Shown piece after piece: positions 1-64,000 of a stretch of DNA of 64,000 nucleotides (position 1 is its first letter; every line of letters begins with the position of its first letter). The notes beneath the pieces were generated by a model. That model was given only the letters and a program-made list of their open reading frames with translations, had not been told where the DNA came from and did no database searches. Made by a program: the position numbers and the translations under genes. Source of the stretch: Raillietiella orientalis (taxonomy: Eukaryota); contig JAYWIR010000002.1 of NCBI GenBank assembly GCA_036172245.1, positions 4,154,001-4,218,000 on the forward strand, read 5' to 3'.

Positions 1-249
1 GTCCAGGAAGACCTTGACTTACTGCACTTCCATCCTTCTCATCTCTTCGTCGAGTTCCCTCTCCTTAGTAGCCACGCTATTTACCGAAGCGCGGAACCCT
101 AGCTACTTGCTACATAAGCCTGCAACTGCATATCCCTGGGAACTTCATCATGAATGGCTTCTGAGGCAACCTAAGAAGCACTTTGCAGCCTCTTTAACGA
201 TCAGCAGTGTTGAGCTCGACTCCTTTGCGGTCTCATCCATCTTTGGAAC

Positions 250-1000
250 AACTTCTTTACTTGAGGACCCTCGTGGGTAGGCGCATTCGCCTCTGTTACC
301 TATCTGCTTTGTTACTTATTTGTACTCGCTTTAGCCTTAGAGAAAGTAGCTTCCACTATGGGGGGAGGTAGTACACTCTCGGAGGTGAGGACCACCGAAA
401 AGTCAACCACTCTCTGGAAGTTGACTCTTCCGGGTCGCTTCCGACTGCGAAATTTCTCTATGGATGAGATGAACACACGTGTCTGTTTTCGAGAAGAAAG
501 AGGGCGAGCCCAAAGAGGTCTGAGTCGTTGGAAAGGAAGAGGGTTCTCCGGAAAAGCATTACTGCGCGCACGCATCACATGAGGAATCGCGGCAGCACCT
601 TCTTATTGGCACAGACTTTGCTCGATTGCGGCCATGCCGTTACCCTCTTTAGACATCAGTCCTCTCGGTCCTGAACACCTTTTACAGGTGAGCCCCGCTC
701 ATCTTGAGCGCGAGGTCCATCTCGAGAGACAAATCCAACCGGATTCTCTCTCTCCGAGTAGTCCGGACGAAAACACTAACCCGAATCGGCTTTTATTGTT
801 TTCCCAGAGGAAAGGATGGAAAGTCTCTTGATATTTTTGGCAACGGGAATCTCATTGATGCGAGCCGCTGTGATCAAACACGCAGTAAAGAATAACTGCA
901 AGGCATCAGCAAAAGAAACGCAGGGAAGCTGTAATTGTCCCTTAAAGTGAGGAAAAAATTGCCGGGGACATAAAAAGAAAGGGAAGGAGCAGATAGGCAG
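250..1000 (-). mobile_element. Possible decayed ORF1 (gag-like) of an L1/Tx1-clade retrotransposon
   Basis: Minus-strand pieces LITAARINEIPV and KQTRVFISSIEK..PGRVNFQRVVDFSVVLTSES loosely resemble Tx1 ORF1 motifs (SASRMNKAVVVF; RRQVFM). Frameshifted, weak similarity. Confidence 0.25.
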
Positions 1001-1669
1001 CCCATGTCGGGTCGTGCAAACTAATCGTGAATCCTCGTCGACCACAATGAGATCTGAGAGTCGGCTGTGTAGAGACGACCATGCAATGCTAACGCTTTCG
1101 ATCGTTCCAGTCTCAGGATATTTCCAAAAACCTGCCGATGGATTTCCATCAAAGTGGAACGCAGATGCGCTCGCGGCACGGGAGGAGCTCCTCTACCCCC
1201 CATCCCCTTAAGAAGATGTTGGTTCAGCAAAAGCATAGTTCATTGTAGAAGCCCTTACCGTCTCGATGAGCTCGGGTGGCTGCGGAGGAAACATCCATTG
1301 TCCCGAACCGCAGCAGCAGGAACGTTTGTTCTAATGGCTTGTTTAAGTAGGGCTGAGAGCTGCATGGTTTGCTTTCCAGGGAGAAGTGTAGCTTCTCCAT
1401 TTCCCCTCAGCAAGTTTGCAGAAAACCGAGAACCACGGGCTGGAGGGGACGACGGTGAGTGGCGACAAATCCCGAGATCACAGAAACGCGAGCGGCGTCG
1501 AAATTTACCAGGATCGCGTCGGTTAATAAATCTTCACAAGATGGAAAACATGAGCCACTGTTCACAAACTCTCAGCACCAAGCACAGAAGCCAAGATACT
1601 CCATGCATGAGGTTTGGGAATAACGGAAAAATAGAAAGGAGTTAGGAAACAAACACTAGCATCAGCCTA

Positions 1670-3000
1670 CGCAGAGCTGCCCGCCTTGGTTTCCTTGGTT
1701 ACCAACAATGTGCAACCGATCCGGAGCAGTCCACTATTGCGCGAAAAAGAGAAGGAATGTAAGGCGCCCTTCTATGGGCACAGCATCGATGCTTTCGATG
1801 AGTGGTCGACGCGCTCGGCATATGACCGAATGCACGCGCATGGCTTTGGCAAGTTCGCCGGGAGCCACGCACTCTTTAAGCCGGACTTCGAGCCAGCTCA
1901 TTTTGAAGAGGGCGTTAAGCGGGTCGGGCCGGCGGGCACTCTGGCCAGCCTCCTGGTTTCCGCCCGGAGTAGCTATCGGGCTGTACGGAGCGCTTCCTTG
2001 GACACCGGGACGCAAAAACAGGCCAAAGGTCGCCGCGCCCGTTCTTGTCGCGTGCTCCTGGGCTGCCTTGAGCCGCTCCTCGGTTCTCTTCCCGGAACTC
2101 TAGCTTGGCAAACAGCGGCCAGCTGCGGCACGGGAGCGCAGCCGCTATGGGGGATGCTCACAGCGAAATGGGTTCCCGGATTCAGCGCTCCGAAACGCGA
2201 AGAAAAGTGGGAAGCGGTGGCGGTGTTTCGACTAAGGCAAAATCCAAGGTCTTCTTCCCTGAGCTTCCGGCGAAGACGACACGGCTTGCTGAGAGAGCTC
2301 CGAAACCTCTCTGCTGGCGAGCCTCGTTGCCGTCTCCCCCCTGGGAGGTGGCGCGCGGTTTCTGACAGAGGCGTGGCTCTGGCGAAGGCAGCAGCGGATG
2401 CCGGCCCTCGTGGGAGCTCTCAGCCGACTTCGTGCGCTCCTGTCCAGGAAGCTGCGGGCAGCACAGCTCCGCCAGAGCGCCAGTCGTCGTAGGTGCCCAA
2501 ACACCCTTAAGCCTCTCGCCCTTTTTGTCGTTCGCGCTGCTGGACCCTGAGCTTCCTCTTTGCTTTTCGGCAGAGCGCTCGGAGGCGTCACAGCGAAGAG
2601 GCGCGGTCCGAGGAACGTTCCGCCTCGCGTGACGCCATCGGAAACCGATGCCGAGCATCGGTGGCACCTCACGGAGTGTGGAGTTGCCTCTTCCCGTGGG
2701 CTGTCCACTGGGTGATTGTGGAGGAGAGAGGGATCCGCTCGCAGCTTCGAACGGGGAGTCGCAGCGGGTCTCCCCGCGAGAGGAAGGGAAGGAAGCGCTC
2801 GCAGTTCCTCCAGACACCTAGCGGAGCAGCGACGAACCACGTTTCTCCCCGAGGGGGCCGGAGCAAGTACGAGTCGCGTGCGCTAACCAGCCAGTTCGGG
2901 AGGAGGGGTGCGCCGGCCCGGGTTCGGACAGGAGCGAGTGTGGGGAAGAAAAGAGGGGGGCAGGAAGAGGAAGGAACTCTCCCGGCGAGGGACGGCGGCG
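1670..3000 (+). mobile_element. Decayed L1/Tx1-clade reverse transcriptase region
   Basis: ORF 1686-2492 carries collinear degenerate RT motifs: IDAFDEW..HGFG (DxxKAFDRV..GFG), EEGVKRVGP..LASLL (RGVRQGCPLSPLL), SLSFRRR (LSLRGR), VALAKAAADAG (LPKEEGGLG). The 3' limit is approximate. Confidence 0.5.
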
Positions 3001-5214
3001 GCCTGGAGCGCGGGGACCCGCCGAGCGCTCAGTCGGCGGAGCCGCCGGTCGCTCGCTCGCCACCCTCGGCACGGCAGCGCGCGAGGCGCTGGATCTCTCT
3101 TTCACTAGGATCCGTGCAGGCTTCGTTGGACCGCTGTTTTTCTCCTTTCTGGAAGGATGGAGAACCGTCCCCGCGGACGCTCCCTGACCGCGCGCGAGAT
3201 CGCACCGAAAATCCCTGGACTGAATCCCTGGACGAAAAAATCGGGGGCGAACGAGACGGCAGCCCCTGCTCCTTGAGCTCCCCGCTGGACCGCTCCGGAG
3301 ACCACGAAGCCCCAGCTGCCCACTTCCTCCCACCCATGCGCACGCTCAAACTCACACACTCACGCGTGGAGAGGGAAAGAGATAGGATGGAAACAGGGTA
3401 GGGAATCGAGAGTGCCAACTCCCACTCCCCATTCCTCCCTTCCTCACTCCCTCGGGCGTCGCCTTGGTCCATTGCGCAGCGAGCGGACTTCCTCCTGCTC
3501 CGCAAGTGCCGTCGCTCGCTCGTACCCGAGGCGTCCCCGGGAGCACCGCTGCCGCGCCTCCCGCGTTTTCCGACATCCCCGTCACCAGGGCGAGCCGAGA
3601 GCGCGGGGGCGACGGATTTACGGGATCCACGTGGCAACGAGCTCCCAACCAAAAGGCGCAACAAGGGGAGGAGGAAAGACAAAGAAAACTGCTCGTCCCT
3701 GACGTCATAGATCCTGGATGCGACCGCGGAGCCTCGATGATGCCATCTGCCGCTGCCGCCGCCGCTCTCGTTGTCATTCTCCAGAGCCTTCGGCAGCGCC
3801 AGGAGGATCCCTCTGGGAAGGGGGGGGATGCAGCGTCACCCTGCTGCTGCTGGGGAGACTGCTGCAGTGCCGGGAGCCCCTCGTTCCCGCGCCCCTCCTC
3901 TTCTTTCCCTCTCGGGGGAGTCTCCCGAGACGGCTGAGGCTTTGGGCTCTCCCACGAGGATCCTGGGGATGAATCCCCCGCGCGTGGTGGACGCAAGACT
4001 GGCATCAGGGAGGGGCGGGAATGCTGGCGCGGTCTCTTCCGGAAATTTGATCTTTTCTCTGCAAGTGGATTCGAACCGCTCCTTTGCCTTCCCCTCTTCC
4101 TCCTTCCCTCTTGCCTCCTTGACTCCTTCTCCTTTTCTTCCCCTCCCTTCGTTCTCTTCCCCCACTCCTCCTCCCTTCCTCCTCCTCCCCTCGATCTTAT
4201 TCTTCCCGCCCCCTCCTCCCCCGAGCCACCCTCTGCCGTTGCCACAAATCCCGCCCAGCAGAGGCGAAACGGTCCCGAGCAAGTTTCCGCTTCGGCTTCC
4301 CTCCCGGTTCCCGCTTACCTGCGTCTAATGGAACCGAAGCGGGATGAGCCCGTCACCCTTTGTCAGCCGCAGGAGTCCTCCTCCACCTCTCCTCCTCTCC
4401 CCTCCTTTCCCGTCCTCTTCCTGCCCTGCCCTGCCTTGAGCTGGAGCCGCGGAGCGCCGAGGGGAAAACCTGGGAGCTGAGTAGGGAGTGTTCGCGCCCT
4501 TCCTCGCCCTCTCCCGCGTCGGTACCTTCCGGAGGTACCAGTCCTTCGAGCGGCTGAAGGGGCCTCAACACCACTACCAGCCTCAACGTCCACCCCCCTC
4601 CCCACTACCGGCCCCGGGAGAGTTCCGTCCTACTTTACCTCTCCGGTTTCCTTGCCCAACGAGGGAAGGTTGCGAGGACGGAGGGAGCTGTTCTGCGCCT
4701 TGGGTCCTCATCTCCGGGCAGCGGGACTGCGATGGAGGACTGCCGCAGGAAGGACTGCCGCAGGAGTCTCCTCTCGGGAAAGAGTCCAAGGAGTCGGCAC
4801 GGATGAGCCAAGGGCCGGGGGCTAAGCAGCAGCAGCAGTGGCGACGAAGGCAGCTGAGGATCATGGGGGCCCTCGCTGGCGCAGACGCTTCTCCCAGAGC
4901 GCGCATCCCTTCGAGCCTCCCATTCTTTCTTCTGTTGGCAGGGTGCGCATCGAGCGCCTCCCACGCCGGTAAGCGGCGACGGCAGGGAGATCATTCCTTC
5001 GCGGTGGTCCCTCTGAGCTGGTGCTTCCCCTGGCCCCCGTCCAAGAGGTGTCCAGAACCGAAACTCAGGGGTCGTCCGTCGATTCGTCCGAGCACGCGTA
5101 AACCCCAATCCAGAAGCACGCAGAGCGAGCAGCGGCTATCGACGGCAGGGGGCGGGGGAGGAAGCGATGCGGATGCTGACACCTCGTGGAGATGGCCCTC
5201 GCTTCCCACGCGCT

Positions 5215-5967
5215 AGGGGCCACGCGCGAAGCGATGAAGGCGGCGAGATACACGCGCGCGCCCTCGTTCGATTTCCACGCAGAATTCTCCGGAGGCGGCT
5301 CGGAAGCAATCTGCGACTGGTCGGGTTCTTACCGACATCACTGGGCCCGAGGAGTGAGGAGGAAGGGAGGAGGGTGTGAACCCCAGCTGCAGCAGGTGCG
5401 GATGGCGAGATTCCCTCCCGCACCTGCCCGTGGACTGCATCACCCTCCGGCCTTCACGGGGACGCTCGGCCACCACCCTCCTCATCCCGGCTCTCGACCC
5501 CAGCCGGGACGTCTTGAAGCGCCTCTTCAAGCGCGAAGCCCTACCGCCCAGTCGCGTCCCTAGAAGCAGCGTCTTCGCCGCCTCCGCGGAATTGCGGCGG
5601 CCAGGAGCGATGCCGGAGGAGGCCAGGACGACGGTGACGCACGCTTCCCACTTTGGGCCGTCCGCTCCCCACAGATGGCATCGAGATGGCCTCACCACCC
5701 GGGAACCATTCAGCAAGACCTCGCCGGAATCCTCGGAAGGATGCAGAGGACACCCTCCAACAGAGGATCTTTTCCGGACCTTCCTTAGCTTTTATATATT
5801 TATTTTTTTATTTTTCCATTCGTCCCCTCCCCCCTGATGCCGAGGCAACCGCGCTGATCTGCGCGCCGCCCCTCGGCAGATTCCTCGTGTGGATGGGCGT
5901 GGTGGACTGCAAGCCAGTACCTTTGTTCTGCTTAAAAGACGCCCCGGTGCGCACCCGGGCGGGAGAC
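5215..5967 (+). mobile_element. Tx1-like family A, 3' fragment (copy A)
   Basis: CSRC..SLPHLPVDC zinc knuckle; C-terminus LAGILGRMQRTPS shared with copies B, C, D; T-rich 3' UTR, conserved GCCGAGG..CCTCGGC stem and terminal GCCCCGG..CCGGG hairpin. The 5' limit is approximate. Confidence 0.75.
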
Positions 5968-6279
5968 GACCTCCCGAGTTGGCGTCCATGTGGCTGCAGC
6001 GGCCTCCGCGCGTGGTTCGAAGCGTCGCGGGTTCGAATCCCTCCCGTGGAAGGATAGACGATCGAGAACAGGCGGTGTGTCATGGGTCTCGAGTTCTCCC
6101 CGCAGAATGAAGCTGGTTGGCTATGTTCAGGTGCGGAGGCACTGGTGGAAACCGGATGCCCCCCCCCGTTGACTGGCCCACGGGACTGGAAGGTGACCCT
6201 CCTTCCTCCGGAGTCCTTCCCGGATTCATAGAGCAGAGTTTCATAGAGCATAGCGGTCCTTACCCAGCATGCTCCGTAT

Positions 6280-6867
6280 TCCCGTCCAACTGCTGCAGGT
6301 CCGGGGAACATGAATCCCTCCCCCATCTGCTTTTGCACCGTGTTGCCCTTCGACCCCTGTGGTTGCGTTACGCAACGGCCCTTGGTGCACCTACGGACAA
6401 TCCCAGGGCGAGACTCCTCTTCATGCGCCATGCCCTTTCGCCTGCCACATCCCCAGCAGCTCTTTGCTGCTGCCTACGCGGGATTGTGGCGGCCTGGAGC
6501 TACACGAGAGGAGGACGGTACGACAGGGACGCCATCTGCTTCGCCCTGCGCTTCCTGCGGACGGCAGCTAGATGGCCCTATCTGGGACAAAATCAGAAGG
6601 AACTTGCCGGCATCCTGGAAAGGATGCAGAGGACGCCTTCCAGCTCCTGGTGATCCCTTTCTTGACCCTCCCAATTTTTTTGTATAATTTTTTTTTTTAT
6701 TATTTCTGTTTTTTACTTCACCTCTGCTGCCGAGGCGAACCTCTTCGGCCTGCGTGCCGGTCACTCGGCAGGTTCCGAGCATTCTCGGACAATGTAGGGA
6801 CGGTGGCCCTACACCTGTATGTTTATTATTTTTTATAATAAGCGCCTCGGCGTGACCGGGTGATAAA
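6280..6867 (+). mobile_element. Tx1-like family A, 5'-truncated insertion (copy B) with TSD CCGTAT
   Basis: CCRSGEHESLPHLLLH..LRPLW knuckle region, stop at 6653, family 3' UTR. CCGTAT at 6274-6279 and 6868-6873; the empty site is seen at about 10426-10450. Confidence 0.85.
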
Positions 6868-7097
6868 CCGTATCTTGAAGTGTTGACACGCGCCCCTGGG
6901 TGGCGCGGACAGCGCCAAAGAGCTTCGTGAGCTCCCCTTAAGAAAGCGGGCGGTTCTTCAGCACTTCATGGGAGCCAAAAAGGAAAAAAAGAAGCTGGAA
7001 GGAAAGCAGCAGAAACAGAAGGACTCGAAATGATTCCCATCATCCTGGGCCAATGTCTGTCCCGGCATAACTGGGTGATAATTATCCTGGGCCAATG

Positions 7098-7984
7098 CTA
7101 GGACATGCTGCATAGCAGCAAAGACTAAACTTATGGGGAGCGTGAACAACTCGGGAAGTGACGGACGCTGCGACCCTGAGTGTCCCACCCCACGGACTTG
7201 TGCTCTGTGGAGAGCTGCTCGATATCCCTCCGGAGGAGGTGAATTGGCCTCCAGTGTGCTGGAATAGTGCAACCTTCCCCCCCCCCCTCCTTCTCAAGGG
7301 GTAGGGGTTGGCGTTGCTGGTGTTCCCGGGAATCCCGCACAAAGCGCTCCTTCACCACTGGACACAGGGGAGGGAGCATGCACGCTCGGTACGACAGGTG
7401 CGAGAAGTCCCGCACCTGCTGTTGGACTGTTCCGCCCTCCGATCCCTTTGGGGTCGCCTCGCGACGACCCATGGAATCCCTGCGAGCGGACCCAAGGACA
7501 TTTTCAGATGCCTCTTCGTGCGTGATGCTGCACTGCCACCAGCCGCGTCCCTCGTACTCGTCTGCTGCTCCCCGGAATCGTGGCTGCCTGGAACGCGGAA
7601 GGAGAGGCCGAAATGGCAGGGATGCCATCCACTGGGCGAGGATCTTCCTGAAGACCGCCTCGAGATGGCCCCATCTGGACGCTACACAGACGGAACTTGC
7701 CAGCATTCTGAGCAGGATGCAGAGGACTCTGAGCAGCGTACCATGATCCCCTCCTCGGTCCCCCTCCCCGCTCTCCCCTCGTAAAAATCCCCGTCCCCTG
7801 TTTTGTGCGTTTGTTTTTTTTTATTGTTTTTGTTTCCCCTCCCTCACGCTGCCGAAGAGGACCTCGCCGACCTGCGCACCGCTCCTCGGCAGGCCCATTG
7901 AGCGTTGTAGAACCAACGGCCCTACCACGAAGAATGTATTTTTATTACTCTACGTAATAAATGCCCCGGCATAACCGGTGGTGA
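7098..7984 (+). mobile_element. Tx1-like family A, 5'-truncated insertion (copy C)
   Basis: PHLLLDCSALRSLW, C-terminus RWPHLDATQTELASILSRMQRTLSSVP*, AATAAA followed by the terminal hairpin. Flanked by degenerate TSD TTATCCTGGGCC (7082) / TCATCCCAGGCC (7985). Confidence 0.8.
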
Positions 7985-8249
7985 TCATCCCAGGCCGTTA
8001 GCAACGGCCTCCCTTTGAGGTCGCTACTGGCCTTTGGCAAAAAAAAAAGGAAGCGATTGTTCGGGATCGACCCGGGTTGCATCGCATCCGGTGTTTACGT
8101 GATCAGCGATCGCATCGTGGAAGCGCGGCAATCAAAACAGGAAGGATATGCCGCGGAAAGGGGGGAGGACGGGACTGGGCGGGGGGGGAGAGAGAGAGAG
8201 AGCGCGTGCGTGCAGCGGGAGCGGCGAAGGCTCCAAACTGTTTACCTCG

Positions 8250-8620
8250 GGGATCCTGGACGCCCCGAACTCATTACTATTCCGTTTACAGGAATGTCTG
8301 GCACGATTTCAAGATATGCACTCGTCCCTCGCCATCGCTGCGTATGATTCCAGGATAAATGGAAGCGAGAGCAATCGTTCCACATCTCGATGGAGCTGCT
8401 GCTGCATCGCAAGCCCCCGGAGCACGGGCGTGGGGCGCAAGAATGCCCAGAATTCGGCTCCGCCGCTAATCGACTCGATTTCTGCCCGCGCGTTTTCGCA
8501 CGGAGCGCGGAAAGTAAATGATGATTTACGAGCAAACGAGGAATTTAATGATTTTTCGGATAACTGGAACGAAGGACAAGCTGAAATGAAAAAAGGAACT
8601 TCTTCATTTCTCAAGGAAGG
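8250..8620 (-). mobile_element. Possible hAT (Buster/Charlie-like) transposase C-terminal remnant
   Basis: AEFWAFLRPTPVLRGLAM..DVERLLSL and EIVPDI resemble the hAT dimerisation domain (EFW..YPxL..A..ERxFS). No TIRs found. Confidence 0.3.
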
Positions 8621-8829
8621 AGTGTATTTTGGGAGGGGGGGGGGAGGAGGAAATCTCTCGAAAGGCAAACGTGTGTCGGAAAGGAGAGAGAGGTCCAATA
8701 AGTGCGGAAGTCCACGCACGGGGTAGTTGGCACGCGCGGGGGTTCCCTCCGGGGGGAGCGATCCCTGGCGTACCGCGTGCAGCTGACGAGGAGCTGATCC
8801 CTATCCTGCTGAAACCCGGCGGAGGAACT

Positions 8830-9150
8830 CTAACCGCGAGCCGTGAACACGCCGCTACTGGCGATTGAATCTGCATGTACCAGGAGCGGTCCATCCACGC
8901 AGCGCCCTTCGGTTTCCCGGAGAGCAAACCGAACGCGAGGAAGGAATCGCAGCGGCTTCGGACCGATGATATCCGGGAGAGACGCTGCTCTCACCATGGT
9001 GACGTGGTTGTCAAGCACTGATTTTCGCTGCAGCGATCCTCGCGAAGAAGGGATCCCTCTAAGCTCTCGCGGACCGAAAGAAGTAATCCTTCATCATGTG
9101 ATTTTATGCTTGTCTTCTGGAAGAAGAGGGAATAACAGGGTACATCCCTG
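8830..9150 (-). mobile_element. Possible pogo/Tigger DDE transposase remnant
   Basis: KSVLDNHVT...LRFLP...VDGPL resembles DDE_1 LLLDN.SSH...FLPP...QPLD..GP.K. Confidence 0.35.
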
Positions 9151-9931
9151 TCGGACATGAATGCAGGTCATTAGAGCTGGATATCGGGAGGTGCAGTCCT
9201 TTTTTTTCCTTTCTTATTCTTCTTCTGTTCAAATAGCAGTACCTGATTTTAAAAAAATAAATAAATCTATAAATAAAATGAATGGATCTACGGGTGGTTT
9301 CGATCCGTCTCCAGTATCCCTACAGCGGGACAACTGCAAGGTTTCCACCCACGGAGTTTCATCAAGCCGTGGTATGGGAATCCAATCGCGGAACACCCTG
9401 GTTGCGCTGCCAGGGAATCCTGAGTCTCCTGAAAGAGGAGGATCTCCTGCCGCCTCCGCTGCGAGTTTTCGTGAGATGCGTCCACGAGCAGCTGCGCGTA
9501 AGGGGGAGATAAAAAAAGGGGGGGCATCGGGAACAGACGCACCGCGAAACCCACCCAGCGCGCATCTGCAAGGAATCTGATTCGAGTCGACTGCATCTCC
9601 CCCCCGTCACGTGAAACGAAGTAACCTTCCCCCACACACACACATACACACCTTCCCTTCCTCCCTTACCCCAGAATCGCATGCGTCATCCTCCGTGACT
9701 GACCCCAGACGCGAACCGGAGTCAGTGGGAGCATCGATGCGCATTTCGTTTCGATCACCCGTGATTCTGGAAGTGCAGCATCTATTGGGGAGGGTTGGCT
9801 CTGGGCCGAAACCCCCTTCGCGAAATAAGAAACATAAGAATAACGGGAAGCTGCATCGACACCTCGATACATCCCGACGCTTGCGAATCGAGAATTCTTT
9901 CCCCGGCTCCGGAGCAGCGATTTCCGACATC

Positions 9932-10960
9932 TTCGCAGCGCGGCCGGCCGTGAGGCTGCTGCGGTCCCTCTGCGCCACGCGGCACCGAGAGTCGCCGGTT
10001 CGAATCCCCACGTGGAGGATCGGCGCCGAGAAATGGGGTGGGTGCGTCGTGGGTTTCGAGTCCCCCCCGCAGGATGGCTCTGGTCGGCCTGTAGACTGCG
10101 GGTGCGGTACCGGTGGATGCCCGAAAAGACCAGGATGCTCCCCGTTGAGTGGCCAGGATTGCAAGTTGACCCTCCAGGGTCCTTCCAGGACATCAAGGAG
10201 CCCTTCGGGGTTTCCTTCCGGTTGCGAAAATGGAACCGACTCCTACCCCTTTTCGAGGGAGGACCTTCCATCATTGCATGATGGAGCTGGTTGATACCCC
10301 TAACGGGGATTGCCTCTCCAGATCGCCAGAAACGCTCTGCGCCCTCTAAAGAAAATGGGAAGTGAAAGGAAAAGGAACGGACTCCCTCCTCAGAAGTCCT
10401 TCCCGGACTCATAGGGCGCTCCCCACCCAGCGTACCCCGTGTCTTGAAGAGTTGGCACGCACCCTGGGAAGGCGTCGACAGCGTCAAAGAGCCTCGCGAG
10501 TACCCCCCTGAGGAGGCGGACACAAGTGCGGCCGTTTGCGAGGACAGTAAAGAATCACGTGACAGCAATAGAACAGCGAGACGCGATGAAAAACCCGGTG
10601 ACCGAATGCTTTCATGCAGCGGGGTAGTCCTTCGAGTGAGGGAGGGGAAGTGGGAGTTCCGCAAGCTCTCCGGAAAAAAGCAGCGGAAGGCATCGCCGTG
10701 GAGCTTCGAACGCTGAGGTGCCGAGGAACACGGCTGATGCGCAAGATGGAGCCGGAAACGAAAATATGTCCAAGAAAGAGAAATGGTGCATACAAGTGGA
10801 GCGGGGAATGTCAGCACTCCAGCCAAGGGATTATTCCCGAAACGTCACAGCACTGTAGCTGAGGGAAAGCTGAAAAAAGATGGATTTGTGCGTGCACATG
10901 CTGTGACCAGCATGGCGAAAGCACGACCTACTTGAAAAAAAGAAGAAGGAAAAGAAAGAA
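9932..10960 (+). mobile_element. tRNA-headed long repeat, copy 2
   Basis: GGTTCGAATCCCC near 9997 and a second B-box-like GGGTTTCGAGTCCC near 10051; body matches copies 1 and 4. The 3' limit is approximate. Confidence 0.75.
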
Positions 10961-11074
10961 AAAGGCTAGTGAAGCGTTCCCGGAAATTCGTTCGTGACTC
11001 TGGAGTGCAGTTCCCACCACCTTCCGAGACTTTTCCCCAAAACAGCACGTAGGGAGAGAATCCCACCAAACCCG

Positions 11075-11275
11075 TATGCGTCATCTTGCGGGAGAACTGG
11101 AAACCCACGACGCACCTCCCGTTCTCGGAGCCGATCCTCCCACGTGGGGATTTGGAAGCCGCGAAAGGGATCTTTAGAAGGGCACGGATCTGAAGCCGAT
11201 ATGGAGAAAGCCAATTAGCGAAATTGGTGGGGTGATCGGGAGACACCACCCCAAGGGCGCTGCAGCCGCAGTCTG
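11075..11275 (-). mobile_element. tRNA-headed repeat fragment, copy 3
   Basis: Reverse complement reads AATCCCCACGTGGGAGGATCGGCTCCGAGAACGGGAGGTGCGTCGTGGGTTT, matching 10003-10057. Confidence 0.7.
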
Positions 11276-11525
11276 AGCCCTCCCTCCCTCTCTCCTCCTC
11301 CCAATGTTCCGCATGGCTTCCGAAAGGAAAATTTGTGCAGAGTTTTCCTTAGAGAGACCACGTCTGCTTCCCGTCGCTCCAAATTCCATTTCAAACGCAT
11401 GTGAGGTTACAACCTCCCTCGCATAGTAACGCATGATGTGCGCAATATATTAGATAATCATTTTTACTGCAAAAGTGCGAACTCTGGAAGGAATCAGCAT
11501 CGCATTCATGTTTGATGATCTCAAG

Positions 11526-12410
11526 TTAACGAAGTTTTCTCAGGGATCGAATGTACGCTTGCACGAACACGCGTGTACGCGTTCCGTGTGCTGATAGTGC
11601 TTGACCTTCCAGTTCCATGGTGTTATTAACGGAGTCCTGGTTGTGGCTACAAAATGCCTCCAGACGCCTGGCCACCTCGCCAAGAGGCACGGCTACGTAC
11701 TGAGACACTGGCATTCCTGCTATTGCTCTTTTAATCAACTCCAACTGAGGACATTACTTTTCCTGGAAATCTGCACAGTGAGTTCCAGAGTTCAATGGTG
11801 GAATAGTGGATTCCAGATCAAGGATTTTTTTTTTTTTTTTTTCGAAAGATTCATGTTCAATCATCCACTCACCTCAAGGCATCCCATCTCGCCGGTGGGC
11901 TAAGAATGGTCCTTAAATGTGTATCGTGGGGCGTGTTTCTTTCTTTCTTTCTTTGAAGAATCTGACTCACCAATAGAAGCACAATCAATTTCTTGAGCCT
12001 GAATAAACAGAAAATAGCAAGTTGGGATGCCTCCGGCGGAAGAAATGTGCCATCAATCAAGAACTCGAGAAGACCTCGTAGAAATAAAGTGAAGCATTGA
12101 GAAGGAAAGGGCAATCTCAGTCGTGGAAATTATTTTAGGACCGGGGACATCAGGAAGAACTCACCAACAAATGTTCCAGTTCGCGAAGAGAGCGCGATTG
12201 TAAAAAAAAAAGAAAAAAGAAAAGAAATTGCTTGTCACCTCGAATTGAAATTTTTAAAGGAGATTCCCTTCTACTATGCACGCCATTGTGGACCATAAGA
12301 AGTGTAATTTCACAAGGGGATATGGAAAAGATGAGGGAATTTCGAGATATGAAACGATCCACAAAAATGAGCATATCTTCGCGAATGAATGGGAAGTTAT
12401 GTTTCAAAAA
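11526..12410 (-). CDS. Candidate multi-exon gene, unknown product
   Basis: Three minus-strand GTGAGT donors (near 11870, 11967, 12162) and a terminal exon CAG|LELIKRAIAG...RSLRKLR*. I could not build one consistent phase chain. Confidence 0.3.
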
Positions 12411-13512
12411 GAGTCATGTATTTGTCGGCTTAAAGAAACTTCATGACCTGATAATCGAATCTTTTGTTCAGGGATTAATTAGTACCTCGCTGGGTTTTCC
12501 CCGATAGAGTGCAAAAAATTCCACTCAGTGTATTAAAATTCTTAACCGAGTTTTTGCAGTTGAAATAGAAAAATGTTCTTCGAAGTTTTGATTTTGTTTA
12601 CCACTATAATTAATCATACCTATAGTTTGACATGTAATTTAATGAACGCACCAGATTCAAGATTGAAAACTATGGAGTGAAAAATAGATAGGAGTAAAAA
12701 GTTAAGGTTTTCTGCTGTGATGCAGCCTTTTCAATCGTAGCTTTGTATAACCTCTAGGGAGGGCGCTTTCAACCCGAGTCCATAAAAACTTTCTGGATTG
12801 CATTTTTCACTCCAGTGCAATTTTGGAAACGTATATGACAAAATACGCTGCAAACAAAAGGTGAATGGGTAAATTGTGTTTTAAGAAGCACAGCCAGATT
12901 ACTGATAATAATTCTTACCACAAGCATAGTCTTCAGGTTAAATATTCACTTGTAAAGATAAAGCGTACTTGATGGCTTTCATAGTTTTTATTTTTGTTAT
13001 CATATTAAAAGAAATTGTCTCCTAGTTTTCTAAGAGTTGTTTGTGGATACGGGACGATTTTTCCGTGCTCGAGTGTGACTGTATAGAATGATGTTAAAGC
13101 TGTAAAAGATAATCGATGCGGTAAAATACTCTGAATATGCCCTTCATTTCAGTGGAATATATTATGCGAATCATGCCATTATCATAATTATTTTTCTGAA
13201 ACTCCATTACAACAACAACAAATCCAGAAATTGCTTTTGTAGTGATTGATAGATTGATTGATAGAAAAACTATGATCTCACAGATTAATTAATTCAAGAA
13301 ATAAAGTAACAGATCGGTGTAATCAAGAAGTCAACTCTCAATATTTATCAATCGAAAGTTTTAGTAGATGTTTCTTTTCAATCAAGATTAGATTCCTTCA
13401 TAGTTTACAAATTAATTGATGCGGAGAATATAATGGAGTCATTTTTGTGAGGCCGGATGAATTCTTTAGAAGGAACAATATATAATGCAAAAAAATGTAT
13501 GAAAAATAATTT

Positions 13513-14033
13513 ATGGAATGTATCTGCACAGATGACTGTAAAAATGATTCGGGGTTTTACAAAACTGGTAATTTGAAAAACAATTTGCAAAGGGAATATT
13601 CAAATGGGATATTGGTAACCCGAGTTTTAGCAGAAAGTTCGAATGACCATATGGCGCGGATACTGTGTATGACCTGTAATCAGCATTTAGGTATCAAAGC
13701 ATGTGGTATGTGGCGTCTCATGGCGTTGTATGTTATTGTAATATAGTTCATCTACATGTACCAATATTAGTGATGGAATATATTGATCCATGATTGTTAC
13801 TGCATTTCCATCAACGTGTTACATGGATTCTGTCATATGACACCACGTAAACCAATATTAGTGTTGGAATTTTTTAATTTCTTGTGAAAATTAGTTTTAC
13901 CAGATTACCCAGAAAGTACGTGGTTCTTACGTGCCCTGGGAAGTTGTTTGAATGATGCTGTGAAAATGATCTCATATCTTTCATATATCATAAAATGATC
14001 TCATTGTTTTCAGCAATTGTTTCAGTTGCCTGA
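13513..14033 (+). CDS. Candidate small gene, possibly Yippee/Mis18-type zinc-binding fold (3' exons only)
   Basis: HMARILCMTCNQHLGIK resembles the Yippee HxVxDIxCxxCxxxLGWK motif. Phase-compatible donor at 13706, 12-nt exon 13904-13915, last exon 14014-14033. Confidence 0.3.
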
Positions 14034-14183
14034 AATTTTGTTTGCATATCAGTGTACATGTATCCCAGTGTAGTGTGGGTCATTACGGTATTTCAGAATT
14101 GAAACAATAAGTAATCCGTGGTGCCCCAGAGAAAATAAAATTGAAAAATGCAAACAGACGAAGTTATTTTTTTTTAAATCAAA

Positions 14184-17100
14184 ATGCCTTCCAACTATTT
14201 TGGAAGTGATACAGGAAAGAGACGAAGAAATAAAAATACTTTCAAGTTTAGTACTGATAATTCAAAACCCAAACAAACGGTTCTATCAGGAACACGCCCT
14301 GATCGAACAAGCTACCTACGTTATAAGAGATTAGTTGGTAAACACAAAACAGTGCAAGCTGAAAATAAAGGGGTATGGTGAATTTTGTATTTGAAGAGTT
14401 GCATTTTTTTGCATAGGCAAATGCTTTGCGGTCCATTGCTTTTTTTAAAATCGAGCCGCTTATTAGAATTCAGAATGATCCATGGCCAATAGTTGGAAAG
14501 TGCTGTGCCCAATGTTTGCCCATCAGCAAAGTGAGTGGATTGGAATGTTGGGATAAGTATTTGCCCACTTTTATGACTTTTAAGACTTACAATAACATTT
14601 TAAGATTTGTTTTGAAAACTGGGAATGGAAGAATCTGGCAACTTTAGACTAAGCTTTCTGAATTTGCTGGCGCTTGAGATTGTAGCATATTAGGAAATTC
14701 AAAATCATTTCATATGACTCTCAAAAAATTTGGAGAATCAGATGTTCACTTTCAGTACTGACCATTTTCAATAAACTTTGAAAAGGCTAGTGCTGAAAGT
14801 ACTTTTTTGTTTTATGCTTTGCTTTTTAGCTGAACTGTTGCTCTCCAAAATAATAAGTGTAGAATTTACTGAATTAATATATATTTTTCATGACAATCCA
14901 TGTATCTATTTTTCCAGCAAAGCCTGCTTGATAAACTGGCCATGACCCTTGGGAAAATGAATCTGTTGTCTGTACCAACTCAGAATAGAAACTACAACTT
15001 CCTAACACGCTGGACATGCTATTTGTCATATGTGTGGAAGTTGGAGCATTCTTATGAATACATTAATTTTCAGGAACAGGTAGATTCAAACTAAATGAGT
15101 TTTGCCTTAATTAGGCAGTATAGGTGAGAGATAAACAGCTGCCTGCCTTGCTAGAATTTCCTAAACAGAGGAACTCATTGTTGAAACTGTTCCAGAATCT
15201 ATTTAATTGGATGTTTGGATGCTCCGGTAACCTCTGGTTCTTGAGGTAAATGGTTCCTTTTGCAAAATTAATTAGCATTTTGTCTTATCAAGTAGGATTA
15301 GTATTAAGAACTCGAGAAATTTGGACTCTGTGTTCCTATCTGTGATTCGTATTTCCATTTGCGAGTTCACGTGTTTTCTGTGTTGCTTATTTCCATTGCT
15401 GTGTTATTCTTGTTTTCTCTTGTTTTCGGTATCTAAATATTAAGTAATTCAGAAGAATTTTCTTCAACATTCACTTCCAAGAACTTAGATCCCTTTAGAT
15501 ATCAAATTCCATAAGGTATTGGTATCAAAGATGTAATTTTTCAGTCTCTTAATGACTTCAAACATTGGCTATATTTCCAATGTATCTTGTGCCTTTCTAA
15601 TTAGAATTAGCATGTGGTATTATATTTCTTTTGTAAGCATGTTGATTGTGTATGCTGAATTTAAATTGCTGATGCAGTTTTAAACAGCATGTAAAATATA
15701 AGAAAGTAATCTTAGTCTGTTGTCATTACAATCATCTTTGGGTAATGGCTGGAATGTACAGTCCATCAGTATGGTATAACTCTACACTTGAAGTTTAGCC
15801 TTTATGTTCTGTTGTGGTATTACTCATTTAAAATTGGTTGCATAAATACAGGATTCTTAACATGACTGTTAGTGTGCCCCAAGACTACTCCTCCAAGTTA
15901 TAGGGAATGTTAGCATTATTGGGACCAGGTTTTTGGAATTCCACAATTAGATTTTCAGTGCACATTTGAGTATCTTGTTGCTAGATGAAAACAAAAAAGC
16001 TGCATTCTTGGATTGAATTTTTGTGTCATGTGGTAACCATACCACATGACACGAAAACTTTTTTTGTATTTCATTTGTCATCATTGTTTTCGGGTGATAG
16101 TGAAATAATGTATGCCAACTGATTTTACCTTGTCATGTTCACTTATCGTTTTTTCTTAATGTTCTAATATTGTGATAGCTGAAGTGAAACAAAATAAATA
16201 AGTGTAGCTTTAATAAAGAAAAAAGGATCATAAACAGCAAATGCATAATAACCATGCATGTTGATTGTATTGCCAGTGAAATCGTTCAACCTGATCAGTT
16301 TTACACAAGTAGCTTTATCTAGCTTAACACAGGAACCTTAGAATTATGTAGTGTTTTTCCTAGGCTCTTTCTCAGTCTGGAACTTCATCACCATGTATGT
16401 AATTTTTGTTCATAATTGATTAGCCACTTGTTTAAGCATTTGCTGGAAACCTCATCTGATTTGATTTTTTGTTCTAGGTTATCACTGTGGTTGACTTACA
16501 AATTCCTTCACAGCTGCTTTCAGACAGTGCAGATGTACAAGGGACATGTGGATATGTTGCAGAGAGCAGTCTTGTCACCATATCCAGTACTATTTGTGAT
16601 GCTTGCTCAGAATCCATTGGATTATTTGCTTTTGAGTTTTGCTCTAGTAAGCAATGAGTTGCCTCTGCCTCATATTATATCACTCAGTGATAAGGAAGAT
16701 TACTCCTTTTGGTAATAAGACATGAATATCCTATGTTAGTTCATATATCACTTGTTTGACCAGGGAGGCACTCAGCAGGATAAATCATTGGCAAATAAAC
16801 CTTGAAGGTTTTTCTAAAAAATCAGCACAGACAGAATGCATTTCCGTTATCTTAAAAGAGAAGAATCCTTTGGTATTGTTGCTTGACAGACAGCATCTGG
16901 ATGCAAGTAAGTACATTTTTGCATGTTAGAATGCGAGTTATCGTTAATTTCAGATCAGCATCTAAACATTCCAATAAAAATGTGTTCATCTGGAAATTTG
17001 GTGGATGTTCTTATGGTCCCTGTGGCCATTAGTTATGAAAAAGTTTTTACTTCAAAAAATGTTTTGTCATGCAATGGAAATGTTAGAATCAATGTAGGAC

Positions 17101-19107
17101 AGCCTTTCAGTTTACAAGTACACCAATTGAACTAGTTACGGATGTAATAGCTTACAAACATTTCAGGAATTGATGAAAGCAGCCGTTTCCAACAAAGCAG
17201 ACAGATCATATGTTTACAGCTTAGATGAACAAGGGATGCAGCAGTACATGTTGGATCATATTCAGTTTGGTATGTACATATTAGAGTGATTTTGAACAAA
17301 GGAACTTGAAGTAAAGCTTTTGAAATTCAGGAAAACTTTTACTGGAGATCGGAAGTTTGATTTTTAAATTCAATTTTATGCAAAAATAAATCCTAAATGC
17401 TTTGAAGATATATGCGAAACAATAATTTTGATTTTGATCAGCCATCTAGTTGTAGGCCCTATGAACATGTTCAGTTTTTCCTATTTTCCACATTAATTTT
17501 TATGATCTTTGTTATAACCATTTATTCATATATCATACATATTGGAATGTTCTTTGTAAGCTTGCGAGTCAGCATAGATATCTTAAGCTTGAAATATTCA
17601 GTCCTGCACTTACAGGTCCTAGTTATGACTTTCACATGGAAATTCAGTAATCTAAATATTCAACTGCATTTCCCTAGTTACGTGAACCATCTGTCGCCTC
17701 TTGTATTGTATTAAATCAAAAAGATTGATATTTAACTGAAAATTTTGCTTCTCAACTGATGTCAGTAGAAATACGAAACCACTTTTCCTGTTGCTATCTT
17801 GCACCACCAGCAATCATACTTGTTAACTTTACTATTGCCAATTGCAATTTTTCTTGCAGATTGTAGACGTCTGTCCACAATTATGTCAACAGATGTGGTT
17901 TCGTGTATTCTTTTGTATGGGTTTGAAGATGGTCCGACATTAGCAAACTTGCAGGAGTGGATAACATGGATGTCGGAAGAAATTCGTCAGCGCAAACACG
18001 ACCTAGGCTTCACTGGTAGTGCAAAGGATGTTGCCCTGCATGCTGTATGTATTGAAGAGTGAGGCAATTGGAAGTATATTTGCAATTATAGATTGAAATG
18101 TTAGAGGACACAGTAAAATGCTCTTATGTAAACAAGGAAACTGATGTAGAGATAATTCTTCTGAAAACGCCAACAGCTTTATGCCATTTGCAGTCTCATG
18201 CCAGTGCAGTGGTTTCAGTATTTATCTGGGATGCAACCCTTGGTATAAGCTTTAAGAGTGTGCATTGACTAAAAACATTTTCAAGAGTAGCAGTTGCAAT
18301 CTTGAACAACGTTCACCCAGAACTTTTGAAATCCTATTGTAGCATGTGCAATCTGGTAGTTCAGCAACAACAAATAAATCAAACAGCTTTGAAACTTCAG
18401 CAATGGCTTCAAGGCTTTAGCCACATGGTTCCTCCTTGCTGTCAACTTCCCCTCCAAGTCATCGATGTGATAGATCGATTTGTGCAAAAAGGTATTCTGT
18501 GCTTTCAGAAGGTATAAACATAAAGCAAAGATAATGGAGGTTACTATATGTCTTTTGATCAGGACCAAAGAAGCAGAGGTTCTGGTGTTTGGAAAGATTA
18601 TGATGTTGAAGATGAAGAAGGCTCTTATTATTCTCCACAAACTTTTCTTGAGGTTGACGCATGTGAGCTTATTTGCATTGCAGAAAGTATCTTTGTCTTC
18701 AGGTGTCATGCCATCCCAGACACCAAGAGATGTTGTTTTTCTTTTCATCCTTGCTGCAACCAGTTTTACTGGCATGCTTAGGAGTCATCTCTCAGTTGTA
18801 CAAAATGGTGCACAGTGAAATTACAGAGCGTTATCTGATCAAAATGGTGGACAGTTTTGTGAAGTCTAGAAATTACAAAAATAGTTCGTTTCCCTTCAAC
18901 ATGTTGATTTATATTTGACTGTTCTTTGTAGGTGAACTGATAACCGCAGACTATATCCAAAGTGTAATCCAATCTTTGTACAGGATGAAGGTTCTGGAAA
19001 CACATCGACAAGAGGACATTACGGTCCTGTATCTGTCTTCAGAATATGATAGCTATACCAAAGTTGAATCGCTTGTGAATGAGGTACAAGAACTGTACAT
19101 TTGGTAA
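14184..19107 (+). CDS. GPAM: Mitochondrial glycerol-3-phosphate acyltransferase (GPAT1/2)-like protein with degenerate catalytic motifs
   Basis: Phase-consistent GT-AG exons: 14184-14372, 14417-14530, 14918-15079, 16364-16398 (least certain), 16478-16711, 16764-16906, 16954-17117, 17167-17269, 17860-18044, 18092-18242, 18291-18511, 18563-18652, 18703-18883, 18932-19107. GPAT1-like motifs: PIVGKCCAQC, YKGHVDML, DYLLL, VPVAISYE, VRINVGQPFSL, IMSTDVVSCILLY, DLGFTGSAKDVALHA. Confidence 0.9.
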
Positions 19108-19519
19108 AGAGAGAGAAGCATCATGTAAGCTTCAGTGAAACAGAACTCTGGAGGATCTGTTGCAATATTTGGGTGAATTCTTTGTGACTATGATATGAGA
19201 AAGTTTGAAGTCCCTCCCCCGCCCAATTTTGTATGTATTGCAAGTCTGTCTCACGAAAAGACGCGAAAGCTGTGACCAAGTACACGAGCTCGAAGTAAAT
19301 TGTGCCTCCGTCAGCCCGTGCAACCTGGCCAATCCACCTGCGTTGCGAGCGGACACCGGCCGTACGTTCCGAGCGATTCACAGAAAATGAAAGCACCGTT
19401 TAGAGTGATACGAAATTTCTTTTTTCTTGCATCCTCGATCATTCCTTGCATTTTTATTTTTTCTGGTTTACCATTTCGCGCGTCTGTGTTTCCGTTTTCG
19501 TACTCCTCACAGCTGTATT

Positions 19520-19923
19520 ATAAAGAATCTTTCAGCTCGCGTTTCGGAAATGCAGTCGCGCGGCCGCTAGAAACGGCAAACTTTGAATGCCCCTCCGGCC
19601 CGTAACCCCATCTTTGGCGAGCACTATAGCTGCCGGAAGCACTTTGAGTAATCGGGTTTTTCGTCCTCTCTTGCTGACTTCCGGGTTGCGACGGGCAGTT
19701 GTCCATGATCAGCACAGTTCACCGATCGCATGCCTCGTGAAATGCCCGCCGTCACTTTTGAGGAAACGAAACACGCTAAGGGAAAATCTGGTTTCCCAAG
19801 GACACGGGCGTTTTCCGCTGATGTTCACATGGGCAGGAGTACTGCTTCAGCAGTTCCTGGCGGTGGTCTTGCGGCTCGTTATTCCAAAGGTGCTTGCGAT
19901 TCCGAGGTTGAATTATGCGTGGA

Positions 19924-19968
<45 letters not shown>

Positions 19969-20950
19969 GGTCCCCGCGGAATTTTTAGGAAGAACTTGGA
20001 TGTCATGTCGTATTCGCGGTTGCGCTGCTGCAGTGTGAGGAATCGTTGGAAAAGACGCTTGCATTGTGAACGTGCCTCTGTCTGGTGTTAGCTCATTATC
20101 CCCTGAAACAACCGAGAGCCTCAGTGCACCGAGTTAACAGCACTAAGAATTGTTCCTTTCCCAAATAAAAATTGCTCACTCCAGTTGCAGCTGCGAAATT
20201 GTTAGCTTCGAAACACGAGCCTCGTGTGTACAGGAGTCCCTCCTGATGAGCCGCTACATCAGGTCCCTGTAATCAGGGAAATGATCCTTCCTGACACCTG
20301 CTTGAAGAGGTGCATGAAGGTACTTGAGTGAAATTGGGAACCGGAAATACCTGACAACAGTTGACATCTACCATTTGTGTGAAGCTGCACTCAAACACAT
20401 GAAATCAATGCAGGGAGGGGAGCTCCAGCTTAGCGGGTCTTTTTTCCATTGCACGAAGCATGGTGTTTCAGAACCCTCCTTTAAAATTTTCATTTCCTTT
20501 GCCCACAACTGGTTGATGCCACACGAGTTAACAAGACTATATCCGTGAGCGTCGAAATCCAAGACGATTTTGGTGTCTTGTGGACGAAAATTAATGTGCA
20601 GTCTTGCATGCTAGTTAATTTTCGTGTTCAGGAATACCAGGTGTGCTACTAAAACTCCCCTGCAAGAATGAAGCAAAGTGGCTAACTTCAACGATCTGCC
20701 TGTTCAACCCAAGTTTTTTGTGATGAGTTTCATCCGAACGTCGGCTCGACCTTGGACCCCATCCTTGCAACTAAACTGCACCTTGTGGGAAAGAATGGAA
20801 GGTGGACGTTTCAGCACCAATTCAGGAAAATTTGGATTGAATTGTGGCACTCATGATGATCCTTGAAACAGAGGCGTCCGTCTGTAGCTGTTTGAAGGCA
20901 TGATCTGTTAGCAGGGGGAAGTAACACTTCTAAGAACTGGCTCCAGCCCA
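19520..20950 (-). mobile_element. Decayed pogo/Tigger DDE transposase fragments (at least two)
   Basis: Minus-strand TDGRLCFK (DETGLFxK), VLPKNST..IIQP (FLPPNTTSxLQP) and a second piece MLIMDNCPSQ..GAFK. Confidence 0.5.
19926..19966 (-). repeat. 41-nt poly(T) run (minus-strand poly(A) tail of a tiny retro-insertion)
   Basis: Homopolymer seen directly, flanked by GGAAGTTTT / GGAATTTTT. Confidence 0.85.
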
Positions 20951-21329
20951 GTTCCTGCAGTAGAATTCCTTTGAATCTCATCTTCATGTCTTGCATGCTG
21001 TTTTGAAATGGGAGGTGTTCACTTCACATGTCAGTTATAAACGTTAGGGAGCGCCGTGCTTGGATCGCAAGATCTAGATGGAGTGCTTTCTACAGAGCAT
21101 TACTTATTGAAATTGCAAATTTTATCTATGCTCAAGCTTTTTTGGGGGGTCTTCTTTTTTTTAAGAGAAGACATTCTTCTGTGTTCCTTAATTTGAAGTT
21201 TAAAATTGTGACGACGACCAATGTCTTTCTTCAGAGTTCCCTAAACAAAGCAGAAATGAAGCCTCATTCTTCAGAATCGTGAAACTGCTCTCGAGGAACT
21301 GGTTCTAGGGTTTTGTTTTACTAGAAACC

Positions 21330-22260
21330 AGAGATAGAGGACAAAAAAACGGAAAGACGAGGCAGCCCTAGACTACAGCGAAATCCCTGAACTTTTTGAG
21401 GGTTGTTAAACCTTCAACAGAACAGGTGGGAAAGTCGTGCGTTTGATGCTCTCGTTGAGCCGTCCGGCTCATACCTACGAACGGAAGGTTATCGATCTAG
21501 ATTATAGATCCACATTAATACGGTCAGTTGAGGATAAAACAAGAGCAAACTGATAGTTATTAAAGAATATTTGAAGAATCATGGATGCACGCATCTTCGT
21601 AAGACAACATTGGAAACTCCTTGGAGCCCTCGAATCGGTCCACGACTTTGCAAAACATAACAGATTCCGCGGGAATATCAAGAGATATCGAGACCAGAGC
21701 ACGAACCAACCAACTGCAGCCAACTCTTTTTGCCCCTTTGGCCTTCGTCAACATTCCGCCAGGAGGATTCCGCACCCGTCGTTTTTACTTTGCTTGTAGC
21801 TTCTCTGCGTTTGCTTGCAAGCTGGCAGCATTTTCCAGAATCCTTCACCTTGAGGCAAGGGAATCACAACTGATGACGAGGTCTCCCACATTCCGATCAC
21901 AGTGTCTGGCGACTAGAGTCGTGAAGATGTTGTTCACACAGGGATCCCCAAAATTTCATACAAACGCCGAACTGACCTTCGAGTATGTGTAGACACATCT
22001 GATAGTTTGCGGTTGTGCCCATTCTACGTTTTATAGTCCGGGCTCCGAATGATAGCAGTCCCGTCCACTTGCGTGTGTTGGTCGGCTAAATGATCATGAT
22101 GATACAGAAAAAAATTCTACATGACATTGCTTCTTCGGCACAGTTGTGAATAAACCCACTACGCGGGTGGATCCGGACCTACGTGTACCAGAAAACATTT
22201 CGTAACCTAGCCATAACTTGTTGCTGACACCAAATAACCTCGTGTCAAGGATATTTAATG
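21330..22260 (+). mobile_element. Possible decayed Penelope-like element (RT thumb to C-terminus)
   Basis: AFDALVEPSGSYLRTEGYR (FLDVLV...TxVYRK), LDYRS, IKEYLKNHG (LxxNGYP), and VNKPTTRVDPDLRVPE (NRDxGLxLP). Interrupted. Confidence 0.4.
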
Positions 22261-23289
22261 ACTAAGAGAATTGACTGTTAACCCATTCTCGTCCCTGTCG
22301 CTCGTGTTGATTGACAGGTGATTGATCCGTGCTTTCGTACGATTTTGTTTTCCATTATCTGAGTTCGGCTTGGTCTCTTCAGCTCGGTCAGTGCTTTATT
22401 TTCATTTTTTTAAAGGAGTCTTGATCGTCACATTAACTGTTTGTCAGTATCATTTTCATCACATTCATCACACACGTAGCTCGCGAACCACACCTACAGC
22501 GTCAGCGTGGCTAAGCTTATCCTGAGTATCCTCAGCTGGAAGTTAGTATGTGTGCCTGGGATTTTTTTTTCTTTTTGCAGCCTGTGAGTGTCTTTTCCAG
22601 TTTTCCGATTCCTCGTTCTGCGTAAGCGTTCCATAGTTCTATTTTTGAGCATTCCAGAGAAGCAGTGGATCCTGCAAAGTATAATCCCCGCACACTGAAG
22701 TCGGAAGGGGATTCAGAATTAGGATTTAGAGTGGATTACAAGGATTCAGGCAGGTTCTCCAGCGACTCGCATGTGAGAAACACAAACCAAAGAAGCTAAG
22801 CCATACGCCGCTTTGCTATGTGCTTGCCTGCAATTACATTCCGCTTATGGTTCCCCATGTCTGTCCATCAGCATCCAGAGTCGACATCAGATGGCGTTCG
22901 TAATAGGTTCAAAAGGGATATATAAGAGTAATAAAAACTGTTAAGGAGCTGGAATGGAATGAAACGGTTAAGGAATGGAACGGTATTGTCTCCATAAAGA
23001 GCACGTAACATTCACGATTTGTGATGGGGTTTGCTAAAGTCGGGTTTGCATGCCCTAAATGGGAAACATTCGCAATAAAAAGCTTGAGGAACTGTTTTCA
23101 AACGTTAACGAATTCGGAATCGTAAACATAAAGAACTTAGAAAATTTTAGATCCTTGGAAGCTTTGGACTTCTGTTGGCGAATCCTCGGAGAAAGGCGCT
23201 GTAGGCCCAAAGGTGGTTTTTCTCAGACTTTGAACAATAAAATCCATCACATCATGTGTGTTGAGATTGCATGGCCATATGTGAGGACT

Positions 23290-24720
23290 TTACCTATGTA
23301 AGTAAGGTCAACAGCGTTCAAAAGGTGCCTGGCATACATGAATGCTGATCACCCAAAAACATCCCATTTCTGCTAGTCAGCAGTTGGAGAAATGACACAA
23401 ATTTTTAACTAGTACTGAAAAACTGTTTCTCCTCTTTTTCTCCCTCATATCTGTAAAGTAGCTGTCTTCACAGCTGCAAATTTACTATCCTCGTATCACA
23501 TAAGAAAATGAGCCTTTCCCTAAGTATTCATATGTGCACTACATCATTTCAATTTTCTTGCATACACTTCACTTGCTATGCTTACTATTTTTAAACTAAT
23601 TTGGCAATGTGGTTTGGCAGTGTTCAGTTATTCAACAGCTTCTGTGATTGATTCATGATCTTAGTTTACACCCTAGCAATCTTATCTTCTAAGCATACTC
23701 AATCTTTTTTGTTTTATCTTTATTTTATAACTTTGTTTAATAGTTAAGGATGTTTGATAGAGGTTTTCGAATATCCCTGTACATACTTGATTTTGTATTG
23801 GGTTCACTTACATCTTATTTGGATTTAACAACTTCAAGAATTTCTCTCGGACATTATGATTACACAGATGGAGAACTTGAATGCTAGAAGGAACATTCCC
23901 AGCTGTGCTACTCATAAATCATAATCAATGAATTTATAATGTATTAGCATGGTAGACTTTCAGTATTGTTCAGAATTCAGTACATGTATGCACACTTCTG
24001 TGATGCTTGCAATTTTTGATGTCCAAAATAATAAATCTTCCCATGCTTTATAAGCATTTCTCTGATCTAGTTCATTAGACGCATTTGCTGGAAGAGCCTC
24101 ACAAATGCACAGGAATGTGGATGCACTACGTTTTTCCAGAACAGAAAGAGGATTTATTTTCCAGGACTGTTCTTTCACATACTCTAGTTAATGGAAATCC
24201 ATCTAACTGGCTACTGAAATTCTGCAGTTTGGAATGGCTCAGTCTACCAGCTATTTAATATCCTGTGTGTGACCATCATGTTGGTAATTCACTTGGTAGT
24301 TTTCACTGGTAGAGAATAATCTTTGGTAATAGTATAATACTTTAAGCAGTTTCCAGATCAAAGTATTTTTTGTCAATCCACCAGTTCTGTACCCTTTCTG
24401 TCAAGATAGTGCAATCTCTTCATTGTAATTGCATGCATTTCTTTTCGATTCTATATAACAGCCAAAGCCATAACACTTGTGAAGAGAAAGAGATCCTATG
24501 AATATGTGGGAATTTCTTACTCATCGTGGTACGCAATTCTAAAAGGAGTTTCTGGTACACAATCCTTAAGTTATTGTTTTTTGTTAAATATATCTTAAGA
24601 TAACCATACAGATACTTCAACTTGTTTATATTGATCCACTGACACAACCATCTCTCTTGCAATCCCGGCCAACTTTTGGTAACTTTTGTACTTCCCTTTT
24701 TGCACATCTTATCCAATTGT
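23290..24720 (-). pseudogene. Candidate multi-exon gene or pseudogene, unknown product
   Basis: Exon-like blocks bounded by AG/GT (e.g. EYVKEQSWK...KIASITE at about 23995-24185; DCVPETPFRIAYHD), but some blocks contain in-frame stops. Confidence 0.25.
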
Positions 24721-24954
24721 TAGAATTACAGACACAATCAAAGGAAACGCTGGAATAATGCATACTGTTTCTCACTGTTGGATTGCCTGCTTTATGCTGG
24801 GCACTCGAGAAAAAAAAACGTTTCATCCTTTTCACCAGTTTCAAATTGATAGACAAGTATATTTGGTCATGTCGAAACATTAGTGAACACCCCAAAAAAT
24901 TTATGTTCGTTTTCACTCGCCTTTACATGTCAAATAAAATCAGCCCCATTTTTG

Positions 24955-25119
24955 TTAGTGGACTTTGAATGTGGTGTTCCTAAGTATGTAATCCAAAGCT
25001 TTGATCACTGATGAAGTAATGACTCCACCTGCCAGCACTCCCAGTGTAACAACTAAACCCACTTTGGACATTCCATAGCGAATCCTTGCTGGTTTGGGAG
25101 GAATCGGATTCATTGGTTC
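24955..25119 (-). CDS. SMDT1: EMRE (essential MCU regulator)-like protein, last exon
   Basis: PIPPKPARIRYGMSKVGLVVTLGVLAGGVITSS matches the EMRE pattern PKP.+..G+.+V..V....GxxI (one TM helix). AG acceptor at 25121-25120; upstream exon(s) unresolved. Confidence 0.5.
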   Translation of the reverse strand, partial: EPMNPIPPKPARIRYGMSKVGLVVTLGVLAGGVITSSVIKALDYILRNTTFKVH

Positions 25120-26323
25120 CTTTTGAGAATCACATTCCAAACACCCGAAGCTCGAAGACTATTGCACCGTATGCAATTCTGACCACACACCTCGGAAACA
25201 CCAAGGCATTGGATGCGACAAGAAACGAACGGATGTCTGTGGGACTGCCTTGGTTATTCGGCCTAACAAAATTTTTTACCAAAGGGAACCCACGCTGGCA
25301 CCCCAGATCCAGGAAGCATGTTACCATGGTCACAAATGGAAATCGGAACAAACTTACTCCTTCTCGAAGAAAATTTGAAAATTGCACGAACCACACCGGA
25401 AGAATTCTTTGCTGCAAATATGCTCTTTAGTTTGGGTTTAAGCTGCGGTGTTTGCAAGAAAAGCAGGAACTCTCCCTTACGCTTCCGTACGGAACATCGC
25501 AAGGAACCGTCGCTCAGCAACGCTACTCACCGTCTCCAAAAGGAGGAAATGGTACAATCCCCGAGGGACCACGTAATTCTCGGGTTTTCGAGTAGCATAA
25601 TAAGGAAGTGGGAATTGTATTGGAGTCATCTAAGCAATCGTGAACGGAAAGTTACATCTCATTCTTTGAAAGCTGTGAGGGTGATTGAAATTTTGATGTT
25701 CGTCTCTCTGACAAGCAGAGCCCGGGTTTTCGGAAGGTTAATAGATTTTTCATTAAAGTAACACGTTTCCAACGGAAAATGTTCAACTTTTTATCAAAAA
25801 GAGTTCACGAACAGTGAAGCTAGACTGTTCCGAACGACATTATCTTTTGTGTGCGATTTATAAACGGCAATAGCTCTCGAACCGGATGCAGCCCGGATTA
25901 TTGATTTGGGATAAGTTTGGCAAAAAAAACATCCCTAGGGGCTTTCGTGATGTAGTAAGCTGAATGAACCGAATATTATGACCAGAAAAGACATGTCGAA
26001 GACTTGCGTCCAAGCCGCGAGGCCAGGAAATGGAATGACTTCCTAGCATAGCTTCACTTGCTTCCTCAGTGCCGAGGAAAGACACTTCAGCTTACAAAGG
26101 TCTTCATTTGGAACTTTATAAAGTAAAAGAATGGAAAACATGACGCAAAGGACGTACAATTGCACATGTAGCAAATGTTTTTTACAATATTCAGCGCCAA
26201 CAACATGACACATAGCATATATTTTTTCAACTTTCTGATATACCTGCACGCATGTCACTGAATTGATATTAGTATTTATGAAATAGTTTTAGTTTCCTCA
26301 ATAAGTTCATTCCTACTAAAGCT

Positions 26324-27080
26324 GCCCGCGTCGGAGGCCGTGTGGTTACGGTTGTCTCCGCGCATGGCCCCATGCGTCGTGGGTTCCGAGTTCACCCCAC
26401 AAGATGACGCTGGTTGGCCTGCATTCATCCGGGTGCGGCAGTTAGCGGTTCAATCCGAATGCTTCCCGATGAGGGCCGGGTCAAATGGGAGTTGAACTCC
26501 GGGTCCTTCCAGGAATCAAGGAGTGGGAGATTCCCCCTCCGGTTGTGAAGGAGCGAACCCCCCATTCTGGGGGAATCCCCCGCGTCGTACTGATGGAGTA
26601 GGTGTGTCGCCACCACCTCTCCAGAGAGTGTAGAGAAGGAAGCCGATCCCTTCGGGGAAGCTGCGTCCTTCTGAATTTCGGAAGCGTCCCTTCTGGGTTC
26701 TCTTCAGAGGAGTAAAAACAAGAGCGGATTCCTTGCGGGGGATCCCTCAGGAGAAGAAATTCCAGGATCGGATCCTTTCCAGGTTCCCTTCAGAGAAAAA
26801 AACTGGAGCAGACCCCTCCGAGGGTCCTCCGGAGAGGAAGGAGATTCCCTTCTGGATTCCCCTTCGGAGAATGTGGAGGTGATCTCCATTTCCGGGATCC
26901 CTCTCCAGGCGTGAGAGGAACGGACTCCGAGTCCTTCCTGGATTTACAGGGCGGACCCCTCCCGGGGTACCCCCTATCTTGAAGAATTACCCACCCTCGG
27001 ATGGCGTGGAACCGTATCGAAGAAATGAGAAGACAGAAAAGAAGGAATTCCATCATCCTCGACCAATAGTAACGACTCCA
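26324..27080 (+). mobile_element. tRNA-headed long repeat, copy 4 (region between the two B-boxes deleted)
   Basis: Begins GCCCGCGTCGGAGGCCGTGTGG; body GGGTCCTTCCAGGAATCAAGGAG matches 10177-10200; tail CCATCATCCTCGACCAAT matches 7037-7054. Confidence 0.75.
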
Positions 27081-27675
27081 AGACAGGATGATTCAAAATC
27101 CGGTGACAAAATGTTCTCCTAACTCGAACATGCTAAGCGACCAATCTACTGCAGAGCAGTTGCTGAGGAAAAAAATGCTTAATGGGGGGTCTTTGGAAGA
27201 AGTTTCTCTGCTTGAGAATCACATTCGACCTTCAGAATTGCATGTATTAGTAGAATTTACCACCGTTCATCACCAGACGAATTGCAGCATACAAACACTC
27301 CGGCAACTACCCAGAGCCAGCTAGTATCTTTCATCTCAGTCATATTCTCAATCATTGTTCTATCGTCAATCATATTGGAAAAGCTGGAAGAGCAGGTAGA
27401 GCCAGTGGGAATGATTCTGCAGTTGTAAACAAAATTAATTCAATAAAAAAGATAGACCGCCATTGGGAGACATCTTGGCCATTGGCCGCCATAGTCTGGT
27501 TTCAACGTCATATTCTATCCTTGTTTTGTTGTGAACTTAATAAAAAAGATTCTTTTTTACAGATGAATTGCATCTTCAATAAAGTCCGCGTTGCTCGGTA
27601 ACTTTGGAATGTTTGTTTTAAGATATGTTTTCAGAAACTTTTCCAGCTTTAGTAGGAATGAAGTTATTGGTGAAA

Positions 27676-29840
27676 CTAAATGGTGGTCCATCTCCATCCT
27701 GAACACCGGCGCCAAATGGCCAAGATATGGGCCAACCGCTTGAGCAGAACGTTGCAGTCCACCGTCTCTCAGGTTCAGACGTGCCCCGTGCCCGGCCGCC
27801 GCATGTCCGACAACGTAAAGTGTGCCCAGGCCACCACCGGTTACAGCCGCTACGTCGCCGACGACCCGGTGCTAGGTTTCACGGATATGGAGAAGGCCTT
27901 CGACAGCGTTGACCATGGCATGCTGCTGAGGATCCTGCGGAAACTGGGCTACCCAGGATACTTCAGCGATTACATCGGAATGACATTGAAGGCGCAGCAC
28001 TGCTGGATCACGATCAACAGACGCGACACGTAAACCATCCGGATGGAAAGGGGAATTCGCCAAGGAGACGTCTGAGATGCTGTTTGCTTTGTAAATGGAG
28101 GTGATGTCGTCCTTAATCGAGCGAAGTAGCCTCCTACAAGGACTGATCGTGGACGAACACAGGCTCATACACCTGGCGTATGCGGACGATCTTTTTCCTG
28201 AAAGACGAGAAAGATCAGCATGCATTCTTCGGTATAGTGGAGTCCATGGAGAAGGCGCTGAGCTTGAAGGTCAACGCCCGCAAGTCACACCTTTTGCCCA
28301 TCGGGATCATGAACCTCTCCACCTTAACGGAGAAGGGATTCCTCGTGATGAACGATGTCAAATATCCCGGAATCAACATAGGGAATGCGAAAATCCTCAC
28401 TGAAGATCCACTGGGACAAAATACTACAAGTCAGAGAAGAGGGCATGAAGTACGTCCAAGTCGACTCCGGCATAAAGCAAAGGGCCAATTTGTGGAACGA
28501 TGTGTTCCTCCACAAGGTGCTCTTCGGGACTGCCTTCTGCCGAATCGACCAGAAGACGAGAACAGAAGTGGAGAAGCTGCAGAGAAAGATCATCTGGAGG
28601 GAGTCCAAGCCGCGGGTCAGGCTCAAATTGCTGTGCCGCCCGCAAGAAGAAGGTGAGACCGGGATGAAATCGCTGCCCCAGGCCATCGATTACCTTGATG
28701 CGCGATAACTGGCTCTCATCGCCGACCTGGAAGAGTGGCCTTATGCAGCCCACAGGGCTAATTCGAGGTTGGTCAACCACTCGAGTGACCTGATGTCGTC
28801 GCTCATTGGCAAACACGGAGAATGGGGTACCATCTACCCCACCTGGAAACGGAAGCAGACACTGGTGGCCAGACACCTTTTCAAAATAGCGCCTGGAAGT
28901 GAAGAGCTGTGGAAGGAAGAACTGATCATGGTGATCCCGTACTTTGTACTTGTGCCCAAGGACACCTGGAAGTGAATTCTCCAGAGGCCAGCAATGACCA
29001 TCCGCGGCTGCGAATAGTTTGCAATCAGTGGCAACGTCCACAAGATGAGACGTTGAGTTGCGGATGTTGGCCACCAAAGCCAACATCCGCAACTCAATGA
29101 AGCAGCACTACCAGGAGAAAGACGTCCTCTCCCTGGCTGCAACCGCTGCGGGACACGGGTGGTGAACCTGCAGGCTGTTGGAACTACAGTCTTTGAGAGC
29201 GAAATGCCACCAGACACCCAGGACAACCTCCTCCTGCTCTACCATGGAGGCGACCTGAGTGGAAACAGGATAGCACACTGGACTGACAACATCGATGACG
29301 AGCTCTGCAAGGCATGTGGTAGAAAGGGAACCCAGCTCCACGGCTTCACCTGTCCGACGCTGCGCCAGGACTGGAGCATGCTGAAGGCGGCCTGCAGAGG
29401 ACCACAAGAGTGAGCATCTTAGTGGGAATGTTCGACGGGAATGCCAATGTCCCGCGATACAATCCCATGGTTTGGACCACCATCGCCCTCTTCGTCACAG
29501 CAATTGTGATCAGAAGGGCAAAAATGTCAAATATGGGGGCCGCAGTGCCCGCTCCATCGCCATACCTGAAGGACTCATCAAACGAGATTGGAATAGGGAA
29601 TTGCGGCAGGAAACCAGTCTGGAACAAACCGCTACATCTTGCAGAAGATCGTGGACGTGACCCGAGCGAGTGCACCTCCCTCCATCCCCCAATGACCTAT
29701 TCGGAGGAAATCACCCCGATCGTGACATTGCAGACGCTACGTGCACAAAAAGCGAACTGTGGGAATCCACAGAAGTGACCTGAGTGCATGAGTGCGAGTT
29801 GTTGTTGATGCTATTGGGGACATTTGTTGTTGATTAATAA
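27676..29840 (+). mobile_element. L1/Tx1-clade family B, 5'-truncated ORF2 (RT plus zinc knuckle), frameshifted
   Basis: SISILNT, KIWANRL, QTCPVPGRRMSDN, DMEKAFDSVDH, RGIRQG, LAYADD, LKVNARKS, VKYPGI, RPQEEG, CKACGRKGTQLHGFTC; stops and frameshifts present. Confidence 0.92.
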
Positions 29841-31339
29841 ACTCACCCCACCGCTTCTCGGACCTGGGGGAAAATGGAAACCAGACTAGACATTTGACTG
29901 TCGTACCGCTCATGCAACAAATGGCACTGTTATTTACGTCACCAGATACGCATGTTAAAAGACGGCATGGAAATGGATAAAGGCAAGAAAAAGTATCGAA
30001 GAGTCTCTGCAAAACGTGATATTACTACCATCTCAAAGTCAAGTCATCATTCTGAATAGAGTGGGTGTAATGGTGGTTATCACATGAGGCTTCTAGAGTT
30101 CCGCACTACTTACAAATTGTTTGATATGTGTTCTTGCTCTTAACCACTTAGTGTTTCCAAGATTTGTGATCAGAATTGCTCTTAATAATAGCAGTGTTCG
30201 CTTCATAAGACCAAACCTTAATTAATGCTTGTCAGTCTTCCTCTTCTCTATCTCTTCTGAATTTTTGTTCGTCAAATAAGACTAAATTTTTTGTACGTTA
30301 CAGACTATTTTAGACGAAGTTCTGAAGTCAGTCTGTACCTCAGATGCATTTCCTAACTGGAACACAATGAAGGCGAATCCAGGCATATCTGATGACAGAT
30401 TGCTTTTTTGTGTATAGCTTCTGTTGTGGGCGGCTTCATCGAGAGAAAAAAAAAAAAAAAAAAGCAAGATGAGCTCATGCCAACAGGAAAAAGAAGGACT
30501 TGCTGAAGCAAGACATTTCTGCACGCAGCACACTTGGCCACTGTCGTGGGTCTGTGAACTGGCACCGAGTTATGTGGACCCCAACGCTGATCAGACTGAA
30601 GCATCATCACAGCAATAGAAACATCACCCAGTGTTTCGGGACATGAAACATGGAAAACCCTAGGATATGAGAAGCAAATATACAGTCATCGCACGAACAC
30701 TATACAACTCAATCAGTTGCTGGGGTATCTGGACAGATCCAAGCAATATCAAACCAACCCTCGAAAGAAAATCTCACTCAGATTATGCGTGTGTTTTTAG
30801 TAGCAGAAAATATCTAATTAAACCTTCATGAAGGTGCCTTATCTTTTTCGTTTGCCTTACTGTTGTTTCCTTATTTCATTACTTTTGACAGTCATGCATG
30901 AAGAGTAAGTGAATTTTTTTGTGAAACCAATAGAGAAAACGAATAGGGAAGATTACACCCCCACAGCTCACTCTTTCGGAACTGCTCTCGTGACAAGCTA
31001 GGTCAGCTTCCTTTTCAAGATGCTTTCTTTTCCATCCCTGGTTCCGAATTCCGGAAAATGCACTCCTGTTGAATCTCTTATTGCATTTTAAATATAAACG
31101 TACACTGAGGTGCACACGCGTCATTCGTACCAGACTGATTGATCTTGGTCACACCCAAAGCAGGCAGCACGCGATCTGTAGAACACTCGTAACACCAATT
31201 TCGTTATTTCCATCTTAGACTCTTCAGTTTGTCTTTTCCACGGTAAGGCCAAAGAACGCAAGCCGTTCGAGAGAGATAACTTCCTTAGCTGATGTGATTT
31301 TAAGTAGGAGTTATGACCAAAAGTAACAGCTGGCGTGAC

Positions 31340-33776
31340 GGAGGGAATTTCATTCTCCCCCTTCCGATATCAGCTGAACTTGGATTCTCCAATTAAACCT
31401 TCTCGTTCGCCCTTCGCGCTTCCAAAACCATTGCGTGGTTTGCAGCGAAACTTTCGAATTCCCGGGAAAAACTTGAGTGTGGCAACCCCGCTTTGGCAAA
31501 AGCATCTCCGACCGTCAGTCGCTGGGGCGACTTTTCATCGACCGGAAGCACAACGTGGGGCGGCAGCGAAGATGGGAGGCAGCAATGGAGCTGTTTCCAA
31601 ACGGGATGCAGTCTCCAAAACAACCTAACAGAAACGGCGACTGTCCCTAAGTATGTGAATGCAAGAAGCAGCGTTCCGTTGAAAAGAGACCTAAAGTTCG
31701 GAGATCAATCTCCTTGAGAGAGAATCTCGGCATTCGCTCACGCTGTCCCGCGCTTCCACTCATTATGCAACGCACGTCGGCATTCCCTTTTCTGGACTGG
31801 GGTTTCCCGTGCAGCAGTCGCCGACGTCGCGCGCGTCCCGAAAGAGCGTGTCCTTGAACCGCACATGGTGAAGGATTGAGGGATCCACTCCTTGTCAGCT
31901 GCTGGGACGTGGTGACCGTCCATTCGGAACGCTGTCGCACCCGAACGAGACAAGGCCCGTTCTCTGATGCTTCTGCCAACGCAGGTTTGCCACACTCGAT
32001 TTTTTTCTGGGGATCGGAAAGTTCGGAAGTTTTGCTAAAAACTAAGCAATGGTTTCGAAAGCACAAAGGACGAAGGGAGAGCTCTCCGGACCGGTAGCAG
32101 CAGCCATGTGCGACATCCGCGACAGCGTGGGCGCTCGACCGCAGGGAGGAGTGAAGGCACACCCGTCAAGAACCATTTCGTTGGCCGCGGAAGCCTCTGA
32201 ATGGCCGCCGTAGCTGGAAGGCACAGCGAGGAACACCACTCTGCCGGCATCGCCCAGGACCTCTGCTCGAATCCGGTCGCCTCTGGGGGAAGGGATCGAA
32301 GACAGTCCTTACGTTTAGTGTGCCCAGTAGAAGGCGTGTTTCTACTTCAGAGCGAACATCCCGGCGCATCCGGGTGATGAACCTTTCCTGCTAGCGAGGG
32401 AGGGGGGGGGGGAGTTGCTTCGTGGATGAAGCTTCTCGGGCTCGTGGCGGGGCAATGTGCCCGTTGCTGGAAGGCTTCCAGCCTGCAGGAGGTGCCACTT
32501 TCTCACGAGCAGCCTGCCAGCTCCCCTCGGCACTCCGGAGGAAGGCGTGAAGATCGCCTGGAAGAAACGGAAGTGGGAAGACGGTTCCTCGGCCTCGCTT
32601 GGCAAGCGGAGTGCAAATCCGGCGGGAATTCGCGGGAGGAGGTGAAATCGCGCCAGCGTACCACGCGGGGGGGAGGGGAGGACTCCGCCTGTGGGAGAGA
32701 ACCACCTCCGTCGCCCAGTCACGCCTGAGCCTTCCCTTTTTTCCCCGCGAAGACAAACGCGCAAGCCTGGATACAGGTTTCTCCGCAACAGTCGGAGGGT
32801 TCAAGAGGGGGATAAGACCACAGACTCCCGGGTCATGAGGTCGGCTGAGTAAAAAGGACGCCTGCGGCCAAAGGAAGGATACAGGAATAAAGTGAAATGG
32901 ATAAAGGGGATGGATAAAAGGGATGAGGGGAGGGAGAGCAAGTCGGGTGAGCCGCATCTTCCCTCGCACTCTGAAGGCGGCGTCCGCCTTCGCTCCTCGC
33001 TGAAGATGGACGATGGCGTCACCTTCCTCACCACACGGAGGCGAGGAGTGAGACCTCCAATCTTCGCTGGTGAGCCTCTCGCTTGCAGCGGTCAGGCCCT
33101 GACCTTCCTGAAGAACCGTTTGAAAGGGGTTCCCCGGACGGAGCGCTCTTCCAGCGCACCGGAGAGGAATCCCCCGAGGAGATAGCAACTCCAAGGAGGA
33201 ACCACCGAGGGAGGGAGGTCGACTCCAGACTGTGTTGCCCTCCGACCCCTTTGAGAACGCTTTGCCGCGACTCTTGGAACCGCCAGCGGCAACACCAGAG
33301 ACGTTCTTAAGCGGCTCTTCTTGGGAGATACCCTCACGCCGGCCGCATCCCCTTAGCAGCACTTTGCTACCTACGCGGCGGGATCGTGGCCGCATGGAGC
33401 AACTCCAGAGGAGGCCGGAACGACAGGGACGCCACCTATTTTGCCGTTCTCTTCCTAAGGACACGTCAAGATGGCCCCATCTGGGAACCATCATACAGGA
33501 ACTTGCCGGCATCCTTACAAGGATGCAGAGTACACCCTCCAGCACCCGGTAATTCCTTCCCTAACTCCTCCAGTTTATGTTTTTTGTTTTATGTTTTTTT
33601 CCCTTTTTATTTGTCTCTCCTTTCCTTGTGCTGCTGAGGCGAACCCCGCTGGCCTGCGTGTGAGTTCCCGGCAGGTTCCTTCTCGTATTTGTAAGTAACG
33701 TGGCAGGATCAAACGTCCTACCACAGACGTGGATGTTTACTCTATAAATAAATGCCCCGGCGTGTCCGGATGTCAA
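31340..33776 (+). mobile_element. Tx1-like family A, longest copy (copy D): decayed RT to 3' end
   Basis: Collinear degenerate motifs QRNFRIPGK, LFID, GIRSRCPALPLI, AVADV, FLGI; C-terminus RWPHLGTIIQELAGILTRMQSTPSSTR*; family 3' UTR, AATAAA and terminal hairpin. An unrelated-looking insert lies at about 32730-32945. Confidence 0.7.
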
Positions 33777-33931
33777 CCAGTGCCGTACTGCAAGCCTACA
33801 GGCCGACCAATGTCGTCCTGCGGGGAAGATGCACTCATTTCTTTGATTCGATCCTTTCCCGGATGGGATTCGAACTCGTGATGCTCGGCGCCATGCGCAG
33901 AGACCGCAGCCACACGGCTGCCGACGCGGGC
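33777..33931 (-). mobile_element. tRNA-headed repeat, copy 5 (truncated by Tx1 copy D)
   Basis: Reverse complement GCCCGCGTCGGCAGCCGTGTGGCTGCGG...GAGTTCGAATCCC...GGTCGGCCTGTAG. Confidence 0.8.
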
Positions 33932-34419
33932 GTACTGATTCAGTACGAATGATTGATAGTCACTGGAGATCAAATTCCACTTCCGTTTCAAAATAAAGCA
34001 GCGATTTCTCGTCCGAGTAGCATTGGGCTGTTTCCAGATGGACTCCCTACTTTTCCATTTTTATCGGAGAGCAGCAGGGCAAGATGGTGCTGTGAAAAGT
34101 GAGGTGCCAACCTGAAATACCCACGTACGCGTGGTAGCAGCAGATAAACGAGATGAACGAGGCGAAAGTCGTGGGGAAGGCGAATGGCCTTGGAAACGAT
34201 GCAGTAGCAGCCATCCAGATTCCCTAAGGGGGAATGCAGGTTTGCATGGGAACCGTCGCCTTCTAGAGGAACTTAGAAAACAGTCGGCGTCATTTGGAGC
34301 ATCGGAAAGCGCAGTGAATGGTTCGAACAACCCGATGCCAACGTTGCTCCAGCAACGAGGAAAGTTTTTCCGCTCTTGAGACGAGATGCCTAAGGGGCTT
34401 GCATCTTTGCTACTGCAGA

Positions 34420-34535
34420 AATGTAGCCGCACCCCAAGTCTACAGGCCGACCAGCGTCGTCCCGCGGGGAAGCGCACCCATTTCGATCCTCCTACCTTCA
34501 CTGAGGCTGCTCACTTCTTGGTGCGCAGCCACAGT
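34420..34535 (-). mobile_element. tRNA-headed repeat fragment, copy 6
   Basis: CTACAGGCCGACCAGCGTCGTCCCGCGGGGAAG matches 33796-33828. Confidence 0.65.
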
Positions 34536-34720
34536 AATGTGTGATCCTTGGGGAAAAAGATGAACCAATCGTTAGTCCGTCGGGCTTGGAAGATTTATCT
34601 CTCGCATCGACCTGTCATTGGTGCACTCTATTTCTTCGTGGGCATTTCTACTGGATAGATCTCGACTGGATCGATCGCGCGCGTGTGCAATGTAAACAAG
34701 TAAACAAACGATATATGCAA

Positions 34721-34742
34721 CACACACACACACACACACACA
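34721..34742. repeat. (CA)11 microsatellite
   Basis: Seen directly. Confidence 0.9.
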
Positions 34743-36289
34743 AATATAAACACACGTAACTGCAAAGGATGGGAAGTCGTTTGTAAGCACCGGGTCCCGA
34801 ATTCAGTCATCTCAACAGTCACCGTGCAGAGAAGCAGAAAAATTCGCTAATGACGCTTAGTTTGAGTATGCGGCCTTCGAAGTGCCCGCATGCACCCAAA
34901 GAACAGGAAAGTCTTAGAGTTTCCCGCTGCATACTCGACACGGGTAACGAACGCACTCTTAAGCAGTGCTCCTCCTTTTCCGTTATTCCACTGCGTTCGG
35001 GAGATTTATGTCGTTGTTCCATTATGGCGTTGCAAGTGGCGCTACCAGTCTTCCGCGGCGTACGCTGGGGTGTCTGGGCACTAGGTTTCCAAGTCCAGAA
35101 GGAAAGATGACACCAACTGCGCAAAATAATCGCCATTTGCAACGAGGATGGAGAGAGCAGGTCAGAGGTAAGGATGCGACGCTCTCCTGGTGATTGCCTT
35201 GTCCCTTCCCAACGGAGACTGATGGCCAAGAGAAGAAACGCCACGCTTCGGACGAGGTCGCAGTTGAGAATAAACTCAGCGATGCACCTACTGCTGCAAA
35301 ATCTGTACTTGCTGAAAGGGTCTGCAGAACTGCGGTCTGCTGTTGGCTTCAAGAATGCCAAATACTCCCTCTGTTACCCTTTGACTCTGCACTGAATAGT
35401 AGAAACGGAACTTCCCGATCCTCGTAAATTTGCACGGTTGCACACCTCGTACAGGCAACACACAGTCGTTTTTGGACGACTACCACTTTCTGAACATTTT
35501 CTTTCCGGGGACATTATTTGCCCGGGGACAATTGCACCACGCTCCTTCTAGAGAAAGCATGGGTCAGCCAATCCCCCCCGACACATTGGTTCCTTGAAAC
35601 CCGCCTCAAACACCATCAGCAGCTTCTTATTCACTCTGAGCTTCTCATTCCAATGCGTTCCTTCCCTGCAAAAATGCCCTACCCTTCTCCACTCATTTGT
35701 CAATATCCACCCCTCTTGAGGGAAAAAGGGAGAATTTCGCAGAGTAAACAGCGTTCGTAGGGAATGCTGTTCACCTGAGAACGTAGTAAGAATGCCTCGC
35801 AGCACTCGAACCTAAGGAAGAACCCTTCAATTTGCTTCGACAAAGCCACCTTTCTTTCCAATCTTCTGCCTCCTTGTCCATAACAACGCTTTACGGTGGT
35901 TATCTAGAGTTTAGAGCAGTTCTGTCGGGAGGGAGGCATGACAATACTCGGTGACACACTGAGACAGATGACATCAACTCTTAGCCTCCCCTCCATAATG
36001 TCCTCGAGATAGATCTCATTATTGGGGAAAGCAGCTTTACCATGAAAACCAATGAGATGAAGATCTAAGAGAGCAAACATCACCCCGGACTCTGATTCGA
36101 GATAATGTAGTTCGATGGTGGTAACGCGTACCTAAGAATGCGTAGTCTTTGCATCTTCTCCCCCATCCCCACTTTCTCAGACGAAAAGTGGAAAACAGCT
36201 TTCCCTTGAACATGCATGACCTTGGTCTATTATTCCCACATGATGCAGCTTCCGGCCACGGCGAGGGAACCACTACCGTTTCCCTGCTA

Positions 36290-36614
36290 AGCCCGACCGG
36301 CCCGACCCTCAGAGCCAATCCTTCTCCCGAAGTTACGGACCTGGTTTGCCGACTTCCCTTACCTACATCATTCTATCGTCTAGGGGCTGTTCACCTTGGT
36401 GAACAGCTGCGGATATGGGTACGATGTGGCGGGAGATTCGTTCTGCCTCATTCGGATTTTCAATGGCCGAACGGAGCCTTCCGGACGCCGCAAAAACAGC
36501 GGCGCTCTTGGGGGGGCCGATCCTCTCTCCGTACGAGCCGATTCGAGGGTACGAGGCAATCCCTTATGCAGAAAAGAAAACTCTTCCCGGGGCTCCTAGT
36601 TCAACGTCTCCGAG
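36290..36614 (-). rRNA. Dispersed 28S (LSU) rRNA fragment, non-functional
   Basis: Plus strand AGAGCCAATCCTT..CCCGAAGTTACGG..TTGCCGACTTCCCTTACCTACA..GCTGCGGATATGGGTACG..AGAAAAGAAAACTCTTCCCGG is the reverse complement of conserved eukaryotic 28S core. Only about 325 bp are present. Confidence 0.92.
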
Positions 36615-38420
36615 GATGCAGAGAAGAGAATCTTTGTTAATGCGGACTTTTCTGCAAGTAGCCCACACAACTCACGAGTTCCACAAAAGGAGCATTAAGA
36701 CGCTTAGTCAAAGATTTCTATCCTTTCCCATCCTCAAAGCAACTTCCATGAACAGTCACTTCTAGGAATTTACTTGCCATCTCAAGAACATGCACGTGTT
36801 CTGGGATGCGTTTATCATGCTTCTCGTCTTAGGGATAGGTAGAAGTAGTTCGTGCTAGAGTGATAAGGACCTGAGTAGAGGGTTTGTGCTTCCACAGGTG
36901 GAGTGGACGGCGCGGCTCGACCCACTTGACTCAGAAGTTGCAATTTCCCATAGAGCGAGACAAAATCACGCTCATCATTTTGCAATCATAAATTATAGCA
37001 CACATACAGTAGCGGCAAACTAAATAATTGAAAATTCATACTGAATACTCTGTGGCTTTATTTCGAAAACCGCAAATCTAGCCACAAGGAAAATTCTTGT
37101 TCAGATTCTCATGTTCCGTGCGATAGTTCTTCCCGTTTTTCTCCATTGAGTCGGAGTTCATGTTAGAATGCCTTTTTTGAAAATGATGCTTTACAATGCA
37201 ATTACTCTATAATTGGACGTAATTTCAACTCGAATATGGTCCTACTAATGTGTGTCTAACAACAATCACCTTGGTCATCCATAGCACCATCGTTCTTGAA
37301 ACCGAAGTTCTAGAGTTTTTTTCATCTCCATCATGCTTCACTATCAGCTACACTGATTAATAAAAAACAATTTATCTCCAAGTCTGTGCATATTCCATTG
37401 AGAGTCACAGACTCCATTGCTTCACGCTTTTCTTTCCCAGGGACAGCAGAAAAAGCGAAGCAAAAGCAAAAAATCATCCTCTCCAGAAATTTCATCCAAA
37501 GTTTTAGTGCCAAAGCTCGATTACTTCTCCAATTTTCTTATTTCCCTCCCCCCCTTACCCCCCTGATCCATTTTGTACTTTTGTTTCCTTGCTTCCCCAT
37601 GCGTAATATACAATGAATACTTTCAACTGTTTCCAACGTGCTTAAAGCGACGTTTATTCGAAATTTCGATTTAAAAATAACAGTGTTGGATTTCAGCTAT
37701 TTTCTTCTCAGCAAGTACATACACACAGACACACACAAAGGAAAAAGGAACGTTGCAACCCTGGAAGAGGCGCATCCTTAATAACGCTAATGCGACGTAA
37801 CAATGCACACGTACGGGAAGCGCGGAAAGGCGTCCGCGTGCATGAATCACTAATGGAATGCTCTCGAAATCTGATCAGAATAGCGAACAGGATACACCAA
37901 ATGACGTGCGGCAGGTCGTACGTGGTGGTGCCGATGCGGTTGTCTTCTTCAAGCCCGTTGACGATGGTGGCATTTTCTCTTCCTGGTTCTCAGAGTTCTC
38001 GTCCCCCTCCCCTCCCCTCCTCCCTCCCCCCCCCCGCTTCCTTCCCACCGCTTCACCGTGCTTTTTCCCGAACAAAGTGAAACCTCAAAGTTGATGTGCG
38101 TGCGCGTGTGTGTAGTGTGAACGACGTACGTGATTCGCACTTGGGTTCCATTCCCTCTTCCGTCTTTTCCTCCTCCCGGTTTCCCCTCCCTCTCCTCCGC
38201 TCGTCTGTCTGGGGAAGTCCGAGCATAACGATCCCCGGATAGCGAACTCTTGAAGAACTTCCCTCCAGGAGAATACAGTATTCCTCCTCAAGTGACTCAA
38301 AGAATCTCCTTTGGGTAAAACAACACGAAACATCCAGTGTTCTGCCAGCCACCAGTAACAGATAGTTGTATCCAGAATCGAGCTGCCTTTTTATGTAGAC
38401 AGTAAAGTCTCCCTCAAAAG

Positions 38421-41400
38421 ATGTCAGTCGGGTATGATGCAGATCAGTCTTTGGATCACTTGGAAAACATCTGCGTCTTGTTGAACGAGCTGCAGAGATT
38501 GAAGAACGAAAACCTCGTCCTGAGAAGACGGATACGATATTTGGAGGAGCAGGAAACTTGCTCACGGTGTGTTCCTGCCCACGGAAAAGCGCGTGGCATC
38601 CCTACTTGCTTCAACCGCGGTCTGAAGAGGTCTCATTCCGTCAGGAGAACGATACGGAGGAAAAGGCATTTCAAAACCCATGCCGAGATCAGCAGCCTGA
38701 CCGCTAACGTGCTGGACACGTTAGTGCACAGGTGCAACGCCGGGCAACGCACGGGTGAGGTTGGGATAACCCAGGACAAACGGCTTGGCATCAAGCAGGC
38801 GAAGAACACGTTTCCTGCGGCTTCCAGAACGAAAAAGCACAACTCTTCCCAAACTTTATTGTCGATTTCGAACATCCTCGATGATGCCGAGCTGGAATCG
38901 GTTTTTTCCTGCCTGTCATGCAACTCGAGTAACTCTTCGAGTTCCTCCAAGATCTTCCAGGATGGCACCTCTCCAAGTAAGAACATTTTAAATTTAAAGA
39001 TTCTATATTTTGCACCGGCAGCGGGAACCAAAAAAAGAAAACACAAAAAAAAGCGCGCGCGCGTGCGCAAAGGGTTGTGCGCGCGAGTGTATCGTTGCCG
39101 AGTTCGTTCGACCTTTTCCAAATTGCAAGTCTCGAACGAATGTGAGTTTGCTGCTTCCTCAACGTTGGTGTTCCGGTCATAGGCTAAAGAAAGGATGAGA
39201 CACACTGTGTACGAAGTAGATGAGTACAGTGTACCGGGATTCCTCATTGTTGCTTTCCGAACGTTCCCATCTGCTGGTACATCCTTCCTCGATTCTTGCG
39301 CGCACTTTCTGCTCGCGGCGCTTCCATCCCCCCGAGGAGGGAACTTGGTCTCCTGACCCCCGAAAATCCGATTGCAGCTGCTTTCGTAGGCGGTTGAAGT
39401 GCGAAAGAAAAGCTGCGGACACGGAGGCATCCCAGCCGCGCAAAGCAGAACCAGCTCACGGAGCTACCAGGAACCGGCCGTCCCGGCTTGCTGGACAGCA
39501 CGGCGGGTTTCGAACCCTGGATGCTGGAGCTACCAACCAGTCCTCTTCGCTTCACAGTGCGTCCCGTTGGGCCCGTGTTGGCGGCGGTGTGGTTGCCATC
39601 TCCACGCGTGGTCCAAGCGTCGCGGGTTCCGCCCGGAGTAGGGTCGTCACGCCGAGAAACGGGTGCGTCGTGGGTTTCAAGTCCCCATGTGCCACATGGT
39701 TTCGATGAACTCTTTGTCTGTAACTCCCGATTGATATTTGAAGCACCTTGCGCCGCGAACACCCAGGCCGTGTGCCACAGGGCACTTATTGCTCACCTTG
39801 AAGATTTCCCATTGTGAATGTAAACACCCACAAAGCGCTGATAGGTGATGCTGACGTCTCGCCGAATTGCAAGTTGGGTGCGAATTTAGTGAATGTGATA
39901 CTTCCCGAGTTCATGGAATTGCGTTCTGCGAATTTAACAAGCATACGTTGCCATACGTTGTCATGGAGAACGATCCTTGCATTCTCTTAATACATCTGCA
40001 GCCCGGGTCACTTCCGTGTTCCATACGTGACGCGTGCTCAGGTTTCCAACTCGTGGTGTGGACATATCTTGGGTTTTGCTTTCTGCGCACAGAGCTGCTT
40101 GAAGCAAAGTACAATCCTGTTTTGGAATGGTCACGTTTATGAATACAGATTGCGTGAAGTACAATGGTGTGAACCATGCAGTGGAATCGAAACCGGATCG
40201 ACTCGAAGCGAGAAACGTAGCTGCTGATCTATGTGCAAACAATTTTAAGTAAAACTTGCCATGAAGTCATGAGGAACGAGCGGTGAACTCGCCTTGGTAA
40301 TGCTTGAGCATAGGTAAAGCATAGATCTCCGTGTATCAAGGAACCAGAAGAGACGAAACTTGCTGTTTAGAATGAATTGGGAGTAATTAAGTAATTTTCG
40401 AAATTGCATCGATGAAATCCAGTTGCCGCGTCGACACGCCTATGACTTATTTCTTCGTTTGCTGCATTGCGCAACCATCTTCTCAGTCTCTCCTTTCCCT
40501 ACTGCAACTATTCTTCTTTCTGATCGCATTCGGCCCATTTCGGTGTTTCAAACTCTTCATTTCGTGAACCTCATCATTAGCCCTGTTCTCGATAGCTCTC
40601 TTTCCAGTTCCTTTTTACTAGTGAAGTCTCGAGAGGCGGGAGCATCATCAGTTCCACTCTCAGCTCCAGACATTCGTTTGCCTCTGTACCTCTACATACA
40701 TGTAGAGGCAAACGAATTCCAGCCGTTCCCTTCGCTTCCTCTTAACATCTGCCTTACCGTGCCGTGTTTACTGGGGTATCTGTCTGTCACGGCGCTGTCT
40801 CGGCTTCCACTCTCCTACTAACATCTATGTCAATTCGGCGACGCCCATCGTCGAAACAGTGTCTTGATTTTTACTCATGAAGACCATCTTTCCTCTCCGT
40901 TGCTTTGAACAGCAGTCATCTGTTTTTTTTTTTTACGGATTGCCTTGAACCACTATTCTCACTCTTGGAGACTTTGGAAAATATTCAATAAGGTCTGCAT
41001 CCCTCTGTCTTTCTTTCCCGGTCGTCATTCCTCTGAAGGACAAAGTGTCCCCACGAGGAAAGGGTCAAGATGAATCCAGTTTGGGACAGCTCGCTAGCTA
41101 CAGCCAAATTCCCTGTTCCTCATCTAGCTAGCCATCCGTGGAGAAGTGGTTCATGAAAACTCACTTATTGGGCATCACGCAGGCAATAAACAGAAGAGGC
41201 CGTCGAGAGCCTCTCGTGTGCCCTGCTCGGAAGAATGGAGAGGAGCGTTTTGACTGAACAGGAAAGCGTTCTCGCCTCTCTGTTGGTCAGCCACCAGCTC
41301 ATTCAGCTGCCAATTGTGCTGTACATTGTGATTGCATGCGGCTGCCGTTCAGCTTTCTTCCTCCTCCTTCACCCCTCTGTTTCTCACTCTGTTCTTCGTC

Positions 41401-44400
41401 CCATCCCGTAATCTTTGCATCTCTCCACCTTTTCACTGAGTTTGCCGCCTTCGCCCTTTATCTCAGTCTCAGATATACCGGTAGTCATAAAAAAACTACT
41501 CTTTGCGGTGTCTTGGTCGAAAGTCGAAGGTTCCTTCCCCCTCCTACGCCTCAAGCAAACTCAGACTCACTGAACAGAACCGGGCAAGGGAGAGGAAGAA
41601 GAGAGTTTTCCTTTAGATTCTCCTTTCCTTGAATGGTGCATCTTATGCGGATCGTGTCTCTAGAGACACTGGGAAACATAAGGGTCGTTGGAACAGCGTG
41701 GCTTGAGGCGATTTAGACTTTTGAAGACCTTTACAAATCATTGAACGCGACAAATGCGCGGCATTTATACGTCACTGGTGCTGGGTAACCAAAACAATAA
41801 CATACTAACTTCAGATGCCGCATGAATATCTTTAACTGAATATTATCTAACTGATCATTTGTATTTATCTTCAAAATCTGCTACGTTTCTGCGGTTCTTG
41901 TGCTCGTATGACGGAAAGGACCTCCTGTGGAACTTTTGGTGAAACCAATCTCTCACCTGATCAGTGCCAGCCTTTGTGTACTTTCCTAGAATGGCATAAA
42001 AAGGGGAAGGTCAAAGAAGATAAGGGTTTAACCAAGGACCTTGGAAAGGATTCTTACGCCGGGAGATCGAGTAGTCGGCATCACCTTGGAGGAAGGGGGG
42101 AAGGGGGAACACCGTCGTCACTGTTGTCAACGGATTTCTGAAGGCGTAGGATGGGGAAAAGGAAAGTCCTTTTTCCGAGGTCTCGAAAGGTTCGCCTCTA
42201 GATAAGGTCCTCGAAACGCCAAGCTTTCAATGAGGAGCCTGCAGACGTGCGGCTGAACGCTCCGGTTGCATGGTGGAGCTTCCTTTCTCCTGGATCATCG
42301 TGCTTTCTGAACATGAGATCCGTTTGTTTTCCTCTTCCTCGTTCTGCGGCGGTTCTTATCGATGCTTGGGGTGGAGACGCGCGCTCATTCTCGCGTGGTT
42401 TCCTCATACGCGCGGTTCTTTCGAATCAGAGTATTCCCTGACATCTTTTTTTCTCCTCTGCGGAAAAGAAGTTCGGAGTGGGAAGAGGGAAAGAATAAGA
42501 GGAGAGTGGCTCCTAGATTGGGCAGCAGCGAAGCGAAGGCTTTTAACCTTTACCGTTTTTACTCAGATCCTATGAAGACGCATTCGGCGAGAAAGAACGG
42601 CAGCCTCAAGACCACTCCACCTTCTCATGAACAGGAACGAGAGTGCCAGTACGGCCCTCACTCCCTGGACGTGCTACTTTCATTCGTTACTGGACCCGTG
42701 ATCGACAGGAACAGAAAATGCCAGGACAGCAGAGAGAAATCGAGAGTCAACTGGAGCAAGGTGCGGTGCCTCTTCGCCAGGAGGACCAGGAAAACGCTGC
42801 CGAGCAAAAGCAGGAGCCTTGATCGTGCGACCGGCAAGAAGCTGGCAGCATCATTCTGCAGCTACGCCGAGGATTTCGAAGGGCTAGAGAGCCTTTGTCA
42901 TTCCTCTGCAAAATCATCCACGAGATCGGCCAGGAGCGACGTAGACAGTCCCGTGACAAAGCGAAATACCAAGATTCCCAAGAGGCTGCTGACAAGAACT
43001 CATTCCTTAAGCAACATCAGCACTTGCGAGGTAAGACTTACTTTAGAAAGGTGGCTTGGATTCACGTCTCGGGTTTCTTTCCCGGAAAGAAAGGGAATTA
43101 ATGTATCGAAGAGGATGGAGGGAAGGGAGGATCGTGGCGACCTGGCTGATTATTTGCAAATGCTCGGTTTCTAGGATTTTTTTTCGCTTTACATCCTCCC
43201 TCTTTTTCTATTCTGACACAGATAACGTTCTCATCCTCGAGCAGCACTTTTTTTCCGTGTTCACAGTACACTCACCTCCGGGAAACAGTCACCGGGCAAG
43301 AAGATTTTCCGTCACATATCCATAGATAAAACGAAATCTTCGACTTCAGACAGCAAGAAATGAGAAAACTGTTGAAATTCGGGCGAAGGACGGATGCACA
43401 AACACTTTTCACTTATCAGAGCGTTAATTGCATTTTCTTTGATGCTCATACATCAGGGATGTTCCATTTCTCATTTTAACTGTATACAGTGTTCGATTGC
43501 AATGTTTACAGTTATTGTGACGGTTGCAATGTGTATTCAGCGTTTTGTCTTCGGTCCTCTTCGTACTTTATGGTTTAAATCTGATGCTTCTTTTTAGTTA
43601 ATTTCTGGAGAATCCCCGATGGGATCTTTTCGCACTTGTTTATGGCAATCTCTCCTTCAGAAACCCTCCATTACCTCCTTTGCTATTGCCTGTTTCCCAT
43701 TTTTGATATTCCACCTTCTGACGAAAGCTACTATGACGAAGAAGTATATTGTTTCTAGTGGATTGTATTTTAGAATGTTGCTTGTGGGATGAATGCATCC
43801 CTCCCAGGACATCCTTTTTCGTTTTACTTGTAAGGTTTGTTACACTTGCATGTTTCCAGTCGTGTTCTAGGGTGCTACCACTGAGGTTGTTCACTAGCCT
43901 TGTAGTGTCTTTTCACGCGGAGCAATCCTGGTCCGCAAAGTTTCGAGACTAGTGTGTCAGTTGCTTTCCACATTGTAAGTTTGCATGGTCAAAAGAGAAG
44001 TGAATTCTCTAATATGTCTGCTATTAGTTTTGTTTAACAGTTTTGTTTTGTTTCCTTTCTATCATATCTTAAGTGCTGGAGCCGCTCCTCTACGGCAGTG
44101 ATAGCGAATCGAAATTTTTGATCGTGCCAACATTATAAAACCTGGAAAGAATGCAGGTATCGCAGGATGCCATGATGCGTGCGCTTCTAAAGACATCGCA
44201 AAACTTTAGATACCTAATCTATTACAGACATATGTATTCAAGACAACGTGCCACGAGTGGTGTCAATGGGTTTTAGCATGTTTTGATATGTCTTAGTTTT
44301 CCCAGTGCTTCAACGTTGATATTCTTCCAACTGAATCATTCGTTCATGTTCTTTTTTTCGCTTTGCTCCATTGTTTTTGTTTTCCTCCCATACTGCCCTT

Positions 44401-47400
44401 TTTTTGTAGGAGGATCTTCCTCTGATTTGCAGGTGGATCTGATGTATAGATCCTCCTAATGCCAATTGTTCAGAGCTTCCTATTTGCGTGGACTTTTTGG
44501 CTCTTATCCAGTCGATTGTGTGATGGTTCCTAATTGACAGATTATAGTTGAGTTCCTCATCTCAGAGTTCTTGACTTATTGCGATTACCTTTAAATAGCA
44601 TGTTCATATCCTATTTTGCTTGCTTATCCATGTAGGATCAGTTTTCTGCCAGCTGTTTCATATTCTTGTAAGATCTTTGTATAGTCCTTAGCTTTTGCTT
44701 ATCATCTTAGCATATTCTCCATGTATCACTTAAGGCCATTCATGCCAATCTTCTATAAGGCAAATTATATCTTTAATCCGTCTTACTTCTATGGCCACGT
44801 CCACCAAGTCCACCTTGTTCCTTAGATCTTCAAATGCTTTTTACCTTGATTTGGAGTTTCCTTTCTCTCCGGATTAGTTCAGTTTGTGATTTGGTGCATA
44901 AATGATTGTGTATTTCGAAATGCTGATGCAGCTACATTTCGTATCTTTGATAAGAATACCCCATTCCACGCTCTTGCTCTTTTTAGAAGTGAAAGGATGG
45001 ACTCTTATTTTTTTCAGATTTCCATGATGAAAGCTGTGTGTATTTGATCCCATTGTTTCTGTGCGATATCATCACTGGGAAGACAGATTCCCAGTGTCTT
45101 CTTGCATAATGTATGTACTCAGACGGATGCTCTTGGAGTCTATTCCGTTCAGTTCAATTTTTCTATAGTAATTTTGCTAAAAGTTTCGGAGTACACTCCT
45201 CAGTTGGTGTAATATCTTTATTGGCAATCCATATTCCATCCTTTCATTTGCCTTTTGCATGTCTGTGAATGTTGGCACGAGGGATGCCAACATTCACAGA
45301 CATTTCTCATTCATGTTCGTCATTTCAATAAGGACTTGTGTAGCTCTCACACTGTACACGCTTGCAATGAAAATACGATTTTGTTCATCTTGTTTTTTGA
45401 AGTTTTACTATCTGTTTTATGTCCGTGTTTAGAATCGAGATTGCTATCCATTGGGTGACCTTGGTTAGGTCACCCCCTTTTGGTAGCAGTCTCGTTTCTG
45501 CTTTGGCACTGGATTCTGGCAATCGTTTTTGTCTCCTCATCAATTGCTGCATCAGCTTGATGTATATATCGAGGTACAGTCGGGAGTGCTGGATCAGAAA
45601 TGATCAGACCTAACCGCAACGTCTTTCCGCAGTTCTCTGTAAGCTTAATTCATTTCTTGGTCGCACAATTCTCGTGTTAGAATTGACCTTTATTGTAGAA
45701 TATCTAATATGGTTCTTATATTTTTAACTTGGCAACTTGTGTTGTGTTATCCAAGTTTCGTTTCCTGAATAATTTCTCGTAGTACTGACGAAAGATCTCC
45801 AAGATGTTCTCTGTTCGGTTTCCTATTATTCCACTGTGTTCAATCTGGAAAACGTCGGTTGTTGCATTCTTTTCCATTCATTTCCATTCCTATTATTCCA
45901 CTTTGTATCACCTCTTGTTGCTGTCAGTTTGCACATCTCTCCCATACCAGCCAGTACACTTTGTCCATTGTCTAGAACTCCCATTTTTTCTTCCTGAGCT
46001 TTTATTTCTAGTCATTTGGATCTCTACCGTGCTTCCGTAAACAGCTGTATGATTTTTTGTAGTATCCGAGTCCCCTACAAGTATTTCCCATTTTTGTAGC
46101 GTTGATTGAACGAGGTTGTGCATAGGCTTTACAGTGTCCCTGCGGGCATCTCGAAGTTTGTTATTGGTGTGAGGCATCTGTCAACATCGGTTCTTGCGCG
46201 CTCTTGCCGTCGAAACGACGTCTTCGTCAGGTGCAAGTTTCATGACGATTTTTCTTTTTCCTTTCTTTCTTCCTCCCCCCCCCCCCCACTTCGTTTTCTT
46301 TTGTCCATGGTTATTTTCATGCATTGGGTTATGCAACCCAAGTTTTGACTTATCCTATCTGAGAAATTGCCCACATCAATTACAGTACGTGAATGTTCGA
46401 GCTTTCCATCTCTTCATCTATATTCCCTTCTGTGGCAATTCTATAGTTTCCACATGCTTCGCCAAGAACTAAGCTCTGTTTTTCTGATTATGTGTGACGG
46501 TGGAATTCCAGGACCCTGGAGACTGAGGAATTTTCACAACTTGATGCTGAGGAAATGCCCACGAGCTCGAGAGATCCTAAAGCTATGTTCTGCAATTCCA
46601 ATTATGCAAGGAACAGGATTTGGAGACACATAAATTGCAGTTATAAGTAGTTAAATTTGGTCTATTGTGGGTTTTGAAGGATTTTCTTTCATTGTTTGTC
46701 TCTATATTTTTTCAAATTCTGTTTCTCAATAAGCCTCCGCTGACGATCTTTTCATTCCTGTTAATGGCGAGCGTTTGGATGTCTCTTGCCTTAATAATCA
46801 AGTTTTATTTTGTGTGAGAGAAATCTCTCCAACCTCCTCAACCCCTCCGCAAAATGCATGCAGACTGAAAGAATTATTGTGTACAATAATTCTTTCAGCC
46901 TGCATTCCAGCGCGGTTTCCCGGTAGCTTCCATCTAACGTCTTTAGCTCGCTAGCATCGCCTTGCAAGACACATTTGTCGTACACTGCTGCTGATGCTTT
47001 AACTTGTTATAGCAGCTTGTAAGGCTTTAAGGTCCTGAAATCCTTAGTTCATTCAGTGGATCATGATCAAGATTTTCTTCAGAGGTATTTTGGCTTAGTG
47101 TTTGTATGGTGCTAGAATTTGCTTTTTTCCTCCTCTGAGTAAAGAGTTTGTTAGAGGAGATCGACGGCTTTGTTTGAACTTTCCGGATGTGCCCCTCCCT
47201 CCATCGAACCATCTTTCAATCGTAAATAGCTGTGTCTTTTTCTCTCGCAACCATGCTTGATGGTTTTGTTTGTGGGTGGTGCTTTTCTGTTAGAATAGGA
47301 AAATCTATATCAAAGATGGCTCTAGGCACCAATACCGCCTTCGCGAAGGGTGCTATGATTTAGGCAAGGTTAGTTTTAGATTCTTTCGGTACAAGTAGAA

Positions 47401-47804
47401 AAACCCAGAAACAGAAGGCAATGAAATGGGATGGATTTCGTGAAGAATCAGAAAACCCTGATGTCCGTAGTCAGAGGAAGATCTCTCAATTGAAAGCAAG
47501 GCCTCGTTTGAAGGCATCCTCAAAGGCTCCAGTTAGCGGTGGCTGACGATGGCGGAACTGGTTCTATCCACAGACTAAAGATCTCAAATCCGTCCGACCC
47601 CCGCTTTCCCCTTCAACGTCATGTTGTTTGCGACACTCGGGTTGCTGAGCCTGAAGCACACTTCTCAAGCGTTATCTTTTCCCTCTAAAGTCTCATGGCT
47701 TGGTCCATCTTGCTTCTGACTGTGGAGGAACGTCAGAAAAGTTTACAAAGACGATCAAGTCGGAGTACCCGATAGAGAGACATAAAGTTGGGGTATTGAA
47801 AGAG
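38421..47804 (+). CDS. Uncharacterised protein with N-terminal coiled coil; 3' end not resolved
   Basis: Exon 38421-38976 (LDHLENICVLLNELQRLKNENLVLRRRIRYLEE; GTAAG donor) splices in phase to 42567-43030 (GTAAG donor). Weaker phase-compatible exons: 44105-44156, 47380-47531, 47691-47804. Confidence 0.6.
39571..39686 (+). mobile_element. tRNA-headed repeat, copy 7 (intronic)
   Basis: GCCCGTGTTGGCGGCGGTGTGG...GCGTCGCGGGTTC...GCCGAGAAACGGGTGCGTCGTGGGTTTCAAGTCCCC. Confidence 0.75.
43590..44070 (-). mobile_element. L1/Tx1 family B-related 3' fragment
   Basis: LLFDHANLQCGKQLTH*, TLEHDW, NILKYNPL and IPSGIL parallel LLLYHGGDLSGNRIAHW, TLRQDW, NVPRYNPM and IPEGLI of the 27676-29840 element. Confidence 0.65.
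44250..47340 (-). mobile_element. L1/Tx1 family B-related decayed element (endonuclease traces, RT), intronic antisense
   Basis: LLPK.GDLTKVTQWIAISILNTDIK, FTDMQKA, IELNGIDSKSIRL, KRARAWNGVFLSK, SKEQGGLG; weak APE traces (TTYNCN, VDR, NHTAV). Confidence 0.75.
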
Positions 47805-49699
47805 GTGTCTTATTTACTGTTGTACTGGTCACTTTCTCTTATTTCTTTTGCACTCTTGTTTATTACAGTCCACTCCAGTCCTCCAGCTGTTCTTTTCTTC
47901 TCCTTTTCCTACTGAAGGAAGATGTGGCATGGCTCCTCGACAGTTCATACCAGGATGGATAGGCCATTCAGATGCCCTGCTCGTCCACTTGCGCTAGTTC
48001 GTCGTCTCCATTTTCGCCTGCAGCAGAAGACGAAGGCGCGAATCACTCCCACTCACCTGTCTTCCTTCCCTCCATTTGTCCTCTTCCTCTCGCGCCTTTT
48101 AAAACCGAGCGTTTCCTATCCTTCGCCCTCGTCCCCTTGCTCTCGGACTTCTCGGGCGATTCCGGCCGAGGGAAGCACGATCATCGCTTCTGCGCAGGGC
48201 AGCGACGGCACTTCGTAATTCCCCTCGTCTGAGCTTTTTCCTCACCAGGCGCTGGAGCAGAGCGAGTTTGAGTGTGGAGCCAGGAGCAGGAGGTCGAGGT
48301 GGGAGGCTGTCAAGGAGCTCTTCCTTCTCAGGCACGACCTGACCAAGGATTCCGGAGGATCCCATGCGGGGATGGCTGCGGCGGCCATGCACGCAGCCGG
48401 AAACCCTCATGGTGAGAGATGTCCTGGAACGCCTCAGCTTCACCCCCTTTTCTCACTCCCTTCCCCCCTTCCACCCGCCTGAATGCTCGTGAGCATATCT
48501 TCCCTTGACAGAGTAATATTACAGCTCTCCTCTTCCGCCATGTCGACAAAAGCTTCCTGAGGAAAGTCTCCAGCTGGGAGAAGGCAAAGCTGAAAAACAA
48601 GCAGAAGACCCTGTTAAGGGGCAAATCTGCTGCTGTGCGCCGCTTCCGGAATCGAGAGGATCGACTCCTCACCCACGAAGAGGTAAATCGTGTTTTAAGG
48701 GAACCGATGACAGATGTGGGTGTTAAGTTAGTCTCCCTTTTCCTCCTCCTCTTTTCCTTCTTTCTTTCTACCTTCTCCACACCCTCCTTCTATCCCTTAC
48801 CATTCGCTTTGTTTCTCTGTAACACCTCGTCAGAGTCTTGCTTTTCTCTCTTTTTGACTTTCCAGAGCTCTCACCTCTCTGCTCTCCGTCAAGTCCCTTT
48901 TTTCGGGATGAATCGTTCTTCGAAAAGGCTGGGGGCTCAGCAAGTTTCCTTTCCTTGCCGCTTTACACTCTTCGGTCGTGTGTGAATCGAAGCGCTCCTG
49001 CGAGTGGACCTATCCCTTGTAGAAGTTGGCGGCAATGGTGGTGGCCTTGTCGCGTCATAGAGGGAGTCGGCGGAAGTCACATCTCTGCCGCTCCCGGCCT
49101 CCCTCCCACCTCCCACTCTTGCCACCTCACTTTCCTGGTCGATGTCCCGCCCGCTTGTTGTCTCCATCCTTCCAGGATGCTTCCCATTGAATCTCATCGC
49201 CAACCAGAGTTGGGAAGAAAAGGGAGGAACGCTGAGAAGGCAAGCTACACTTCATAACATGAGAAGCTGCAGAAACACTCCGTAACAGAGGACGCGGAGA
49301 CCGTGGCGGCATGAGTGATGTGGAGGTGGCACCCGGAGGGAGGATGGGAAAGGGGTAGAGCGGTTTGAAATGATTTTGAGGCGGAAACAGGAAAATGGGA
49401 AGAATTGAAAAGTACTAAGAATTCCCCTGCAAAGGTAGCATTCTCCCAATTCCTTGCTTTCTTCCTTATCTTCCCATGCTCTCCCTCTTGAGGTACTTTC
49501 TTCCGGAATCCTCACCTCCTCCGCCCAGTCACAAGACCTCCTTTCGCCAGCAGAATCCGCCCGCATTAGATACCGCCGGGACCCACTACCCCTCCTTCTA
49601 CCGGGATGGGTTGGTGGTCATCATGTGTCATTCCTGTTTTCTTTTTTCCTTACCTACCATCACTCCCTGACCCTCTTCCTTCTCAGAGAAAGAAAATAA

Positions 49700-52200
49700 A
49701 AAATGGGATCCAGAAATCACTCAGAATCTCTTCGCCCAATTTTCTCCTCTGTCTTCCTGCCATTGAAAAGGCGAAAGATAAATGCTCCCATGGCTTCGAA
49801 AGGCAGCAGAGCACTACGGGTGACCGCAGCAGCAAGCGTCGTCAGATCATTACTTCGCGCGCGATTCCCCAGTCGACCCGTTCCCTGGATGCGGGAGTTC
49901 TCCAAGGACTGTGGGAATAGGGAGCAAAAACGCTCTTCGAATACTAACCTTCCCAGCTCCTGAATAGAGTGATTGATGACAGACAAGTATGGTTCCACCC
50001 TATTTCCCTACTGCGGATAGCGGTAGGTGCACCTTTGGAGCGCGCAGTGGTGGTAGGTCGGAAGCCACGTGAGCGGCCCTTTCAGATCATGCATCCGCAG
50101 CTCTTTGTGACATCAGTCGAAATGGGAGGAGAGGAAAGAGGAGATTCCTCTTTGGGCAACAGCAACCCACCTTCCTTTCTGCTCTCTTTGGATGGTTGTC
50201 CCAGAGCGCACCAGCAAGCCGAAAGACTGCTAGCGGAATTCTGGGTCGTGTTCCTTCGGAAACGACGCAAGTCTCTCGGTTGCCGTTTCTCGAAACCCTG
50301 GAGACTCCAGTGCTGGAAGGGAACAGGTCGCCACCACTTTCTGGGGCTCTTCGGTCCCTGCTGTAGGGCCATGTCTTTCTGGCCGCCTTGTGGATCGAGG
50401 TTACAGGTGTCGTTTCATCTGGTCTCCCTCTTCACGCTTCCTTGGCTTCAGCAGAAATAGTTCCCTTCCGTGAATGTCGGTTTGTAGCAGCCTCGGCTCC
50501 TCTTGTCCGCTATCAGACATCAACTCATTCGTTTCTCCTCCCTTAGCAGGCATAACAAAGCAGATACATCGGTTTCTTTTGCCGGTAGTCGGCTTTGGTT
50601 TATCTGAGAAGAAAATCATCAGGTCTTACCCTCCTCTTACCCCTTTCCTCGTCACTGTGCTTTTCTCCTAGAAGTTGCCCTCCCCTCTTTCCCTATTCCC
50701 GGACGGTTTCTGCATCTCTTGGGTTTTCTCCCATTTAGGAGGACCAGATGAAGATCGCTTCTGTAACTGAGGGCTATCGGTAGTCCACCCGGGTAGCTGA
50801 CGTCCCTCAGATGTCAGCTACGAATCCCTGTCTCAACACTGAGAATGGCCAGTGGATACACAAAAGAGAGGAGAGGCTCGGAAAGTCCTTTCTGTTCCCT
50901 CCCCCCTCCCTCCACCGGGATCGGCACCTGCCGATCTTTGCACTCCCATGAACATTCACGTTTCCCTCTCCGTTTCTCCAGGTGGGTGCATCCTGCTACT
51001 TGCCGATGTGATCACTGCCCGATAGCTCAGCCCCTGGTGGGAAACCGGGAATGGCGCCGATATTTCAGGAAGACCATTCTGGAACACCCGCGCGCCATAT
51101 GGCCTTGGAGGTCGGCGTTTCTAGCGGAGCTTAGATCCAGAACAGAACGGGCGCTTAGGAAAAAAGGCAGCTGGCCCGGAACTTTCCCTACGCTCACGCA
51201 TGCATGTGGATGCAGGGGATCGGGATCCTTTCCGACCAAGGGTACCCGTCTCCGAACATGTCCTCTGCTCACGCAGACTTCATTCCCGCCTTCTATCCCG
51301 GCCTCCTCTCCTTCCCTGTTTATTTCCACCCTTTTACTCGCGTGCGCCAACTAAAACATTGAAAATGTCAAAAGTGTTCTCCAGCTCTCATCAAAAGCAC
51401 TGCAAAAAAGCAGCACGTGCGTTCAGAAGGAGCCCTTCCTATCCTCCATGATGTGCTGGATAGCTTATATTGCCATTAATCTTTTTCCTTTCCTGGACGA
51501 ACACCAGGAAGCTGTTCACTCTCTATCCGGCAGTAGATGGAGTTTCAACGCATGCAGAAGAAAAAACTCTAACTGAGGGGCAGCTGGCAATGCTGAACCG
51601 CTGCGTGCCCGATCCCTTCTAGTGCCAAGGCATCTAGCCCCGTGAGCCGTCGCTGGAGAAAATCACCAAGTGTTGCTTTCCAGTGACGTCTGCATTGCAC
51701 TGGGCGGTGTCCTATGAGTGCTGTTCTCGCATAGATCGACTGATGTCAAGGAGTCCCTTGTCCACGTGCACTCGAAAAGTATTCTGGCATGTTTTCCATT
51801 TTGCTCTTTCCCGACCGTTTCCCTGGCAGCTGAAATTAGGAATGGAAACGCAGAATTGTTGGTGATTGGCATTCCACACAGCTACTCCAGCACTTTGCTG
51901 TTCTTGCTGAAAAGCCGGGAGCTGCAATGAGCGATGACTCTCCCTCGTTGGGATGCTTGCAAGAAACTCCCCATAACAATCTTCTCTATGAAACGGAATT
52001 TCTCCTTCGAAAAATTCTTGGGCACTTTCGGACGAACTCCGAATCTTCTGTGCTTTCGGACACGTCAGGTTGCTTGGCGGCTCCCAGGATTCGTGCTCAT
52101 GCCCATGACTTCTGGAGACCTGGAGTCCCTGTCTCTCCTTCCATGTCGCGCTCCATAAGTCGATTAGCAAAACCGCACCCTCCCTCATCATTTAGAGAAG
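49700..52200 (-). mobile_element. Heavily decayed L1/Tx1-clade ORF2
   Basis: Correct domain order on the minus strand: APE-like SFLQ and SAGVAVW (about 52000-51870), RT-like traces (about 51300-51000), then WSLQG and LWDNHPKR..LLPKEE (about 50310-50140). Confidence 0.45.
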
Positions 52201-52270
52201 TCCAGGTCCTGGGGAAGGAAACTCTGAACTTCTCTGATTCAGGGAGGTACGTTAGGACAAGATCTTTGTA

Positions 52271-52328
52271 GTTGCCTCGGCGCTATGCATACTAAAATTT
52301 GAACGATACAGAGATAAGATGGTCCCTC
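52271..52328 (+). ncRNA. U6 snRNA 5' fragment (pseudogene)
   Basis: CATACTAAAATTTGAACGATACAGAGA matches U6 ATATACTAAAATTGGAACGATACAGAGA including the ACAGAGA box; the 3' half is missing. Confidence 0.8.
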
Positions 52329-53549
52329 GAAGTAAAATAACTAGGATTCTGAGGCAACGATGGAAAGTTTCAAGTATTTTTAGAAAGTTCTTTCAAATAC
52401 TTTCGTACTCCCAGCTAATGCCTCTATTCTGCGAATGAGATACTTTCGCGAGCTAGAGATTTCTCTTGCCCTGCCGCAGCTATCTCCGTTCCACAGAACC
52501 CAGGAAAACAGACCTCCTGTTTCCGGTGAGGAAGGATGCTAGCAGAAGAACCACGAGCTTTCGAGGCTTCTTGGTATTTTCGGTTACGGACATGTGTGAT
52601 TTCCGAAACCGAAGAATGAAAAGACAAAGGGTGTCCAAACTCATCTGAAGGACGACCTCATCAAAAGACCATCTAAAAGACCTTTCACTCGAAAGCAGTG
52701 CCTGGAGAATAGTTTCATCTTCGTTGTTTCAAGAGTCTTCCTGAAACCCGTACTGCACACGCGGTTTGCACTTTTAAAGACTTCTTGCCCATTCTTCCTT
52801 CTTTTTGAAGGGAGGGGGAAAAGGATATTTTTACCAGTCACTGCATATCACAAATGTCAACAAAAGTGAGGAAGGATTTGAAAATTCCATTCCATACTAT
52901 TCGGGTACAAGAATAACGTGCTTTTCAAAGAATTTTAATTCTTTTTCGTTACTAGAAGAGCATTTTAAGTGTAATCTCTAGCAAAACTCTTGAATGTAAA
53001 TCACATTCTTCATTACTGTATCTCCATAAAATTCACTTCAAAAATCAAGAGACTTTTTTCCCAAGACAAAAAACGAAATTTTCAGAGATCAGATTTTTTT
53101 TTTTTTTTTTTTTGAATAGCGGATCTCACGTAAAGTTAAAAGAATCAGATAGGCCAGATAAGCAGTCAGAATATCGACCAGCTGCAGCTCCATTATTACT
53201 TATTATTACTCATCAGTTTTGCATGCATTGTATTAGAAAATAAATAATTGTTCCTCTTTATCTCTTTCTGTGCGCATGCCCGTTTCTTTGGACACTCTTA
53301 GGATGTGTACTAATGCACTTCTCTGGAATCGCTTTCCTATATTCACAGGAGACTCAGTAAGATCAGAGAACATCTCCTTCCCTCTCTACATTTAAAGTAG
53401 TCTAGGGAGGGAGATGCTTGACTTTGCTGACTCAGGTAGGAGTTTGTTTATAATGGACAACCTTGGCATCTTAGTGTGGCAGGTACAATTCACTATCCAA
53501 GCATCTTATCGCAAGCCAAATATTTGGCATCATGCTTAAATTACTTGAG

Positions 53550-54470
53550 CCCCAAATCATCTTTTTTTTCCACTTGGTTCTTCATTTAATTTCATAAGCA
53601 CATTTCGAAGGCCATCAGTTCGATAAAACACCAGGAAAAAAACACATACATTCTAATAGTTACCATGCTTTGCCAAATTTTAACTGTGATGATACAGATG
53701 TATCCAATCATTTAAATGTGTATCTTTGTAATATTAGCAAAGTTCATATGAGACTCAAAACTATGTGTAAAAAACGAATCCTTCAGAAGACAGATCTCTT
53801 GATCAATCCATGTTCTGTGTTCCCTGATGTTAACTGAGAATCATAGCTTCTCAGCATCAGACACGACAGATTTCATAATAAAAAACCTCCAAAATTGGCT
53901 TCTTGAATAGAATTCCCGAAAGGATTCTCAAACCCTGGTATTCTCACTGATAGCGCTAACACATCAATGACATGATTTTATAGAAAACAAATTAGATATG
54001 AATACCCCTGATGTTATAAATATCGTATTTACAGGATATTTTTTCTGAAGTTTTTTCGTATTTGGTAAAACTAGGCAATTATATAGAGAACAGCATGATT
54101 CAAATTATGTGTTTTCTGTAATACTGAAATCTAGGTTCTAATGACTTCTGCCTTAGACACGTCACCAAATGTTATAAGCAAACTTTATCAATGGTGAGTT
54201 ACTGCCAATTGATTCTATGGAAAAGGACTCTGCTTAGTAGACCTTGAGGACTCCTGATCTCTTAAAAGTCATGAGAAAAACTCGAGCTCTCATATCAAGG
54301 ATATCTTCATGTTTAGTAAATTTAGTCTCGAAACCGTTGGATGGGATGTAGGTCCCATCAAACTGTAGTTTGTTGTAGTTTGGAAAGATGGTTTCAAAAA
54401 ATGAGGTAATCAGACTAACATGACAGGAATTTTGCACAAAAGAGAAAACATATCCTTCAAACTTCATAAC
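53550..54470 (-). CDS. Candidate multi-exon gene divergent from NHP2, unknown product
   Basis: Exon-like blocks (ORF 54234-54467; LSVRIPGFENPFGNSIQEANFG; VNIREHRTWIDQEICLLKD) with partial phase compatibility. Confidence 0.3.
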
Positions 54471-55156
54471 TATTAGGTATCGAGGAAATAGATTCTAGAT
54501 AAAATGCTGCCATTATTGCTCTAAAATAAATGAAACAGGAAGGTATTCCTATCTCATTTATTTTCGAGCTCAGTTGCCATTTTTCCCAATCTTTAGTTTT
54601 CTCAAATAAATTAATGCAATCATTTAGTTATTTGGGTACCTATAGAGGAGAGTAAACACTTTATATCTTAGAAGCTTTAATTCTAAAAAGTGCTCAGTCA
54701 TTATCAGATGTTTATTCTCTAATATGTGACTAGTAATTTTTTTTTTTTAGAGGTGATGAATGCCATGAATATCAGCAACTCTGCATCTTCTGTGCGCGGC
54801 GCGTATCCATGTGTTGATGTGTGGTCTGATCGAGTCGACGGGGTGCTAGGCGAGTTCTTATATTGAGTTTACGATAGATTGAAACAAAATTTCGTTTTTT
54901 TTTTCTGTTTTCCTTTTTTCTTTTTTTACCAGGAATCATATTTCATAGTTAATATGCCGTTTACCATGTTCAGTCCTTTGTTTTGACTATCTGTATGAAA
55001 GATTAGGTTTTGTAAACAAATCAGATTGTTTAGCCATTGAATTATTTTCCCGATTGGAATTGCATAGCCATTTTACTTCTGATGTGTGTGTTGTATGAAT
55101 AGCATGATTTTACGTAGAATCTAAGTTAAATACCAGAAATTACCAACAAGTTTAAG

Positions 55157-56482
55157 ATGGGGAAGCAACCACCCCTAGATAAAAGTGTGGAAGCTTCTAA
55201 TTTATCAATTGATTATGACACGATTGCTTCATTAAGCTATGAAGACAAGCTGCGTTTTGCAAGTCCAATTGCCAAACCCATGGCTCCTAGGAAACTGGTA
55301 AAGAGAATCTGTAAACTCATTAGAAAAAGTTAGTGACCCGTTTTGCATGTAATTGTTAACAACATGAAACTGATTTATTAATTATTTTAATAATATTTCC
55401 TACTTTAATTGCCTTATGCAATGTATAGTTTGCATTTTTAACAGTATCATCACAAGTAAGCCATCTAGTGTGGTAAAAACTGTGCAGGAGATAACATTGT
55501 TGATTACTTGATTTGTTTTTTCATAGCAAATCTTTGACTTAGTGTGTGCCGTAGATAAATAACAAATTGTGTGCACCTATCCCATGTTGCTTTGGTAAAC
55601 ACACTTTTAGTTTCTTGAAAAAATGTCAACTTTATTTATTTTACATATAACTGTGTTTGGAATTAACATTTATGCTACATGTGTATATAAATTTAAATGT
55701 GGACTTTAGGTGTTCAAGAGAAGTGTATACGAAATGGCTTGAAAGCTGTTCAAACAAGATTAAGAAAAGGTGAACGTGGGTAAGTCCTTTTATTTTGATC
55801 TTTCATGCTAGCATGGCAAATACTCTGACTTCAAAAAATATTAGAAATCATTGCTTGATGATGAACTAATCTTGTTGGTGAAATCTAATGGTTATCTTTG
55901 TAATGCAAACAATGTCCTTAAAGCAAATATGAGTGATTAGCCTGATGTCTTATTATGAAATAGCAAATAGAATTCCCATCTTCTGCCATTCATCACTAGT
56001 AAACTTAAAAAGTAAACAAAGATGCAATTCATGCAAATAAACTATAGGAACAAAGTAAATGTACACATGCTTTGAAATATCTTTATTTGAAAGCAATCAT
56101 TTGTTTGTTGGTCATTTGACTAACAGCCATCAATTTTAAGGAGCAAGACATCCTGAATTGTTAACATTCAAGCTGTGCTGCATTAATGTGCAATGAGGAA
56201 TTACAGATTGAAATGTTTCCCTGCATTCGTATAAATGTTGCTCTGTTTAGGATAGTGGTCTTTGCTGGTGATGTGACTCCAATTGAATTAATATGCCATT
56301 TACCAGCAGTATGTGAAGAAAAAGGCCTCCCCTATGTTTATGTGCCTACTGCTGCTGATTTGAATGCTGCCTTTGGAACAGAACGCAAGCAGGCTACAGT
56401 GCTCATCAAAGCACATGAGACATATCAACCTTTATATGATGAGTGTATTGATGAAATCAATAAATTGCCTCCAGTATTCTGA
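55157..56482 (+). CDS. NHP2: H/ACA ribonucleoprotein subunit 2 (L7Ae family)
   Basis: Exons 55157-55328, 55710-55779, 56251-56482 in phase; [59 protein letters not shown]. Confidence 0.95.
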
Positions 56483-56501
56483 TAAGCTGATTTAAAATTC
56501 A

Positions 56502-57451
56502 TTATTCCTTGCTATCACAAATGATGGATAAGGCTTTTATAGCTTTAAATGTAGAAGACACGTCCGCATCTTTCTGAGTAGAACATTGTTGCTTGTCGTA
56601 AATATCATAAATAGTTATCAAATAAGTTATTTCATCTTCCAGCAGTTTCAAAAAATATGGAATAAACCATGCTTTTCTTTTCACATAGAGTTCATTCAAA
56701 TCTTCAAGTAATTTTTTTTCTATCTGGATTAGTTCTTCCTTATTCACATCCAGTTCTTTCTTAATTTGCTCAGTTTTTAGTGAACATCCAGATTTATTAT
56801 TTTCCTGTTCCAATTTGGACAGTTTCATTTGCAGTTTATTAGTTTCTTGTAGTACAGTTTCTCTGGCTTTAAGATTCATGCTGACCCACTGAAATTCATG
56901 AGCATACTTCTTTAATGGGATCAATAGATTTTCATGGAGAGAATTACTCAGAATGTTGGTATGCATACAAATCTGAAAATTTGCCTCATGTTATGTCTTA
57001 TTTCAAGTTTCTTTCAAAAACACTTTAAATGTATCCCAAATTTCAAGAAGCAATTGACTACAGTACCTGATTTGATATCCCATTTAGTTTGTCAAGACTG
57101 TTATTCAAATTGTCATAATATTCACATATGCTGTGATTTTTCAATTCTGCGCACAATTTTTTGTGCGAATCATGCACATCCACAAAAGATTTTTCCAATC
57201 TTTTCACATCTTTTCGCATTTTTCGCAAAACTTCCTCTAGGCTGGAGTTCGAGCAGTCTTATTTTATTATCACATCACAACTGAAAAGATAGCCAAACCT
57301 TTGCAACTGCAAGAAAATTGTACGTAATTTAGTGTCTGCACTGCTTATTTTAAAAGATGATGGGGTTGCATTGATGAGATAGCCTTTTTTGCGCAACTTA
57401 CTAAAAGTTCATTAAATTAATCCGTTTTGTTTGCACTTACATCCAGTCCAT
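56502..57451 (-). CDS. BIN3: Bridging integrator 3 (BAR-domain protein)
   Basis: Exons 57451-57441, 57400-57299, 57241-57067, 56972-56502 in phase; MDWI start, LEEVLRKMRKDVK, IPLKKYAHEF..KARE..LQE, and C-terminal IKALSIICD resemble BIN3 (MSWI, LEEQTRRLQKDMK, EPLKKF, LRALSIVAD). Confidence 0.85.
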
Positions 57452-57639
57452 CTTCCTATACGCTTCTAATGTTTCTGGGGAATCAACTGCTCATCTTTTG
57501 AAAATAAAAGCATCTTCTAGCTGTGATGCCAGTAAACGAAATTTTGTGCATAAAAACAATCATCATCAAAGAATGATCACACTCTGCATCTGCTGTGCAA
57601 GTCACTTCACCATCGAAACCATGATTTTTTTTAAAAAAA

Positions 57640-60600
57640 CTTACATTTCTTGGAGTGCTTCAAAGATTTTTTCAAATAGTAACGTGCTTATTTTATTGCA
57701 GCCAAAATATGAACCTGTTTTGTTCCATTATATTGTTCTAATGCATTTTACACCATGTGACCAAATAGCAAACCACACTTCCTTGTTGTAGGACTGAATA
57801 AAACACTCTCCAATGCACCAACGTATAAGGTGCATCACCAAACACTCCAGATTTGTCGAAATATGGATATGATTTAGTTCTTCACTCCTTCAAAACATGA
57901 AGGTAGGCAGCATGACCATGAAACTATGGATTTCGAAAGCAGTAATTGCAAGGGACTGGACCTTCCAATGCAGAAGTAAGCATAAACAGCACACAAACGA
58001 TTTTTGAAAGTGACGAGTAAAAACGTGCACAGCTGTTTGCAAAAGGAGGACAAATATTGGCGCCACAGAAAAACACCGCGAGCATTCGCAGAAAGGTAAA
58101 TTCCGCAAACATTGAGGAAGAAAAAATATTATCTAGACTCAAGCATTCGGAACATAAGAAAAACTAACATTTGCAAGCCACCCCAGAGAAAATCTTATGT
58201 CTAAAGAGTTCTTGTAAAAACATACATTTGAAAGTATGTTCCTTTTTGAGATCACAGTATTTATCAGTCGCCTGAGAAAACTCAAAATGCATTAGGAAGT
58301 CTGACTAGGTTGTCGAGCGATTTTCAATAAAACCTTGACCAACACATGCTAGTCCTTGGGATTAAAAAAAATGCTTCAACGCATGAACCTATTTGCACTT
58401 TCGAAACTGACTCTTAGACAACGTTCTTTTGCATTCCTAATTTTCCTAGTTTGTCTTTCCGATGGAAACAGGAGGATCGTTTTAATTTGTAAATCTGCTA
58501 CCAATTTGTCGTCAGAACTATTCGGTTGGAATGAAGTCTTAGGGTTTCATGTTTCCATCAAGCCCCTGAGCGTCATTGTTTTTCCCCTATTTTCTAATTC
58601 TCATACTCTTTGAAATCTTTTATTGAACAATGAAAGCTACAGCTCTGGAATGCTGGTCAATATGGTAGACTGCTGCATGAGTTCATAGTTTTGCTCCGAT
58701 GCATTCTGATCATTTAAAGTCATTATGTTTTCCCAAACTCCAATTTTACGTAATGAAACAAAACATCATAGTTCAGCAAAATCGGTTACTGAACTTCAGA
58801 AAACAGTTCAAAAATCGATAACCAGAAAAGCAAGACCACTGAAGGAACCGGATAACGTTTCCAGCATTTGCAATAAAGTGCCAAGATTGTAAATATCTAT
58901 AACCAAAATCCCCCCTTATTGCATTGTTTTTCATTAGATTAATTTTTATGTGAATACGTTGAGCCATCTTTTACTGGAAACATTTGTGCGCTTCTGGAGA
59001 ATCGTAAATCAGATAGTCAAGATGTTCTTGAATACTTGCACGTTGATATTGTTATTAATGAGATTATCGTTTAATTAATTGAAAAACTAACAAAAGAATA
59101 ATATTTCGTAAAACAACTAAAATGTCCTGCTCTTTTATACTCTCCGTAAGGAATTATTACTACTTCAGTATATCTGATGAACTCTGAATATTCGTAAAAT
59201 ATTATCAAATACAGTCTACGCTAAGTATTGTTATTTCACGAATATAATCACAAGGAACATTCTAAGATAACTCTAAAATACACTGAAAACACGATAAAAA
59301 AACGTTAAACAACCAATATTATGTTACATTTCTTCTATAAAAGGGAAATATCCACAAACAAAGCACAATGCAAGGATGAGTCTGTTGGCTGTCTAGAGGA
59401 TGGATGAAGCAAATACGGGAAGAATTAACCAAAATGAATATGGACGTTCACCTTCAAAATTGCTGATAAAGCCATTTCCTAAAATAGTTTCGTGGTAATT
59501 CTAAGTTAGCTGTTACTTTGAAAAAGTATTTTTTTTTCCGGTTTTGTTATGCCTGCTTTACTGTTTTTCCAATTTTTTTATTTTTTTTTTCGAGTTCATC
59601 CTTGTATGATTTTTGATTTAGCAATCTTATAAAGAAGCTATTATTTATTTTTGGCAACGTCCTGAAATGCATCATGCAGTTTGCTGATCTGCTTTATCAT
59701 TTTTCCTCTATTTATGTATGGCATAAGTCATTAGTTAAAAACTTTGGTACTCACTTTTGCTTTGCGTCCTTGAATCACATTTTTGTTTCTGAAGTCCGAA
59801 CATATCACTTTATGGGAAAAATCAAGCAAATCTGGAACAGGATATAATGCAGTAGGAGATTGTGGGTGTTACATATGTAATTGCTTTACAGCCTTTAAAT
59901 CTGCTTTTTCTTAAACGTTGTTCATTACGCACGTAGTTATTAAGTTCTTAATACTCAAATCAGATGCATTTGTACCTTGTTCAGTTTTCTCATCAGTTTC
60001 TTTTCTGGATCTACACCTATTTCTCTTATCGTACCTCTATCTTGCCTGAAGACTTAGCAAACACCTGTTATGCATTTTGCATATAACTTATTATTTAATT
60101 CTCTAAATTAGCGCTTTTATATCATGGCGCATATTTCTAATTATCTTTAAATTTGATAAAACACTTCGCTTCGCTACATATACAAATGTGGCAGTCTCCT
60201 GTGCAATGAGCTGCAAATTTTGAAAATTTGAAAGACACGATCAAAGAAGTGGAAGTTTTTGGATGTCTGCAAATTATGATTCCCGTTTATCAATTCTTAC
60301 TTTAAGTTTTCTCGTGGTCACTAACGCAAACAAAGTGGTCATTATCAGATTCTAATTTCTCCTCATTAGCATTACTGAGAACAAAAATAAATGCAAGGAA
60401 TCCAATTTCTTGATTAAAGAATGCAGGTTAGCAAATAACAGTGGGAGTTAATCAGGGAAAGAAGTCTCTTTTTCCAATAAAGAAAGAATATCACTGGCAT
60501 ACTGATATAAGAATCAATCTCGGTACTGAAGGCATCGTTCGTCAATTGTAATTACTTATATATGAATGTTTTGTTAAGATATAGCCTTATAGTTCTACGG

Positions 60601-63250
60601 GTTCTTCATATAGAATTCGCCTAGTTTCATGCTTTAGTCAAAGAGGAGCACATGAATCGCAAAATTTAAGTCAACAGACTTCAAATGTTTACTGTAAACG
60701 AAAACAAAGGAAATAATCGGAAGATCAACTGCTATTAGCCACATTTGTTCACATAATCGTAGTTTCTTGGTAGCTCCCTTTGTTCACACACGGAAAGACA
60801 ATGAAGCTTGTAGGTTTATAGAAACTTATATGAAAAATCAGGCTTTCACAGATTAGACCCAGTTCTTTCAAATATCCCAATGAAGATGAAAGTAACAGCT
60901 CCTTGGGAGGTTTTTACTAGCTGAATATACTCTTGATTAATAATGTATTTTACTAAGATGATTTTTCAAGAACATTTCATCATGTTGTAACGCGTCCTTA
61001 GAAAACTATGGTAATTTTGAAATAAGCAACAACATTATTTATTATGTTACAGTGTCTAAAGAAAGATCGTATTTCTTTACTTCAGATAAATTAGTTTGCC
61101 TTTTTTATCCAAGAATTCAAAATTTCAGAGAAATTGTTCTTAACTCATATTTGAAACCATGCCATGCATTGCCGAGCATTTTTCGTTGGATTGCATGGAT
61201 TCCGGGAGAGAAACAAAAAAGTTCTTCGTGGCAACTTCTAACTCCATGTAAATGTATTGCAAATCTGCACACATTGCTAGATGTGAAACTAAGACTGCCT
61301 GAGTGAAGGTTGCAGACCAACACTTTTTCAAAGAGAATGATGTCTCAAAATAAAACACGATATTGGATTAGAATTTTCAGTGATTGTTTCCTTTTGAAGA
61401 AACGAGTCAAAGGATGGAAACATTGAAATGGTAAAAGCGTTTGCCCTGAAAATATATGCATAGCACTTTGGCTTTTCACGTGCTTTCACTATTTAGTTTT
61501 CAAAACAGTTTCAGATCCTTTGCAATCCCGCTTCCCGTTTTCAAAATTAACAGGACTTCCTTATCAAAAGAATGAAGTAGCTCCTTCCAGCTGCTGTCAG
61601 ACAATTTTTGCTCTAATACGATGATAGGATACACATTAGGGCGCCCAACTACATGCATGATCTCAGAGTTCCTTATCCCATCCAAGGGGAGAAGGCATTA
61701 CCATTATATGCAAATGATCAAAATTTCCATCTCGAGATCACCACTTGATGCATTTCTCTTGTTCTATCCAACAAAAACCGCGTATGATCAGCAGACCCAT
61801 TTCAGTTCCATCGGAGCTTTCAGGATAACTAGTGTAAATAATTCAGTGTCATTTTTTCTTTACATGGGATTTTCAAATCAAACCTTGCATCACTACTAGA
61901 ACGGGATCGTTATTTTTCCAGTATACTAAGATCAGAAAGCCGTTTGTGAGTGTGTCGAAACAAAAATGAAAGCTGTATGCCCAGGTAATTCCAGAGTACG
62001 ATTCCTGATATGATTATTGGAAACTAAATTCCATAGTAAAAACAAACTATTTACAGTCAAAACCTACGATAAGCACGCATTATATGTTAACACAAACTAT
62101 TATTTTACAGGAGAAGATTCTTGAAATTTTTTTTCTTTCCCTCTGAAGCAAACGATACTGCTTTTGAGAAGTCGTTTGCATATGTTGAACGAAAAGCCGT
62201 ATTACCATAACTAAAGGTTAATCCATAAATTTCTACCACGTAGTTATTTGTGCAATAGGGAAGCTATGGACCAATTGTTCAGTCATAGATCCAGTAGTTA
62301 TACTCTGTTAGTTATGTTGCTAAATCACAGCCTGTTGGCTGTGGTTGCGATGCATTGTAAAGCGTAAAATAATGCTCCAATTTCTGTTCGTGTCCAAAAA
62401 ATTCGTCATTCCTAGTGTTGGCTATATTGAAATCAAAAAATTTTACTCGCTGGATGTTTCACTGCTCAAGCTCTTGAATTGAAATGTAGCCGTCGACCAA
62501 AACCTCAAATTATCAAATTTAGAATGTCTTTTTAGGTGAGTATAAAGTGTATCACGTGCCAATTTGATGGCATTGCCATTATGAGCCCCTCTGATACGAA
62601 AAATCAGTAGCAACGTACTAGAGCATTTAATCGAGAAGGGAAACTAGAACGTTCGGATTTTAATCGTGTTTGCTCAAGTTTGTCACCAATTTCTGAAAAA
62701 GCATAAATGCTTGGAGTAAATTCCACGAATTTGAACAGAATCCCCCAAACCCAAATGAAAGTATGCATTCAGCTGTATTTCGTGACTGTAGAATTTCCTG
62801 TGAACGAAGTTCGAACGATGTGTCAATAAGTAAATAGTCTATGAAGTCATGACTTGTAGCTAATGTTTTGTTACCAAAATGGTGAAGACTCACATTTACT
62901 TATAAGATGATGCATTTTTCGAATTGCAGTTTCTCTGTTAATTAAGATGATTGGGCTCGTCTTTCATGTAATCCTTAGCGATATTAATCTTAACTTGATT
63001 TCAGTAGTATGGTCAGAATACTTCCAAGGAAGTATTGAAAAATGGATTGTTCTCTTGCAGAATATGCGGTTCTTTCAAACAGTTTTGTAGGCTCATTGAT
63101 TTTCACTTTTATTAATTTGTTAGTAACTATCAAGAAATGTAGGGAATTCCAAGTATTGAGCCGATCTTTACCATTATATGAAAAATTCACCATCCCGATG
63201 GTGTTTTTATTACATTTTGCACTTTCTGTATTGGAGTAATTTATTCTGAT
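57640..63250 (-). CDS. Large multi-exon gene, product not recognised
   Basis: Many AG/GT-bounded open blocks, e.g. GSYFGCNKISTLLFEKIFEALQE (donor at 57644), CLVMHLIRWCIGECF, ORF 61500-61685, ETAIRKMHHLISK|YLLIDTSFELRSQE..FQKL. Full model not assembled; could be more than one gene. Confidence 0.5.
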
Positions 63251-64000
63251 TATTGGAGGCATTTTTCTCATTTTCATGTTGGCATGAAAAGTATTTTCCA
63301 TTTATTTCATTTCATTTTGTCTTTCCTTCTTAGTTAACTGTGTTCTTCAAATGCGAGAAAATTGTGCATTGTGACTGTAATCTTAAATGATTTCTATATA
63401 AAGGTGCTTTTTTCCCTTACATTTAAGCACCAAAATATTCAACTGAGTTGTTTTCTATTTGTGGTAACTGGTTACTTACCATGGAATGCCTTATTTGTAG
63501 CAGGTTCTGCATGATTAGCTTTTATATTTGAAAGTATGACATATAGTGCCAAACATGACCGTTTTTGATTTATTTCTTTTTTTACAAGTAAGACTCAAAT
63601 ATCATACAGTTATTTGTTTTGTTTCTTAAAATCCTCATTCATGATGCCGATTTATGTGGGATTTTCTAGTAACTGAGATGTATCTTGAAATTCTTATGAT
63701 TAAAGTATTCACATAAACATTTGATTCTTATCCTGTGAATAATGATGTTATCAGATCCATTTAAGAAGTGGTTTTCATAATTTCTTCTATTTGAACAGTA
63801 GGATTTTGTGATTAGGTTAAGGTCTTCATATAATTGGTGATTGATTAGTGATGGTTGGATGGAATTTATTCCAGTGATTTGTGATTTTTAATGCTTAAAA
63901 GTACCTTCTTAGCATAAACTGATTGTCAATCATATTGTTGAATCAATGTCTACACATTTGAATGATTGCTTCTTATGTCAAGTTTAGTACATTACATACA

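What the first reader, a model, noticed from the sequence alone, without database searches (positions are those of the whole stretch)
14184..19107. Intact GPAT1-like gene lacking catalytic motifs I-III: candidate pseudoenzyme
Seen: all exons splice in frame with no stops. Motif I HxxxxD reads AQNPLD (16605-16622, catalytic His lost), motif II GxxFIRR reads NHWQINL, and motif III FxEGTRS reads LLDRQHL. Motif IV (VPVAISYE), the N-terminal CCxxC and the C-terminal domain are retained. Established: the His of HxxxxD is catalytic in GPAT/PlsB acyltransferases, and Drosophila Minotaur and mouse GPAT2 act in piRNA biogenesis on mitochondria without needing acyltransferase activity. Inference: a catalytically dead paralog kept as a mitochondrial scaffold, possibly for small-RNA or germline function.
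Basis: partly seen in the sequence, partly recalled or inferred. Interest (0 to 1): 0.75.

Follow-up and report, generated by a model that had tools for sequence, protein, structure and literature searches.

The report
Catalytically dead mitochondrial-type GPAT gene
This is an intact animal gene of the mitochondrial glycerol-3-phosphate acyltransferase family that has lost its active-site residues but kept the rest of the protein, much as vertebrate GPAT2 has, so it is an interesting but not unprecedented "dead enzyme".

Summary
A 14-exon, 702-codon frame runs from 14184 to 19107 (+). All 13 introns are GT-AG and there is no stop.

The product is collinear with GPAT1/GPAT2 from the N-terminal Cys motif to the C-terminus. 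It scores 236.7 bits against my profile of 16 canonical sequences.

The damage is local:
- Motif I His is Ala.
- No canonical motif II or III exists in any frame.
- Of 27 core columns invariant in canonical enzymes it keeps 6. GPAT2 keeps 10-15 and bacterial PlsB 25-27.
- The C-terminal domain is no more diverged than in other invertebrate GPATs.

This pattern fits a maintained pseudoenzyme better than a decaying pseudogene.

Nearly all of 121 vertebrate GPAT2 sequences lack the motif II/III residues, and 11 have Arg for the motif I His. A natural His-to-Arg GPAT2 was noted in 2013 (PMC3708527).

Trees leave its origin open. The best trees place it outside the vertebrate GPAT1+GPAT2 clade, but a GPAT2 grouping is not rejected.

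Expression, a second intact paralog, localisation and any piRNA role could not be tested.

The parts
14184..14372 (+). Exon 1, ATG to donor (63 codons). Basic N-terminus with no detectable homology except its last part.
   Evidence: frame, GT donor; loose alignment to the region before the Cys motif
14474..14530 (+). Exon 2. Holds the conserved N-terminal Cys motif, GKCCAQC, at 14495-14515.
   Evidence: profile segment 1, 27.3 bits, spans exons 1-3
14918..15079 (+). Exon 3, N-terminal region.
15196..15245 (+). Exon 4 (50 nt). Strong splice sites, and it sets the phase for exon 5. An in-frame alternative skips it and uses an acceptor at 16437.
   Evidence: 236.7 against 234.6 bits; not decided
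16478..16711 (+). Exon 5, start of the acyltransferase fold. The degenerate motif I, AQNPLD, is at 16605-16622 (His to Ala, Asp kept).
   Evidence: 8e4y_A residues 128-194, E 7.4e-8
16764..16906 (+). Exon 6, in the position of motifs II and III. NHWQINL is at 16783-16803 and LLDRQHL at 16879-16899. No recognisable similarity to any GPAT.
   Evidence: no PDB hit; profile positions 255-338 unaligned; 10% identity to GPAT1
16954..17117 (+). Exon 7. Motif IV, VPVAISYE, is retained at 17016-17039. About 25-30 residues that follow motif IV in the family are missing, including four columns that are invariant in canonical enzymes.
17167..17269 (+). Exon 8, linker into the C-terminal domain.
17860..18044 (+). 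Exon 9, the best-conserved part of the GPAT C-terminal domain.
   Evidence: 8e4y_A residues 419-475, E 4.5e-9; Pfam GPAT_C E 0.014
18092..18242 (+). Exon 10, C-terminal domain. Holds one of the two most hydrophobic 19-residue stretches, protein residues 467-485.
18288..18511 (+). Exon 11, C-terminal domain.
18563..18652 (+). Exon 12, acidic loop. Its donor is weak (GTTGAC).
   Evidence: residues across the junction match the family
18703..18883 (+). Exon 13, C-terminal domain. Holds the second hydrophobic stretch, residues 595-613. Its donor is weak (GTTCGT).
18932..19107 (+). Exon 14 with the TAA stop. It is aligned to the family up to the C-terminus.
   Evidence: profile segment 5 reaches profile position 811 of 813

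Best explanation
The locus is an intact gene for a roughly 700-residue protein of the mitochondrial GPAT1/GPAT2 (PlsB-like) family in an unidentified animal. The 44-52 nt introns suggest it is probably not a vertebrate. The protein keeps the family's overall architecture but has lost the residues that carry out acyl transfer and bind glycerol-3-phosphate, so it most likely has no GPAT activity. It is probably kept for a non-catalytic role carried by the parts that are still conserved: the frame around motifs I and IV, two hydrophobic segments and the animal-specific C-terminal domain. The most likely such role, by analogy with GPAT2 and Drosophila Minotaur, is as a membrane-attached scaffold on the mitochondrial surface in germline piRNA production.

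Shown here: intact frame, family membership, loss of the motifs, and erosion confined to the core.

Inferred: that it is expressed, that it is inactive, where it sits in the cell and what it binds.

My odds: about 0.8 that it is an intact GPAT-family gene without a canonical active site; about 0.6 that it is a maintained non-catalytic protein; about 0.3 for the piRNA role specifically.
For: Intact frame:
- 702 codons over 14 GT-AG exons have no stop, while the other five frames have 27-48 stops.
- At the introns' stop density of 0.068 per codon, an open run of this length has a chance of about 4e-22. The exons were chosen to be open, so this overstates the case.

Family membership:
- 236.7 bits in five collinear segments against a profile of 16 canonical GPAT1-type sequences. 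The C-terminal domain alone gives 164.9 bits.
- Exons 5 and 9 hit human GPAT1 in the PDB.

Local erosion of the core:
- Of 27 core columns invariant in the 16 canonical sequences, the window keeps 6, twelve GPAT2 keep 10-15 and four bacterial PlsB keep 25-27.
- Identity to eight jawed-vertebrate GPAT1 in the motif II-III stretch is 10% for the window. It is 39-59% for six canonical sequences and 28-32% for three GPAT2.
- In the C-terminal domain the window is at 24%, inside the 18-29% range of the five non-vertebrate eukaryotic sequences.

Consequence of the His change: His to Ala in PlsB abolishes activity (Heath and Rock 1998, as quoted in PMC3708527).

Precedent for a non-catalytic role:
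- A catalytic-dead Minotaur rescues, and the Q663* allele removes the C-terminus but not the core.
- GPAT2 is described as a structural component on the mitochondrial outer membrane (review PMC9114089).

Membrane segments: the two most hydrophobic 19-residue stretches coincide with hydrophobic stretches conserved in the family.
Against: - No RNA evidence and no orthologue were available, so selection (dN/dS) was not measured.
- The terminal branch is very long: 2.48 changes per column against a median of 0.43. On the C-terminal domain alone it is still 2.24, so the whole protein evolves fast and not only the core.
- Two donor sites are weak.
- About 55 residues of the N-terminal region and 25-30 residues after motif IV are missing relative to the family. 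Decay could also cause this.
- No polyadenylation signal lies within 1 kb of the stop. The first AATAAA is at 20164.
- Nothing here bears directly on location or on piRNA.
- In a recent heterologous assay GPAT2 recruited none of the tested piRNA factors to mitochondria (PMC12624062), so even the model's mechanism is unsettled.
Confidence: 0.55

Rival explanations
1. It is the GPAT2 orthologue of a fast-evolving chordate. The degenerate motifs would then be inherited from the event that produced vertebrate GPAT2 and simply carried further, not lost independently.
For: - Highest pairwise identity is to coelacanth GPAT2, 26% over 643 columns.
- The unfinished quick tree put the window inside the vertebrate GPAT1+GPAT2 group, SH-aLRT 93.
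- Trees that force window+GPAT2 together are not rejected: p-AU 0.249 on all columns and 0.167 on the C-terminal domain.
- GPAT2 shares the loss of motif II/III residues.
- Smart et al. 2014 say in one passage that GPAT2 arose in 'chordate lineages', while another passage and their Figure S1 legend say vertebrates (PMC4207751).
Against: - The finished trees put the window outside a vertebrate GPAT1+GPAT2 clade, with support 90/74 on all columns and 95/93 on the C-terminal domain.
- At 24 columns that tell GPAT2 from GPAT1, the window has 6 GPAT2 states and 6 GPAT1 states. The seven non-vertebrate controls have 3-9 and 3-9.
- Its C-terminal identity to GPAT1 is 24%, at invertebrate level, against 33-39% for GPAT2.
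- Motif IV reads ...ISYEK, as in the mite, amphioxus and other invertebrate sequences, not ...YD as in vertebrates.
- Introns of 44-52 nt are unusual for vertebrates (my own knowledge).
Confidence: 0.25
2. It is a dying or unexpressed gene, a recent pseudogene whose frame has not yet been hit.
For: - Loss of every catalytic motif, two internal deletions, two weak donors, a very long branch and no nearby poly(A) signal.
- No close relative is known. The best of 12 hits among 1.84 billion representatives is 46% identical over one exon.
Against: - Divergence of this size with no stop or frameshift in 702 codons, and with 13 usable splice-site pairs, is not what neutral decay gives.
- The erosion is concentrated in the core, while the C-terminal domain stays at the level of working invertebrate genes.
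Confidence: 0.12
3. It is still an enzyme, an acyltransferase or hydrolase with a rebuilt active site or another substrate.
For: - The motif I Asp, motif IV and the fold-forming flanks are kept.
- Mammalian GPAT2, which also lacks motif II/III residues, is reported to raise GPAT and AGPAT activity when over-expressed (abstract of PMC3414494, seen in the listing).
Against: - The general base His is Ala.
- 21 of 27 invariant core columns are changed or deleted.
- The stretch that binds glycerol-3-phosphate is unrecognisable and shorter.
Confidence: 0.08
4. It is a gene-model artefact: a missed or alternative exon supplies working motifs.
For: Intron 4 is 1232 nt and intron 8 is 590 nt, which leaves room for exons. 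One in-frame alternative acceptor exists at 16437.
Against: - No H-x4-D, F-[ILVM]-[RK]-R or E-G-[TGS]-R in a GPAT-like context in any frame of 12-21 kb. The only H-x4-D hits are out of context.
- tblastn with 12 homologues finds only the modelled exons.
- Retaining intron 5 or intron 6 runs into a stop within a few codons (read from the sequence).
Confidence: 0.03

Closest known systems
Vertebrate GPAT2 (glycerol-3-phosphate acyltransferase 2, mitochondrial), a piRNA-pathway factor of the intermitochondrial cement
   Same: - Same family and length, with end-to-end collinearity.
- Motif II arginines and motif III G-T-R are lost: R277 is kept in 1 of 121 GPAT2 sequences, G316 in 3 of 121 and R318 in 3 of 121.
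- Motif IV and the C-terminal domain are kept.
- Some GPAT2 also lack the motif I His: Arg in 11 of 121, and zebrafish according to PMC3708527.
   Different: - The window's erosion goes further: Ala at the His, Asp at the motif III Glu that 118 of 121 GPAT2 keep, and 6 of 27 invariant core columns kept against 10-15.
- Extra deletions after motif IV and in the N-terminal region.
- It carries no excess of GPAT2-diagnostic residues, and the best trees leave it outside the vertebrate clade.
Drosophila Minotaur (CG5508)
   Same: - A GPAT1/2-type protein with the C-terminal extension.
- Its piRNA function needs neither the His nor the Asp of motif I, and is lost in an allele that truncates the C-terminus (passages of PMC3708527).
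- The window shows the natural counterpart: core lost, C-terminus kept.
   Different: According to that paper, Minotaur still has a canonical active site. No Minotaur sequence was among my fetched proteins, so I did not align them directly.
Human GPAT1 (PDB 8E4Y, 8E50), the canonical mitochondrial enzyme
   Same: Exons 5, 7 and 9 align in order to chain residues 128-194, 273-299 with 333-345, and 419-475.
   Different: GPAT1 has all four motifs. The window's equivalent of chain residues about 195-272 is unrecognisable.
Bacterial PlsB
   Same: Same fold family, and a C-terminal region matched by Pfam GPAT_C (precomputed domains).
   Different: PlsB keeps 25-27 of the 27 core columns and the window keeps 6.

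Membership tests
GPAT1/GPAT2 (PlsB-like) family | Full-length collinear similarity, including the C-terminal domain (Pfam PF19277 GPAT_C) | tested here: met
   A profile of 16 canonical members gives 236.7 bits in five ordered segments, and the C-terminal domain gives 164.9 bits. PDB hits to 8e4y_A came from exons 5 and 9. Pfam itself could only be run exon by exon and gave sub-threshold GPAT_C hits (E 0.014 and 0.19, cut-off 25 bits).
GPAT1/GPAT2 (PlsB-like) family | Acyltransferase motif I, H-x4-D (Pfam PF01553) | tested here: not met
   The His is Ala and the Asp is kept. No PF01553 hit came from any exon.
GPAT1/GPAT2 (PlsB-like) family | Motif II (G-x-F-F-I-R-R) and motif III (F-x-E-G-T-R-S), which bind glycerol-3-phosphate | tested here: not met
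   Absent in all frames. The region is unaligned by my profile and finds nothing in the PDB. By position the columns read N, W, N, gap and D, gap, gap, gap.
GPAT1/GPAT2 (PlsB-like) family | Motif IV (hydrophobic-P-V-x-I-x-Y-[DE]) | tested here: met
   VPVAISYE at 17016-17039. The Pro and Tyr that are invariant in canonical members are kept.
Active glycerol-3-phosphate acyltransferase (enzyme function) | Measurable acyl transfer to glycerol-3-phosphate | not testable with these tools
   Only inferred to be absent, from the residue losses.
Vertebrate GPAT2 orthologous group | Falls inside the GPAT2 clade | tested here: inconclusive
   The best trees place it outside vertebrate GPAT1+GPAT2 (90/74; 95/93). 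Forcing it with GPAT2 costs only 2.7 and 5.2 log-likelihood units, p-AU 0.249 and 0.167.
Vertebrate GPAT2 orthologous group | Shares residues that distinguish GPAT2 from GPAT1 | tested here: not met
   6 GPAT2-like, 6 GPAT1-like, 2 gaps and 10 other among 24 columns. This is the same as in non-vertebrate controls.
piRNA-biogenesis scaffold (GPAT2 / Minotaur function) | Germline expression, location on the mitochondrial surface, requirement for piRNA production | not testable with these tools
   No RNA run was listed and no genome is held. Only the retained C-terminal domain and hydrophobic segments are compatible with it.

The most novel reading that the evidence does not exclude
A non-vertebrate animal has dismantled the active site of its mitochondrial-type GPAT independently of the vertebrate GPAT2 lineage, possibly in its only gene of this type, while keeping the C-terminal domain. 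That would be a convergent natural experiment. It would show that the selectable, ancestral job of this protein family in animals includes a non-catalytic one residing in the C-terminal domain, the part implicated by the Minotaur Q663* allele.
Probability: 0.3. Interest if true: 0.55.

Novelty: new member of a known kind. Interest (0 to 1): 0.35.

Why it matters
GPAT2 and Minotaur are required for piRNA production, but nobody knows what they do there. A family member in which every catalytic and substrate-binding residue is gone and two loops are deleted, yet the C-terminal domain is preserved, marks out which parts a non-catalytic role can do without. If its loss of catalysis proves independent of GPAT2, it would also show that this route to a pseudoenzyme has been taken more than once. 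In passing, the comparison shows that vertebrate GPAT2 as a whole lacks the canonical glycerol-3-phosphate-binding residues. That sits uneasily with its routine description as an enzyme with conserved motifs (for example PMC6412627).

Tried and rejected
- Whole genome: none is held, so the search for an intact paralog could not be run. Within the window, tblastn with 12 homologues finds only this locus.
- RNA: no RNA holder was listed and no run of any kind was listed.
- Close relatives: the exon 5 word-based search of longer proteins found none. The exhaustive exon 9 search found 12 hits, the best 46% identical, and none is an orthologue.
- Metagenome scan: it gave one locus, L001. That contig is 63% GC, is matched only by the window's own exon over 36 residues and by no other GPAT, so I treat it as chance.
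- Earlier findings of this scan: nothing for this genome or sequence. The word search returned only bacterial acyltransferases that do not bear on this gene.
- Pfam exon by exon: sub-threshold only.
- Structure prediction and Pfam on the whole protein: not run, because the spliced product is not a contiguous translation of the window and I did not hand joined sequence to those tools.
- Organism: not identified. The only other recognisable pieces are an NHP2 exon, an LSU rRNA fragment and a reverse-transcriptase fragment.
- AU tests: they did not decide between an independent origin and GPAT2 orthology.
- Literature: the original mouse GPAT2 paper (PMC3683914) is not held. A search for 'pseudoenzyme' with GPAT terms listed 12 of 204 papers. 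Only one held both 'pseudoenzyme' and GPAT2, and there the word refers to other proteins. I cannot say from this that no paper calls GPAT2 a pseudoenzyme.


Full report
**What is there**

The stretch 12-19 kb is AT-rich (33-40% GC) and lies beside GC-rich, repeat-like DNA of up to 65% GC. From the stop-to-stop frames and the sequence I built a 14-exon model on the + strand.

- All 13 introns are GT-AG. Nine of them are 44-52 nt long (boundaries corrected).
- The spliced frame has 702 codons and no stop. The other five frames of the same sequence have 27-48 stops.
- Two donors are weak (18653 and 18884). At the first weak junction the residues on either side match the family alignment.
- One in-frame alternative, which skips exon 4 and uses an acceptor at 16437, scores the same and changes no motif.

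**Family**

Single exons hit human GPAT1 (PDB 8e4y_A) in the right order:

| Exon | Chain residues | E-value |
|---|---|---|
| 5 | 128-194 | 7.4e-8 |
| 7 | 273-299 and 333-345 | 0.91 (weak) |
| 9 | 419-475 | 4.5e-9 |
| 6 | no hit at E up to 10 | - |

An exhaustive search of 1.84 billion representative proteins with exon 9 gave only 12 hits, the best 46% identical. They are vertebrate GPAT1 and GPAT2, a sponge GPAT1-like protein and unnamed fragments. So no orthologue is on record.

Inside scripts I aligned the spliced model with fetched family members. It is collinear from the N-terminal Cys motif to the last residues. It scores 236.7 bits in five ordered segments against a profile built from 16 canonical sequences (9 vertebrate GPAT1 and 7 non-vertebrate). 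Profile positions 255-338, the motif II-III stretch, are left unaligned.

**The active site**

- In motif I the His is Ala and the Asp is kept.
- No canonical motif II or III exists in the gene or in any frame of 12-21 kb.
- Motif IV is kept.
- A stretch of about 25-30 residues after motif IV is missing. It holds four columns that are invariant in canonical sequences.

Retention of the 27 core columns that are invariant in the 16 canonical sequences:

| Sequence set | Columns kept of 27 |
|---|---|
| Window | 6 |
| 12 GPAT2 | 10-15 |
| 4 bacterial PlsB | 25-27 |

**The erosion is local**

Mean identity to eight jawed-vertebrate GPAT1:

| Region | Window | Canonical / non-vertebrate sequences | GPAT2 |
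|---|---|---|---|
| Motif II-III stretch | 10% | 39-59% (six canonical sequences) | 28-32% |
| C-terminal domain | 24% | 18-29% (five non-vertebrate eukaryotic sequences) | 33-39% |

At columns that are at least 90% conserved, the window keeps 13 of 20 in the C-terminal domain but only 7 of 38 in the core. The two most hydrophobic 19-residue stretches fall on hydrophobic stretches conserved in the family.

An open frame, usable splice sites, a preserved C-terminal domain and a gutted core fit a protein kept for something other than catalysis. Uniform decay would look different.

Against this, the protein evolves fast throughout. The terminal branch is 2.48 changes per column on all columns and 2.24 on the C-terminal domain, against medians near 0.4. 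I also have no expression data and no measure of selection.

**Comparison with what is known**

I fetched 120 GPAT2-labelled vertebrate proteins and scored them, with the query itself, at the key columns. That makes 121 sequences. They include isoforms and close species, so the counts are of sequences, not species.

| Column | State in 121 GPAT2 sequences |
|---|---|
| Motif I His | His in 107, Arg in 11, Cys in 1, gap in 2 |
| First motif II Arg (R277) | kept in 1 |
| Second motif II Arg (R278) | kept in 3 |
| Motif III Gly (G316) | kept in 3 |
| Motif III Arg (R318) | kept in 3 |
| Motif III Glu (E315) | kept in 118 |

So the loss of motif II/III residues is the normal state of GPAT2, and loss of the His recurs within it.

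From passages of Vagin et al. 2013 (PMC3708527):
- His to Ala abolishes PlsB activity.
- A Minotaur with both motif I residues changed rescues the mutant.
- The Q663* allele removes the C-terminus but leaves the core.
- Zebrafish GPAT2 naturally has Arg for the His.

From passages of Smart et al. 2014 (PMC4207751): GPAT2 is described as a divergent form confined to chordate or vertebrate lineages. A review (PMC9114089) calls GPAT2 a structural component of the intermitochondrial cement that binds MILI. In a 2025 study GPAT2 recruited none of the tested piRNA factors in HeLa cells (PMC12624062), so its mechanism is still open.

**Origin**

I built trees from 33 rows: the window plus 32 of the 281 fetched proteins, picked by hand for taxonomic spread (9 GPAT1, 12 GPAT2, 7 non-vertebrate eukaryotes, 4 bacterial PlsB). 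Partial or doubtful entries such as the hagfish and sturgeon proteins were left out.

- The unfinished quick tree put the window inside the vertebrate group.
- The finished tree leaves it unresolved among animal sequences. A vertebrate GPAT1+GPAT2 clade excludes it at 90/74 support.
- On the C-terminal domain alone the window is sister to that clade (85/80), and the clade has 95/93 support.
- Forcing window+GPAT2 together is not rejected: p-AU 0.249 and 0.167.
- At 24 columns that separate GPAT2 from GPAT1, the window has 6 states of each, like the non-vertebrate controls.
- Its motif IV has the invertebrate-type ending.

I therefore favour an independent loss in a non-vertebrate lineage, but only weakly. 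A fast-evolving chordate GPAT2 remains possible.

**Verdict**

The dead-enzyme reading is well supported by sequence. The scaffold or piRNA reading is a reasonable analogy that nothing here tests. 'Paralog' is unverified. The finding is a new and more extreme member of a known kind, the catalytically degenerate mitochondrial GPAT, and not a new kind.

Noticed in passing
fetched proteins P0005, P0018, P0163-P0281 (not in the window): Vertebrate GPAT2 as a group lacks the canonical motif II arginines and the motif III G-T-R (kept in 1-3 of 121 sequences). 11 of 121 have Arg for the motif I His. Many have no precomputed PF01553 hit. Reviews still describe GPAT2 as carrying conserved motifs I-IV.
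   Followed up: partly
window 56165-56479 (+): An open frame whose residues 29-102 are about half identical to the C-terminal part of human NHP2, H/ACA RNP subunit 2 (PDB 7bgb_I, E 7.7e-25; Pfam L7Ae E 7.7e-11). It is probably the last exon of an NHP2 gene.
   Followed up: partly
window 36382-36830 (-): An isolated fragment of eukaryotic large-subunit rRNA (Rfam RF02543, 87 bits, model positions 1494-1884 of 3401) with no other rDNA around it.
   Followed up: no
window 27680-28033 (+): A reverse-transcriptase fragment (Pfam RVT_1, E 1.2e-6, 28.8 bits, just under the 29.6-bit cut-off), probably a decayed LINE-type element.
   Followed up: no
window 2001-11000 against 12001-19000: A sharp composition mosaic. 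52-65% GC DNA with long open frames in all six frames and no Pfam hit lies next to 34% GC genic DNA. The same alternation recurs along the window.
   Followed up: no
window 19926-19966: An uninterrupted run of 41 T about 0.8 kb downstream of the stop codon.
   Followed up: no
window 16437: An alternative in-frame acceptor that would replace exon 4 by a 14-codon 5' extension of exon 5, with an equal fit to the family profile.
   Followed up: yes
window 56502-56990 (-): A 162-residue open frame rich in Lys, Glu and Leu (coiled-coil-like) with no Pfam match, lying just downstream of the NHP2 exon (56165-56479) on the opposite strand.
   Followed up: no
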